64,000 bases of DNA, from positions 306,858 to 370,857 of the forward strand of contig NIVC01000907.1 of NCBI GenBank assembly GCA_002269645.1, read 5' to 3'. The stretch comes from Macrostomum lignano (Eukaryota). The notes beneath the pieces were generated by a model. The model saw only the letters and a list, made by a program, of their open reading frames with translations. It was not told where the DNA came from and searched no databases. The position numbers and the translations under genes were made by a program. Positions 1 through 64,000 of the stretch are shown here, one piece after another (the first letter of the stretch is position 1; the number at the start of each line of letters is the position of its first letter).

Positions 1-790
1 ATACAGTGACCCCACACTACAGTGATCCCACACCCTATACAGTGACCCCACTCCCTATACAGTGACCCCACACTACAGTAGTCCCACTCCCTATACAGTG
101 ACCCCACACTACAGTGATCCCACACCCTATACAGTGACCCCACTCCCTATACAGTGACCCCACACTACAGTAGTCCCACTCCCTATACAGTGACCCCACA
201 CTACAGTGATCCCACTCCCTATACAGTGACCCCACACTACAGTGGTCCCACACCCTATACAGTGACCCCACACTACAGTGATCCCACACCCTATACAGTG
301 ACCCCACACTACAGTGATCCCACTCCCTATACAGTGACCCCACACTACACTGATCCCACACCCTATACAGTGACCCCACACTACAGTGGTCCCACACCCT
401 ATACAGTGACCCCACACTACACTGATCCCACACCCTATACAGTGACCCCACACTACAGTGGTCCCACACCCTATACAGTGACCCCACACTACAGTGATCC
501 CACACCCTATACAGTGACCCCACACTACACTGATCCCACACCCTATACAGTGACCCCACACTACAGTGGTCCCACACCCTATACAGTGACCCCACACTAC
601 ACTGATCCCACACCCTATACAGTGACCCCACACTACAGTGGTCCCACACCCTATACAGTGACCCCACACTACAGTGATCCCACACCCTATACAGTGACCC
701 CACACTACAGTGGTCCCACACCCTATACAGTGACCCCACACTACAGTGGTCCCATACCCTATACAGTGACCCCACACTACAGTGATCCTA
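1..790. repeat. 36-bp minisatellite (ATACAGTGACCCCACACTACAGTGATCCCACACCCT), intronic to WDR59
   Basis: About 21 tandem near-identical units; ORFs 35..888 are just translations of the repeat. Confidence 0.95.
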
Positions 791-940
791 CGGTAATAAC
801 ACGCCCTAAAATCACATCCTAAAGTAATCCCACACCCTCCAGTACTCCCACACCCTACAATAATCCCACACCCCAAAAAATCCCACACCCTACAAATAAT
901 CCCACACCCTCCAATAATCCCACCATCCCCACCGCCGCAG

Positions 941-1388
941 GCTGCTGAACAGCCGCCTGGCCCGCCTCATCAACAGTCACCTGACGCGGTACTCCAGCCT
1001 GCTGTACAGCTGGGGCCTGCACGAGGCCCGGGCGCAGCTGCTCAAGCAGTGGGTGTTCAGCGTGGACTTGGACCCGGCGTCCATTTCCCCGGCCAGCCAG
1101 CCGCAGCCGCAGCCGCAGCACCCGTCGCCTCATGTTCAACTGCAGCTGGCCTGCCATCGCTGCGGCCGCCGCGGTCCCTGCGACTCCTGCCGCTCATTGG
1201 CCGCCGCCAGCAGCGGCTTCCGCATCGCCTGCTCGGTCTGCTGGCGGCCAACCAGCGGCCTCCTGCTGGTGTGCCTGGCGTGCGGCCATGGCGGCCACCC
1301 GGACCACCTGCGCTCCTGGTTCCGGGCTGGCCGGCTGGAATGCCCGGCCGCCTGCGGCTGCGTTTGCACTTCTTCTACTCTGCGTTGA
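941..1388 (+). CDS. WDR59: Terminal exon of GATOR2 subunit WDR59 (C-terminal RING-like zinc finger)
   Basis: Acceptor ccgcag|941; translation LLYSWGLHEARAQLLK...CSVCWRPTSGLLLVCLACGHGGHPDHLRSWF...CPAACGCVC matches the WDR59 C-terminus (LYRWGL..RA..LK; CGHGGH..H...WF...CP.GCGC.C); TGA at 1386-1388. Confidence 0.85.
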
Positions 1389-2069
1389 TACGGCGATGGC
1401 TTGTAAATGTTTTCTATACATATCGGTAGATTGGTGTAACTATTCTTGGTTAGAAAAGAACTGCTTTCGATACATATCGGCTTAGATGCTGATTCCATTC
1501 CGTGGCCTTAATAGTGTATCAATTCACTTACATAGAAATTTACTTTCGATACATGTCGGTAAATAGAGTAAATAATTCAGGCAAAGAAGTTTCCTGTGTC
1601 ATTCATTCATCTAGCAAAATTACTCAATCTCGCTATAGATTTTAATAGTTCAATTGTTGCTGTAAATATAGGTCTCAATTGAGCTTCCCTGCCTGCCTCT
1701 CTTGAACAATTGTGCCCCTTGGATTCCTTGATTTTGTGCTCGCGAGTTCACTTGGATTGTTCCCACATTCTCTGCGTGTTATGCAGTAGTACACTATAGG
1801 CTACTAATTTATATTTACTATGAAAATGTTCCACTATGCTCTCGGTGTTTCTCTTTGTACTTTTAATTAGTTTGTTCACAAATACTTTTTGCATAATTCT
1901 TGTGTGTTATACATGGCCTTTAATTTTGACAATATCTGGTCGACTTTCAGCAAGCAGTATTCTTTGTACTTCTGTTCCATTGTGCTCTAATGTCTAGACA
2001 AGTGATTTGCGTCTCTGATGCTTCTGTGATGCTGCATCTAATTGAATAAAATGCCCGCCTTTCACCGCT

Positions 2070-2575
2070 TTGCTCACTGACAAAAACCGCCTCTTATTGT
2101 TTTCTCACTCATTAGTTTGATTCTTGGAAGCTTTGTGAGTGCTGGTCTGTCACTAGGCAGTGCACGCACTGTCTGTCACTTGGCAGTGGTAGTTTGATTC
2201 TTGGAAGCTTTGTGAGTGCTGGTCTGTCACTAGGCAGTGCACGCACTGTCTGTCACTTGGCAGTGCACGCACTGTCTGTCACTAGGCAGTGCACACACTG
2301 TCACTAGGCAGTGCACACACTGTCTGTCACTTGGCAGTGCACACACTGTCTGTCACTAGGCAGTGCGCACACTGTCTGTCACTAGGCAGTGCACGCACTG
2401 TCTGTCCCTAGGCAGTGCACGCACTGTCTGTCACTTGGCAGTGCACACACTGTCTGTCACTAGGCAGTGCACACACTGTCACTAGGCAGTGCACACACTG
2501 TCTGTCACTAGGCAGTGCACACACTGTCACTAGGCAGTGCACACACTGTCTGTCACTAGGCAGTGCACACACTGA
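2070..2575. repeat. 26/22-bp minisatellite (GGCAGTGCACACACTGTCTGTCACTA) with a duplicated ~78-bp lead-in
   Basis: Tandem units visible directly. Confidence 0.9.
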
Positions 2576-2579
2576 ACTG

Positions 2580-2722
2580 AGTGTCCGCTCTCATTAGCGT
2601 TGTATTGCGCATGTCCCAGTCTGCGCGTTCGACCCCAAATTAACGCGGCTAGCGTCGCGGATTCGAACCCGAGACCTTTGGCGCCACAGTCGGACGCGTT
2701 TACCGCTAGGCCACGGATCCCC
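2580..2722 (-). mobile_element. tRNA-derived SINE-like element
   Basis: Minus strand has A-box TGGCCTAGCGG (2703-2713) and B-box GGTTCGAATCC (2659-2669), poor anticodon/acceptor stems, followed by TTAATTTGGGG as in the SINE at 8318. Confidence 0.65.
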
Positions 2723-2849
2723 TCTCGTGTCCAGCTCCGCTATTCCTTTTATTACACTCGTACGTGACGGACTAACAATTGATAAAACCTTCAAGGCCAA
2801 TTGATAAGCCCGTCTGATGTTCCCAATTTTCAGCTTGACTGACTGACTG

Positions 2850-3758
2850 ATGGCAGATTCCACTACCTCAGCGTCGGATGTGAGGCTGGAGCTGCAGCAG
2901 CAGCGTCACAATAAGCAGCCAAAGCGCCTGGTGTACTTCAGCGACGGCGTGCTAGAAGAGTACTCTAGCTCGGACAACGACGAGCTTGTCGGGCCCGACG
3001 ACGCTCGCCGACCGATGCACACCCGACGCGGCGGCAAAAATTCGGCCGACTCGCAGCGCATAATCGATCCGCACAGCCTGACCTGGCTGCCCTGGTTCTG
3101 GTGAGCTGTGCTGGGCGTACCTGCGCTCCCGTCTGCTGACAACTGGTCTTGACTTACCTGACCTTGATCTGACCCTGAATTGACTTGACTTTGATCTGAC
3201 CCTGAATTGACGTGACCTTGATCTGACCCTGATTTTACCTGACCTTGATCTGACCCTGATTTGACATGACCTTGAGCTGACCCTGATTTTACCTGACCTT
3301 GATCTGACCCTGATTTTACCTGACCTTGAGCTGACCCTGATTTTACCTGACCTTGATCTGACCCTGATTTTACCTGACCTTGATCTGATCCTGAATTGAC
3401 TTGACCTTGATCTGACCCTGAATTGGCTTGACCTTGATATGACAGGACCTTGATATGATATGACATTACCTTGACTTAACATCGTCTGACCCGCAGGTAC
3501 TACAGCTGCCGGCTCGGTCGCGGCCTGCTCCGCTCAGCTGACTATTGCGGCGAGCGAGTAGCCTGGTTTCTGGGCATCACAACGCCAAAGTACGGCTATA
3601 TTATTCGTGAGTTCCACCGCATCAAAGAGGAGGAGGAGAAAGAGAGGCTGGAGCAGGAGGCAGAACTCGAGGCCAGGCAAAGGTACGAGGCCGAGCAGCA
3701 GCAGCAGCAACAACAACAGAGGCAGAAAACTGTGACTGCTTCAGCTTCAGATTCGTAA
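2850..3758 (+). CDS. FAM177A1: FAM177A1-like protein, 2 exons (2850-3100, 3497-3758)
   Basis: PKRLVYFSDGVLEEYSS...DPHSLTWLPWFW|YY...ADYCGERVAWFLGITTPKYGYIIREFHRIKEEEE matches the FAM177 motifs; GT-AG phase-2 intron 3101-3496; TAA 3756-3758. Confidence 0.9.
3150..3470. repeat. 27-bp intronic minisatellite (GACCTTGATCTGACCCTGATTTTACCT)
   Basis: Tandem units inside the FAM177A1 intron. Confidence 0.9.
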
Positions 3759-4927
3759 AAGCATCGCATTGGACAAAGTTTATCTAAAGATTTTTTGTCT
3801 GTCAATCGCAAGGCTAGCAACATAAATTTTATTGGTTAATATTGTAACAGGTATATTGGTTTTCGCTTTAATTCCTTTATTCCTTGCTTTGTTGAATGCG
3901 AAAATGGTTTCAATTTTATCTCCAGACAGCCGGTTTCTCTATAGTTTCTCTAAGAGGCCAAGAAATTGAGTTACGTTAACTACGATACATATCGGCTATT
4001 TTGACCACCGCTGTGATCGGGCTTAAATTTAAGTGAAGCAAACAGTAGCTAAATTTTTTTATAAATATAACACCAGTCATCATTTTAAATTTACGCCATG
4101 AGTTGCAGCTATTTCTTAATTTAATCGAAAATTTCAAATCTATAAAGCAACATACAGCTCCATAAAGTTAACTTTCGATACATATCGGATAAACTTTATG
4201 TAAGAAGTTGCATTATATTTAAGCTAATTTTAACCAAATGTACGCCTCGTCGGTTGAATTGCTGTCTGTGATAAAAGTGCAATTCTGAAATATTTATTCT
4301 GCGATTTCTACCGCCTTAAGTCTCTCTTTGTTTGTCTGCTTTGTTTTTATATCAAATAAATATGCCAGTTCGTGTCTTCTCAGACGGCTTTCTACTTGTA
4401 TAAAAAATGCTTAAACATAATTATATTTTTTGTCTTCTAATTGCTTTTCGTGTTTTGATTTTAAATTAAAAAACAACAAGCAAATCATTCTACTGTAAGT
4501 AGAAGTTACTTATACTTATAAATTTTACAAAAACTGTTTTTCTATACATATCGGCAACTGACTAAAAAACAAGAATTATGGCTAATACCTCCGATTTTTC
4601 TAGCAAATTAGCAAATAATATTTGTACTAATTTTACAGAAAGCTGTTTGCATCTCAGCTACAATTCACCTGGAAATTGCAGCTGCTTTTAGATTTCAAGA
4701 TTTGGTTTACTACAACTGCCGTTACGTTTACTTATACTCTATAGGACGGACTGTTATAAGCTTAGGAATGAGTAGCCATAAGTGTTCCATTTTCAACACG
4801 TTAGTATCTCAGTTTTAAAGAGCTTACCGTCTTACTCACCGATAAATTTATTTTTAAGTTTGAGTGCTAAGAAAACGTAAGAAATGAGCAAACGTAAAAT
4901 GGAAATACGAACGGTGGCAAAAATGTT

Positions 4928-5000
4928 TGGCCCTACCCAGGTTCGAACTGAGGACCTTCTGCGTGTAAAGCAGACGTGATAACCACTACACCACAGGACC
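4928..5000 (-). tRNA. tRNA-Val(TAC)
   Basis: 73 nt GGTCCTGTGGTGTAGTGGTTATCACGTCTGCTTTACACGCAGAAGGTCCTCAGTTCGAACCTGGGTAGGGCCA folds as a cloverleaf with anticodon TAC; T5 Pol III terminator just downstream (AAAAA at 4919-4923 on +). Confidence 0.93.
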
Positions 5001-5225
5001 ACGAAGGAGCAATTTAGTATACGTGTATTTTATTGGTGTCATGCCACTCTATAAGAGTTTAAATTTTAAGCAATTGAACTAAAGTAAATTTAATTTCAGT
5101 TACGACAGATTGTTTCTTTGGTGTGCGCTTTAATCAGAAATTGTTTAACAGGATCATTGATTACAAGTATGTAAATACGAATTTTACTTTTTTAACTAAT
5201 TCTTTCTCATTTAAGTTTCCCGGGT

Positions 5226-6188
5226 CTAGGAGAGCAGAAAGTCGGCCATGCGGTGAATGTCGATGTTTCCGTCGGCGTCGGCCGGCACGCCGGCCAGCAG
5301 TTCGTCGATCTCTTCCTCCGGCATAGTGGCGCCGAACGACATCAGCGAACGCCTCAGCAGGTCCCGGCTGATGGTGCGCGTGTTCAGGGCCAGCACCTGC
5401 AGGAGCGATTGCGGATGATAATTGTAAAACCGTCTCACAGATTTTTTGCGCAACATGAAATTTAAGCAGCAATAAAGTGCATGGATGAAACTGCAAGAAA
5501 TGCAAGCAGCATTGTAAATTTTGGCCGCATCTGATCAGCTGTTCAAAGTCCATGCAGCCGGCTTGTGGTGAAACTCTAAGCACTTTGTAGTGAGTTGTTC
5601 AGGGCTATGCGGGGGAAAGTGCGCGAGCCACGGTTCCCTACTCACTGCCTACTCACTGCCTACTCACTCCCTACTCACTGCCTACTCACTCCCTACTCAC
5701 TCCCTACTCACTCCCCACTCACTCCCTACTCACCCCTACTCACTCCCTACTCACTCCCTACTCACTCCCTACTCACTCCCTACTAACCTCTACATGTACT
5801 TACTTGCTCCATAATCTCTCCCTACTCTACGCGGCCGCAGGCTCCCCAGCCTCACCTGCAGGCACTGCACCAATCTGCTCCGAGAGTCAAACGGGGCCAA
5901 GCTGTTCACCAAGCCGGCATAGTCCTCGAAGCTGACCTGGTCCGAGTCTTGGATGCCAAAGTCTCGGATGGCATCCAGCAAAGTGCCGATGTTGGGACTG
6001 CAGGCCAGGTAGCGGACGGCTCTGGCCACGCACAGCCCGGGAATGGACAGGTCCCCGGCCAGGTCGTACATAGCAAAGCTCTGCTTCAAATCGGCCAGCT
6101 CATACTCGGACATGCTTTTGAACAGCGGCTCTCTAGAGAAGTTGTTGCCAATGTTGGCTTGCTCAGCATCCGGCTCTGTGCTCGACAT
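5226..6188 (-). CDS. Myosin light chain/calmodulin-like EF-hand protein, exons 5856-6188 and 5226-5396 (167 aa)
   Basis: ELADLKQSFAMYD...QVSFEDY...LVQCLQ|VLALNTRTISRDLLRRSLMSFGATMPEEEIDELLAGVPADADGNID; phase-0 GT-AG intron 5397-5855; degenerate Ca-binding loops typical of light chains. Confidence 0.85.
5635..5785. repeat. 11-bp intronic minisatellite (CTACTCACTCC)
   Basis: Tandem units visible directly. Confidence 0.9.
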
Positions 6189-6914
6189 TGTTTACACACT
6201 GAGCGCTGTCTCTCTTAATTCCAAACGTTATTTGATAGAGTTTCTGTGAAAAAGAAACGCTTACAAAACCCGCAGATCAACTCTTGAAGTTTCGGATTCG
6301 GCCATAGACAGTTCAGAGCTGCGATACTGAATTGTCGGTTCAAAAGAAAACACCGCGAACGCAGCGTATTTACCAACAAGCATGCATCCGCGAGAAAGAG
6401 CTCAAAACGCAGGAATTCTTCCCAACCGAAAGCATTTGTCAGGTGTCCTTAACTAGCTCGTAATTGCATCAGTAGTGATGAAATGCCACCCCATATGTTA
6501 ACTACGCCAACAACAATGTGAAAATTACTCGTATATTGGGTAAAAATTGTCTGCATTTAATTACTTCAAGACAGGTCTAGGAATTAGAATACCTACTAGT
6601 ATGCATTGAAATTGAAGTATACCTACGAGCTACAATAATGGCTTAAGAGTATTGATTGCAAATAAATCAACACTTGATTCAAGAAGGAACAGAACAAAAA
6701 GTTCAGCTGGATGGCTTATGAAATAAACGGAAAACAGTATGAAATTGAGGTTTTCACTACACAACTCTATAAATACAACAGAGTAACATGCAGTGCAAGC
6801 TCTGTAAAAGCTCTGGGGGGCGGCATGCCAAATGCTTTGTACCCCCCACCCCAACTTGTGAGTCGTTGTGGTAATCAATTATTTTTATTCAGGGCCACCA
6901 AAATATAGCGCTTT

Positions 6915-7175
6915 CGGCGCTGAAATGAGTGCCTGCTGCGCTAAAATGAGTGCCTGCTGCGCTAAAATGAGTGACTGCGGCGCTAAAATGAGTGCCTGCT
7001 GCGCTAAAATGAGTGCCTGCTGCGCTAAAATGAGTGACTGCGGCGCTAAAATGAGTGCCTGCTGCGCTAAAATGAGTACCTGCTGCGCTAAAATGAGTGA
7101 CTGCGGCGCTAAAATGAGTGCCTGCTGCGCTAAAATGAGTGCCTGCTGCGCTAAAATGAGTGCCTGCGGCGCTAA
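6915..7175. repeat. 21-bp minisatellite (GCTAAAATGAGTGCCTGCTGC)
   Basis: About 12 tandem units; explains ORFs 6868..7194. Confidence 0.93.
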
Positions 7176-7486
7176 AAGGAATGCCAAAATTTAGTCATGT
7201 ACATGTTGAATTCTTGGCTTTGTCCCCCCCCCACCATAAAATCCATGGCGACGTCCTTGAATGCAAATCATTGATTGTTTCCTATCTCCGCAGTATATTT
7301 TTCCAGGTAATTAGTCTTAAAAGATATTCGCTCGTGGAGTGTAGCGTCTTAATTACTACGTTGCTAGTGGTCCTCGAAAGAAGTGCACAAGTGTGTGCGT
7401 GCTGAGGTATTGGAACGTCCCCTCGTGACTGAATGAAACAGTGCATCAGCCATTCACTGATTGGACAAAGCATTTCTCACTCTAAC

Positions 7487-7771
7487 CTTGAGACAGCTGA
7501 TGAGGCGATCTCTTGGCCGCTCGTACGGCACCATGCCGCACATGAAGCCGACAAATTTGTTGAAATCGATACTGCCCTGCGGCGACAGCCGCGTCTGCTG
7601 CACGTGCTGGAACACCTGCTTCGGGTCCGGACACTCGGCCACCTGCAGTGCCGCGTTGACTAACATGCTAGCCGGGATTCGCAGCGTGCCCGTGTTGTCC
7701 AGCATGGAGAAGGCCTCCTTCATCTCGGCCAGATCCCATTCGGATAGGAAGCTGGGCAGCGGCTCTGACAT
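7487..7771 (-). CDS. Second, paralogous EF-hand N-lobe exon (alternative first exon or orphan)
   Basis: MSEPLPSFLSEWDLAEMKEAFSMLD...GSIDFNKFV...RDRLISCLK|gttaga; donor is phase 0 at the same alignment position as the 5856 exon. Confidence 0.75.
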
Positions 7772-8317
7772 TGTTAGAGTTGTTTCACCAATCAGCTGGT
7801 TTTTCTCGACAACTAGAAGCATCTGAGAAGCTAAAACCGATGAGTTCCCTCTGACTTGAACGGTCTGGTTCAGCACACCAGTTTGAATGGATTCCAATAG
7901 ATCTCATGTCTATGGCAGGTGCTCCATCGATAGTTGGAATATTCTGTTCAAATCTATAAATAGCCTGGTTTCGACTTCAGCTCCTTGGTATATTTAAACA
8001 AAACTGTAGTGAACCTCTCTTCGAAATTGGCTGGCGCCAAATCAGTCATCAAGAAACCAGAGAGTCAGGTGTGATGATAGTTACTCACTTACAGATTTAA
8101 AGAAACGAAGTGCCTTCGAGACTCGGCTTCTGGCTGTTAATCGTTTGAGAAGGTCACGCAAATTTCCTGTGCCTAAAATATCAAAAACGGTACAACTGGA
8201 CTCATACATGGTTTTATGAATCTGTTTTATCATTCTGTTACACATTTCGTTGCTCAGCCATTGAGCCAAGAATGATAAAACAGATTCACCACGCGAATAC
8301 GTAGTATGGTACGTAGG

Positions 8318-8677
8318 GTGGGGGGCCGTAGCCCAGCGGTATAGCGCAGGCTCTGGTGTGCCAGCGACCCAGGCTCGATTCCAAGTGCAGTCACATTAAT
8401 TTGGGGCTGAATTGGAATCTCGGCTTGGCTCTGCTCGTGCAATTAACGGCCTTGACAGCCAACCCCCTAAGGCGCAGTGAAGTGTACATGCCTAACGATA
8501 AAATAAAGTTAGGGCCGCTGTACACTCCTGTGTGAGTGTGTGCCTGCGTACGTATCCGCGCGCTTGTGTGCCTGCTCAGGGGAGTCGGCGCAATGGGCAG
8601 TAATGCCTCTCGCCGGTTGTGTGCCTATGTCGCTTAAAGTGCGCCAGGGTGCCACAACCCACCAGCCTCTAATAAAA
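8318..8677 (+). mobile_element. Full-length tRNA-derived SINE with 12-bp target site duplication
   Basis: A-box 8329-8339, B-box 8372-8382, A-rich 3' end; direct repeat ATGGTACGTAGG at 8306-8317 and 8678-8689; homologous copy at 30455-30620. Confidence 0.8.
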
Positions 8678-8959
8678 ATGGTACGTAGGATATAAAATTA
8701 ACACAAAACATAAATTTTCTAAACGAAAAGCTTTATGAATATCGATAGAGTTATAAGAAAGGCACAGCACATCAAAAGATAAACATTGGGTCTTCCTCCG
8801 ATCAAAAGCAATAGCAAAAAACTTTTGTGCTAAAAATTAGAAACTTCCTATCTCCGTAATGTATTTTTTCGGTAAAACCTGCCTCCTACAGTTCTTCCAA
8901 GAAACACCGTTTCCCGTCCTTCTACTTGAGTAGTCCTTGGCTCAGTTCCTCACTGATTG

Positions 8960-10915
8960 TCAGTTCTTCAGGCAGCAGCAGTGGCTCCGCGCCGTCCCAT
9001 TCTTTCCTGAAACCCGAGTTCGAACGCTGTGCGCCACGAAGTCGCTCGCCCCGCCTTGCGCCGTTCTCAGGCCAAAGTGCCGCTTAAATCGCCAGATGAC
9101 GGTGGCGTATTGCGCCACGAAGTAGTTAGCCAGCACGGCCTGTCGAAACTGAACGTCTTCCTGCAGCAGCGTGATCTGCTGGGTGAGCAGGGCAATGCCA
9201 AAGTTGAGCAGGAATACCACAATGCACAGGTAGACGAGAGCCTGCGGCCACAGCACCAGGTAGTCGCTGTAGCCGGGAAACTGGCTCAGGCTGAACGTGT
9301 AGCGAAACGTTCGACCGACGTATTCGATAGCGCAGGACCAGGAGTTGTGCTCGCACAGCAGGTAGGGCTGGGTGAGCAGCATTGTGAGCCCAACCAGCAG
9401 CAGCGGTAGCCCAACTAGTAGCAACAGCTTAGTTGAAGAGTTCATGCAGTAAAGCAGGTAGAAAATTGTCTGATTGCAGCAGGACAATTTGCACAGGAAC
9501 ATCACCATTACCAACATCATGAACGAAGTGTTTACAATGAAGAATAGCATCAGCCTTGAAGTATCCACGTACCAGCGACCGTCAACTTGGTAATAGCTGC
9601 TCTTGTCGGAGAAGAAAATCACCTCCAAGCCGACTAGCAGCAGCTGGCATAGCAGAAAGATGCTGACGATGCCCTCCAGTAAGTACTTCTTCATGCTGAG
9701 CGCGCCAGCCAGCAACTGCAGGGGGAACCTGTTGACCTGCAGCGACTTCGGCAGGCTGTTATTGTTAGTCACAATGGCGCCAAACCAAGCACACCAAAAC
9801 AGAACGCTGAGGCTTTGAATGACAAATCGGGCGTAATACACGTAGCGAAAGGCAAGCAGAGTGTCAGGTGGGACAGCGCTCAGGTAGAACAGGCTGTAGT
9901 TAAACTGCACCGGCAGCAGCACCTGCTCAGTGGCATTGAAGGTGTCCCGTGTGAAGATGCGGACCATCAAGGTGGACAGGACGCTGAACAGCAGAAATGT
10001 GAAGAATACGAGCGATATGACAGCCGTGTAGCCGCTTGGCATCAGATTCGAGGAGCTGCGAAAATATGCGGCAGCAACGGGGCTGCTGAAGAAGCAGAAA
10101 AACCCTGGCTGCAGCGTGTCTCCTAGCAGAGGTTGCGCAAACTTGATGAGCTGGATGAATGGCGACTTGTTGTACCGACTGCCGCCCAATGAGTGCGAGT
10201 AGCGGCTGAGGTCGACCTCCTCGACCAGCAGGCTCGGGTCGGTCGGGTGCTCCCGCTCTCTGATCAGGTATCCGGGCGCATTGGCGAACGCTGTCGCCAG
10301 GTGGAAGCAGTCCCTGGCCGCCGCGTACTCCAGCGGTGTCAGGCAGTCGGCCGTCAGCTCCTCGCTCAGCAGCCGAGCGCACGCGTCCGGATGCCGGCGC
10401 GACAGTCTGGCGAAGAGCCGAGCGAGCTGCGCCTCGTCAGTCGGGCTGGCCAGGCTGGAGCAGCAAAAGTCCACCAGGAGGAACAGGGCGCAGCGGGCGC
10501 GGTCCCACAGACCGAGGCTGTCGACCAGCTCGACTGCTCGGCTGGCCAGCTCGTCGTCCCGAGCGAGCAGCACGAGGCAGAACGGCGACAGCTTGGGCTG
10601 CCGATCTGCCTCCGAGCTGTCGTCGGTGACGCCGTCGCAGAATCGGCAGTCGTTGTGCCGCAGCAGCTCCGGACGGTGTTTGAGAGCTTCAGCGAACTTC
10701 GGATATTGTCCGGAGTACAGAAGTACCATGTCTGGATCTTTTGACATCTTTGGTAGGTTTTTGGACTCGTGACCGACTTCCTCGATTGCTTCAACTCTCC
10801 AATACATTTTGATGTCGAGTTGCTTTGGCTTTGGTGCTGTTTTTGGGGCTGAGTTATGCTGCGCAGGCTTTGTCGAATGCTCAAGATACTCATTATTTAA
10901 TTGACGTCCATGCAA
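8960..10915 (-). CDS. Intronless TRPV-like cation channel, paralogue A (open frame; first in-frame ATG 10807)
   Basis: Ankyrin-like LTPLEYAA, VDLS linker, six hydrophobic helices, pore segment FRYTFSL and S6 LLNFGIALL followed by a TRP-helix-like segment; 651-codon uninterrupted frame. Confidence 0.75.
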   Translation of the reverse strand: MHGRQLNNEYLEHSTKPAQHNSAPKTAPKPKQLDIKMYWRVEAIEEVGHESKNLPKMSKDPDMVLLYSGQYPKFAEALKHRPELLRHNDCRFCDGVTDDSSEADRQPKLSPFCLVLLARDDELASRAVELVDSLGLWDRARCALFLLVDFCCSSLASPTDEAQLARLFARLSRRHPDACARLLSEELTADCLTPLEYAAARDCFHLATAFANAPGYLIREREHPTDPSLLVEEVDLSRYSHSLGGSRYNKSPFIQLIKFAQPLLGDTLQPGFFCFFSSPVAAAYFRSSSNLMPSGYTAVISLVFFTFLLFSVLSTLMVRIFTRDTFNATEQVLLPVQFNYSLFYLSAVPPDTLLAFRYVYYARFVIQSLSVLFWCAWFGAIVTNNNSLPKSLQVNRFPLQLLAGALSMKKYLLEGIVSIFLLCQLLLVGLEVIFFSDKSSYYQVDGRWYVDTSRLMLFFIVNTSFMMLVMVMFLCKLSCCNQTIFYLLYCMNSSTKLLLLVGLPLLLVGLTMLLTQPYLLCEHNSWSCAIEYVGRTFRYTFSLSQFPGYSDYLVLWPQALVYLCIVVFLLNFGIALLTQQITLLQEDVQFRQAVLANYFVAQYATVIWRFKRHFGLRTAQGGASDFVAHSVRTRVSGKNGTARSHCCCLKN

Positions 10916-12435
10916 TCAGATTGCCTGCATTGTTATCGACCGGAAGCTCCAACATTAATTATGGCTCATTCCTAGCCAGTCACTAACTCTGGTTGCCATA
11001 GAGATGCAGATCTACTTTATTAGCTGAATTATGCTGTTGTCAACTTTGATGTTGCCATTGACAGGTAAATTGACAGCCGGGCAAATGACTTTTGTTTCCA
11101 TTGTATTGTATATCGTAATCTAATTACTCAAAGGAATAGGACCGATACATTTGTCAGAAGTAATTCTTGTTCAACCGGGTCGGGGTTCGGGGTTCAGGTA
11201 GGGGTACCGGGCTCGGGGTTAACCCGTCCCGAACACCCCTAGCATGGAGTCTTTGGGCGCTGCCGCAAAATCAAAGCGACGGCGGATCTGCAGCCAGCGA
11301 GGAGGCCAGCAGTGTTCAGCACTGAGTCCGCACACTCTGAGAGAGTCGGACGCCTTTACTGCCTGATTCTGGCCCTAAATTCTAATATTTGACATGCACG
11401 GTAAGCACCACTCAACCTCCATCCTAGTTGCACACTCTACCCCTCCGATCGGTTCTGCTTAATTACCAGGTACTTTGCTGTTACCCAAATGCTTGCGTTA
11501 CAATAAACTGACAGCGGCTGTATTTGATGGGTAAACAGACTCAGTCCCATTAATAAGCAAATTACTAAGGAATTTATAATTCACGATTTTATCTGCTTTG
11601 AGCTAATTAATGTAGAAATCAGCAATCCAAATAGTTAAGCTAAGAGCATTGACAGTGCTCAACTGCATCGCATCTGGCTCCATCCCCATGGCAACACAGA
11701 TGAGGCCAGCAGATTAGCTAGTCGGCACTCTACATAATTTCAGCTCACAGCGGGTACAAAACTGAAAGCTGCGAGCGCAGGTGGAAGCCCAGGAACTCCT
11801 CTTACAAAGTCCCGAGCGGCCTGATTGCCGAGAAGAACCCCAGCTGCCATGAAAACGATCAAGAATGTCTGCAGTGCCACATCCTCAGAAGTGAAAGAGG
11901 CCATGGAGATTTTGTACACAAAACAATATAGGAAATTTTTCAACGAACTGCAGCAGCGTCCGGAGCTGCTGCGGCACAGCGACTGCCGATTCTGCGACGG
12001 CGTCACCGACGACAGCTCGGAGGCAGATTGGCAGCCCAAGCTGTCGCCGTTCTGCCTCGTGCTGCTCGCTCGGGACGACGAGCTGGCCAGCCGAGCAGTC
12101 GAGCTGGTCGACAGCCTCGGTCTGTGGGACCGCGCCCGCTGCGCCCTGTTCCTCCTGGTGGACTTTTGCTGCTCCAGCCTGGCCAGCCCGACTGACGAGG
12201 CGCAGCTCGCTCGGCTCTTCGCCAGACTGTCGCGCCGGCATCCGGACGCGTGCGCTCGGCTGCTGAGCGAGGAGCTGACGGCCGACTGCCTGACACCGCT
12301 GGAGTACGCGGCGGCCAGGGACTGCTTCCACCTGGCGACAGCGTTCGCCAATGCGCCCGGATACCTGATCAGAGAGCGGGAGCACCCGACCGACCCGAGC
12401 CTGCTGGTCGAGGAGGTCGACCTCAGCCGCTACTC
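10197..12435. repeat. 479-bp inverted repeat: 10197-10675 vs 11957-12435, spacer 1281 bp
   Basis: Arms give identical translations in all frames apart from two substitutions (N/S and R/W). Confidence 0.93.
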
Positions 12436-13729
12436 CAGCTCTGGTGGAGATCGCTTCCTAAAGTCTCCGTTCATGCAGTATCTGAGATATTCTCAAATTT
12501 ACGTGGCCGAAGAAATTCCTGCAAAGTACATCTGCTTTTTCAACAGCTCGGTGACCCAGGCCTTCTTTAAAAGTATCGGTGACTTTGGTTTTAGCCTCTG
12601 GGAGTCCCTTATCGCACTGTTTTGGTACCTGCTCATGTATGCCATCCTACTGTCCACACTGACTGTGCGGATATTCACAAAGGATACTTTTGACTCTCAG
12701 GTCCAAGTGCTCATCCCGGACAGTGCAAATTCTAACCAATCTTACATTCAGTTATTGTCGCCAAATCTTGTTGCTGCATTCAGGTATGTTTTCTACGTTA
12801 GAATCGGCCTGCAGGTCTTTAGTGTTGCAGGCTGGCTGTGGTGGCTGGTTGCCAGAATATTTGAACTTCTCAGCCAGCCACTGCTGGTACGAAAGCGCCT
12901 GGGTGTGCTGCAATGTCTTAAGAGCGCAGTTTCTTTGAGAGGCGGCGGTGTTTTTGATTCGTTCATGTTTCTTTTCATGCTGACGCAGGCCTTCATCATA
13001 ATGCAGGAGCACAACTTCTTCAGCGATTCAAGAAGCTACTATGAGGTCGATGGGCAGCTGTTTGTCGAGGGGTCCCGGCTTCAGGCGGTGGTCATGCTAA
13101 ATTACGTCTACATGTTTACCCTGCAGCTGTTCTTCATCATGGACATGGCAATGTTTTATCAACTGTTTCTAAACGTTCTGCTCTGCATGAACGCGGCAAT
13201 GAATCTGACATTTCTAGTTGTGCTGCCCTTGGCTCTGATCTGCGCCACGATGCTGCTCAGCCAGCCGTACATCGAGTGCTCCGTCTACTCCTGGACGTGC
13301 GCGGTGGAATATATCGGCCGGTCACTGCGGTACGCGTTCAGTCTGGCCGGATTTCCCAGCATCAGCGATTACGTCACCCTGTGGCCGCAGATCCTCGTGT
13401 TCCTCTTTGTTGGCATTTTCATCCTGAACTTTGGCGTCGCCCTGCTCACCCAGCAGATCAGCCTGCTGCACGAGCACTTCGAGCTTCGTCGAAAAATTTT
13501 AAGCTCATTTTTCGCGCAGCAAACCATTTTTCTAAACAGGCGACTGTCGGATCGACTTCGTCGAAGCAAACAGTCGAGCAATGACAGCCGGGTCACCATG
13601 CGCCGGTCCGTGCCCAGACTTGGTGAAGTGGAATTCGGATCGCCCCATGGCTGCTGCATTGCTGACTATCGACCGATCGCGTTCACAAAATGCCGCGTTG
13701 AAACTGATAAGGCGATGAATGCCGCGTGA
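11849..13729 (+). CDS. Intronless TRPV-like cation channel, paralogue B
   Basis: Same architecture as paralogue A (LTPLEYAA, 6 TM, LRYAFSL pore, ILNFGVALL S6); ATG 11849, TGA 13727-13729. Confidence 0.75.
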   Translation: MKTIKNVCSATSSEVKEAMEILYTKQYRKFFNELQQRPELLRHSDCRFCDGVTDDSSEADWQPKLSPFCLVLLARDDELASRAVELVDSLGLWDRARCALFLLVDFCCSSLASPTDEAQLARLFARLSRRHPDACARLLSEELTADCLTPLEYAAARDCFHLATAFANAPGYLIREREHPTDPSLLVEEVDLSRYSSSGGDRFLKSPFMQYLRYSQIYVAEEIPAKYICFFNSSVTQAFFKSIGDFGFSLWESLIALFWYLLMYAILLSTLTVRIFTKDTFDSQVQVLIPDSANSNQSYIQLLSPNLVAAFRYVFYVRIGLQVFSVAGWLWWLVARIFELLSQPLLVRKRLGVLQCLKSAVSLRGGGVFDSFMFLFMLTQAFIIMQEHNFFSDSRSYYEVDGQLFVEGSRLQAVVMLNYVYMFTLQLFFIMDMAMFYQLFLNVLLCMNAAMNLTFLVVLPLALICATMLLSQPYIECSVYSWTCAVEYIGRSLRYAFSLAGFPSISDYVTLWPQILVFLFVGIFILNFGVALLTQQISLLHEHFELRRKILSSFFAQQTIFLNRRLSDRLRRSKQSSNDSRVTMRRSVPRLGEVEFGSPHGCCIADYRPIAFTKCRVETDKAMNAA

Positions 13730-13914
13730 AGAATGGCACTGCAACAACACAGCTGCCTGTGCTCATAGCTCGTACTCGTAACCGCTATGATTACCTTTCA
13801 TGATTAATGATTATGATTATTAATGATTGCCATGATTACCGTGCATGATTACCACTGCACACACAATATTCGATGGCAGCATTGATGACGCAAAAAAACT
13901 TACTGCACAATGAT

Positions 13915-14590
13915 AAGAGGGGAGAGGAGAGGAGAGAAGGGAGAGGAGAGGAGAGAAGGGAGAGGAAAGGAGAGAAGGGAGAGGAAAGGAGAGAAGGGAG
14001 AGGAGAGGAGAAAAGAGAGAGGAGAGGAGAGAAGGGAGAGGAAAGGAGAGAAGGGAGAGGAAAGGAGAGAAGGGAGAGGAGAGGAGAGAAGGGAGAGGAG
14101 AGGAGAGAAGGGAGAGGAGAGGAGAGAAGGGAGAGGAAAGGAGAGAAGGGAGAGGAGAGGAGAGGAGAGAAGGGAGAGGAGAGGAGAGAAGGGAGAGGAG
14201 AGGAGAGAAGGGAGAGGAGAGGAGAGAAGGGAGAGGAGAGGAGAGAAGGGAGAGGAGAGGAGAGAAGGGAGAGGAGAGGAGAGAAGGGAGAGGAGAGGAG
14301 AGAAGGGAGGAGAGGAGAGAAGGGAGAGGAGAGGAGAGAAGGGAGAGGAGAGGAGAGAAGGGAGAGGAAAGGAGAGAAGGGAGAGGAAAGGAGAGAAAGG
14401 AGAGGAGAGGAGAGAGGGGAGAGGAGAGGAGAGAAGGGAGAGGAGAGGAGAGGAGAGGAGACTATAGAGAAGAGAGGAGAGGAGAGGAGAGGAGAGGAGA
14501 GGAGAGGAGAGGAGAGGAGAGGAGAGAAGAGGAGAGGAGAGGAGAGGAGAGGAGAGGAGAGGAGACTATAGAGAAGAGAGCATAGAAGAG
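13915..14590. repeat. Polypurine (GA-rich) low-complexity repeat
   Basis: GGAGA/AGAGG/GAGAAGGGAGA units. Confidence 0.95.
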
Positions 14591-14599
14591 GCCGAAACC

Positions 14600-14685
14600 T
14601 TGAGCAGGCCGGATTGCTAATATGATGTTTCAAAGACCCGAGGGCCGGAAAGAGATTTTGCGAGCCGGAGTTTGCTGACCCCTGA
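14600..14685 (-). mobile_element. Possible hAT (Charlie-type) non-autonomous transposon end remnant
   Basis: Minus strand begins CAGGGGTCAGCAAAC, resembling Charlie-type termini; no partner end found. Confidence 0.3.
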
Positions 14686-15233
14686 TAGAGAAAGTAGAAA
14701 AATTCGCACGGTAGGCCATTTCGTTACTACTGAGCTTCTTGTTATAACTGCTCACTCGCGCTCGTATTTCTATCTTTTAAAACTCTATTGTTACTCTGCA
14801 TGTTTGCAGAGACCATACGTAATTTTGGGTCTTGTTTAGTGCACAGTATAAAGATATCTTAGTGGCTCTGCACTCATCCCACTTATCTTTCTTGCTAAAT
14901 ACATTAAATTTCTATAAAATTTTACGTCTATAGCTTACAGTCTACAAACAATTTCATGTAGACTCGTAGTTTGTAGTGACAGTGACAATATCACGGAACA
15001 GACAGAATCTCTGCGCTAACGCATCCAGCTCCGACAAAAACACATCTTTATTGATCATCCGCAGGGCAAAATTTGTAGATTGCTTCGTCAATTCAGGGGA
15101 AATATTCGAGTGAAAGAGACAAAGTGAAAGTGCAAATCAGAAAAAAAAATTTGGAAGTGCGGTGCAAAAGTTACAAATAGTTTCTGCTCTCTTTTTAGAT
15201 GTCGGTTTTGAAAAAAAAAATTGTAATTTATTT

Positions 15234-18200
15234 TCACCAAGCCGCCTCAGTCTTGAGCGGATCCGCCACGATTCTCTCGTGAATTTCCAGGAACAGCGGC
15301 ACGTAGGTCAAGTAGTCCAGGAAGTCAATGTAGCCTCGCTTCTCTCGATTGAACTTCTTGATCACCTGGTTGAGCGTTTCGGAGATGAAAGCACTGTCAG
15401 TATTTCTATTGGGAACTGTGAGTAACAGGTGACAGACTGAACTGTGAGTGACAGGTGACAGACTGAACTGTGACTGACAGGTGACAGACTGAACTGTGAC
15501 TGACAGGTGACAGACTGAACTGTGAGTGACAGGTGACAGACTGAACTGTTAGTGACAGGTGACAGACTGAACTGTGACTGACAGGTGACAGACTGAACTG
15601 TTAGTGACAGGTGACAGACTGAACTGTGAGTGACAGGTGACAGACTGAACTGTTAGTGACAGGTGACAGACTGAACTGTTAGTGACAGGTGACAGACTGA
15701 ACTGTTAGTGACAGGTGACAGACTGAACTGTGAGTGACAGGTGACAGACTGAACTGTTAGTGACAGGTGACAGACTGAACTGTTAGTGACAGGTGACAGA
15801 CTGAACTGTTAGTGACAGGTGACAGACTGAACTGTTAGTGACAGGTGACAGACTGAACTGTGAGTGACAGGTGACAGACTGAACTGTTAGTGACAGGTGA
15901 CAGACTGAACTGTTAGTGACAGGTGACAGACTGAACTGTTAGTGACAGGTGACAGACTGAACTGTTAGTGACAGGTGACAGACTGAACTGTTAGTGACAG
16001 GTGACAGACTGAACTGTTAGTGACAGGTGACAGACTGAACTGTTAGTGACAGGTGACAGACTGAACTGTGAGTGACAGGTGACAGACTGAACTGTTAGTG
16101 ACAGGTGACAGACTGAACTGTTAGTGACAGGTGACAGACTGAACTGTGAGTGACAGGTGACAGACTGAACTGTGACTAACCGGTGGAACTCGGTCCAACA
16201 CCGACAGTTTGACAGGGTGGCCCGATCTGCTACGCTAGATATGCAGCCAGAAAGTTTCTCACCGATCCAACATTCTCATCCTTGAGATTTCCGGCCAGCA
16301 GCTCGATGGCCAAGCTGTCAACCGTGATCGATCCGGTAGGCGCTTTGTCATCAAGGTCGTCCAGCAGGAAAAACATCTCCTTGCACTTCTCCAGCTTGTA
16401 GTCTAACGCGTCAAAGTTCATTTTGTTCACCATCTTGCGGATTATGGGTCTGAATGGATAGATGGAATAATGGGTGGCTGATATGCGGGCAGGCAGCAAA
16501 GAAAGTAATAATAATTTTTTAATAAACTACATGTAGGTTTTGACCCTTAGCATCTCAGCAACCCCCCCCCCCAAGAGCCTTGACATCTGAGCAACTCCCC
16601 CAAGAGCTTTGATATCTTAGCAACTCCCCCCATGAGCCTTGACATCTCAGCAACTACCCCATGAGCCTTGACGTCTCAGCAACTACCCCATGATCCTTGA
16701 CGTCTCAGCAACTACGCCATGAGCCTTGACGTCTCAGCAACTACCCCATGAGCCTTGACGTCTCAGCAACTACCCCATGAGCCTTGATGTCTCAGCAACG
16801 CCCCCCCCCCCTAAGAGCCTTGACGTCTCAGCAACTACCCCATGAGCCTTGACGTCTCAGCAACGCCACCCCCCCCCCTAAGAGCCTTGACATCTCAGCA
16901 ACTACCCCATGAGCCTTGACGTCTCAGCAACTACCCCATGAGCCTTGACGTCTCAGCAACGCCCCCCTCCTAAGAGCCTTGACATCTCAGCAACTACCCC
17001 ATGAGCCTTGACGTCTCAGCAACTACCCCATGAGCCTTGACGTCTCAGCAACTACCCCATGAGCCTTGACGTCTCAGCCACGCCCCCCCCCTAAGAGCCT
17101 TGACATCTCAGCCACGCCCCCCCCCCTAAGAGCCTTGACATCTCAGCAACTCTCCCACGAGCCTTGATATCTCAGCATATCCCCCATGAGCCTTGCGACC
17201 CATTTGGCGACTTTAGTCTCCTGCAAGCGTAGCTACTTTGCTCCAACCCAAGTCTAGGTAAGATAACACACTGAAATGGAAATGCGTAATATTTGTTCAC
17301 TCACTGCAGCTGGCCATCTTCATAATTCATAGCTCAAAACTCACTCAAGCTGAACGACTTTCTCGCTGAGCGCCGCTATCACGCTGAACAGTCGAAAGTT
17401 GACTCGCGTCCTGGCTGGCAGGTTGAGAATGTGATAGACGTACTGCATCTCCTTCTTGGTGATGAGATGCCCGTTGATGTCCTGGAGGGCCTCCTCCACC
17501 AGGTCGATGTTGAGCTCCAGATCGATAGCCGGGTGCAGCTTCTGGTAGAGAAGCGACTGCTCTCGAAGAAAGTCGGCACCCCCGGCGGCCTGCCTGCGGC
17601 TGGGCTCCAGCTGCTCCTCGACGAAGACCGTGTTGCCGAACAGCGTCAGCCGGCGAATCTCCTCCTTGGTCTCGGCGATTCGGCCAGTCAGCTGCTCGGC
17701 TCGATGCTGGCAATGACGAAGCCGCGAGTCCAGCTGGCGGATCGGCTTGCTGGACTTCAGCTGCGGGTTGGCGGGGTTCGCAAAAGTTTCTTTGACTTTG
17801 ATTTTGGTAAAGCACTACGGGCGAAAGCGAAATTGCAGCTCTTATTATCACTCCTGCGTGCTTTATTCAAGCTGTATAAATTTAGCTGGGAGGCAATTTT
17901 TACGACAGAAGTGCACTGAAAGCTGCAGCCAGAAGGTGCCGATGTACTGATGAACGCGAGAAAGAGCAGGCTGCACTTCTCCTGACAGGCCGACCGGCAC
18001 TTCGGGCAACAACGGAGACCATGTTTCTTCAACTTGCGGACGACAGCCTGGCAGAAGTGAATCCAGTAGACTCGGACTTTGGCATACCCTTGCCGGCCAG
18101 AAAGTGTCAAACTCGATGCACCCTATAGTGAGGAGGCTCCAACTGTCAAACGAGAACCTGCACTGACTTGATGGGAGAGCTGAACAAGCCTTTTGTGTTC

Positions 18201-20144
18201 TATTATTCTAATTTCAAGCTGCAGCATGCAGCTGCGCGCTTGTGCGGGACTCATGTAGCTAGACTGCGCGCTTGTGCCCGGACTCATGTAGCTAGACTGC
18301 GCGCTTGTGCCCGGACTCATGTAGCTAGACTGCGCGCTTGTGCCCGGACTCATGTAGCTAGACTGCGCGCTTGTGCCCGGACTCATGTAGCTAGACTGCG
18401 CGCTTGTGCCCGGACTCATGTAGCTAGACTGCGCGCTTGTGCCCGGACTCATGTAGCTAGACTGCGCGCTTGTGCCCGGACTCATGTAGCTAGACTGCGC
18501 GCTTGTGCCCGGACTCATGTAGCTAGACTGCGCGCTTGTGCCCGGACTCATGTAGCTAGACTGCGCGCTTGTGCCCGGACTCATGTAGCTAGACTGCGCG
18601 CTTGTGCCCGGACTCATGTAGCTAGACTGCGCGCTTGTGCCCGGACTCATGTAGCTAGACTGCGTGCTTGTGCCCGGACTCATGTAGCTAGACTGCGCGC
18701 TTGTGCCCGGACTCATGCGCGCTTAATAATGCGTACCTGGCTCGGTTACTAAAGTTTTTGACCCAGCTCTTCGCGACAATGCACTAAAAACTTACCTCGC
18801 TAAGCTGCTTTGAAGTGAGCATTTGCACCACTGTCTCATCGGGCAGACTGGCCATCAGCCTCTTGATGCGCAGCGCCTCATCGCGGTCGATCTTGACGCC
18901 CGGCTTCCTCTGCTGGCGTCGTTTGTTCAGCTTCGGCTGAGCGTCGACGCTGCTCTGCGGCTTCGACGGCACCGCTTGGTCGTCTGGCAGCGGCAGGCTG
19001 TCCCAGTACCTGTCTCTGGCCATGCCGGCCAGCAGGTGAGTCTGCGTGTCTGTTGGGGGGGGGATAGCAAAATCTCGCAAAAATGTTTGAACCGTTCGAC
19101 CGCAGGATTAGTTCATATCATATTTATGCGAGTTTCTCACCACTGATCTGTCCCATTTCTTCGTTAACCTTGGCCAGACGTTCACTCAGCGAGTCTAAAA
19201 TGAACTTCAACTTTGCCAGCTCGCAGTCAGCCGAGTTGGCACCCTTGAAGTAAAAAAGAAGGTTGATTTGATTTCAATTTTAACAAGATTAATTGATTTC
19301 ACCTGCCCTAATGGCGCATCTGAAGGCTGCGTACGGCTGTTCAGTCCAAGGACTGGGACGCCATACACCCTTAATTACCCCAGCTAATGCTGGCACCCAT
19401 TTTACAGCTGGGTCAACTGAAGTAAGCAGAGTTGAGTGTCTTGCACAAGGACTCAAATTGTTCCGAGTAGACCGAGAATCGAACCCCCGACCTTTCAGTC
19501 GCAAGTCGGACTCTCCAACCACTAGGCTACAACCCCCGCCTTGGTTTCAATGCTGTCAGTGCAAACAGGAATTCGAGCATAGTTCTCACCGGCACAGTTG
19601 GCGGCAGAGAGGCTTCCAGTCTTTGCCTCATGGCTTCGAAGAGCCGGTCGCCGGACGGGATCGTGCCCACCTGCCGCCGCTGCTGCAGCCGGTAAATTTC
19701 TTCAGTAGACAGTCGACTCGCCGACTTTGCTCTGTCGCCGTCGCGATCCTCCGCTATTAGCGAGGAAAGTTCGCGCTCGCCGCCGCCCTCCGCCGCCTCG
19801 CCATCCGGCGCTGCATCGGCGGTCTGCTCAGTAGTCGCTCGGAACATCATCCCGCCGCTGGCACCACCGGCAGCTTCGGCGGCCTCTCGAACAATCTCCC
19901 GGTAGGGGTCGTAGCGGAATCGCTGCTTGACCGCGGCTCGCTTGAAGGCGGACTCGTAGGCTGGGATTCTGTGCGCGTGCACGATGCAGTACTTGGCCAG
20001 GTAGTCCAGGCTGTCCTTGGGCCGGCTGACCGCTGGCTCCTCTGCTGGCTGAGGCGGCGACGCCACGGTCGGTGCCTTCTTCGGCGACGTCTGCATCCTG
20101 GAAATCATTGCGCCAGTGCGCCATTTCGACTTCAATGAGGACAT
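15234..20144 (-). CDS. Uncharacterised EF-hand-domain protein, 6 exons (19671-20144, 19141-19243, 18796-19049, 17345-17814, 16263-16449, 15234-15365), 539 aa
   Basis: All junctions GT-AG with matching phases (0,1,0,2,0); motifs LDYLAKYCIV, INGHLITKKEMQYVYHIL..VNFRLFSVIAALSEK, GSITVDSLAIELLAGNL, GYIDFLDYLTYVPLFLEIH. The 17814 acceptor is the least certain; the gene may extend upstream. Confidence 0.75.
15415..16180. repeat. 24-bp intronic minisatellite (GTGACAGGTGACAGACTGAACTGT-based)
   Basis: About 31 tandem units. Confidence 0.95.
16535..17190. repeat. ~29-bp degenerate intronic minisatellite (GAGCCTTGACGTCTCAGCAACTACCCCAT)
   Basis: Tandem units with poly-C variants. Confidence 0.9.
18228..18720. 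repeat. 33-bp intronic minisatellite (ATGTAGCTAGACTGCGCGCTTGTGCCCGGACTC)
   Basis: About 15 near-perfect units; explains ORFs 18123..18752. Confidence 0.95.
19290..19537 (-). mobile_element. tRNA-headed SINE with CORE-like central domain, copy 1
   Basis: A/B boxes then GAGTCCTTGTGCAAGACACTCAAC...CCCAGCTGTAAAATGGG; homologous to the 21364 copy. Confidence 0.8.
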
Positions 20145-20949
20145 GCTGCCAGAACACGGTGAAGCAAAGTGAGTAAAAGCGCCCAGAGCCAGTGTTGCAG
20201 AATTTTCTAGTACAAAAGTCGTCTTTTTCACTATTCCACTGAACCAATTAACTGGGAAGTGGAGGTGAGTTTGGGCAGCCTCATTCAGAGGCACTTCTTG
20301 TCTCCAACTCTGCCATCTTTCTCCCTGGGCGTCCATCTCTTCTTCTGTTTTACTGGGCCTCGCGCAAGCAGACCTGAGAGCCTTCCCAGTCGATCAATGC
20401 AGAAGGGCGCGGCTTTTTTTCCCTTCGCGGTGCAGCAAGAGAAGCAAAGAACTCCGCATAACAGATGATTGATTTGGAAAAAGTGCATTTTCTGGCAGGA
20501 CAAAGGAAGCTTTCGCCTGTGCATAAGTTTTATGAAAATTTCTGTCCCAAAAAGTGTAATCCAGAGTTTTCAGCGCTGGTGGGAGTGACTTTGCTACACA
20601 GGCTTTTTTCTTAGAAACCTCTCACTGACTCAGCCCCATGGGACTCTCCATGCATGGAGTGCTACATGTACATCTCAGCACGGGCCTCACTTGTCAGAAC
20701 AGCCTATTGTGTCATCGTTCTGGCTGATTTTGAGCTGTTTTGCATGGCAGAACATCTGTCATCTACTCAGGATAGCTTTTGGGTATCCAAAACATATAGT
20801 GAATTCTCAGTGCACTTTTTGATAAAAATTGTAGGCATTTATCATAGTTCTACTCTTCTCAGGCCTGAACAGAAGTCCTGTTCAACCGATCTTGTAAACA
20901 GTTTAAAATGGCTCACTACAGAACTACAAGGACCACCAACCTTGGCCTT

Positions 20950-23900
20950 CTCTTCGGCTTCTGTCTCTGCATGGAGACGGCGGTCTCGGGACTCCGCGGT
21001 AGATCCAGCGCGATTGGGGAACCGCCAACGAAGCTTTTCGTCTCCGACTGTGGATGGTTGAAGAGATGGGCGATGGGCAATAAGGATGCAGCTGGTGTGT
21101 AAACATTACTGCAGTTTGTCTCTCCAGGACATGGAAACTCTACACTGTGCAATGCAGTAAATTGTCATTGCACTTTAATTGCTTTCAGCTATTTAGTCGG
21201 GTCTGCTTCGGAGTAAAACTTGCTTTTAAAGGGAATTTGCTTTCAGAAAATCCAATGGATGCATAAAAAACAGAATCCATTGAAACGTTGCCTCAGCTTC
21301 ACTTTGATGAAGTTAAAGATAAAAATAAAATAGCAAGCAGTACGAGCGTGTTTTTATCAGAAAGGGGTTGCAGCCTAGTGGCCAGAGCGTCGGACTCACA
21401 ACTGAAAGGTCGGGGGTTCGATTCTCGACCTACTCGGAACAGTTTGTGTCCTTAAGTAGGACACTCAACTCTGCATTGCTTCAGCTCACCCTACTGTAAA
21501 ATGGGTGCCAGCATTAGCTGGGGTAATTGAGGGTGTGTGTGGTGACCCCCTCCAATCCTTGGACTGAACAGCCGTGCGCAGCCTGCAGCGCAGGCTGAGC
21601 TGTCGGTTGCACATTGCCCCTCAGAGCAGGTGTAATCAATTACAATTTTCTAAAGCATCAGAAAACTTAAGTGCAAGCTTTCAGCTAACGCGCGATCGTC
21701 CGAACCTTTAAAAGCCTCGGAGGCGGCGGAGCTGCTGCCGGTGGGGGTGGCGGCGGCGGTGGCAGCGGTGGCGGCGTGGGCGTCGGCGACTTCGCTGGCG
21801 GCGGTGGCGTCGGCGGCGGCGGAGTGGGCGGCGGCGGCGGCTCCTCGTCGAGCTCCTCGGAGGACTCCGCCTGCGGCTTCCAAAGCTTCAAGGCGGCCTC
21901 TCGCGGCGGCTTCTCGCGCTTCTGTCTCGGCGTCCGCTGCGTCCGCACAGGCGGCACCTCGTCGGCGGTCACCGGGGGCGGCGGCGTCGGCATCGTCGGG
22001 TGAATTCGGCGCCGCGTCTGCTGAGGCTTGACGACCGGCGCCTCCGGAGGCTGCGCAGGTTCCTCTTGAGTCTCTGAGTAGTGAGGATAAGGCTTAATGT
22101 TAGATAACTTCCTTAGTGATAAATACTCGTGGTGCAAGAATGTCAAATAAAACTTGATGAGTTACTTTTTTACTGTATCTGACGGTTAGCTGAGACTGAA
22201 AAATGCGATATGTTTTAGGTAATGAGATTAGACTAAAAGTGTGATTCACTATATGTATTACTTTAAGTAGTGCACGCATGAGCTATAACGAAAGATCTTG
22301 AGACGAAAAGAGGTAGTTTTCTACTAAAGGGTAGAAATGAATGCCTTCTCAGGTAATGCTTTAGTTGCTGTTGGAAGGAAATTTCTCTGCCGTGCTGAAA
22401 CCACTGAGTCAGCATTAGCCAAGATGGATCACCTGTAGCCTCTCTGTTTCCATATTTCTTCGGCTTTGTGGGAGCGATCACTTTATAAAGACGGGAAAAG
22501 TTGAAGCAGTAAATGAAGTGAGGCCTAACTGTACCGAGTTGTTGAAATCCAAGCCATCTGATTCCGGGGCATACCGATCTTCGTAGCCTGCAGCTGAGAT
22601 TGCTGGAACTCCCAGTCTTCCCACTTTTCCACAAGGCCTGTCAAGTCAGCAGTGGCCGACTCGGCTGCTTTTCTAGCATAGCTGTAGCCATCAGAACCGA
22701 AACTGGCGGTGCCAAATGTGAGGCGAACAGGGTGCTCACTGCCGCTCTTGCTGGCTGCATCCGATGCTTTTAGAAACGACGCGACGCTTCTGCTGGGACG
22801 CAGACCGACGTCCTGCGATTTCCGCACTGACCGAATTTCCGGCGTCAGCGACACCGCCGTCTTGTCGAGTCTCCGAGCTCCAAGCCGGTGCAACTCGCCA
22901 AAGCCAAAGTTTGGCAGCGACCGACTCTGCAGTTGCTGCTTCTGCTGCTGTGCTGTTTGCTTCGCTGACTTGTCAAGCTTTATTGCACTGGAATCGTGAC
23001 GCATCCCGGAAGGCTGCTGGTAGAGATGATTCACCTTTGTCTGCTGAGTTTTAATCTGGTGGTTAGAGCTCGCTTCACTCTGCTTGTTAGTCAAGTTAGT
23101 TGAGTTCGGGTTAGTTGAGTTCGGGTTAGCAGCGCTGGTGGTGGCTGTGTTGGAGCCGGTCTCACCTTCGATGACAGGAAGCTGGGGCTCTGCAATATCA
23201 TTTCAACAGTGCTTTATTCGAGTTCGAAATAATGCTCAAATAGTACTTGTTTAGGGCGCGCATATCGTACCTGGAACAACTTTTGATGAACTTTTATCTT
23301 GGGTTCTGAAAAAGAATTGGCCCATACTGTTGTCAGTTTGAGTTGGTAAGTGATCACGGCTACAGTTTCAAAATTGTACTTGCATCTTCTGTCGAGCTGG
23401 CGACTTCTGAGCAAACGGCGCCCTCTTCGGTGGACTCCACTCGCCACGGTCGTCTTCTGTGCTTCTTGGCTTCAGTTTGAATTGCTTCAACTCCTAGCAG
23501 AGTGAAATGCATTGGAATGCATTAAATAACAGAAGTAACGGCAGAAATACGCCTTTGAGGGGCAATGCACAGCATGTTGAGTGCTCGCACTATTGGAGGA
23601 CGCAACTCCCATCCCATACTTCCACTGTCACCACATCACTTCGATTCTCCCTACCAAAACATAAATTTCCAGTGGCTTTGAGGGCAGTTAGCCATCTTTA
23701 AAGTGCTACGAAGAAAGTATGAGGTATATATTACTACAGAAGCTGATAATTAAAGGTCACCCCGACCTTTCTATTCGTCTCTCGCGACATGGCGATGAAG
23801 CCAAGCTTTCTGTCCGACGACACCGGCGCTATTACGGACTGTCGCACCATTTTAAACTCGCGGTTCTTAGAAAATGGATCTTTAGGCACCGTGAGCTTCT

Positions 23901-26891
23901 TCCGATGATGAGGCTTGAAGAAATGTGGCTCTAAAAAAGTGAAAAATGGGCTTGAATTATTTTCTTAATCAAGTATTTTAAAACCAAAAAAAGTTATTCT
24001 ACTTTTTCTAGAGAAAATGCTAGAAAAGGAACTGAAAAAACTGAAAAGGAGGAAAGCATGCTGTGCGGCCTTCCGGGTTGGGTAGGGTTGCTTAATATTC
24101 TGAAACAAATAAAAAAATGCGTGCCCCTTCACTGGATTCTTGCGTTTAGAAAATGCACTAGATGGCTATTTATTTACTTCTGACGCTTAGATTACCGAAT
24201 GAATTGTTATTGAACTCCAACTGGTGTTGCCAGCCTGAAATGCCTGCCTGCTGTTGCTGCCTTTCAAACTGCAGTTGATGCGGCATCCGGCTTCTTGTGG
24301 AGTCGCCTATCAGATATTCGGTGCATTGTTGTTGGCTACTGTAGTTTTCAGGAAATATTTAGCTCCCATAAAAACTGCATAGAACACACAACCATTTTTT
24401 AGTGTGGAAACTTCATGTTTCCGCTCAAACACAGCTAGCTTTTCAACCATAATTAGCTCTAATGTACCAACTTGCTGTTTGAAAGATTTGAAACCTTTAT
24501 ACAAGACCAATCTTCTTTTTCGCTTTTTAGCCTTGTCTCCGTCCGTTTTCGCTGCGGCGCCCTCCTCGTCGCTGCTGCCTTGGCTGTCCGTATCGTCAGC
24601 TTCGTCAGCGTCGGCCGACGACGGGACGGTGGACAGTCGGGTTCGAGCTCGGATTCGGAGTCTGCGCTGCCGACGATGGCTGCGCCGTCTGCGGTGGCTG
24701 TCGTAGCTGCTGACGGCGAGGTCCTCCTGCTCGCTCGATGCTTGGGTTCAAATTGAGAAACATGAATCCGATGGAATTATTCAAAATGTGACGAACTGCT
24801 AGTTGTGAGCATGTGCTTTCTGTGAAAGTTTCTGCATGGAATAAAATCAGAAAGGAAGCTCTCATGCATAGATAACGCTTCTCCATCTAGCTGGGAATGG
24901 GATATCATGCAGTCATCCACCAGCACCTCACCATCGGATATTCCGCAGTCATCCACCAGCACCTCACCATGTGATATTCTGCAGTCATCCACCAGCACCT
25001 CACCATGGGATGGATAATTCTGTAGTCATCCTCACCATGGAATATTCGGCAGTCATCCACCAGCACCTCACCATGGGATATTCTGCAGTCATCCACTAAC
25101 ACCTCACCATGGGATGGATAATTCTGTAGTCATCCTCACCATGGAATATTCGGCAGTCATCCACCAGCACCTCACCATGGGATATTCTGCAGTCATCCAC
25201 CAACACCTCACCATGGGATATTCTGCAGTCATCCACCAGCACCTCACCATGGGATATTCTGCAGTCATCCACCAGCACCTCACCATGTGATATTCTGCAG
25301 TCATCCACCAGCACCTCACCATGGGATATTCTGCAGTCATCCACCAGCACCTCACCATGTGATATTCTGCAGTCATCCACCAGCACCTCACCATGGAATA
25401 TTCGGCAGTCATCCACCAGCACCTCACCATGGGATGGATAATTCTGTAGTCATCCTCACCATGGAATATTCGGCAGTCATCTACCAGCACCTTACCATCC
25501 CCATCGTCCGCGCCTTCGCTCGCATCGCTTCTGTCAGCCTCATTCTCGCCCTCAACCCGATGCCTGCTACTGACGGTGACTTTGATGACGCCTCCGTCCG
25601 CTTCGTTGTTCAGCACTTCATCCTCACTGCTGATCCCACCGCTGCCGGCACCGGGTGTCTCTCCTGATGGCGAACGGCCGCCTCGGGTGCTGCCGCCAAG
25701 CGTGTGCGGACTGTCGGCACCGTCCAGTCTCTGCTGATGCATGCCGATGTAGAAGCCCTTCGACTGATGGCCGCTCTTTGCAGGGGTGACATCGGTTGGC
25801 GTTGTCTTACGAGTGATTCCCGTCTCCGTGTAGTAGTCCTCGATCTCCTTGACCACCCAATCGGGCAACGAGATTACTGCGCGGGAACGGATGAAGAGGA
25901 GAGTTATAGTCCAAACCGACCTTGTCCCTGAGAATGCATGAATCAGAGCTTGGTCACAGCGCAAGCAGCTACTCAACTGTTTTCATCCGTCTCGCTAGAC
26001 AGAGTTGGCTGGCGACCACCTTTCAGAAGAAGCTCTACCGAAGCCGTCAGCTCTTTGCTGGCCAGCTGTTTGTCAGCCTGCAGTCGAGAAGATGCCGCCT
26101 TGTCCTGGTGTAGGCTGTGGTGTCAGGTCAAATCATTATCGATTGCGTATTGAAAAGTAAAGGTGCATATGAGATGGGTCATGGCAGAGTGAGACAATGC
26201 TTATAAGGATGTAGCTACCAAACTCTGAGACGCTAAGAAAAATGAGCGATCGTTAAGTAATTTCCTAGGGAATGCGTTGGGACAAAATTTACAATCGAGC
26301 TGGTATTATAGCTTGTATGATCAGAACGGCATACTGTGGCCTCGTGAGGTGCAGGCAGCCCAGGCAGAGCCGGCAGCCGTAGCACCATCCGGGAAAGATG
26401 TACTGCTGGCCGCGCTTCTCCACGGGGGTCAGGTAGCGCGGCTCGAACACCGCCGCCTCCACGAACGGCACGTAGACTCTTGGAGCCTGGCCGAACAGCT
26501 GCTTGTACTCAAACGTCGATTTGAAGGACTGGTAGACCCTGGCCACGGCTGGTAGGTGAAGCAGACGACGGACGGAGGCTCCGTTATTGGACGAAGCGGT
26601 TGGCTGTCCGGTCACGACTGCCGCAGCCGCAGCGGCCTCGTCCGAGATGAGGCGCGGCAACGAGACAAGCGAAGCCTCTGACTGAGTGCGCTGCTGACAG
26701 CCTCTGAGACTGCTGTTCGCTGGCAGGTTGCCGCCTCTTGGCACGGAACGCTGCTGCTGTCTATTCGGGGGCGCTGTCACCACGGCTGCCATGGTTGGCG
26801 GACGTCCTGAGAGACTCTCGTCGTCGCCGGTCTCGCTGCTGTTGTCGCCAGTTCCGCTGTTAAATATCAGGCTGACTGAGCGGGACTTCAT
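20950..26891 (-). CDS. Series of GC-rich, low-complexity (Pro/Ser/acidic) candidate exons; 5' extension of the EF-hand gene or a separate gene
   Basis: Open GC-rich blocks with splice-like ends (~21700-22075 Pro-rich, ~22530-23090, ~24500-24750, ~25495-25870, ~26290-26890); phases could not be joined unambiguously. Confidence 0.45.
21364..21645 (+). mobile_element. tRNA-headed SINE with CORE-like central domain, copy 2
   Basis: GGGGTTGCAGCCTAGTGG...GGTTCGATTC...GTGTCCTTAAGTAGGACACTCAAC...CTGTAAAATGGGTGCC; inverted relative to copy 1. Confidence 0.8.
24905..25495. repeat. 36-bp minisatellite with periodic variant units
   Basis: CAGTCATCCACCAGCACCTCACCATGGGATATTCTG tandem units. Confidence 0.92.
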
Positions 26892-28140
26892 TTCTTTGAC
26901 GGTTTTAGTGCAGTCGATGGCTTAGGAAATCTGAATGCTGAGTATCCCAGCCAGGCGGCCAAGTCTTGGTTAGCTGCGTTACTTCCAGCTGAATAGGCCA
27001 AGTTATTGCTGAGGGTACTGGGAGATAATTTCTTATTAATGACACTACGCGGCAGAATATTCTATAGAGCCGGCCATCTGTGACCTGAGTTATGTCTCCT
27101 TTCCATCTCGCTGCTGCTGAGATTGTTAAACCAGCGAGATGCTGCTCATTGAGCCGTGTGTGGCCGCGAGAGACTCAACTGAAGCGTTGCGGCTGTCATT
27201 ATTGGTCTCAGCGCGCAGCGGGACGGCTTGTCTACAAGCGGTTAGTGAAAGTAAGAAAATTACTTCCAAGGGTGAAAGTGGATGGCCGAACAAAGCGACC
27301 GTGGCTTAATGCCTGCTCAAGACTGACACAATTAGAGATGGAGCGACCGCCTGCCGAGCAGGAAATCGGGCGCCTTGTTGGATGAAGATTGAAAAAAAAG
27401 TTGAATGGCGTCTTGCGCAGGGGCGCCAGCTCTTCTTGGGCGCTGCTGATGCACAGATGCCTGCACAAATTGGGTTCAAGTAGGCGTGTCACCGCGGAGC
27501 AAAATTACTGATTCTGTCTGCCTATGCGCAAGAGCGCATCAATATACTACTTTCAGTAAGTCTCATCGATTTATTTTTAACTAAAAATAAAAATCTTTTC
27601 AAAGCGATCGACATCCTTCGGTGACATGGCCTGACAACCGGCGCTGACGGCAATTAAGAAATGAGACAAGAAATGCTATTCCTAGTTCAAACAACTTTAA
27701 ACAAATCAATAAATTTATTTGTCTAAATTTCACCCTTGGAAATCAGAACCGATTAGTGTGTCAAGGAAAGTCAAGCAAAAACGCGACACCGAACAATCCA
27801 GCAGAGGAAAAAATAGAAGCAGGGTGGTAACTAATAAGAAGCTGTTTAATTTAGGCCAAAAACTAACACACTGATAAGTTTAAAGCTTCATCTAATTTTC
27901 CTACATTGCTAAACTGGGCAGGTAGCGGAGAGTCTGATCGGATTGCAGCGAGTGGACACGAATAGCGGGGCAAAGAGGATAAACAAAGTTTACGAACTTT
28001 ACGAAGCACAGCAAAAAACAAAGAAATAACTTCAATTTTTCCAATTCATCAATGGAATGTTTCAAGAAAACACTATTGAGACTATCGAGATATTTGATTA
28101 CACTCCACATTTCCGCCATTGAGTCATAAAATGCTGGACC

Positions 28141-29010
28141 TCATTCAGCTGGGATGAAGTGCCACTGGTTCACCTCCGGCGGAATGGGGCAGGGCGGCTG
28201 CACGGCCGGCTGCTTCTCCACCAGCTCGCGCGCCTCCGAGTGATCGATCTTGTACGCGCTGCCGATCACGGAGACGTTGTCGCACGAGATCGAGTTCCGA
28301 TCGACCACGTGACCAACCAGCGACTGCCAGCTGCGGTGCATCTCGTCAATGATGCTCAGCGCAAAGTCGCGGCTCTGGAACTGGCCGTCGAAGGCGAACT
28401 CGTTGCGCGGCTTGCCCTGCGGCACCTTGTAGTTGCGAAACCAGCCGCGCGTCGCGTCCAGGAAGCCGGGCATGTGCGTCTCGATGTCCGACACATCGTT
28501 GAGCTGCTCGGCCAGCGGATCGGAGGTGTCGATGGCCAGCAGCTTCCAGTCGGTTTCGCCCTCGTCGATCATGGCTAAAATTCCCAGCGGCTTCACCTGA
28601 ATGACGGAGCCGCGCGGGTGGACCCGGTGCCCGATCTCGCACACGTCTAGCGGGTCATTGTCTCCCTTGGCCTGTGTCCGCTCGTCCGTGTGGTTCGGGT
28701 CCTCCCAAGTCTGCGGCAGGGCGCCGTAGTTCCAGATGTAGCCGTGGTGGGGGAACACGTTGTCAACATAGCGCAGTTTGCCCTTCTTCACGTCCTGCAC
28801 GATGGGGTTCAGCCTCTGATCCTTGCTGATCTCCATCTTTGCGTTCGTCCAGCGAGGAATCTCAACCACCATGTTGAGCTCGCGCTTCTCTGAGCAGGCG
28901 AACAGCGGGATGTCGTGAAAGGGCGAGATTGGCCCGTTGGGCCCGTAGAAGTACAGCTTGTACTCAGTGGAGTACGGAGCGCCGCGCTCAATAACCCAGT
29001 ACTTGGACAT
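28141..29010 (-). CDS. PPA1: Inorganic pyrophosphatase (family I), intronless, 289 aa; upstream in-frame ATG at 29127
   Basis: ISPFHDIP, VEIPRWTNAKME, WNYGALPQTWEDP, GDNDPLDVCEIG, IDEGETDWK, WFRNYKVP motifs all intact. Confidence 0.96.
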   Translation of the reverse strand: MSKYWVIERGAPYSTEYKLYFYGPNGPISPFHDIPLFACSEKRELNMVVEIPRWTNAKMEISKDQRLNPIVQDVKKGKLRYVDNVFPHHGYIWNYGALPQTWEDPNHTDERTQAKGDNDPLDVCEIGHRVHPRGSVIQVKPLGILAMIDEGETDWKLLAIDTSDPLAEQLNDVSDIETHMPGFLDATRGWFRNYKVPQGKPRNEFAFDGQFQSRDFALSIIDEMHRSWQSLVGHVVDRNSISCDNVSVIGSAYKIDHSEARELVEKQPAVQPPCPIPPEVNQWHFIPAE

Positions 29011-29284
29011 GGTACTTCGCTGCAGCTGCGATTCTCGCCTTTCCTTGCTTGATCCTCTGCGCTTCTTTTTCTGCTGGTCTTCTGACTGTTTCGTGTCTTT
29101 CTGCTGTAACGGTTTGTTGGAATTCATGATTTCGGATTTACTAGAGCGACAGCAATTGTAGAGAAAATGCAAGCAAGAAATCTGGCCCAGTTACAAAATA
29201 TATAGTTGCCAACAAAATGCTGAAACCACTGGGGAAGAAAAGGCTTGAAGTGATTTTTCAGACGGCCATAGACAGTTTACACAA

Positions 29285-29705
29285 TCTGGCCCCTACCACT
29301 GGCGTATGGCCCCTACCACTGGCGTATGGCCCCTACCACTGGCATTTGGCCCCTACCACTGGCGTATGGCCCCTACCACTGGCGTTTGGCCCCTACCACT
29401 GGCGTATGGCTCCTAACCCAGGCCCTGAAGCGCTCCTCCCCTATAAAAATGCGCAAATCCAGAAACTAACCAAGAATAAGACAGGGGCGCCTACCAAGAG
29501 ACAGGGGCGCCCACCAAGAGACAGGGGCGCCTACCAAGAGACAGGGGCGCCCACCAAGAGACAGGGGCGCCTACCAAGAGACAGGGGCGCCCACCAAGAG
29601 ACAGGAGCGCCCACCAAGAGACAGGGGCGCCCACCAAGAGACAGGAGCGCCCACCAAGAGACAGGGGCGCCTAACAAGAGACAGGAGCGCCCACCAAGAG
29701 ACAGG
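29285..29705. repeat. Two adjacent 20-bp minisatellites (TGGCCCCTACCACTGGCGTA; AGAGACAGGGGCGCCCACCA)
   Basis: Arrays at ~29285-29405 and ~29478-29705. Confidence 0.9.
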
Positions 29706-30454
29706 GTTACGGCCCCTCCAATTAAAAGTTCTTGCGCACGCCAACGGCTCCTACCGATATTGCTACGGTACTGCGGTCTTGCGAGCGTTACACGTGGACC
29801 ATATGACAGCACGATGCAGCAACGCAGCTAAAAAATGTACAAATTAAGCCAGCTTCTTACCTGCTTTTTGATGAGGGCTATTACTTGGGCTAATCGCAGA
29901 CCTCGAAGTCTCGACTTGCTTTCGCAAAATTGCTCCCGTTCAATTTTCTTTCCTCGGCTCTTATTCTCTTGTCTCCGTGTCTCTCTGCCGCGCCTTGCCC
30001 CGTCCTTGCTTACTCATTAACTCAGGGCGGGCGGAGCTGCAGGGACAGAGAGCGCCTCTCCCAGCCCGCTGAGCACTGCACAGGGTGGGGGGGCTGTACC
30101 TCAATCCCGTACACCCCTCTACCCCCCCCCTCTCCAGCCGCGAGGGGTTTCACTGAGAAGAGTTAGCCAGGCATTTTTGAGCAATTCCTCGCAGTTCTCG
30201 CAGTTGTCTCTGACAACGACAATATGGCTGTTGTGTGCAGGCAGGTGGCTGAGCTAAAAATAAACATGCTGCAGCCCCACAGCATTGCTGCTGCTCGGCA
30301 CTTCTTCAAGATCATTATTTTCTTTTGCTCAGCTTAATTGCTCAAAGTCAAAGCTCTTCATAGCTAAATTTCCTCTTCAAGCACACTGAGAACGCCAAAT
30401 GTCTGCATTCGATTTCAGAACAGGAACTTCTTTTAAAAGTCAGTGTTAGGGCCT

Positions 30455-30620
30455 GTTAAGGGCACATTGTCACGCAACCGGCGAGCGACAGCGGCCCTAA
30501 CTTTATATTATCGTTAGGCATGTACACTTCACTTTGCCTTGGGGGGTTGGCCCCCAACGGCGTTAATTGCATGAGCAGAGCCAAGCCGAGATTCCAGCTT
30601 AGGACCAAATTAATGCGACT
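30455..30620 (-). mobile_element. 5'-truncated copy of the SINE at 8318
   Basis: Reverse complement matches 8385-8520 (GGAATCTCGGCTTGGCTCTGCTC...GTGTACATGCCTAACGATAA.ATAAAGTTAGGGCCGCTG) and lacks the internal segment ~8521-8610. Confidence 0.8.
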
Positions 30621-30685
30621 GCTCTTGGAATTTTGGAAGTTAAGCTGAAATCGTAATAACGAAACGATTTGACAGGTAATAAACA

Positions 30686-30723
<38 letters not shown>

Positions 30724-31320
30724 AGATCAAAGTGTATTTGAGTCAGAGTCTCTTTTTTGTTATTATTGACACACTCGTTGTGCGGCAGACTAGATAAAAA
30801 AACAATTCGTAGAAGTTTGACGTAACAAGTATTAATGGATTTTAATTAGTAACAAATGACTGAATAATGTGGGCTCACAGTTTTTGCATTGTTAAATATT
30901 TTTGTTACAAGAATCTCTAGAAGTTAAGAGCAGTAGTTTGGCTTAGTCGAAAGAAGGGCTCACCTCTGCGGGGGGGATCAAGTAAGGCTACACTTCGGAA
31001 GGTGTAACAGAACACACGGGAATAAATATTGCATATGTGTCGGTGAATCAGAAAGCACAGGAGGGCAAAGAATGGAAACCTCGTACAAGAAGTTGCTGTG
31101 TCCGACTGCTTCCTAATGAAGCAGAGAACATTAAAGGGAACAGTTTATGCAAAAAATTAATCAAAGTTCTACTTTTGAAGAAAAACATTTTCCGAGCCCG
31201 CATAGAGTGATGGACAAATAAATGTTGAAAAATATTGTTGCATGAATTCGTTAAAAATAATAAGCCCATTTACAATCCGCAAACCTTAACTAATGTTGTC
31301 AGTTTCAGAAACAATCTTCG

Positions 31321-31345
31321 TTAGCTGCTCATATTTTCTGACAAG

Positions 31346-31381
<36 letters not shown>

Positions 31382-34037
31382 GGAAGCCTCGTGTCCCATT
31401 TCACATCCTTGAGCAGCAGGAAGTCCTTCACCATGGTGGGCACCGGCAGCTTGTTGATCTTGCCGCCCGGGCTGAAGCCCAGCTGATCCCTGATGGTCTT
31501 CCGCGCCCAGGATCGCAGCGATTTCACGGATTCGAGCTCCGGACAGCGGCGCACACTGCTCTGGCAGAATCGCGATGAGGAATAGCAGCCCACCTGGGCC
31601 AGAATCTTCGCCATCTCCAGGTGGCCGCGCTCCAGCACCAGCTGGAACGGCAGCTTCTCCACTCCGGTGGGCGTCTTCTTGGCCGGGTAGTCGAAGTTGT
31701 AGTTGTAGGTGACGAACAGGCGCAGCAGGTCCATCCGATTGTACACCACGACGTCGTGCACGAATGACTCGCCGAAGTTGTTGAAGTTGTACTGGATGTA
31801 CCAGTTGCCCGCGCTGAGCAGCATGCTCACCAAGTCTGTGTAGTTCTTCTTCACCGCGATGTGCAGACTCGTGTCTCCGGTGCGAAAGTCGCGCTTGTAC
31901 AGGTCGCACCTGTGCTTGATGAGCGCTGCCACCACCTCCTTCTGGTTGTAGGACACCGCCTCCATCAGGGGCGTCAGGCCCCACTGGTTCTGCGCGTCCA
32001 CCCGAGCTTCAGCCTGAGGGATTGGAATGCTGCTTTTTCTGTCCTGTTCTGTACATCCTATCCTGTCCTGTTATTTCCTGTTCTGTCCTGTCTTATCCTG
32101 TCCTATCCTGTCCTGTCGTATTTTTATCCTGTCCTGTCCTGTCCTATCCTTATCATGTCCTGTCCTGTCCTGTCTTATCCTGTCCTATCCTGTCCTGTCC
32201 TAATCCTTATCCTGTCCTGTCGTGTTCTATCCTGTCTTGTCCTATCTTTATCCTGTCCTGTCCTGTCCTGTCTTATCTTGTCCTATCCTGTCCTGTCCTG
32301 TCCTGTCCTGTCCTTTCCTGTCCTGTCCTGTCCTGTCCTATCCTATCCTATCCTATCCTGTCCTGTCCTGTCCTGTCCTGTCCTATCCTATCCTATCCTG
32401 TCCTGTCCTGTCCTGTCCTGTCCTGTCCTGTCCTGTCCTATCCTATCCTGTCCTGTCCTGTCCTGTCCTGTCCTGTCCTGTCCTTTCCTGTCCTTATCTA
32501 GCTTTTATTTTTCTGTTTTACCAAACATTGAAACGCACGGAATCCGGAAAATGTTCACAATAATCAAAGACTATTTGTCCCGCATTTAGTTCACCAAGAG
32601 TTCGAGCCCCCAATCTCGGACTTAAAGCTGTGCATGCATTGGAAATTTTATGACCGACTGAAAAAGCTGACGCGCACCTCGGCCAGAGGAATGGAGCTCA
32701 GTGTAAGCAGATATGATTAAAATTGTCGATGTTGGTTTTAATGAACTTTTATGACACAACGGAATTATTAAGGATCGGTGGAAATCCAGCAGCACGTGAC
32801 CTCGCTATCCGCCCACTCAGACAGCCACTAACAATACCAACAACCAACTCACACAGCCACCTACAGCACCAAGCACCCATTCACACAGCCACCTACCTAC
32901 AGCACCAAGCACACATTCACACAGCCACCTACAGCACCAAGCACCCATTCACACAGCCACCTATCTACAGCACCAAGCACGCATTCACACAGCCACCTAC
33001 AGCACCAAGCACCCATTCACACAGCCACCTACAGCACCAAGCACCCATTCACACAGCCACCTTCCTACAGCACCAAGCATGCATTCACACAGCCACCTAC
33101 AGCACCAAGCACGCACTCACACAGCCACCGGCCCTCACCCTGATGAGCATGCAGGTCATCTCTCCGGAGCCGTGCCTGGCGGCAAAGTGCAGCGCCGTGT
33201 CTTCGTTCTTGTCCTTGAGGTTGACGCTGGCACCGGCGGCTGTGAGGCGCTTCACGGCCGCCAACTTGCCGTTGCGGGTGGCCTTCATCAGCGGCGTCTT
33301 GTTCGTGATGTCCTGCGGGGCGAATGACGGGCCGGCAGGTGCAAAGGGCTACTAGTGTAGGGTACAGTCACATGGACAGCATTCTATTCACACGATAGTG
33401 TACGGTACAGTCACACGGACAGCATTCTATTCACACGATAGTGTACGGTACAGTCATACAAACAGCATTCTATTCACACGATAGTGTAGGGTACAGTCAC
33501 ATGGACAGCATTCTATTCACACGATAGTGTACGGTACAGTCACACGAACAGCATTCTATTCACACGATCTCTCACCTGAGCATCCAAGCTGGCCCCGTTG
33601 TGCAGCAGCAGCGACATGAGAATGACGTTGCCATCCTCGGCAGCGTAGTGTAGCGGCGTGTTCCCGAACGTGTCTCTGGCGTCGATCTTGCCGCCAGCGT
33701 TCACCAGCATCTGCAGGCAGGACAGCTGGGACCGCAGTGCCGCGTAGTGCACCGCGTGACGGTGCAGCGTCGCCGTGGTCTGGTTGACGGCCACACCAGT
33801 CTGGATCAGGTAGTGCAGCATGGACAGGTAGCCCTTGTAGGCCACCAGGTGCACGGGGAACAGGTCGAAGTGGTGCTGCTTCCTCACCAGGGTGAATTTG
33901 GCGTTCAGATCGACTTTGAACACCTCGACGGCGCGTCGCAATGCGTCCATGTCGTTCTGGATGATGGCGTCGTAGAAGTGGATGGCCGCCTGCTCGGCGC
34001 CCCCGCTGGCGCCGCCGGCGCCGCCGCTGTTGAGCAT
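31321..34037 (-). CDS. Ankyrin repeat and SOCS box protein, exons 33576-34037, 33139-33312, 31321-32013 (442 aa)
   Basis: Multiple ankyrin repeats (GNTPLHYAA, KTPLMKA, DTALHFAA, GLTPLMEA, GDTSLHIA), C-terminal SOCS box SLRSWARKTIR...INKLPVPTMVKDFL, poly-Q tail; phase-0 GT-AG introns. Confidence 0.9.
32035..33570. repeat. Intronic repeats of the ankyrin-SOCS gene: (TCCTG)n 32035-32495, 32/36-bp 32820-33130, 43-bp 33350-33570
   Basis: Tandem units visible directly. Confidence 0.9.
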
Positions 34038-34827
34038 CCCGAGCCGCTGCAGGTCTGTCTGTCTGGCAACTGTGCTGTACCCGGCTATCCTGGACTGGGA
34101 TTTCTGCCCGCGGTGCGGACGCACTCTTTATAGCGATGGGGGAGGAAAATTGCTGGCCAGAGAGGGGGGAGGTGGCTGGCAGTTGCTTGCCGCAGCGCGG
34201 GCGACTGTCTTTCCGCGGTGCCTCCGCCCGGCCCCCGGGGTTTCTGCCCGCCCGGCCGGCCGTCCCTCCTGCTGTGGGGATGGGATTATTGAACCGAAGA
34301 GGAAAGGAAACAGGCCTGCTGGGACAGGAGTGCAGAGCCGAGCCATTGCCTGGAGACAGAGCTTCTCTTCGTGTACACAGTGAGTACAGTCTTGGTGTAC
34401 TTCAGAATGCCCTGGCGATGGTCAGGGAGCGTACACCGGGTTCGGGGTTGGCTGGCGGGACTGGGGTGGCTGCCCAGATCCCCCGGCAGTCGCTCGCCCA
34501 CGCTCTGCTGCTGCTGTCAGCCCGAAGCGGTGGGGGGGGGCTGGCCGAGTCCGAGTTTCTGCGTGCGAGGATGAAAGACGGCGCCAGAGCTGACGGACAG
34601 CAGATATCTGTTGCTGCGAAGTAAACAAACTCATTTCTTAGGTAATGGGAATCGCGGTTTATCGGTATGTGGCTGCTGGCTCATGTCAGTGATAGTTGCA
34701 TGGAGGCTGCGGGCACCCTAGCCTTTGGGAGGCTGTGTGCACCATAGCTGGCAGTCATGGTCGTGAATCTTTGAAAAACCCGAATTAAAGGGCCTTTTAA
34801 ATTCATTTCCTTTCAATTTGCCAGCCG

Positions 34828-37065
34828 ATATTTTCCAGCAGACATTTACCAGCCGACATTTACCTACCGATATTTGCCAGCCGACATTTACCAGCTGACA
34901 TTTACCTGCCGATATTTGCCAGCCGACATTTACCCGCAGACATTTACCAGCCGATATTTGCCAGCCGATATTTTCCAGCCGACATTTACCAGCCGACATT
35001 TACCAGCCGACATTTACCAGTCGACATTTACCTGCCGATATTTGCCAGCCGACATTTACCAGGCCCAAGAGCCCAACGCGGGAATCTCTCTGAATCTCTC
35101 AGGGAATCTCGCGGGATCAGTCGGCAGTTTTTGTCAGCAAAGAACAAGATCCGGTATCGTTTCGCTTTTCTATTCGAATACTTATAAATACGCTCTTACT
35201 AGTCCCTATAATTGGAAATATATATCCCCACTCGCTCCGATTCGGTAGGTGAAACAGATTCGGTAATAGGTGAGACAGATTCGGTAATAGGTGAGACAGA
35301 TTCGGTAATAGGTGAGACAGATTCGGTAAAAGTTAAGACAGATTCGGTATTAGGTGAGACAGATTCGGTATTAGGTGAGACAGATTCGGTATTAGGTGAG
35401 ACAGATTCGGTATTAGGTGAGACAGATTCGGTATTAGGTGAGACAGATTCGGTATTAGGTGAGACAGATTCGGTATTAGGTGAGACAGATTCGGTAATAC
35501 CAGGTAGGTGAGATCTCTTTAGTGTATAATATTTTACGCATTTTTATTGACAGAATCTGTCTGTGGCGACACCTAATTCGGTGCCATCAGCTCCGATAAA
35601 CAGCCATGCCTTCTTCTCTGCCATTGTTTCAATACGCATTACACACTACTGCTCGCAGTACTTCTACTACTAAATTATCAAAGCAATAGTTAAGGTTATT
35701 GATTTGACACAGAAAAAAAGTGCCGCTTATAATGACAAAATTAACGCCAAAGTCATTATGATCCGCGCACTGCAGTATGGCACAGTAGTACCACTTTTTA
35801 GCTGCCGACTGGTCTGCGAGGGAGAACGGGTTGGTAGATTGATGCTAAATCACCTGTCAGACTGATGCTAAATCACCTGTCAGACTGATGCTAAATCACC
35901 TGTCAGACTGATGCTAAATCACCTGTCAGACTGATGCTAAATCACCTGTCAGATTGATGCTAAATCACCTGTCAGATTGATGCTAAATCACCTGTCAGAC
36001 TGATGCTAAATCACCTGTCATATTAATGCTAAATCACCTGTCATATTGATGCTAAATCACCTGTCAGATTGATGCTAAATCACCTGTCAGATTGATGCTA
36101 AATCGCCTGTCACACTGATGCTAAATCACCTGTCAGATTGATGCTAAATCACCTGTCAGACTGATGCTAAATCACCTGTCAGATTGATGCTAAATCACCT
36201 GTCAGATTGATGCTAAATCACCTGTCAGACTGATGCTAAATCACCTGTCAGATTGATGCTAAGTCACCTGTCACACTAATGCTAAATCACCTGTCAGATT
36301 GATGCTAAATCACCTGTCACACTAATGCTAAATCACCTGTCAGATTGATGCTAAATCACCTGTCACACTAATGCTAAATCACCTGTCAGATTGATGCTAA
36401 ATCACCTGTCACACTAATGCTAAATCACCTGTCAGACTGATGCTAAATCACCTGTCAGACTGATGCTAAATCACCTGTCAGATTGATGCTAAATCACCTG
36501 TCAGATTGATGCTAAATCACCTGTCAGACTGATGCTAAATCACCTGTCATATTAATGCTAAATCACCTGTCATATTGATGCTAAATCACCTGTCAGACTG
36601 ATGCTAAATCACCTGTCAGACTGATGCTAAATCACCTGTCAGATTGATGCTAAATCACCTGTCAGATTGATGCTAAATCACCTGTCAGACTGATGCTAAA
36701 TCACCTGTCATATTGATGCTAAGTCACCTGTCACACTAATGCTAAATCACCTGTCAGATTGATGCTAAATCACCTGTCACACTAATGCTAAATCACCTGT
36801 CAGATTGATGCTAAATCACCTGTCACACTAATGCTAAATCACCTGTCAGACTGATGCTAAATCACCTGTCAGACTGATGCTAAATCACCTGTCAGACTGA
36901 TGCTAAATCACCTGTCAGACTGATGCTAAATCACCTGTCAGACTGATGCTAAATCACCTGTCAGATTGATGCTAAATCACCTGTCAGACTGATGCTAAAT
37001 CACCTGTCAGACTGATGCTAAATCACCTGTCAGACTGATGCTAAATCACTTGTCAGACTGATGCT
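34828..37065. repeat. Three minisatellites: degenerate ~20-bp 34828-35060, 21-bp 35236-35505, 21-bp (GATGCTAAATCACCTGTCAGA) 35843-37065
   Basis: Tandem units visible directly; no spacers. Confidence 0.93.
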
Positions 37066-37139
37066 TAAACCATAAATTCATATTGCAAACACGGCAGCCG
37101 AGGGTCAGCACTCACGCTGCTGACCCGGACCTGTACTCA

Positions 37140-37581
37140 TTGAACTCTTGTTGTCTGCTTGCAGCTGCCGCTGCCGCTGCTGCTGCTGCACCAGAAACGA
37201 TTCGTTCACCGATTGCTTCATCGGGAGGCTGCGAGTCACCTAATTACAACAAAAGTAAGTAAATTTGATTGTAGGAATGACTGCTACAAATACATGCGAG
37301 TACGAGTTGACACCGATTCCTAGCTTTCAGAGTCCCCATCGAATGTGACAATAAAATTCGAAATTTGCAGAATCGGAATGGGAGAGCTTTTTAGTGAAAT
37401 TCGGTTCAGTAGTAATTCAATGCAATTGCAACAGCACCTACAACAACAGAAACAACAGCAGCAACAAGGACAACAGCAGCAACAGCAACAACAGCAACAA
37501 CAGCAGCAGCAACAAGGACAACAGCAACAACAACAAAAACAGCAACAACAACAACAACAGCAACAACAACAACAATAAAAA

Positions 37582-37612
<31 letters not shown>

Positions 37613-40600
37613 ACCCGCCGGAGTCTACTTCTGGCCCACCGGACAAACACCGGTGGCTCCTGCTAGGCGCCACGTCACCGTCGTGGAGGGGTCGCCCCGC
37701 CTTTTTGGCGGAGCCCGAAGAGCGCCTAAACTCGGACACCAGATCGCCACCTGGTCTAGTTTGGTTACGTAGAACCAGAGCGCGCGAACTGAGGCCTAAG
37801 GCCTACGGAGTTGGGCGCCCGGCCCCCCAGCTCCCGGCGCTGCTCCTTATGGCCGGAGATGTCGAACCCAACCCGGGACCGGATTGTGGGCACCCGAACT
37901 GCGGCACTTCGATTCGCAATAATCCCGCGGTCTGTTCTAATTGCCAGCGCCACTTTCACCGGCAGAGCTCCTGCTCGGGTCTCACGCGTTGGAGGGCTGA
38001 CCGCACTGACTGGACGACCTGGCAATGCATTGTTTGCTCCCAGGACAACCGGAACCATACGGCTTGCTCCACCCAGCAGAATCTGAACCACACCCCCCCG
38101 GCCGCGCCGGAGGTGGTTGGCCAACCCATGACCACTCAACGCCGTACCAGACGCATGCAGCTCATTCAAAGAGAAAAACCAAAGTGTGGTGATTGCAACA
38201 AGCCCGTCCGCATCTCCACCATTATTGCGGAGTGCAAAGTGTGCGAGAGGCTGTTCCATAACGCGTGCACCAAGCAGACCAGAGAGGCTATCCGACGTGA
38301 TGTTGCCACGGGCCGCTGGACCTGTGAAACCTGCTTGCATCACCATAACAGACCGGCTGAGGAAGGGCAACCTAACCAGCGCTCGCCCGATCCCAGCCAG
38401 GACTTCAAAACCACCGCCAGCGAAGACTTGTCGGAGCCTGGTATTAGACTCCTCCAATGGAATGCGGATGGCATCCGCAATAAGTTAGGTGAACTTGAAG
38501 AAATAGCCAATCGGCTCTCTATCGACCTTATTGCAGTCCAAGAATCGAAGCTGGAAAAACAGCATCCAAACCCCAGGATTCCGGGCTTTACCACCATCAG
38601 AAAAGACCGGCAAATTGCCCGCAATGGAGCAGAGTCCAAAGGAGGAGGGCTGCTGGTTTTCGTGCGCCAATCCATCTCCTTCCGAAAGCTTCGGTACTGG
38701 GGCGGTGGCATCACGGAAGGGCATCGTATCGCCTTGCACATCACCGCCCGTGAGACCATCGTGCTGACCAGTGTCTACCGACCACCAACGCGGCGCTCCA
38801 ACACGGTGGACAGAAGAATCAACCCTAGTGTGGTCTCCAGGCTTACCCCGCACAATGCGGAGCTCATTGTGGGAGACTTTAACCTGCACCACCAGAAATG
38901 GGGCAGCAAACCCGGTCAAGGTCCAGAAGACGTTACTGAAGCCGGCTGCCTCGTTGACTGGGTTGAGAACAACGACTACCGCTTCCTCAACCACGGCACT
39001 CTCACCTGTGTCGACCGCCGGTCAGGACAGGAAAGCGCCCTGGACATCTCTTTCGCCAGCAGATCCCTAGCTGGGCGGTACTCTTGGACTGTCCTGCCGG
39101 AGCTGGGTTCTGATCATAAGCCGATTCTTATCACGATTCATGGTATCCGCCCGGCCCTGGCCAAAGAACCCAGGTTTTCCTGGGCCTGGAAAAAGGCCGA
39201 CTGGAATCGCTATCACTCCTACCTAGAAGAGCACTCTGCTGACCTGAACACCGGCACTATTAAACAGCAGATTGCCCGGCTCTGCACGACTATGAAGCAG
39301 GCGGCAAAAGAATCCATCCCGCTGAAGAAAGTCTCCCCTCGTAACCGCCCCTTCTGGGACGAGGAGCTTTCCCAGCTGAGAGATGAGAGGAACAACCTCC
39401 GTAGAAGGGGAAGCCCGGTCGAGGACTGGAACATGAAGACCCAAGAGCTGAACAGTCGGTGCGCTGAGAAGAAAGCCCAGTTCTGGAGAGAGTACCTCGG
39501 CAAGATCTCCTCCTCCTCCGACCCTAAGGCCGTCTGGAGGACCATTAAATGTTTGAACACGGGTAATAACGGGGCGTCCCCAACGAGACCCTCGTGGTCC
39601 AAGGCAAATAATGTAAGACTGACAAACAAAAGGCAGAAGCGTTTGGCAGACACTTTGCCAAGGTCTGCAGACCCGACCAACAACCGGGTGATCGCCGCTA
39701 CAAAAAACTCACCTCCAATCGCTTGAGTGCTTATCACCCGCATGCCAGCGACTATGACGCCCCCTTCACCAAGAGTGAACTCGAGAGAGCTATCGACTAC
39801 CTGGACATCAACAAGAAAGGAGGGCCGGACAAGATAGAGGCGGCATTCTTCAAGCACCTGCCAGAAAGCTGGACGGAAGCCTGGCTCAAACTCTTCAACC
39901 GTAGCTGGAAGATTGGCCACTGCCCTGGCATCTGGAAACAAGCAATAGTGGTGCCCCTCCTGAAGGACGGTAAAGACCCGCAGAGCTGCGATAGCTATAG
40001 ACCGGTCAGTCTCACATCGATCTGCGCCAAGATTATGGAACGCATGGTCCTAGACCGCCTCTTTCATTGGATTGAGACCTTCAACATCCTCAAACACTGG
40101 CAAGCGGGCTTCCAAAGAGGCCGCAGCTGTGAGGAGCAGGTCGCCCGTCTGGTCCAATCGATCCAAGACGGGTGGGAATGCAAACCTCCCCTCAAGACAG
40201 CGGCTACCGTCCTCGATTGCTCCAAAGCCTTCGACACAGTTTGGCATGACAAGCTCATTAATCGGATGATGGACGAAGACATGCCAGATCGTATGACGCA
40301 TTGGCTAGCCAATTTTCTGGAAGGTAGAACCATCTGTGCCAAAATCGGCAACACCACCGGGAAGTGGCGCCGCATCACCAGTGGAGTTCCCCAGGGAGCG
40401 GTGTGCTCCCCGGTCCTTTTCCTCCTTTACGTCAATGATTTGACTGGCTTCCCTGAAACTGAAGTTCAACTTGGAGGATTCGCTGACGACCTCTGCCTAT
40501 GGGCTACTGACAGTAGCCTTCAGAACCTCACCAGAAAGCTACAGAGCGCCCTGGACTTCATCGAAACCTGGACCAGAGACCTCCGTATCTCGGTTAACCC

Positions 40601-42161
40601 GGCTAAAACCCAGGCGTGCCTCTTCTCTAGGAACCGGGCCGACTTTGATCGGCCACCTGATCTCCATCTTGCCGGCACTCAACTTCGCTTCACTGAGTCT
40701 CTCAAATACCTCGGTATTTGGATCGACCGCGGACTCATCTTTGCTCAACAAGTTAAAACGGTCAAATAAAAGATGGCCAAACGCACCAACATCGTGAGAG
40801 CGCTAGCACAAAGGAGCTGGGGCTGGGACCGTAAGCTGCTGATGCGTACGTACACCGCCATGGTCGAATCTGTCATATGGCACGCGGCAGCGGCCTGGCT
40901 ACCTTGGCTATCCAAAAGCCGGTTGAACGAACTCGAACGGGCTCAAAGGGCAGCGCTCAGAACCGTGGCCGGCCTCCCTAAATCCACTCCGGAGGAGGCC
41001 GTTTACCTCGAACTCGGAACCGTTCCCATTTCCGTTGAAGGACACAGAAGAGCCCTGCTGGCTGTCAAGAAGGCCCTCAGGCGGCCTGCCTACGACCCTT
41101 GGCGCAGCCTCTGCGAAGACCAAGGCCGGCGCAGGCTCAAAGCTAACAAAGGCCTCCGGGATCAAGCCAAGCTGGAATCCGAGCAGATTCTGCATTGCCC
41201 ACGCCGGGAATCGAACTGGATCAGGAACGAGCCCTGGCTTCCGAGAATTGAGGATCGGGTCACCCTTTGCGAACACCTGACTCAGCCGATCTCCAGGAAC
41301 GATCCGCCAGAGACCAGGCGGTCGGCGACGGAAGACACCATTCAATCATGGGGCGACCGCAAGATCCACTACTTCACCGACGGGTCTGCATCAGAAGGAA
41401 CTGAGAATGGAGGGGCAGCCTGTGTGGCGGTCGCCCCTACCTCGGGCCAGGTGGTTTGGATTGAGTGAGCTGCTACCGGGCGCTGGTGTAGCTCGTTCCA
41501 AGCTGAACTCTCAGCTCTGCACCTCGCCCTGGATCACATCCTTGAGACTAAACAGGACTCTGCTCTGATCCTCACCGACAGCCGATCGGCCATTGCGGCG
41601 CTCAAGGGTCGGCAACACTCCCTGAACCCTCTGCTCGAGTCGCTCAAGCGCAAGCTGACACAGGTGGAGAGCCACGCCGACGTGGTCCTGCAGTGGATCC
41701 CAGGTCACTCTGGGACTCCCGGTAACGAGAGAGCCGACGTCGAGGCCAAGAACGCCTGTCTGCTCCCCCAGGACATTCTAGGGATCGACATCGAGGCCGC
41801 CCGCAGCCGTATACGCCGTCTCATCAACTACAGGCCTCTCCTGAATGACCGGCTGAAGCGGGTCTACAGCAAGACCCCCTCGATGCCCGTTCGCCCCCGC
41901 GCGCTTCAGGTTTCCATAGCTCAAATGCGTGCCGGTCACGATCCTTCCACGGCGTACTATCAGCACCGAATAGGCTCTAGGGAGGATAGCAGATGCCTCC
42001 GGTGCGACCTCTTTGAAGACAAGGACCACTTCCTCGAATGTCCGGCCCTGGCAGGAGCTCGGCACGCGACGGACCTACACCAACTGGAGGACTTGGCCGA
42101 TGGCGATCTGGTGGCTAGGTTCTTGGACTGCCTGCATAGGCAGCCCTAGACCACCTTCCGC

Positions 42162-42192
<31 letters not shown>

Positions 42193-44090
42193 GCAACAAC
42201 AGCAACAACAGCAACAACAACAACACCCCCTGGGATTTACTCCCAGCCTGCTGGGTAATCAGCAGGCCCTATCCGGCGCCGCGTCTTTGTCGCGGGGGGG
42301 AGGCAACGCCCGTTCTTCGGGCGGCGAAGAGCGCCGGGAATCGGTCACCGCTCCTGGCTCAGGGGCGGTGGATGTGGCTCGGTCCGGCCCTCTGTGCTCA
42401 GCCTTTGTCGCTGGCTCTGTCAGCGGTAGGGGTTTGGTACCTGGTCCGGTTATTTCGAGCTCGGTCCGCAGTCAACAACAACAACAACAGCAACAACAGC
42501 AACAACAGCAACAACAACAACAACAGCAACAACAGCAACAACAGCAACAACAGAAACAACAACAACAACAGCAACAACAGCAACAACAGCAACAACAGCA
42601 ACAACAGCAACAACAACAGCGTCAGACAGTACACCGCAGCACGCTGTACCTTGTAAATTGGTGCTCCAAAGCCGGAAGGTCTTTACCTTTTTCTGCCGCC
42701 TGGACACCTTGCAGGTGTACCTTTGATAGACCGCGTAAGCCAGGGTGAGCAGCACCATAGCGGCAAGCAGGCAGCCAACCATGACCAGGGCGGCCGACTT
42801 CTCAGCCTCCATGGACTCCGGCCAGGCAGGGGCTCGAGGAGCGGCCGGCGAGGTCGGCGGCTTTGACGACTGCGCGCAGCGGGGGTTCATACAGGCTTTC
42901 AGTTGATTATGGTTGATGGATTATCGACCCAGAGAGTTAGCATCGCTAGAGCAGCAATGCCAAACTGGTACACAGAGCACTTCAGCATCTCACAGCCTGT
43001 GAATCTCATACCCAAGAATCTCATACCCAAGAATCTCATACCCAAGAATCTCATACCCAAGAATCTCATACCCAAGAATCTCATACCCAAGAATCTCATA
43101 CCCAAGAATCTCAAACCCCACAATCTCATACCCGAGAATCTAATATCCCAGAATTTCATACCAAAGAATCTCATACCCAAGAATCTCATACCCAAGAATC
43201 TCATACCAAAGAATCTCATACCCAAGAATCTCATACCCAAGAATCTCAAACCCCACAATCTCATACCCGAGAATCTAATATCCCAGAATTTCATACCAAA
43301 GAATCTCATACCCAAGAATCTCATACCCAAGAATCTCATACCCGAGAATCTCATACCCAAGAATTTCATACCAAAGAATCTCATACCCAAGAATCTCATA
43401 CCCGAGAATCTCATACCCCATAATCCCATACCCGAGAATCTCATACCCCATAATCCCATACCCCAGAATCTCATACCCGAGAATCTCACACCCCATAATC
43501 CCATACCCCAGAATCCCATACCCCAGAATCTCATACCCAAGAATCTCATACACAATAATCTCCTAAAATTGAGGAAAGGTAGCACACTTTAGAAGGCAAA
43601 GGAATATAAAAGTGAAAATCAGCATAGCCTCAGCAACAGAATCTCAGAATCTCACACCTCAGAATCTCATACCCCAGAATCTCACACCTCAGAATCTCAT
43701 ACCCAAGAATCTCATACCCCAGAATCTCATACCCAAGAATCTCATACCCCAGAATCTCATACCCCAGAATCTCAAAGCCTGAGAACCTCACACCCCAGAA
43801 TCTCAACCTCAGAATCTCATACCCCAGATCTCGCACGGGGGCTCAATACAATGTGCCGCCGGTGCACAGGTGAGGCCCCGGCAGTCATAGGAGGGATTGG
43901 GAAAAAAGGAGGAGAATGGGGAAGAGAGAGAAGGGGCCGGCCTGAGTCAGCCAGCGGGGCTGGGTGAATCCGGTTCTCGCAGGTTAGTAAGTCGAGCTCT
44001 GTCGCAATCTGAATCGTTTGCTGGACCCGTTTCTTGCGATACTACTGAGTTCAGTAGCTCATGCTCTTTGCCTTGCTTCACCTTTCTTTA
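37140..44090 (-). CDS. Fragments of a possible Cys-rich single-pass membrane protein gene hosting the Ingi insertion in an intron
   Basis: Exon-like 42650-42895 (ACMNPRC...ALVMVGCLLAAMVLLTLAYAVYQRY..RRQKK: TM helix plus basic stop-transfer), DCRGLTCAPAAHCIEPPC near 43830-43890, candidate exon 37140-37240; full model not resolved. Confidence 0.4.
37429..37613. repeat. (CAA/CAG)n microsatellite 5' of the Ingi-type LINE; further tracts at 42161-42225 and 42473-42619
   Basis: Direct observation. Confidence 0.95.
37614..37728 (+). ncRNA. HDV-like self-cleaving ribozyme at the 5' end of the Ingi-type LINE
   Basis: P2 TAGGCGC(37664-70)/GCGCCTA, P3 ACG/CGT around L3 TCACCGT, P4 CCGCC-TTTTT-GGCGG, J4/2 CCGAAGA; P1 CCCGCC/GGAGGG has one mismatch. 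Confidence 0.7.
37840..37881 (+). other. 2A-like StopGo peptide (LLLMAGDVEPNPG|P)
   Basis: Exact D(V/I)ExNPGP consensus at 37858-37881 preceded by the usual hydrophobic LL.AG. Confidence 0.92.
42226..42337 (+). ncRNA. HDV-like ribozyme, copy 2
   Basis: P1 CCCCCT/GGGGGG; J1/2 hairpins GGGA/TCCC and GCCTGCTG/CAGCAGGC; P2 CCGGCGC/GCGCCGG; P3 GCG-TCTTTGT-CGC; P4 GCCCG-TTCTT-CGGGC; J4/2 GGCGAAGA with putative catalytic C42325. Confidence 0.8.
42226..42472 (+). mobile_element. Short non-coding element headed by an HDV-like ribozyme, with (CAA)n tail
   Basis: About 247 bp between two CAA tracts; no ORF; 5' 112 nt fold as an HDV-like double pseudoknot. Confidence 0.72.
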
Positions 44091-45001
44091 CAGATTGTGG
44101 CACTGCTGATACAGATTGTGGCACTGATGATACAGATTGTGGCACTGATGATACAGATTGTGGCACTGATGATACAGATTGTGGCACTGCTGATACAGAT
44201 TGTGGCACTGCTGATACAGATTGTGACACTGCTCATACAGATTGTGACACTGCTAATACAGATTGTGACACTGCTCATACAGATTGTGACACTGCTGATA
44301 CACATTGTGGCACTGCTGATACAGATTGTGGCACTGCTGATACACATTGTGGCACTGCTGATACAGATTGTGGCACTGCTGATACACATTGTGGCACTGC
44401 TGATACAGATTGTGGCACTGATGATACAGATTGTGGCACTGATGATACAGATTGTGGCACTGCTCATACAGATTGTGGCACTGCTGATACACATTTTGGC
44501 ACTGCTGATACACATTGTGGCACTGATGATACAGATTGTGACACTGCTGATACATACATATTGTGGTACGCGCAACTAAAACGCGGATTAACGAAGTTGA
44601 GCGATTGTGACTCTGCATTTACTCAAACCATCTTCCCTGGCAACGCCTTTGCATCCCAGCTTACGAGATTTATAACGAAGGCAATTTAGCCAATCAATAA
44701 AGAATTTCTGTTCGCGAGACAAACATTTCCAGTTGCCACCCACACAATCTGAGTCCTAATCCCAATTCATCGTCTCCAGGGATACGGTAAGCGGATACTT
44801 TCTACTTTAAGGAAATCCCAATCTTAGCTAAAGGCAATGCAGTACAATGGCCAGCAGATCTGGTCCATTAGGATCGAGGCTGGGGATTGCATTCTCCCTG
44901 CTCTGCGTGGGACGCGGGCACTTCCAACTTCCATGTGGCAAAGTGAAGTCAGAAATTCAACACCAGACTCAGTGCTTCTATCTATCTATCTTCCTATCTA
45001 T

Positions 45002-45088
<87 letters not shown>
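42990..45088. repeat. 15-bp arrays (42990-43560, 43640-43830), 21-bp array (44090-44555), (CTAT)n (44980-45088)
   Basis: Tandem units visible directly. Confidence 0.93.
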
Positions 45089-45245
45089 GATCCATTCAAA
45101 GTCCGTTATTTCTTTTCTCAAACCTGATTGGCTGGCTGAGGCATTCACTCTTTATTTAATACCGCTAAGGCGCACATCTCAAGGCCAAACCAATCCAAAG
45201 CAGTTCCCGACCAAGCGCTGGTCGGCTGCTCGAGCCCCTCCGATC

Positions 45246-49029
<3,784 letters not shown>

Positions 49030-50089
49030 ATGAGAAAATTTCAGAGCGCAGGTCAGGCTGCAGGCATCTGTGACTGAAACCTTTTGTCTTCTGCTTCAAG
49101 GCCACCTTTCAATCTTCTGCTTTCGAGGTTCGCTATTCTGTCCCGAACTGCTGTTCTCACCCAAACTGCTTTGACTTATGCAAAGGCAAAACTGGAAATC
49201 CGACCCAATCTGATTAATTATTGAGGGCTGTAAGATTGTAATCTCCTCTCCTCGTTAGGCATCTATTGATCGCCAGGCTGGAGACTGAATTAGGAGTTAT
49301 TGCGCACGCGGCCACAGCGTGATCAAAGCTTAATAATGCACATGGCTGCGTCGGTTTGCGAAGGGAACTCCGATCGGCCATGTTTTTTCCAGTTCCTTTT
49401 GTTGGAATACCCTGGTTTTGTTGCTAGGGGCCTATCGTGCCTACAACAGTATTGAATTTCCAGTTGTACTTTTTGAATAACGGATGTTACTGCTTTCTCT
49501 CCTGGAGCCCCCGGCAATCTCCGTGTCTCAGCTTTCTGACTGCTCTGTTTTTCCTCCCTTCCTCTCTCCCTGCCTTTCTCCGTTCCTCTCTCCCTGCCTC
49601 TCTCCCTGCCTTTCTCCGTTCCTCTCTCCCTGCCTCCCTCCCTGCCTCTCTCCCTGCCTCTCTCCCTGCCTTTCTCCGTTCCTCTCTCCCTGCCTCTCTC
49701 CCTGCCTTTCTCCGTTCCTCTCTCCCTGCCTCCCTCCCTGCCTCTCTCCCTGCCTCTCTCCCTGCCTCTCTCCCTGCCTCTCTCCGTTCCTCTCTCCCTG
49801 CCTCTCTCCCTGCCTCCCTCCCTTCCTCTCTCCCTGCCTTTCTCCGTTCCTATCTCCCTGCCTCTCTCCCTGCCTCTCTCCGTTCCTCTCTCCCTGCCTA
49901 TCTCCCTGCCTCTCTCCCTGCCTCTCTCCGTTCCTCTCTCCCTGCCTCTCTCCCTGCCTCTCTCCCTGCCTTTCTCCGTTCCTCTCTCCCTGCCTCTCTC
50001 CCTTCCTCTCTCCCTGCCTCTCTCCCTGCCTTTCCCGTGGACTAAATAGTGCTCAATCATTCTCGCACATAAAAATCTGCACCTTACAG

Positions 50090-50210
50090 TGCAGCAGCGT
50101 CCGTCGCAGCTGTCCTGCGATTCCGGCCACGCGTCCGTTGGTTCGCATCCTGGCAGTCCGGTTGTTGTCGAATCTGCAAAATTTGAACGAGTGGACGAAG
50201 CCGCCCCGGG
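50090..50210 (+). CDS. Candidate coding exon (QQRPSQLSCDSGHASVGSHPGSPVVVESAKFERVDEAAPG), possibly a 3' exon of the Hv-like gene
   Basis: cttacag acceptor, gtaagt donor, phase-1 start compatible with exon 48365-48553. Confidence 0.45.
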
Positions 50211-52510
50211 TAAGTGCGCGTGTACTCTTAGGCTTAGCGAATGGGTACATAAGTCTGCGCAAGGTAAATGTACTCTCATCGGGCTTTGGATTTGGTCATC
50301 GGGTTTTAGATATCTGGTCATAGGGCTTTAGGTGTGGTCATAGGGTTTTAGATGTGGTCGTCATAGGGTAGATGTGGTCATTGGGCTTTAAATATGGTCA
50401 TGGCCCCATGGGATTTTAGATGTGATCATCAGGTTCTAGATGTGATCATCGGGTTCTAGATGTGGTCATCGGGTTCTAGATGTGGTCATCGGGTTCTAGA
50501 TGTGGTCATCGGGTTCTAGATGTGGTCATCGGGTTCTAGATGTGGTCATCGGGTTCTAGATGTGGTCATCGGGTTCTAGATGTGGTCATCGGGTTCTAGA
50601 TGTGGTCATCGGGTTCTAGATGTGGTCATCGGGTTCTAGATGTGGTCATCGGGTTCTAGATGTGATCATCGGGTTCTAGATGTGGTCATCGGGTTCTAGA
50701 TGTGGTCATCAGGTTCTAGATGTGATCATCGGGTTCTAGATGTGGTCATCAGGTTCTAGATGTGGTCATCGGGTTCTAGATGTGGTCATCAGGTTCTAGA
50801 TGTGATCATTAGGTTCTATATGTGGTCATCGGGTTCTAGATGTAGTCATCGGGTTCTAGATGTGGTCATCGGGTTCTAGATGTGGTCATCGGGTTCTAGA
50901 TGTGGTCATCGGGTTCTAGATGTGGTCATATGGAACGTCACAACGCAAACCGGTGTTCCTCAGCAGCGCCCTCAGCGCAGCCCAGGACGCGGCCTTCTGA
51001 GCTGCCGCGACCCTCCTCACTGGCGGAAATTCGGCACTCCTGAGCGACACGATAACGATTTGTTTGAATGAGTTCCGAGGTCCTGCACAGCTCGCAAAAT
51101 TCAGCTCGAATTTTCAGTTGTAAGATTTCCGTCCAAGAGCTCATGAAAAAGCTTAGAGGTTTTGTTTTCATTTGTAAATTTGTTTTCTCAAACAATTTTT
51201 ATTCTGTCAACTTAAAATGTGTTTATATAAGCACTTCAGTTCGCTTGCACGGGTGCCCCTAATACATGTAGAAGTAGGAGTTTATGGCGTCAAATGCAAT
51301 GGCGCCCCCTCTCAAATGAAATGAAATGCCCTCTTAACTGAAATGGGGTTCCCTCTCAAATGAAATTGGGTTCCCTCTCAGATGAAATGGCGCCCCTCAC
51401 CAGATGAAATTAATGCGCCCTCACCAGATGAAATGCGCCCCTCACCAGATGAAATGCGCCCCTCACCAGATGAAATGCGCCCCTCTCAAATGAAATGGCG
51501 CCCCTCACCAGATGAAATGGCGCCCCTCTCAAACCCTACAGTGTAAGCTGTTACACTCGTACTGTACGAAATAAGCTATATTCGAGTGGAAAACTTCTTC
51601 AATTGCAGTTTTAATTCCTAGAAATGTTGTTACCAAGTTAATTTGCTTTTTGATTCACATACGAGTATATCTAACCGTTCCAGCCAAGTATTAATGCCGC
51701 GAGTGCTACTCAGCAACCATATGGAACTGCAGATGATGCAAAATAAAAGTGAAAGCAACACAAAAGCACTGAAGCAAATCAATTTGCGAATATAAGCGCC
51801 AGTCCGACCGACACAGAGTTGACGAAATAAAAGAGCGATCCGGCATGTTTTTATTATTTGATTCATTTATTTGTTAATATATTTGACCTACTTACCTCTC
51901 CGCAAAAGAACTTGATTGGATTATATTTACAGGAGATCATAGAAAGCAGGAGATAATATTCTTACTAATAAGAAGTAAATTAAGTAACCAGCGAGCGTCA
52001 GCGCACTATAACACACAAGGCCCACACACTGCAGCTAGGCAATGCTGTGCTGGCTTGTGCTTCGGAGAACACACTGATTATGTGCTGCAGGTAATTCTTG
52101 ACATTTTACACAAACAGTGCAGGGCGTACAAATCAGCAAGTGCAGGATTATGGGAACATAAAAGAACCGCATTGACAGGCTGGATAGACATTCTGCAATG
52201 ATGAGCTCAAACTTATATGCTCGAATATGAGAGGGCTTGAGTCTTGAGTCTTGAGTTTTCGGTTTAACACTGATCAGCTGACTACTTGTTGGCCAATAAT
52301 AAACATAAATATATTTACATAAACAGACACGAGTCGCGCCAGTACAAGCAGGTACAGTTTATTTGAGAGAGCGAACCAGCATTAGCAGCATATGGAACAG
52401 GAGACCCTGCTCTGAAACTCTAAGGCAGCCAGATGGACAGACAGGCTGACAGACAGACAGACATGTAGACACTAAGACAGACAGACATGCGGACAGACAG
52501 ACAGACATGC

Positions 52511-52571
<61 letters not shown>

Positions 52572-53818
52572 TGCGGACAGACATGTAGACAGACATGAGA
52601 CATGCTGACAGACAGGTAAAATTCTAGTACTATTTTATACAGACAACAAAGAGAAGAAATGACGAGCGCAATAACTCTGGGCTGTGAACAGTCAGCAAGG
52701 ATGGACAAAGGAGAAAAAACTTCAATAAAAAACCAGGGCCGGTGGAAGTAAAAAAACAACTGGGGAGTCACACTATAACTACAAGATTATACTTGCTGAA
52801 AAGTCACTAAAAGTCACGAATAATAATAATAATAAAAATAATAATAATAAATCATTCCCGATGGTCAGAAAGACAGCAGTTATTATTGATGCCATTCGAA
52901 AAAAGAGATCATTTTTGTTTAATTATACAGCCAACTCTAAGCAGCGCATACTACTTACTAAACAAAGTGAAACAGTAGTATAAGCAATTTAACAAAACTC
53001 TGGCAAACAATCAGAGTTCAGTTCAGATGCCCGAGCCCAGATGATGAGGCGCAATTTCGATGCTGGAATTGTAACGGAAAATTGATGCACAGAGACAAAA
53101 ATGCGACATTAATAACGCAGAATTACAATAGGATTATAATGATAATAATAAGAGTAATATTTCAAATAAAAATTGCACGGATAAATTTATTATTAACAAA
53201 ATTTTGATTCCAATTCATATGCTCGGGTAGATAAGGATACATGCAGCGCGCATGACCTACAAGACGATAAAGACGGCATCTCAGAAGCAGGCCTATGCGA
53301 TGATTGATGGATTGGATTGATGGCCATATGGGGTCTGACGGGTTCAGGGCTTTTGCCATAGACACTTGCGAGTGGCTATTTTTAGTTCAATTTTGATCAC
53401 ACTATACATAGACAGTAGACAATCAGGAGAAATGGTAACCAAGTTGATAATTGGACCATAGACATCAGCATCTCTATCTTCCTCACCCCATCTCTCTCCC
53501 TCACTATCTCTCTCCCTCACCCCCTCCCCCCTTAACAACCTCTCTCCCTCACCCCCCCCTCAACAACCTCTCTCTCCCTCACCCCCTCTCAACAACCTCT
53601 CTCTCCCTCACCCCCTCTCTCTCTCCCTCTCAAACATCGACTTCCATAGATCAGAATTTCGATCAGTACTTCGTTGCCTTTGTTCGTCTATGTCTATGGT
53701 CAAGACCGAACCTACTGCTGCCACAGTTATTACTATGACTAAAGACAAGGCGGATTCTGAGACACCCTTCGCCAGGAACTCAAAGGTCACAGGTGAAATT
53801 AATCGCACATTCAACCCG

Positions 53819-56800
53819 TCAGCCATCAGCCTTGGGCGGTGTGTACCAGCCCTTCTTCTCGTGAATATTGACCAGCGCCCGGTAGCTGTGCTGCGCCCTC
53901 GCCATGGTGTAGGTGGACCGGCTGCTGGCCGAGAACTCAATTCTGGCCTTGCCCTTGACCAGGGTGGCCGAGATCTGCATGATCAGCGACTCAATGCTGT
54001 AGGCAGACGACCAGCCCTGCCTGGTGAGCACCTCCATGCAGATGGCGCCGCCCTGCAGCACGTAGCCGTTATTGAGCACGGGGCTGATCACGCGGACAAA
54101 CGGCGGCTCGAACGGGAAAGTGTCCTTGAAGTAGAAGCCCAGGGTGATGCCTACAGCCTGCTGGCCTGCCTGCTGCTGCTGCTGTGCCAGCTGCTCGATG
54201 TCCCGCTGCAGCGGGCTGTCGGGGTCAACCCGGTGCAGCCGGACCTGCCACTCGTATAGACTGTCGTTCACCAGCTCCACTGAGAATACGCCGGACTTCA
54301 GGTGCTGGGATCTGCATTGGGATTGGGCGTTCGGTGGGTTGAACACCACAGTCAATCGCGTAGAATGGGGGTTAGCTCGTAAGTGCCCCCGAAAACAGCT
54401 CAAGGAGGTCAAGTGCCCCTAAAAACAGCTCAAGAAGGCCCAGAGCCCCAAAAACAACTGAAGGAGGTCAAGTGCCCCCAAAAATAGCTGGAGGTCAAGT
54501 GCCCTCTAAAAACAGCTCAAGAAGGTCAAGTGCCCCCAAAAACAACTCAAGAAGGTCAAGAGCCCCCCCCCCCCAAAACAACTGAAGTAGGTCAAGTGCC
54601 CCCAAAAATAGCTGAAGGAGGTCAAGTGCCCTCTAAAGACTAAAAACAGCTCAAGAAGGTCAAGTGCCCCCCAAAACAACTCAAGAAGGTCAAGAGCCCC
54701 CCAAAAACAACTGAAGGAGGTCAAGTGCCCCCAAAAATAGCTGAAGGAGGTCAATTTCCCTCTAAAAACAGCTCAAGAAGGTCAAGTGCCCCCAAAAATA
54801 GCTGAAGGAGGTCAAGTGCCCTCTAAAAACAGCTCAAGAAGGTCAAGTGCCCCCAAAACATCTCAAGAAGGTCAAGAGCCCCCTAAAAACAGCTCAAGAA
54901 GGTCAAGTGCCCCCAAAAATAGCTGAAGGAGGTCAATTGCCCTCTAAAAACAGCTCAAGAAGGTCAAGTGCCCCCAAAAATAGCTGAAGGAGGTCAATTG
55001 CCCTCTAAAAACAGCTCAAGAAGGTCAAGTGCCCCCAAAAATAGCTGAAGGAGGTCAATTGCCCTCTAAAAACAGCTCAAGAAGGTCAAGTGCCCCCAAA
55101 AATAGCTGAAGGAGGTCAAGTGCCCTCTAAAAACAGCTCAAGAAGGTCAAGTGCCCCCAAAACATCTCAAGAAGGTCAAGAGCCCCTAAAAACAGCTCAA
55201 GAAGGTCAAGTGCCCCAAAAATAGCTGAAGGAGGTCAATTGCCCTCTAAAAACAGCTCAAGAAGGTCAAGTGCCCCCAAAAACAACTGAAGGAGGTTAAA
55301 TGCCCTTAAAAACAACTGAAGGAGGTTAAATGCCCTTAAAAACAACTGAAGGAGGTTAAATGCCCTTAAAAACAACTGAAGGAGGTTAAATGCCCTTAAA
55401 AACAACTGAAGGAGGTTAAATGCCCTTAAAAACAACTGAAGGAGGTTAAATGCCCTTAAAAACAACTGAAGGAGGTTAAGTGTCCCCAAAAACCACTGAA
55501 GGAGGTCACGTGCCCCCAAAAATAGCTGAAGGAGGTCAATTGCCCTCTAAAAACAGCTCAAGAAGGTCAAGTGCCCCCAAAAATAGCTGAAGGAGGTCAA
55601 TTGCCCTCTAAAAACAGCTCAAGAAGGTCAAGTGCCCCCAAAAATAGCTGAAGGAGGTCAAGTGCCCTCTAAAAACAGCTCAAGAAGGTCAAGTGCCCCC
55701 CAAAACATCTCAAGAAGGTCAAGAGCCCCCTAAAAACAGCTCAAGAAGGTCAAGTGCCCCCAAAAATAGCTGAAGGAGGTCAATTGCCCTCTAAAAACAG
55801 CTCAAGAAGGTCAAGTGCCCCCAAAAACAACTGAAGGAGGTTAAATGCCCTTAAAAACAACTGAAGGAGGTTAAATGCCCTTAAAAACAACTGAAGGAGG
55901 TTAAATGCCCTTAAAAACAGCTCAAGAAGGTCAAGTGCCCCCAAAAACAACTGAAGGAGGTTAAATGCCCTTAAAAACAACTGAAGGAGGTTAAATGCCC
56001 TTAAAAACAACTGAAGGAGGTTAAGTGTCCCCAAAAACCACTGAAGGAGGTCACGTGCCCCCAAAAACAACTAAAGGAGGTCACGTGCCCCCTCAAAAAC
56101 AGCTTAAGGCGGTCAAGTGCCTCATACCGCCAAGCTCAGGCAAGGAAATGAGAGGGGAATCAAGTGCCCCCAGCCACAAACAGCGGAAAGGAAACACGGG
56201 GTCCAGAGCCTTACTCCAAACAGCTGCAAGAATGTATCAAGCCGGGTGCTTCAAGCGGTGCTCACTTGTACAGCTCCTTCAGCTCCTTCATCAACCGGTC
56301 CGTAGCCTGCACCGAGGCGCCCGGAGTTGGCGACGGATTCGCCGAAGCGGCGGCGTTGCCGGCAGCCGGGGAGGCGGCGGGGCTCTGGGTGCCGGGCGAG
56401 GACACGGAGCGGCGCAGGTACATATCCCGCTGGGCAGAGCGGAGCCGCCTGAGCTGATCGATGTGGGCGCGCGACTCGATGCCAGCGAACTCGGCGGGCA
56501 CGGACAGGTCCTCGTCGGCCGCGTTGGCGTCGCCGGCTGCAGCGGCGCCGCCTGCGGTGGCGGCCGAGGCTGCCGACGAGCCGTGGCCAGAGTCGGAGCC
56601 GGACGGGGCAACCTGCGGGGGCGCGGGTGGGAAAGTGGAAATGAAACTGAGAATCTGGGAGGCTGGCCCAGCAACTGAGGATCTGGGAGGCTGGCCCAGC
56701 AACTGAAAATCTGGGAGGCTGGAGCCCCAGCTGAGGCCAGCAACACATTCAGCCAAGCCGCACCTGCTGGTCATCATCGAAGTCCTCGAACCCGGTGTCC

Positions 56801-59800
56801 TCCTCATCGGACATGGCCACTGCGGCGGCAGCGGCGGCGGCTCCAGCAGCGGCAGCCGCGGCGGCGGAGGCGGCGGCCCGCAGGACGGGGACTTCAGCGG
56901 GGATGGGGAGACCGAAGGTGCGGCAGAGAGTCTCAAGCAGCTGGCAGGCCTGCAGCAGGAGGAGGCCGCGGGAGCCGGCGGGAGTGGCCGGGCAGTCCTG
57001 CAGGTCGGACAGAGCCGAGGTGACCTGCTGATTGTCCGAGTCTGAGAACCAGAGCGGCGCCACTCGGGGATAGTTTTCCTGATCAAATGGGACAGATTCG
57101 GGTCAGCAAAAGTATGCAAACTGAGTTCGATAAAACATAGATTTCTGCTTTTTTGGGATTAATTGTGTTCGAATTCGATGTCAGATAGGATGGAATTATT
57201 CGATATTGGGTGGGATAAGGATCATGTTCTACCCAAAGTCTACTTTGGATAGACTACAATCCAAAGATCCAATGTTTATCTTTTGATATCTCTAGCCTTT
57301 CCTATAGCTCTATTGATATTCAGATTATATCCTACATACAATTGTACATGTCTTGTGCCTAAAAATCTAGAATGATGATATTAAATTTATATTAGAATCC
57401 TAATTTTGTTATGGCAAAACTTTAATAAGAAATTATGATTTTTATATGCTACTACACTATAATTAATTATAATATTAATACATATTGCTTATTAATAGTT
57501 ATTATAAATGGTTAATACTTATATGTATTCAATCTTTTTTATCTTTAGTTTAATTATATCTAATAGTAATCTTTATATGCACAACTTTGAGAATCACCTA
57601 GCCATTTCTATTGGCAATGCATATATATATATAAGTTCCTATTAACTAAGAGTAGTCATGTGATTACTATTCCATCTATTAGTTACTTACATATATGTAT
57701 TGCCAATAGAAACAGCTAGGTAAATCCCTAGGTTACATTGGGATGTGGTCATTTTATCTACTATTAGTTTGTCTACTAGCAGACAAAATGAGTATTCGAT
57801 AGTAGGTGCGTTAATTGTTTATTTTAATATTATTATATAATAAACTATATATTACATGATTAATTAATTGATTTTTGCATAATTTAGTCACCAATATTCA
57901 AAGCAAAAAAAGTAAAAACTGTCATAGTTTGTTTACACATTAACTAATTTTATTGTTGTCTTTTTTATATTCACTTAGTTTAAAAAATATTTTGCAACAT
58001 AACCTTTGGCAATGCTTTGATTTCAATTCATTGCATTATATAGTGCTATAATTATAAAAAATGCACAAAGAAACTATATGAACCTCTTTATTTTATATGA
58101 AATTTCTACCAAAATATACATTCAAAACTTGGGATAAATCTATATTTATCTTAACAAAAGTAGCACTAAAGGATAAAAAAGATGGCTTATTTGTAAAAAA
58201 AATACTCTTTGCATCAATATATTTTTCATTTCTTCATTTGCTATATATTGCTTTCATTAGACATAACAACAGATAAACTATCTAGATACTTATCCTAGCA
58301 TGGGCCTCTAGGCTCTAGCCAATGAACCAACAATAAAAAAATGACCCAGTTATACCCAAGCATGATCTAAATTTAAGTATCATTTATACTTTATACATAA
58401 CCATAAGCCTTGGTCCTAGATAGATTCGGCCATTAGGCCTATATAAAAAAACTAAGCATAGGGCTAGGCCTATTCAAATTATAAAAATGCTACTGCTAGG
58501 GCCTAATATATACGAGGGGTGTTGCAAAAGTTTCCGGACTAATGCTCTTCATAGTGATAATTCGTGTTTGATTTGGCTGAAAATTGATGTCTATGGTATT
58601 CAGCCATAGAAAAAAACTTTTCCTAAAAGTTTTTGCAGCTTAGTCAATCACAGCATACATCACGGCCAAAATAAGTTGCAACCCTTTGAAGCTGTTGACA
58701 CGATTTTTCACAAACCAAAAGGGAGCAAAAATGAGTCGACCAAAGAATCCATTGGAGTTCGGGTCTAAGGAAAGCCAGCGCCACTTTATCATGGCATGCC
58801 AACAACAGGGCAAAACAGTGACACAGACCTTTGATGAGGTGCGTCTTGCTTTCGGTGTTCACGCCCTGGGTCGCACTCAAGTGTTTGAGCATCACTGACT
58901 CGCTGCTGACGGTGTCACCAACGTCGCTGATGCCTCTCGATCTGGGCGTCCTCGCTCGAGCACAGGTCATGACAAAACAACTGCTATTCTTGACTATTTG
59001 AAAGAAAATCCGTCTGCATGCATGCGTGAAATGGAGACTGCTGTTGGTATCCACTACTCATCTGTGTGCCGCATTCTGCAACGCCAAGGCTACTCCAAGA
59101 TTTGTGCAAAGTGGGTGCCACGTGAACTGACGGAAGAGCACAAGAAAGCACGTGTGCGTTACTCGCTAGAGAACTGGGCGTTGTGGAATGAACTGGGTGA
59201 CAGCAAGTTCAAAGAGCTGCTCATCACAATGGATGAAACACCGCTGCCCATGTTTCAACCGCAGACGAAACAGCAGACTATGCATTGGGGCCCAAAAGGA
59301 AGCCACCCGAACCAGAAGGCCATGAAGTCGGCATGGATGCAGAGTGTCATGTGCACTATGTGGTTTGATGCTCGTGGTGTGCTGATGGTTGACCACCTGC
59401 CCCAAGGTCAGACCATCAATGCTGACTATGTCATCGATCAGCTCCACCGCCTGCGTGATGCCGTTCTGAGTAAGCGTCGCAATATGCGCCAGAAGCCCTT
59501 CATTCTCTGGGACAATGCGCGTCCTCATGCTGCCGCTTGCACGCAAGCCAAGGCGGAAGAGCTAGGCTTCTGACTGCTGAACCACCCAGCCTATAGTCCC
59601 GATCTCGCCATCGCCGATTTTCACCTCTTTGGCCCAATGAAGATGCCAATGCGTGGCGAGATCTTCACAACGCGCGAGGAGGTCATCGAAGCAGCCAACA
59701 AGTCTCTGCATCGGTTCGATGCCAGCTTCTGGGAGTCTGGCTTCGACAAGCTGATTGAGCACTACCAAAAATGCATCTCCATAAATGGCGAATACGTGGA

Positions 59801-60276
59801 GCGAGCCAGCAATCAATCTGTGGACACATCCGGCGATAGAAGCGACAGTGACAGTGATTGGTAGCTGTAACTTGGAAATCGTATTTCATGACTATAAATA
59901 ATCTAGTGTACAATCGCTTATACTATTAACCATCAACTCCAAACTTTCTGAAACTTTATAATATTATAAAATACAAGTTGCCTGTTTGTCTGTTTAAGTT
60001 TTTTGCTGAATCAAACAAAAATTATCACCATGAAGAGCATTAGTCCGGAAACTTTTGCAACACCCCTCGTATAATAATATAATCTCATATGCAGCACAAT
60101 TAACTTACCATTATAGTTGCAATCAATTCAAATGATTGTGATTTCAAAATAAACTTGCAAGTCATTTCATCGAGGTTGGCTGATGAAACTCTAAATACAC
60201 TATGGCCATGGGTCTTAGGAAAAGCATTCTTCAGTTGGTCAATTTCTTCTTTTAAAGCTTTCAAACCGCTAGACAT
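53819..60276 (-). CDS. UBE2Q: Ubiquitin-conjugating enzyme E2 Q, exons 60109-60276, 56764-57078, 56266-56612, 53819-54311 (440 aa)
   Basis: N-terminal RWD-like region ([14 protein letters not shown]), [13 protein letters not shown]-type motif, UBC domain [13 protein letters not shown]...[21 protein letters not shown], end [10 protein letters not shown]; phases 0,0,2 consistent. Confidence 0.93.
54390..56170. repeat. ~30-bp intronic minisatellite with higher-order block duplication
   Basis: AAAACAGCTCAAGAAGGTCAAGTGCCCCC and AAAACAACTGAAGGAGGTTAAATGCCCTTA variants; the block ~54990-55520 recurs ~55520-56060. Confidence 0.92.
57596..57721. mobile_element. Possible small MITE (imperfect ~37-bp inverted repeats)
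   Basis: ACCTAGCCATTTCTATTGGCAATGCATATAT at 57596 vs reverse complement ending 57721; no clear TSD. Confidence 0.4.
58513..60069 (+). mobile_element. Mariner (DD34D, irritans-like TIR) transposon in UBE2Q intron 1, transposase pseudogene 58731-59864
   Basis: TIRs CGAGGGGTGTTGCAAAAGTTTCCGGACTAATGCTCTTCAT (40 bp perfect, ~60 bp imperfect), TA TSDs, WVPREL, MDET, DNARPH-34-YSPDLAIAD; two in-frame TGA (58896, 59571), no frameshift. Confidence 0.95.
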
Positions 60277-63139
60277 GTTGTTAAGCAGATTCCTAGACCT
60301 TGAAACAAAGATAGAGTTAAGAAAAAATGCAGAAAAAATCAATCTTTGTAATAGCCTAGCAGCTACAACTAACAGTCACAAATCTCACAATATCTAGAGG
60401 TAGGCCTATACTATGTAGTATGTACGATGTGTTAAGGCAATTAGTCCAAGTCAAGATACATTAGTTACAGGTCAAGCTATTCAGCTTTTTTATTATTGAT
60501 AATGTTTGTGTATGACTATGAGTATGAGTTTTAACTTTTTTTAAGATTTGAGAATGAGAATTAAAAACTTTGCCAATTAAAGGCTGTTCCTGTTTGTGTT
60601 AGTTACTGAAGAACTATGATGAAAGTTAAGAAAGAAAAACTGTCCACGCTTATAACAATCTGACATGAGCAATACTAGAACTGGTTGGCTTTTTTAATTT
60701 GAATTTGAAGTACGTGTATAGTTTAAAAATCAACTGAGAACTGTCTTTTTAAGAGAGCCCAGAGCGGAAATGATTTGTAAAATAAAACAAATGTTTGTAG
60801 ACTTAAGCGCTGCGTAGGACTTTTAAATATATAAATATAAAAAAATTCTTTCTTCTTCTTTTCGAATCGATAAATAACTAGGAAGGATAAGGAAGAGTTT
60901 GTGATCAAAATCTAATATATACTCAATTGGCTTATGTATACGTGCATGCCCACAATTTAACAGATGCTAGGAAAGATGAATGTTAGCGATGTTGTAATTC
61001 TGGTGTACATCTACGCCCACAGGCCACGTACGTATATGGTCGGTAGCTGGGGAAGATTAATGTTAGCATTAATGACAACAAATGACTTGTCACGGCCTGA
61101 GGGGCCACATCTGCTGAGAGCAAACGATCTAGTACACGTTACATGTACGAATGAATATTTACATGTATATCATGTAGCGAGCGTCGTTTATTTGCGGAGC
61201 TACTCAATGAAAAACGAGAATTTGTGATAAAAATCGATCGCTTTTCCTTCTTGTTAGATCCTGCTTGTGGGATTCAATCAATTCATTCTCGAGTAGTAAA
61301 CCTGCAGCTGAGATACAATTGTCAGGTGAAAATCATAACCCAGTTATCACGCTTCGATTTACTAATCGTCTAAGCATGCAGGCTAGTGAGTAGACGGATA
61401 CAAAACAGAAGCTGTCAGCACATCGTAATGAGATCTCAGGTGTAATAATGTACAACTACTTTTATTAAGCATTCCCTACCTTCAAAACTCTTTTGGTCGT
61501 AGTTGGGATCAGAACAGTGGGACATTGCTATCGGACCACAACCAAAGCTACCACTGCTCTATCTAAGGGCGCGTGCCCCTAGGAGGGTGAGTCTAATCCC
61601 CTTTCTAAACTTGGTATCAGTACTCGGGCCATAGCTCTGTACGAGCGTAAAGCTATCATTCCCCAGGTTACATTACAATCAAGTGTGATTTTACTGAGCT
61701 GATACTGCGGCATGTAAGAAAGCACATCTATTCCGTCAGCCCATCACACTCAAATTCAGAGCTCACTGTCAGCTTCTTGTTTGCAAAATATTTTATTCTG
61801 TTCTACTTTTATTATTGAAAGCCCTTAAGAATCAGATTAGATGGCTTCGTAAACAAAAATTGCACCAACAAAGATTCCCAGGATTGGCAAAGTCCGGGAT
61901 ATTCCGATCCTGAGAATCCTCGGATTGGCAATTCCAAAAACTCGGGGACTTTGTGCTTCCCTAATCACGACCAGAATTTTCAGGAATTTTCAGACATTGT
62001 TCATCTTCCTAGATTCTGTCGGCGGTGTTCGCGCCCCTAACCTGCCCTGTAATGCTTCTATTGTTTATAAGACACAGCCGACGGCGCATTTTGTTCCTGC
62101 TGTCTTCTTGTAATATGCTTCTGGAAGTTCAAGCCACCTTTAGTAGTTTCTGTGCAGCATAGCAGACCTCATAGTATTATGTCAGTTAAACACTTTCCAC
62201 GAGGAAGAGATCTGTAACATGAACAATACTCGAAAGTATAATTAAAATCTGTTTAATATAGTACGCATTTCATGTCCTTGCAGAAGCCATTGAGTCTTGT
62301 AATTATCACAAAGAGATAAATGAACATTGTAACTATAAGTATACTTTTTTAAATTAAACTTTTAACGATACGAAAGGATACAGAACTCTCTAAATTTGAA
62401 TCATAACCTGTCATTCGTATGCTAGCCAGAAATTCCACGCGAAGCATTAGCATTCATGACTGAAAATAATTTTTATATTGTATTTCTATTCAAACTATTA
62501 TCTATGTGGTCTTTCTTAATCGCGAGCAATGGTTGAGTAATCGCTTTATTAGAATATAAAAGTACAACAAGGCACTGCAGAAGTGCGTGTGCCTAATAAA
62601 TATCAGGAAAAACCGCGGAATTTGTGTAAGCCTTGTATTACAATTGAACAAGCGGCACTTACTAAACACAGGATGCGCAATGCTTACTTTCGTTTTGATT
62701 TAAGAGTGCCTTTTAGTTACGGTCAGAGTCAGTATGAAAAAACACAAATTTAATTACGTTAAGCTAGAAACACTAATCAGAACAGGAATCAAGTTTCTAA
62801 CTATAGGCATGGACTCTGACCATTGTGCATAGGTTGACAAACTTGAAAAAAGCCTAGCATTTGATATTAAAAAAATAAAATTAGAAATTTTGCTAACAGA
62901 TAAAAGAAATTGCGATAAAGAACTACATCGATTCACTAACAGGTGGCAAAATGTTTCAGTAATTCAAATTCGAGTTTTGAAAGACAAACGAGGATTGAAC
63001 CGGCCGGCTCTGGCAGAGTTCGGACACGCTAAACAGGCTAGAAATTTCATATAGTCCACAGCAATCATTAATGCCAATATTCTAGCTGTAGCCAACTTAG
63101 TGCTCTTCACTCAATATCAATCTGACTGTCTATACTGCC

Positions 63140-63330
63140 TCACTGTCAGTGCCTCACTCCATCCACTCTACCAGTGCCTCACTCCACTCTACCAGTGCCT
63201 CACTCCACTTTGCCAGTTCCTCACTCCACTCTACCAGTGCCTCACTCTACTCTATCAGTTCCTCACTCCACTTTATCAGTGCCTCACTAACTGTCAATGC
63301 CTCACTCCACTCTATCAGTGCCTCACTCCA
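63140..63330. repeat. 21-bp minisatellite (CTCACTCCACTCTACCAGTGC)
   Basis: Tandem units visible directly. Confidence 0.88.
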
Positions 63331-63425
63331 CACGAACAAACTTCATTCAGTAACCATGTATGCACACAAGCCACAGCAATCGCACATACTGCAGTGCCAA
63401 CCAATAGAAACAGGACCGCTGCGGA

Positions 63426-63957
63426 CTATATGACCCGTGCTGGAGAGAACTGGCCTCCAACAAAAGACCGGATAGCAGCAATACAACAGTGGGAGAACGG
63501 ACAGTGAAAGCGTCCATCGCTACAAGACCTGCTGCTCCTGCAGATCGCCAATACCGTCAGCTCCATCAAATTCTGCAGGCGCAGTTTCGGCGCCTGGGCA
63601 ACCAGGCGACGCAGCTCCGCAACCGAGTAGCCCAGGAGGCGCGGCATGTCGCACAGGAACCGGTAGACATAGCGCTGCCCGTTCTCGCTAGCCGGCTCTT
63701 TATGCAGCATGCCGCCCCGCTGGTAGTGCCGAAGGGCCCGCGAAATCTTGGCGAAAGTCATGCGCGGATTGCCGCGCTGCGGCCCAAACGGAGGCCAGGG
63801 CCGACGGGTTCAGCACCGAGAAGGTGCCGTCGTCCGCGGAGCTCCAGCGAACTACGCGACGGTAGCGGCAGTCGGTGAGCAGGTCCAGCAGGAATTTCCA
63901 CAGCTCGCAGGCTCCGCCGCTGCCGGTCACAGCGGCTGACAGCGTTGCTGACACAGA
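63426..63957 (-). CDS. ETS-domain transcription factor (ETS1/GABPA-like), 3' exon, frameshifted near 63780
   Basis: ELWKFLLDLLTD...VVRW...W | RGNPRMTFAKISRALRHY...RYVYRFLCDMPRLLGYSVAELRRLV; the two halves are in different frames. Confidence 0.85.
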
Positions 63958-64000
63958 CTGCGGATTGACAGAGCGGATTGAGGCTGAGTCTCACAGAGAT

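Follow-up and report, generated by a model that had tools for sequence, protein, structure and literature searches.

In the flatworm Macrostomum lignano, two neighboring, divergently transcribed genes share a tract in which 477 of 479 nt are identical. No other explanation of this tract comes close to gene conversion between the two genes, which is strongly supported. Very probably, non-allelic conversion homogenized the 479 bp and had earlier exchanged the same segment with a third gene, in a recurrent process confined to one domain.

Gene models and the shared tract

The window, that is, the whole stretch of DNA analyzed, is the last 64 kb of contig NIVC01000907.1; over 20.9 kb its match to this M. 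lignano record is 100%. Paralog A occupies 8960–10807 on the reverse strand. It is an intronless ORF, open from 10915 (full open stretch 8960–10915), with its first ATG at 10807 and a product of 615 aa. Paralog B occupies 11849–13729 on the forward strand and is also intronless, open from 11825 (full open stretch 11825–13729), with its first ATG at 11849 and a product of 626 aa. The arrangement is head-to-head, and the two ATGs are the likely starts. Compared with each other, the two sequences are clearly paralogous. Neither is present as a called gene in the NCBI annotation of M. lignano. Hydropathy and AF2 secondary structure give A an N-terminal cytosolic domain followed by six hydrophobic segments, and by hydropathy B is built alike.

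A repeat search found a 534-nt inverted repeat of 95% identity, with arms at 10197–10730 and 11902–12435. By base-by-base comparison, the near-perfect portion is exactly 10197–10675 in A (reverse strand, ORF codons 81–239) against 11957–12435 in B (forward strand). The two mismatches, at A 10653/B 11979 and A 10603/B 12029, are both nonsynonymous (Asn/Ser and Arg/Trp). The tract spans 159 codons and starts at a codon boundary in both ORFs, and its edges are sharp to within one codon. The arms are 1281 nt apart (spacer 10676–11956). Outside the tract the proteins are about 38% identical, and the flanks have about 51% nucleotide identity (40% at third positions). At that level the probability of two or fewer mismatches in 479 nt is about 1e-135; it would still be about 1e-42 were flank divergence just 20%. 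An earlier note on this DNA, made by reading the sequence, had described near-identical arms with two differences, an in-frame and sharp-edged tract, a spacer of about 1.28 kb and paralogs diverged elsewhere, and these observations all hold.

In the protein, the tract spans the N-terminal cytosolic helices and a beta-hairpin ahead of the first membrane helix, as placed by AF2 secondary structure and hydropathy. The same note had called this an ankyrin-like/linker region. The cytosolic placement stands; the ankyrin label is not supported, as Pfam Ank had no match in the N-terminal domain (225 aa) with the cutoff relaxed to E ≤ 10. Secondary structure in this domain is helical-repeat-like, and motifs picked out by eye, such as ‘TPLEYAAARD’, are a lead.

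A few observations concern the surroundings of the two genes. The locus has EF-hand-like neighbor genes. Exact look-ups of B (with two starts), of these neighbors and of the annotated neighbor P0003 returned nothing, or the same contig only. Across the look-ups for A, B and neighboring genes, a second copy of the locus did not turn up. A sister record, NIVC01000908.1, stops 3.9 kb beyond the pyrophosphatase gene, short of the A/B locus. Apart from A and B, the ten largest ORFs of the window were scanned with Pfam, and only a LINE endonuclease/reverse transcriptase, zinc fingers and the pyrophosphatase came up.

Divergence within the tract and outside it

A third paralog, C (the P0001 gene), was found on three contigs. 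Its locus is unlinked to A and B and has CUB and ADAM genes on its sides; no partner gene lies beside C there, and an EF-hand neighbor, sought as a sign of functional linkage, was not found. By blastn, C shares with A and B a core of 401 nt (A 10197–10597, reverse strand; B 12035–12435; C 10241–10641 of the fetched locus L001). The core is 95.3% identical in nucleotides between A/B and C, and C is about 70% identical outside it. C core and A/B tract end at the same 3’ codon, while the A–B tract runs 78 nt past the core. The picture of an event between two genes is therefore right about the A–B exchange but incomplete – at least three genes at two loci take part.

Nei–Gojobori estimates of dS and dN were made by region (upstream, tract or core, and downstream) for the pairs among A, B and C. 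Between A and B the tract has no synonymous difference over about 123 synonymous sites, and two nonsynonymous differences. Downstream, dS is 2.2–2.6 in all pairs (2.2 for A–B) and dN is 0.39–0.62. Upstream, dS is at least 1.7, the value for A–B being 1.7. For the flanks of A and B against C, dS exceeds 2, whereas in the core it is 0.071. The core differences from C are 12 nonsynonymous and 7 synonymous, with A and B agreeing against C at all 19 sites. This gives a dN/dS of about 0.6, so the likeness of the tract is not owed to extreme purifying selection at the protein level.

The relationships of the three genes also change at the tract. Downstream protein identity is 37.7% for A–B, 37.9% for A–C and 52.4% for B–C, while in the core it is 100% for A–B and 91.7% for A or B against C. 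Since B and C are closest downstream and A and B are identical in the core protein, the topology switches from ((B,C),A) outside the tract to ((A,B),C) inside. A dS of zero inside against values above 2 outside (1.7 for A–B upstream), together with the incongruent trees, bears out the proposal that recent gene conversion took place between the inverted paralogs. Both 3’ edges, and the 5’ edge between A/B and C, adjoin codon indels and saturated sequence.

In the tract domain a more distant relative, P0002, has 53% identity with all three genes, and elsewhere about 36%; it thus gives an example of unconverted divergence in this domain. A mobile element or repeat carrying the tract was also considered. 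Tract and spacer have no other match in the window or the fetched loci, and the domain is ancestral to the family, with P0002 aligning through it; this candidate was rejected.

GC content

The tract is 69% GC in both A and B, compared to 44% and 54% in the two flanks of A and 44% and 50% in those of B. It is thus more GC-rich than the rest of B, as the earlier note had it, from which A had been proposed as the donor. That step fails: the tract exceeds A's own flanks as well, and the C tract is likewise elevated, so the GC pattern is uninformative on the donor. GC3 in the tract is 0.88 in A, 0.88 in B and 0.83 in C, against 0.44–0.74 in the flanks of the three genes. The raised GC3 in all three points to repeated GC-biased conversion. 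At codon positions 1 and 2, the Ala/Arg/Leu/Pro-rich composition of the domain accounts for part of the GC excess; P0002 shares this composition, so the excess at these positions does not come from biased conversion alone. At both A/B mismatch sites B has the base found in C, a pattern compatible both with residual patchiness of the repair and with two subsequent changes in A.

An orphan family of putative channels

In A, B and C, hydropathy shows the same six hydrophobic segments, with a loop of about 45 aa ahead of the last. The AF2 secondary structure agrees at a pLDDT of 45–50; the models come from a four-sequence alignment and are of low confidence (pLDDT 44.8 and 50.4). In a Foldseek search of the PDB with the full-length model (pLDDT about 45), the best 50 matches were all TRP channels, though not statistically significant. 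The best match for this low-confidence model was TRPV1 (E 5e-3, probability 0.84, TM-score 0.15). With the low-confidence model of the membrane part alone, matches had E values of 0.4 or worse and were a mixture of TRP, Kv, KCNQ and HCN channels.

Sequence searches gave no family. With the full proteins Pfam had none at E ≤ 1, and with each domain searched by itself it had nothing relevant at E ≤ 10. A profile search of PDB sequences had no match at E ≤ 10, and a word-indexed search for family assignment returned nothing. When 1.84 billion representatives were searched with a HMMER profile, P0001 and P0002 were the sole matches. On these searches, A and B belong to an orphan family whose two further members are those matches.

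The description of these genes as TRPV-like can be kept in a weak form: the six hydrophobic segments and the pore loop speak for it, the non-significant Foldseek matches to TRP channels are a weak, consistent hint, and the lack of any match by Pfam, PDB sequence or remote homology speaks against it. As in TRP channels (TRPV, TRPA, TRPC and TRPM), the predicted architecture has an N-terminal helical cytosolic domain, a beta-hairpin and six membrane helices, with a predicted pore helix between the fifth and sixth helices and a long helix past the sixth. Unlike TRP channels, the family has no detectable sequence relationship with TRP profiles or with solved structures, no Pfam ankyrin repeats and no conserved TRP box, and its fold matches are non-significant. 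In an alignment read by eye for a TRP box after the sixth helix, ‘IWRFKR’ appears about 30 residues on in A and is not conserved in B or C. The sixth helix bears the motif ‘LNFG(I/V)ALL’, which we take to resemble the TRP motif ‘LLNMLIAL’, as a lead rather than a test.

Proposed mechanism and alternatives

We infer the following course of events for the repair, the GC bias and the edges. A and B would be old, divergently transcribed paralogs of a Macrostomum-restricted family of putative six-transmembrane, TRP-like channels. Homologous-recombination repair, with the paralog as template, would very recently have replaced 479 bp of one gene by the other's sequence, and the same segment would have been exchanged earlier with C at another locus – recurrent concerted evolution confined to one domain, rather than a single event. 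Repeated GC-biased mismatch repair may have brought the tract to about 70% GC. Heteroduplex extension would halt where homology collapses, leaving sharp edges, and the island of identity would therefore maintain itself. The common 3’ edge in three genes could instead reflect functional constraint and not a passive homology boundary.

A first alternative is homogenization maintained by selection. Conversion would supply the variation, and identical cytosolic modules would be kept in A, B and possibly C for a shared partner, ligand or assembly interface (for example a heterotetramer) while the pores diverge. There is a minor but real chance that this is the case. The tract is one structural unit, the N-terminal helices and beta-hairpin ahead of the membrane domain. 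The same segment with the same 3’ edge recurs in three genes, and in comparison with P0002 no part of the family is conserved as well across species as this domain (53% identity, as opposed to about 36%). The parallel would be paired receptors that keep their binding domains alike, with Siglec-11/16 (PMC5701461) and CEACAM (PMC2832619) as precedents. However, the core dN/dS against C gives no sign of tight constraint, co-expression has no transcript support as A and B are unannotated, and a self-maintaining homology island explains the recurring edges without selection.

A second alternative concerns the spacer. It holds the 5’ coding end of A (10676–10807), the 5’ coding end of B (11849–11956) and an ATG-to-ATG intergenic region of 1041 nt, within which both promoters presumably lie. 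In blastn against the window and the fetched loci it matched only itself. The inverted 479-bp arms thus enclose a segment with both 5’ ends and the intergenic region, a geometry expected of an invertible DNA switch. Crossovers between the arms would flip the spacer and swap promoters and 5’ ends, with homogenization as a by-product. The geometry permits this, the arms being in frame in both genes. A past swap would also predict an absence of extra B–C affinity in the N-terminal 18 codons that immediately precede the tract. Matches to C there, counted by hand on the alignment, are 31/54 for A and 29/54 for B, unlike downstream, where B and C are closest, but over these 54 nt the contrast is not significant. 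A single orientation is assembled, and the Pfam scan described above, covering the ten largest ORFs besides A and B, showed no dedicated recombinase near the arms. A crossover is unnecessary, as non-crossover conversion accounts for everything seen, and the unlinked C could not join an inversion, yet it carries the tract. Inversion-mediated exchange is on balance improbable.

The near-identity might also be an artefact, if Canu read correction or Pilon polishing with short reads or RNA-seq made merely similar arms identical. The Mlig_3_7 assembly was built with Canu 1.4 and polished by Pilon with Illumina and RNA-seq reads (PMC5730564). In this genome, which comprises three subgenomes, 93% of short-read pairs have multiple mapping positions (PMC10733133). 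With so much multi-mapping, Pilon may have wiped out a handful of genuine arm-to-arm differences, in which case the true identity would be somewhat below 99.6%. An artefact accounting for the whole tract is very unlikely. Polishing needs reads that already map, and could remove a few SNPs but not raise about 50% identity to 99.6% with codon-sharp edges. A single PacBio read is long enough to take in the two arms together with the 1.28-kb spacer. Reads of the annotated C in the RNA-seq data would draw A and B towards C, but A and B agree against C at all 19 core sites. Finally, the independently assembled copies of C carry the same tract and edge.

Equally remote is a nucleotide-level constraint – from an embedded element such as an antisense ORF, a small-RNA target or a regulatory element in RNA or DNA – that would freeze the sequence without exchange: the boundary common to three genes and the long other-frame ORFs across the tract (10193–10744 forward and 11740–12351 reverse) are in its favor, but such ORFs are expected at 70% GC, Rfam has no match in the tract (its match in the window is one tRNA elsewhere, and an embedded RNA element was rejected), protein identity to P0002 over the domain is only 53%, the A–B tract exceeds the core shared with C by 78 nt, and such a constraint fails to explain why the adjacent A and B are the same when B and C, which are more closely related, show a 5% difference.

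Significance and comparison with known systems

Gene conversion as proposed here makes the tract a clean but ordinary case of a well-known process, with a textbook mechanism. It is a worked example of concerted evolution of one domain, with an island of zero synonymous divergence in saturated paralogs, a topology switch, an unlinked participant and a GC3 signature. To our knowledge, such exchange has not been described before in M. lignano, a neopolyploid flatworm. The locus also draws attention to two intact genes, with products of about 620 aa, that are absent from the reference annotation, and it outlines a small family of putative six-transmembrane channels that is an orphan. Anyone relying on trees or dS values of this family, or on short reads mapped across the tract, will be misled.

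A more far-reaching reading, which we consider a long shot, is that the arms are used: recombination would flip a 1.28-kb cassette of promoters and N-termini, somatically or between individuals, or else the module would be selected for mixed A/B/C channels. A flipping cassette would mean that divergent channel bodies swap regulatory control, and mixed channels that subunits with different pores co-assemble. Either would be a functional design in an orphan, flatworm-specific family of TRP-like channels, not a neutral by-product of recombination.

Domain-limited conversion between loci is known from paired receptors – Siglec-11/16 (PMC5701461), Siglec-5/14 (PMC4042635) and the activating and inhibitory CEACAM pairs (PMC2832619). 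As in A and B, the Siglec and CEACAM genes are neighbors with one domain kept near-identical by repeated conversion, within sharp edges, while the rest diverges. In contrast to the extracellular ligand-binding domain of the receptors, the A/B module is cytosolic and N-terminal in a putative channel. No evidence of selection or host–pathogen pressure was found for A and B, and an unlinked third gene joins in.

Arm-to-arm conversion in inverted repeats is known from human Y palindromes (PMC8600007), and ectopic conversion from Drosophila duplicates (PMC3924832). Shared features are the inverted orientation, short spacer, intrachromosomal conversion, GC-biased outcome and potential for spacer inversion. 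Unlike a long palindrome kept alike throughout, the A/B arms are only 479 bp within otherwise saturated genes, and unlike both systems the A/B duplication is ancient (dS > 2).

The voltage-gated sodium channels of Taricha newts are a further parallel: conversion has taken place among the paralogs, and the tracts carry adaptive pore substitutions (PMC8476164). Both cases involve short conversion tracts between paralogous genes for cation channels (putative ones in A and B). They differ in the part of the protein affected – in A and B the pore region is untouched, and it is the cytosolic domain that has been homogenized.

Paralogues A and B and the shared tract

Paralogues A and B are arranged head-to-head, and each is an intact, long, uninterrupted ORF encoding ~620 aa. 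A lies on the minus strand (8960–10915, or 8960–10807 from its first ATG at 10807) and B on the plus strand (11825–13729, or 11849–13729 from its first ATG at 11849). The NCBI annotation of GCA_002269645.1 calls neither of them and lists no genes between 7826 and 17825 of the window, though it includes a third, unlinked paralogue, C. All three genes are single-exon; the M. lignano genome averages ~5 introns per gene (PMC5730564).

An inverted-repeat search of the window found a 534-nt inverted repeat of 95% identity spanning the A and B arms. Base-by-base comparison confirmed the near-identical arms of the earlier note – the block is exactly 479 nt, 10197–10675 against 11957–12435, with 1281 nt between the arms and two mismatches, at A 10603 (B 12029) and A 10653 (B 11979). 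Both mismatches are nonsynonymous, so there are no synonymous differences across the 159 codons of the tract. Instead of being new mutations, they may have been left over from patchy mismatch repair. At both sites, B has the base found in C.

The tract is also sharp-edged and in frame, as described earlier: it starts at a codon boundary in both genes, and identity drops immediately to old-paralogue level outside either edge. The A/B flanks have 51% nucleotide identity (40% at third positions), which gives the tract match a chance probability of ~1e-135.

Paralogue C (protein P0001, BOX15_Mlig004730g1, 639 aa) is the only close relative found in databases. It is present on three contigs, with flanking CUB and ADAM genes and no partner gene. 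The copies, found on records that include the adjacent 1640 and 1641, differ at 0–1 positions and probably represent the three subgenomes reported in the M. lignano assembly (PMC10733133). At the nucleotide level, C is 95.3% identical to A over a 401-nt core (A 10197–10597) and ~70% identical over the remainder of the gene.

Divergence and gene conversion

Nei-Gojobori estimates were obtained from a codon alignment of A, B and C. Downstream of the tract, dS was 2.2 for A-B, 2.6 for A-C and 2.3 for B-C (dN 0.62, 0.60 and 0.39, respectively); upstream, all pairs had a dS of at least 1.7 and a dN of 0.72–0.79. Within the 479-nt tract, A-B dS was 0 (Sd 0 over ~123 sites) and dN 0.006 (Nd 2), and within the core C differed from A/B with a dS of 0.071 and a dN of 0.042. 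Beyond the tract, protein identity is highest between B and C (52%; 38% for both A-B and A-C), whereas in the core the A and B proteins are identical and C is 92% identical to them. Such a switch of topology between tract and flanks is a classical signature of non-allelic conversion and, with the contrast in dS, bears out the proposal of recent gene conversion between A and B. The most recent homogenisation joined the physically adjacent pair, not the most closely related one. The tract is a real, well-delimited interlocus gene conversion between inverted paralogues, and it forms part of a recurrent, GC-biased process in which a single domain of a three-gene orphan family undergoes concerted evolution.

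The tract has 66–69% GC and a GC3 of 0.88 in A, 0.88 in B and 0.83 in C; the flanks of the three genes have 44–61% GC and a GC3 of 0.44–0.74. GC had been taken to hint that A was the donor, but GC in the tract is as far above the flanks of A as above those of B and therefore does not mark A. The three-gene pattern fits long-term, repeated GC-biased conversion. At the first two codon positions, the excess GC comes in part from an Ala/Arg/Leu/Pro-rich composition, also seen in the distant family relative P0002.

Each of the three pairwise comparisons places the 3' edge at one and the same codon, directly ahead of a stretch with indels (HSLGGS / SS-GGD / SD--GD). At its 5' edge the core adjoins a one-codon indel in C, and the A-B tract extends 78 nt past that edge. 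On the simplest reading of these edges, heteroduplex extension would stop at heterology, and the island of identity would thus perpetuate itself.

A small residual doubt concerns the effect of polishing on the A/B identity. Mlig_3_7 is a Canu 1.4 assembly polished by Pilon with RNA-seq and Illumina data (PMC5730564), multiple mapping affects 93% of read pairs in this genome (PMC10733133), and Pilon could remove a few true differences between already near-identical arms. Polishing could not create the tract itself, however, and RNA-seq reads of the annotated C would draw A and B toward C, whereas at each of the 19 core sites that differ, A and B share one base and C has another. A crossover joining the in-frame arms would invert the spacer, swapping promoters and short N-termini. 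The N-terminal 18 codons show no extra B-C affinity, a hint from 54 nt, but nothing in the data shows such an inversion and one spacer orientation is seen. Extreme protein constraint does not account for the pattern: the core differences from C are 12 nonsynonymous and 7 synonymous, and P0002 shares no more than 53% identity with A, B and C across the tract domain (~36% in the membrane part).

Encoded protein family

Pfam gave nothing relevant for the A and B proteins, including separate domains at E <= 10, a PDB sequence search gave zero matches, and among 1.84 billion representatives a profile search recovered P0001 and P0002 alone. By these sequence searches, the family is an orphan. Hydropathy shows six conserved hydrophobic segments, with a ~45-aa loop before the sixth. 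Low-confidence AF2 models (pLDDT 44.8 and 50.4) have N-terminal helices and a beta-hairpin, as well as six long helices; a short helix lies within the last loop, and the C-terminal helix is long. With the full-length low-confidence model, the 50 best Foldseek matches were all TRP channels, led by TRPV1 (E 5e-3, probability 0.84, TM-score 0.15); a low-confidence model of the membrane part alone matched TRP, Kv, KCNQ and HCN channels, none significantly. "Six-transmembrane, TRP-like cation channel" is therefore a reasonable working label. The former "TRPV-like" is weakly supported, and TRPV is not established. The tract was assigned to an ankyrin-like/linker region; it codes for a helical cytosolic domain and beta-hairpin, stopping ~55 residues ahead of the first membrane helix, but "ankyrin" is not established.

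Other features of the window

Just past the 3' end of A is an EF-hand-like region (5226–7897, minus strand). Its tandem ORFs (5790–6188 and 7454–7897) have weak EF-hand-pair matches and are 29% identical to each other, and an annotated partial gene, BOX15_Mlig021104g1 (P0003, 169 aa), covers 5226–7825 on the minus strand. No EF-hand-like ORF was found near C. A dispersed repeat lies ~280 nt past the A stop codon (8321–8676), with copies at 30488–30631 and at 1217–1580 of the C locus (85–93% identical). Beginning 190 nt past the B stop codon is a 19-nt minisatellite of 34 copies, purine-only on the plus strand (13916–14565); more than 20 other arrays include 1–788, 15413–16173, 18232–18717, 35836–37065 and 54381–56121.

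LINE-like retrotransposon ORFs on the plus strand encode an endonuclease and reverse transcriptase (37705–41468) and, at 46202–47953, C2H2 zinc fingers together with a fragment of reverse transcriptase. A 289-aa inorganic pyrophosphatase is encoded at 28141–29010 (minus strand) and has an exact match in M. lignano assembly GCA_002269645.1; the eukaryotic DNA around it (18141–39010) is 100% identical to contig NIVC01000907.1, whose final 64 kb make up the window (offset 306857). An identical protein is found in opposite orientation near the end of the next-numbered record, NIVC01000908.1. This second copy is either homeologous or a false duplication where scaffolds join, and C is likewise present on neighbouring records (1640 and 1641). 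The sole Rfam match in the window is a tRNA-Val (anticodon TAC; 4927–5001, minus strand).

Comparison with known systems

Paired receptors (PMC5701461, PMC2832619) offer an analogy under which selection may favour a shared cytosolic module. Interlocus gene conversion of this kind is already well known (PMC3924837, PMC3924832, PMC8600007), so the interest of the event is modest.

Follow-up and report, generated by a model that had tools for sequence, protein, structure and literature searches.

The window analysed here, a stretch of 64,000 nucleotides from contig NIVC01000907.1 of the flatworm Macrostomum lignano, contains on its forward strand a LINE and, directly 3' of it, a short unit of 247 nt. 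The LINE (37614–42160, + strand, delimited by translations and Pfam) is degenerate, has a single ORF behind a 235-nt 5' UTR, and is preceded by an imperfect (CAA/CAG)n microsatellite (37429–37613, + strand; TRF period 3, 78% matches), which ends ...CAACAACA immediately before the CCC of the LINE and is probably its pre-existing target tract. The ORF, as judged from its translation and Pfam matches, carries zinc fingers, an APE domain (about 38452–39117), a RT domain (about 39978–40724), an RNase H domain (about 41499–41759) and a C-terminal Cys/His motif, all on the + strand, and its translation also contains an N-terminal 2A-like motif, DVEPNPGP (about 37858–37881, + strand). It is damaged by one frameshift near 39720 and by in-frame stops at 40767 and 41466, and closes with TAG at 42147–42149. 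Beyond the stop come 11 nt of 3' UTR and then a (CAA)n stretch (42161–42225, + strand; TRF and sequence), which represents either the LINE tail alone or the tail plus leftover target microsatellite.

The layout found in Ingi-type elements, namely a single ORF without ORF1, together with APE, RT, RNase H and the C-terminal Cys/His motif, is present in this LINE. Its architecture thus appears compatible with the Ingi clade, although these features are not exclusive to Ingi. An N-terminal 2A is also frequent in this clade, and single-ORF elements have been linked with 2A sequences (PMC3894237). In public data, the closest RT relative is only 51% identical, and the best matches are unnamed or generic animal RTs. 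LINE relatives with 41–45% RT identity, at two loci (L001 and L002), have no head matching the covariance model R1 described below; the first of them is AT-rich and has a (CA)n tail at its end.

The short unit (42226–42472) is discrete, begins at C42226 with the sequence CCCCCTGGG, and follows the (CAA)n tail of the LINE without any gap. A preliminary description of this DNA, made from the sequence, had placed a second HDV-like fold here, and its features were recovered at the positions given, with the candidate catalytic C at 42325. The first 110 nt (42226–42335, + strand), which run from P1 through the 3' strand of P2, can be modelled as a nested double pseudoknot of the HDV-like kind whose J1/2 holds two hairpins; the model draws on pair lists, the MFE fold, covariation and a weak Rfam match. 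In this model, P1 is formed by CCCC (42226–42229) and G42297–42300 and is extendable to CCCCCU, the two J1/2 hairpins occupy 42230–42246 and 42247–42266, and P2 pairs GGCGC (42275–42279) with GCGCC (42331–42335). P3 joins CGCG (42280–42283) to CGCG (42291–42294) around a 7-nt L3, UCUUUGU (42284–42290), while P1.1 would consist of C42285/U42286 with G42302/A42301, and P4 of 42307–42312 with 42318–42323. J4/2 reads G-CGAAGA, in which CGAAGA (42325–42330) starts with the candidate catalytic C. MFE folding of the head yields P1, both hairpins, P3 and P4, and the nested part is also found in the centroid fold. The predicted cut lies between A42225 and C42226; the 5' end of the unit is the first base of P1, the position where an HDV-like ribozyme would cut, and this base is also the start of the LINE and of a second copy of the short element presented below.

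Two features of the fold count against a ribozyme. P1 has four solid pairs in the short element, or up to six if hairpin 1 opens, and three in the LINE, against the usual 6–7, and P1.1 amounts to 2 bp in the former and 1 bp in the latter. With regard to known families, L1Tc/ingi ribozymes, which have been mapped experimentally, cut before C1 and have 2–3 consecutive C-G pairs in P1 (PMC3185411, PMC4035085), on which the activity of L1Tc-type ribozymes also depends (PMC4035085). At the gathering threshold, Rfam detected no ribozyme, every HDV-like model remaining below its gathering score. The best sub-threshold match was RF02682 (29.5 bits versus a gathering score of 44, at 42268–42338), with the consensus of which the core motifs AGGCAACG...CGGCGAAGA align. 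The P1 that Rfam places on the linker CCUAUCC was rejected, since it calls for an A-G mismatch, agrees poorly with the LINE and disregards the element boundary. The HDV-like models of Rfam gave no match to the LINE head.

The head of the LINE (37614–37726, + strand, from covariance model R1 and pair lists) can be folded in the same manner, with P1 formed by CCC (37614–16) and GGG (37689–91), two J1/2 hairpins, P2 GGCGC/GCGCC, P3 CACG/CGUG, L3 UCACCGU and a P4. Its candidate catalytic C is C37716, at the start of the same CGAAGA (37716–37721) as in the short element. The two heads are about 70% identical, every helix being kept and P2 being an invariant 5 bp. Model R1, for which the short element was the sole input, was run against a search space of 135 kb and matched the LINE head end to end (37614–37731; 47.6 bits, E 1.2e-9), keeping register from the base that directly follows the CAA repeat. 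It returned nothing else significant in these 135 kb, the next matches having E values of at least 0.1; the weak ones at 34211–34344 and 48384–48482 (E 0.1–0.2) were set aside as unrelated sequence. Among the nested pairs, 9 out of 27 are changed on both sides and yet still paired, with 94% of cells pairing, whereas sliding the partner by 1–3 columns as a control lowered pairing to 34–57% and the number of compensated pairs to 0–1. In the window, the core pattern common to both heads is matched by just these two, with 0 matches expected from 100 shuffles. These results bear out the claim of the preliminary description that the two folds share one architecture with different, compensated stems. 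They support the view that the short element has a head homologous to, but diverged from, that of the LINE; the retained helices and two-sided compensatory changes suggest that the fold has been under selection.

Selection of this kind could also have acted on a module that does not cleave, either a binding site for the LINE protein or an internal Pol II promoter whose initiation at C1 sets the 5' end. Covariation speaks for the fold and not for catalysis, P1 and P1.1 are weak, and the Rfam scores are sub-threshold. Furthermore, the R2 protein binds its own 5' ribozyme/pseudoknot region (PMC6765202), and Pr77 of L1Tc is a promoter, at the DNA level, as well as a ribozyme (PMC3383444). However, the elements that matter for catalysis alone are all present and invariant between heads differing at 30% of positions, namely the C of J4/2 followed by GAAGA, a 7-nt L3 with a U-C start and a G-U end, and a P1.1 partner just after P1. 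Besides, binding or promoter roles and a ribozyme role are not exclusive. We regard a head devoid of cleavage as unlikely, and favour a self-cleaving one. Both heads have their P1 in the C(5')-G(3') orientation, opposite to that of R2 and HDV (CCCC/GGGG in the short element, CCC/GGG in the LINE). A P1 that starts with C, its C-G pairs and the large two-hairpin J1/2 would assign the modelled fold to the L1Tc/ingi type.

Downstream of the head lies a non-coding, structured body of 137 nt (42336–42472, + strand). It comprises a 10-bp hairpin (CACCGCTCCT at 42346–42355, AGGGGCGGTG at 42361–42370) and a long irregular hairpin at about 42376–42462, and its 3' end reads GGTCCGCAGT. The fold z-score of the body is -3.8, none of 200 shuffles being equally stable, and no match to Pfam was obtained. 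The unit is followed by a (CAA/CAG)n tail of its own (42473–42620, + strand; TRF period 9, 94% matches), made mostly of (CAACAACAG)n and merging with any remaining target microsatellite. A non-coding body of this size with the hairpin at 42346–42370 and a separate tail had been anticipated correctly. The preliminary description had also seen no Pol III boxes; Rfam (up to E 10) found no similarity to tRNA, 5S or 7SL, and ARAGORN no tRNA. Strings resembling Pol III boxes are weak, with an A-like one at position 130 (1 mismatch) and a B-like one at position 206 (2 mismatches). The short element thus seems to have neither protein-coding capacity nor a Pol III-type head.

Comparison of the body with the 5' UTR, ORF, 3' end and reverse strand of the LINE gave no score above shuffles, which leads us to reject an internal deletion of this LINE as the origin of the unit. 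What the two have in common is confined to the architecture of the head and the CAA tail. The unit thus differs from a canonical SINE both in its head and in having no 3' region, apart from the tail, in common with the adjoining LINE. SIDEs consist of the two ends of a full-length LINE joined through a deletion; here the 137 nt that follow the related head are unrelated to the adjoining LINE. Since the body and the 3' end match nothing in it, this LINE may not be the partner of the short element. Elsewhere there may be a parent LINE that carries the same head, and a different LINE could match the 3' region.

A second copy was identified by a six-frame protein search in M. lignano contig NIVC01002246.1 (locus L004, 10849–11095). 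It is identical at 246 of 247 positions and has the same 5' and 3' ends, similarity (99.6% identity) stopping at both borders of the 247 nt, beyond which the flanks are unrelated. There is no LINE nearby, and the copy sits within a short CAG/CAA tract, (CAG)n, with only (CAA)4 and then (CAG)4 on its 3' side. The M. lignano gene model BOX15_Mlig000306g3 is translated straight through it. The preliminary description had named a single copy and an internally deleted one-off LINE as outcomes that would undo its proposal of a family; this near-identical copy, with the same ends and no adjoining LINE, contradicts both and shows that the element forms a genuine small family, of a sort already described in trypanosomes and flies. 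Only two copies are known, which counts against our interpretation. When the open frame was searched exhaustively against protein representatives, the sole match was the M. lignano protein of the second copy. Scans of metagenome contigs with the common core pattern or the element core brought up no copy, the one match being due to chance, in a bacterial coding region, and neither bacterial and archaeal genome contigs nor viral contigs gave a match. A literature search yielded neither work on ribozymes in Macrostomum nor a paper in which the sequence of the element occurs.

The second copy also weighs against a one-off origin in a wider sense, which would include, besides an internally deleted LINE copy, a chimera produced by a jump of the reverse transcriptase onto LINE RNA in a single insertion. 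The short element does adjoin the LINE tail in the window, the heads are homologous, the length of 247 nt is near that of the LINE 5' UTR, and for R2 such template jumping has been documented (PMC3414825). On the other side, an independent copy with identical ends but without a LINE exists at another locus, where the flanks do not match, and the head diverges from that of this LINE while the body is unrelated to it. Such an origin is accordingly very improbable for the element, even if the stack in the window could result from a single jump event of an element that is itself autonomous as a unit.

The open frame of the second copy raises the further question of a host coding sequence, in which the unit would be a duplicated exon segment between polyglutamine stretches and not a transposon. 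One frame of the short element is open through 82 codons and is continuous with CAA/CAG on both sides, and the gene model reads through it. Nevertheless, by our own estimate such a frame arises by chance roughly once in 8 at this G+C, no protein family is matched, and the high identity ends exactly at the borders of the unit. In addition, the HDV-like fold is common to the 5' end of a LINE, and in the window the unit stands behind a LINE tail. We find this explanation scarcely credible. Finally, the unit could act in cis for LINEs as a 3'-end processing cassette, its ribozyme trimming read-through LINE transcripts after the (CAA)n tail, and the cut predicted in the window does coincide, to the base, with the end of the LINE tail. 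This is improbable too, though, as the second copy has no LINE upstream, and the same effect would be obtained as a by-product whenever two such elements enter one microsatellite.

CAG/CAA (CAR) repeats surround the LINE as well as the two copies of the short element, all three in the same orientation and with the junction ...CA|CCC; this preference rests on three events only, a sample far too small for a rule. The short element had been described as stacked on the LINE tail. The adjacency stands, but stacking as such cannot be shown, because a (CAA/CAG)n tract is also present 5' of the LINE, and the two may just have inserted into a single microsatellite. CAG/CAA targeting would account for the stacking of such elements, would supply the ribozyme with an unstructured (CAA)n leader, and would put insertions into gene tracts that code for polyQ, of which one M. 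lignano gene model is an example. Kojima and Fujiwara reportedly described in 2004 the microsatellite-specific non-LTR retrotransposons Dong, Waldo and Mino, inserted in (TAA)n, (ACAY)n and (AC)n, respectively. As here, the element tail equals the target simple repeat, and elements pile up in tandem in one tract. Dong, Waldo and Mino are, however, autonomous LINEs of other clades, R1 or R4/Dong, and we know of no report of ribozymes in them. That microsatellite-specific non-LTR retrotransposons exist is stated in general terms in PMC4640811.

Taken together, we propose, with a probability of roughly 0.65, that a young non-autonomous retrotransposon, a discrete unit of 247 nt, has one of its copies at 42226–42472, and that it carries an HDV-like self-cleaving head of the L1Tc/ingi type and is mobilised in trans. 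The element would be transcribed within a longer transcript of the host or of an upstream element, and the ribozyme would cut just 5' of C42226, generating the exact 5' end at which the fold, the covariation and both copies converge. The released RNA would end in its (CAA)n tract, or be primed within it, and the endonuclease and reverse transcriptase would be provided in trans by a (CAA)n-tailed LINE like the adjoining one. Target-primed reverse transcription might then proceed where a nicked CAG/CAA microsatellite anneals to the CAA tail, giving full-length insertions into CAG/CAA tracts. That the LINE in the window is itself defective and has no close public relative counts against this proposal.

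The nearest parallel is offered by the NARTc/RIME/SIDER elements of trypanosomatids, in which a short non-coding element and a single-ORF, 2A-bearing APE-RT-RNaseH LINE have a 5' HDV-like head (Pr77/L1TcRz) in common (PMC3185411, PMC4035085). The cut before C1, which is predicted here, the C-G pairs opening P1, and a post-head sequence poorly related or unrelated to the LINE are further shared features. The differences concern the host, a flatworm in our case, the head, about 77 nt for the trypanosomatid Pr77 and 110 nt with two J1/2 hairpins here, the likeness drawn being one of architecture, and its relation to the LINE, the heads being near-identical in those elements. They also have poly(A) and a loose site preference, in contrast to the (CAA)n tail and CAG/CAA microsatellite targets of the present element. 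The preliminary description had seen an analogue of RIME/NARTc in an animal; the host is indeed an animal, but the novelty was overstated, as the R2 SIDEs of Drosophila (PMC3414825) and, according to a review, metazoan SINEs using HDV-like ribozymes (PMC6765202) had already been reported. Ribozyme-headed non-autonomous elements were therefore known from both NARTc/RIME/SIDER and R2 SIDEs.

R2 SIDEs, along with the R2/R1 hybrid SIDEs, are likewise animal, non-autonomous and target-specific, with a 5' HDV-like ribozyme that cuts the co-transcript, and are mobilised by a LINE in trans (PMC3414825). However, such SIDEs arise by internal deletion and retain the LINE 3' UTR, which the stringent R2/R1 proteins recognise, whereas the present element has only a microsatellite tail in common at its 3' end; their insertions are restricted to 28S rDNA, and the P1 of their ribozyme has the opposite G-C orientation. 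The HDV-like ribozymes of R2, RTE and baggins LINEs share the nested double pseudoknot, the cut at the first base of P1 and the lack of an own promoter (PMC6765202). In comparison with other LINE 5' HDV-like ribozymes, the present J1/2 has two hairpins, P1 is shorter, and no Rfam family is reached at threshold. The Anopheles Agam-2 ribozyme also possesses a large, structured J1/2 helix (P1.2), which pinches P1 and P2 together, and structured J1/2 domains are known activators (PMC4908430). Within the same phylum, the Sm-alpha SINEs (hammerhead) and Perere-3 LINEs (twister variant) of Schistosoma carry a 5' ribozyme that frees the element RNA from a co-transcript (PMC6765202, PMC8501958). Their ribozyme classes differ from the HDV-like one found here, Sm-alpha is transcribed by Pol III, and the insertion of Perere-3 is not site-specific.

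A more far-reaching reading, which we hold to be doubtful, envisages a SINE lineage that has specialised in CAG/CAA tracts, polyQ-coding exons among them, and has as its C-start ribozyme an ancient Ingi-like module common to kinetoplastids and animals or moved between them. To our knowledge, C-start ribozymes have so far been characterised only in trypanosomatids. The 247 nt are open in the glutamine frame, and the insertion, counted with its tail and the duplicated target, comprises complete codons only (270 nt for the copy at L004 in M. lignano); if this reading holds, insertions in polyQ exons would be read through without truncation and would add about 80 residues.

If the preferred reading is right, namely that of a trans-mobilised element with a self-cleaving head, the model would provide a clear case of a short retrotransposon in which a self-cleaving RNA replaces the Pol III promoter. 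An element of this type needs co-transcription. A free-living flatworm, from a genus used as a regeneration model, would join the hosts of HDV-like ribozymes in retrotransposons. The LINE and short-element heads, different at 30% of positions with every helix kept, form a natural pair for study, and the 110-nt head is a candidate compact ribozyme for bench use. In other respects, the window contains an intronless pyrophosphatase gene, the own protein of which is absent from the searched database and which has its best named match in M. lignano. At the DNA level, this gene shares 86% identity with Logan transcripts, and 74–77% with an intron-containing M. lignano paralogue.

The neighbourhood of the LINE was laid out by reading 41500-43200 and 36600-38000, and comprises, on the forward strand, an imperfect (CAA/CAG)n tract (37429-37613), the LINE (37614-42160), its (CAA)n tail (42161-42225), a 247-nt non-coding unit (42226-42472), hereafter the short element, and a tract made mostly of (CAACAACAG)n (42473-42620), beyond which the sequence is unrelated. 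All three repeat tracts were confirmed by Tandem Repeats Finder (TRF). The window as a whole is extremely rich in minisatellites, with 53 TRF rows at a score of at least 100; repeat periods run from 11 to 104 bp, and many of the arrays measure 0.3-1.7 kb.

When the 247 nt were translated in six frames and the joined frames were run against a protein database, a single match was obtained, at 99%, with Macrostomum lignano BOX15_Mlig000306g3. The corresponding locus (L004, NIVC01002246.1) carries a second copy at 10849-11095, identical at 246 of 247 positions, the sole difference being at window position 42455. It begins (CCCCCTGGG) and ends (GGTCCGCAGT) as the window copy does, and (CAA)4 follows directly on its 3' side. 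This copy lies within a short (CAG)n run, in the order CAGCAGCAGCA, element, (CAA)4, CAGCAGCAGCAG, which suggests an 11-bp target duplication, albeit read from repeat sequence, where proof is impossible. Its flanks are unrelated to those of the window copy, and no LINE sequence was found near it. Given this identical-ended second copy, the short element, the unit put forward in the preliminary description, is therefore discrete and recently mobile, with two copies seen; a one-off chimera is excluded, and neither a single-copy sequence nor a one-off deletion, both named in that description as refuting, accounts for it. The L004 copy being solitary, a role as a dedicated 3'-end trimmer for LINEs is unlikely. 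With the open frame as query, HMMER was run exhaustively over 1.84 billion representative proteins and yielded no further copy; DNA collections from metagenomes, prokaryote genomes and viruses were also scanned, and nothing relevant was returned.

The open frame of the short element (window 42227-42472) spans 82/82 codons in phase with the flanking CAA/CAG (Gln), and the BOX15_Mlig000306g3 gene model (425 aa; L004 10001-11278) translates through it; the length apparently inserted, 11 + 247 + 12 nt, is divisible by three. If the ribozyme is active in this gene, it would also cut the mRNA. That the short element is host coding sequence is unlikely, given its precise 247-nt borders and its LINE-type head.

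For the head of the short element (its first 110 nt), a nested double pseudoknot of HDV-like type can be drawn. Numbering from C42226, P1 pairs C1-C4 with G72-G75 and is extendable to six pairs, two J1/2 hairpins occupy 5-21 and 22-41, P2 joins GGCGC (50-54) to GCGCC (106-110), and P3 joins 55-58 to 66-69 under a 7-nt L3, UCUUUGU. P1.1 consists of C60-G77 and U61-A76, P4 of 82-87 with 93-98, and J4/2 reads G-CGAAGA, its C being window position 42325. All nested helices were recovered by ordinary MFE and centroid folding, and the 5' end of the LINE displays the identical order of parts with other stem sequences. In Rfam, the head matches the HDV-like family RF02682 below threshold (29.5 bits versus 44); the core strings AGGCAACG...CGGCGAAGA align with the consensus, while P1 is set on the linker 5' of P2, since the model cannot accommodate a J1/2 of 44 nt.

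A covariance model built from the short element alone was searched against 135 kb, namely the window and four fetched loci, and retrieved the LINE head at 47.6 bits (E about 1e-9). The match spans that head end to end from 37614, the first base past the CAA repeat. The next-best matches (E of at least 0.1) fell in unrelated sequence and were discarded. The pattern of bases common to both heads occurs at two places in the window, the heads themselves, and was absent from 100 shuffles. In the model-based alignment, standard pairs fill 94% of the cells of 27 nested pairs, nine of which changed on both sides with pairing kept; sliding the 3' partners by 1-3 columns lowered pairing to 34-57% and left 0-1 compensated pairs. 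A separate count, with P2 added and P4 aligned outward from its loop, gave 19 identical, two one-side changed, nine both-side changed and no broken pairs among 30, and in 200,000 partner shuffles not one left all 30 paired. All these figures are drawn from two distinct sequences only, which also supplied the structure. Even so, the heads are clearly homologous and have retained one fold despite divergence at about 30% of positions. The head may instead be a protein-binding or promoter module devoid of catalysis, with which the covariation is compatible and the shortness of P1 and P1.1 agrees, but the invariant J4/2 and L3 ends point to catalysis, and the two roles can coexist.

The remaining 137 nt, or body, fold (z = -3.8) into two hairpins, one of 10 bp and one long and irregular, and match no protein family. 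Comparison of the body with the 5' UTR, ORF, 3' end and reverse strand of the LINE yielded nothing above shuffled controls, and the short element is therefore not an internal deletion of that LINE; the two have only head architecture and a CAA tail in common. No similarity to tRNA, 5S or 7SL was found in the short element, and its sole A-box and B-box look-alikes carry one and two mismatches, respectively.

The LINE begins with a 235-nt 5' UTR followed by one long reading frame. This frame encodes a 2A-like motif (DVEPNPGP) at the N-terminus, zinc fingers, APE endonuclease, reverse transcriptase and RNase H domains, and a Cys/His motif at the C-terminus; a frameshift near 39720 and two stop codons within the frame have damaged it. 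The best public match of its reverse transcriptase among 5.8 billion proteins reaches only 51% identity. The ribosome-skipping-type motif lies at the extreme N-terminus (MAGDVEPNPGP, 37849-37881), a position also described in LINEs that have a single ORF and lack ORF1 (PMC3894237).

The LINE and the two short copies, the three insertions observed, are all set in CAG/CAA tracts and join them at ...CA|CCC, and both short copies have fixed 5' and 3' ends. The upstream triplet phase is the same at window 37612-37616 and 42224-42228 and at L004 10847-10851, which would be expected about once in nine if phase were random, and could be due to microhomology or to a preference in where the top strand is cut. 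The stack in the window could stem from a single template jump or, equally, from two landings in one microsatellite, because CAA/CAG repeat is present on the 5' side of the LINE as well. We propose that the short element would be co-transcribed from outside promoters, that the predicted ribozyme would cut 5' of C1, that a CAA-tailed LINE would provide enzymes in trans, and that a nicked (YTG)n strand, annealed to the CAA tail, would prime reverse transcription. The genomic 5' border coincides with the first base of P1, as self-cleavage predicts; in the L1Tc, NARTco and SIDER ribozymes, cleavage was experimentally mapped likewise to this base, C1, and P1 comprises two or three consecutive C-G pairs in the opposite orientation to those of R2 and HDV (PMC3185411, PMC4035085). 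A (CAA)n leader would presumably be unable to pair with the G-rich core, so that the predicted cleavage would be context-independent, and structured J1/2 domains act as activators in large HDV-like ribozymes (PMC4908430).

Most similar are the trypanosomatid NARTc/RIME/SIDER elements, which carry a Pr77/L1TcRz head, and the R2 SIDEs of Drosophila (PMC3414825). According to a review, HDV-like ribozymes are already in use among some LINEs and SINEs of metazoans (PMC6765202), and flatworm retroelements carry other classes, Sm-alpha having a hammerhead and Perere-3 a variant of twister (PMC8501958). Compared with these systems, the short element adds a new host phylum for the HDV-like class, a C-start P1 type outside trypanosomatids, a J1/2 with two hairpins, a CAA tail with CAG/CAA targets, and a head evolving as its own lineage rather than as a fresh deletion product. 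We found no paper on Macrostomum ribozymes. The ribozyme-type head and the short element are thus confirmed as described, and the earlier interpretation is partly supported, in that family, fold, boundary and animal host stood, while catalysis, the partner LINE and the clade of that LINE stand as proposals.

Downstream, 42686-42812 (-) is a likely first exon (MEAEKSAALVMVGCLLAAMVLLTLAYAVYQRYTCKVSRRQKK then GTAAAG); if it is real, its intron would contain both the LINE and the short element in antisense orientation. A 583-aa ORF remnant at 46202-47953 (+) joins the C-terminal part of a reverse transcriptase to several C2H2-like fingers, and a Tc1/mariner-like transposase fragment lies at 58998-59573 (+). 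A further interspersed repeat occurs at window 8320-8678 and 30488-30631 and at L004 20692-21052 (91% and 83% identity). Two long head-to-head ORFs for multi-pass membrane proteins, at 8960-10915 (-) and 11825-13729 (+), share about 190 near-identical residues (LLRH.DCRFCDGVTDDSSEAD...EEVDLSRYS) and diverge beyond, which looks like a recent inverted partial duplication. The pyrophosphatase at 28141-29172 (-) is one uninterrupted, intronless ORF, the best named match of which is an intron-containing M. lignano gene (L009 10001-12654; 66% at the amino acid and 74-77% at the nucleotide level); a 90% match was present in Logan transcripts, and other close matches were spiralian and other animal proteins. 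These matches place the window in a macrostomid flatworm, either M. lignano or a close relative. As for the origin of this gene copy, it may be a retrogene or a divergent paralogue. The only above-threshold Rfam match in the window is a tRNA-Val (anticodon TAC) at 4927-5001 (-), with 59 bits.
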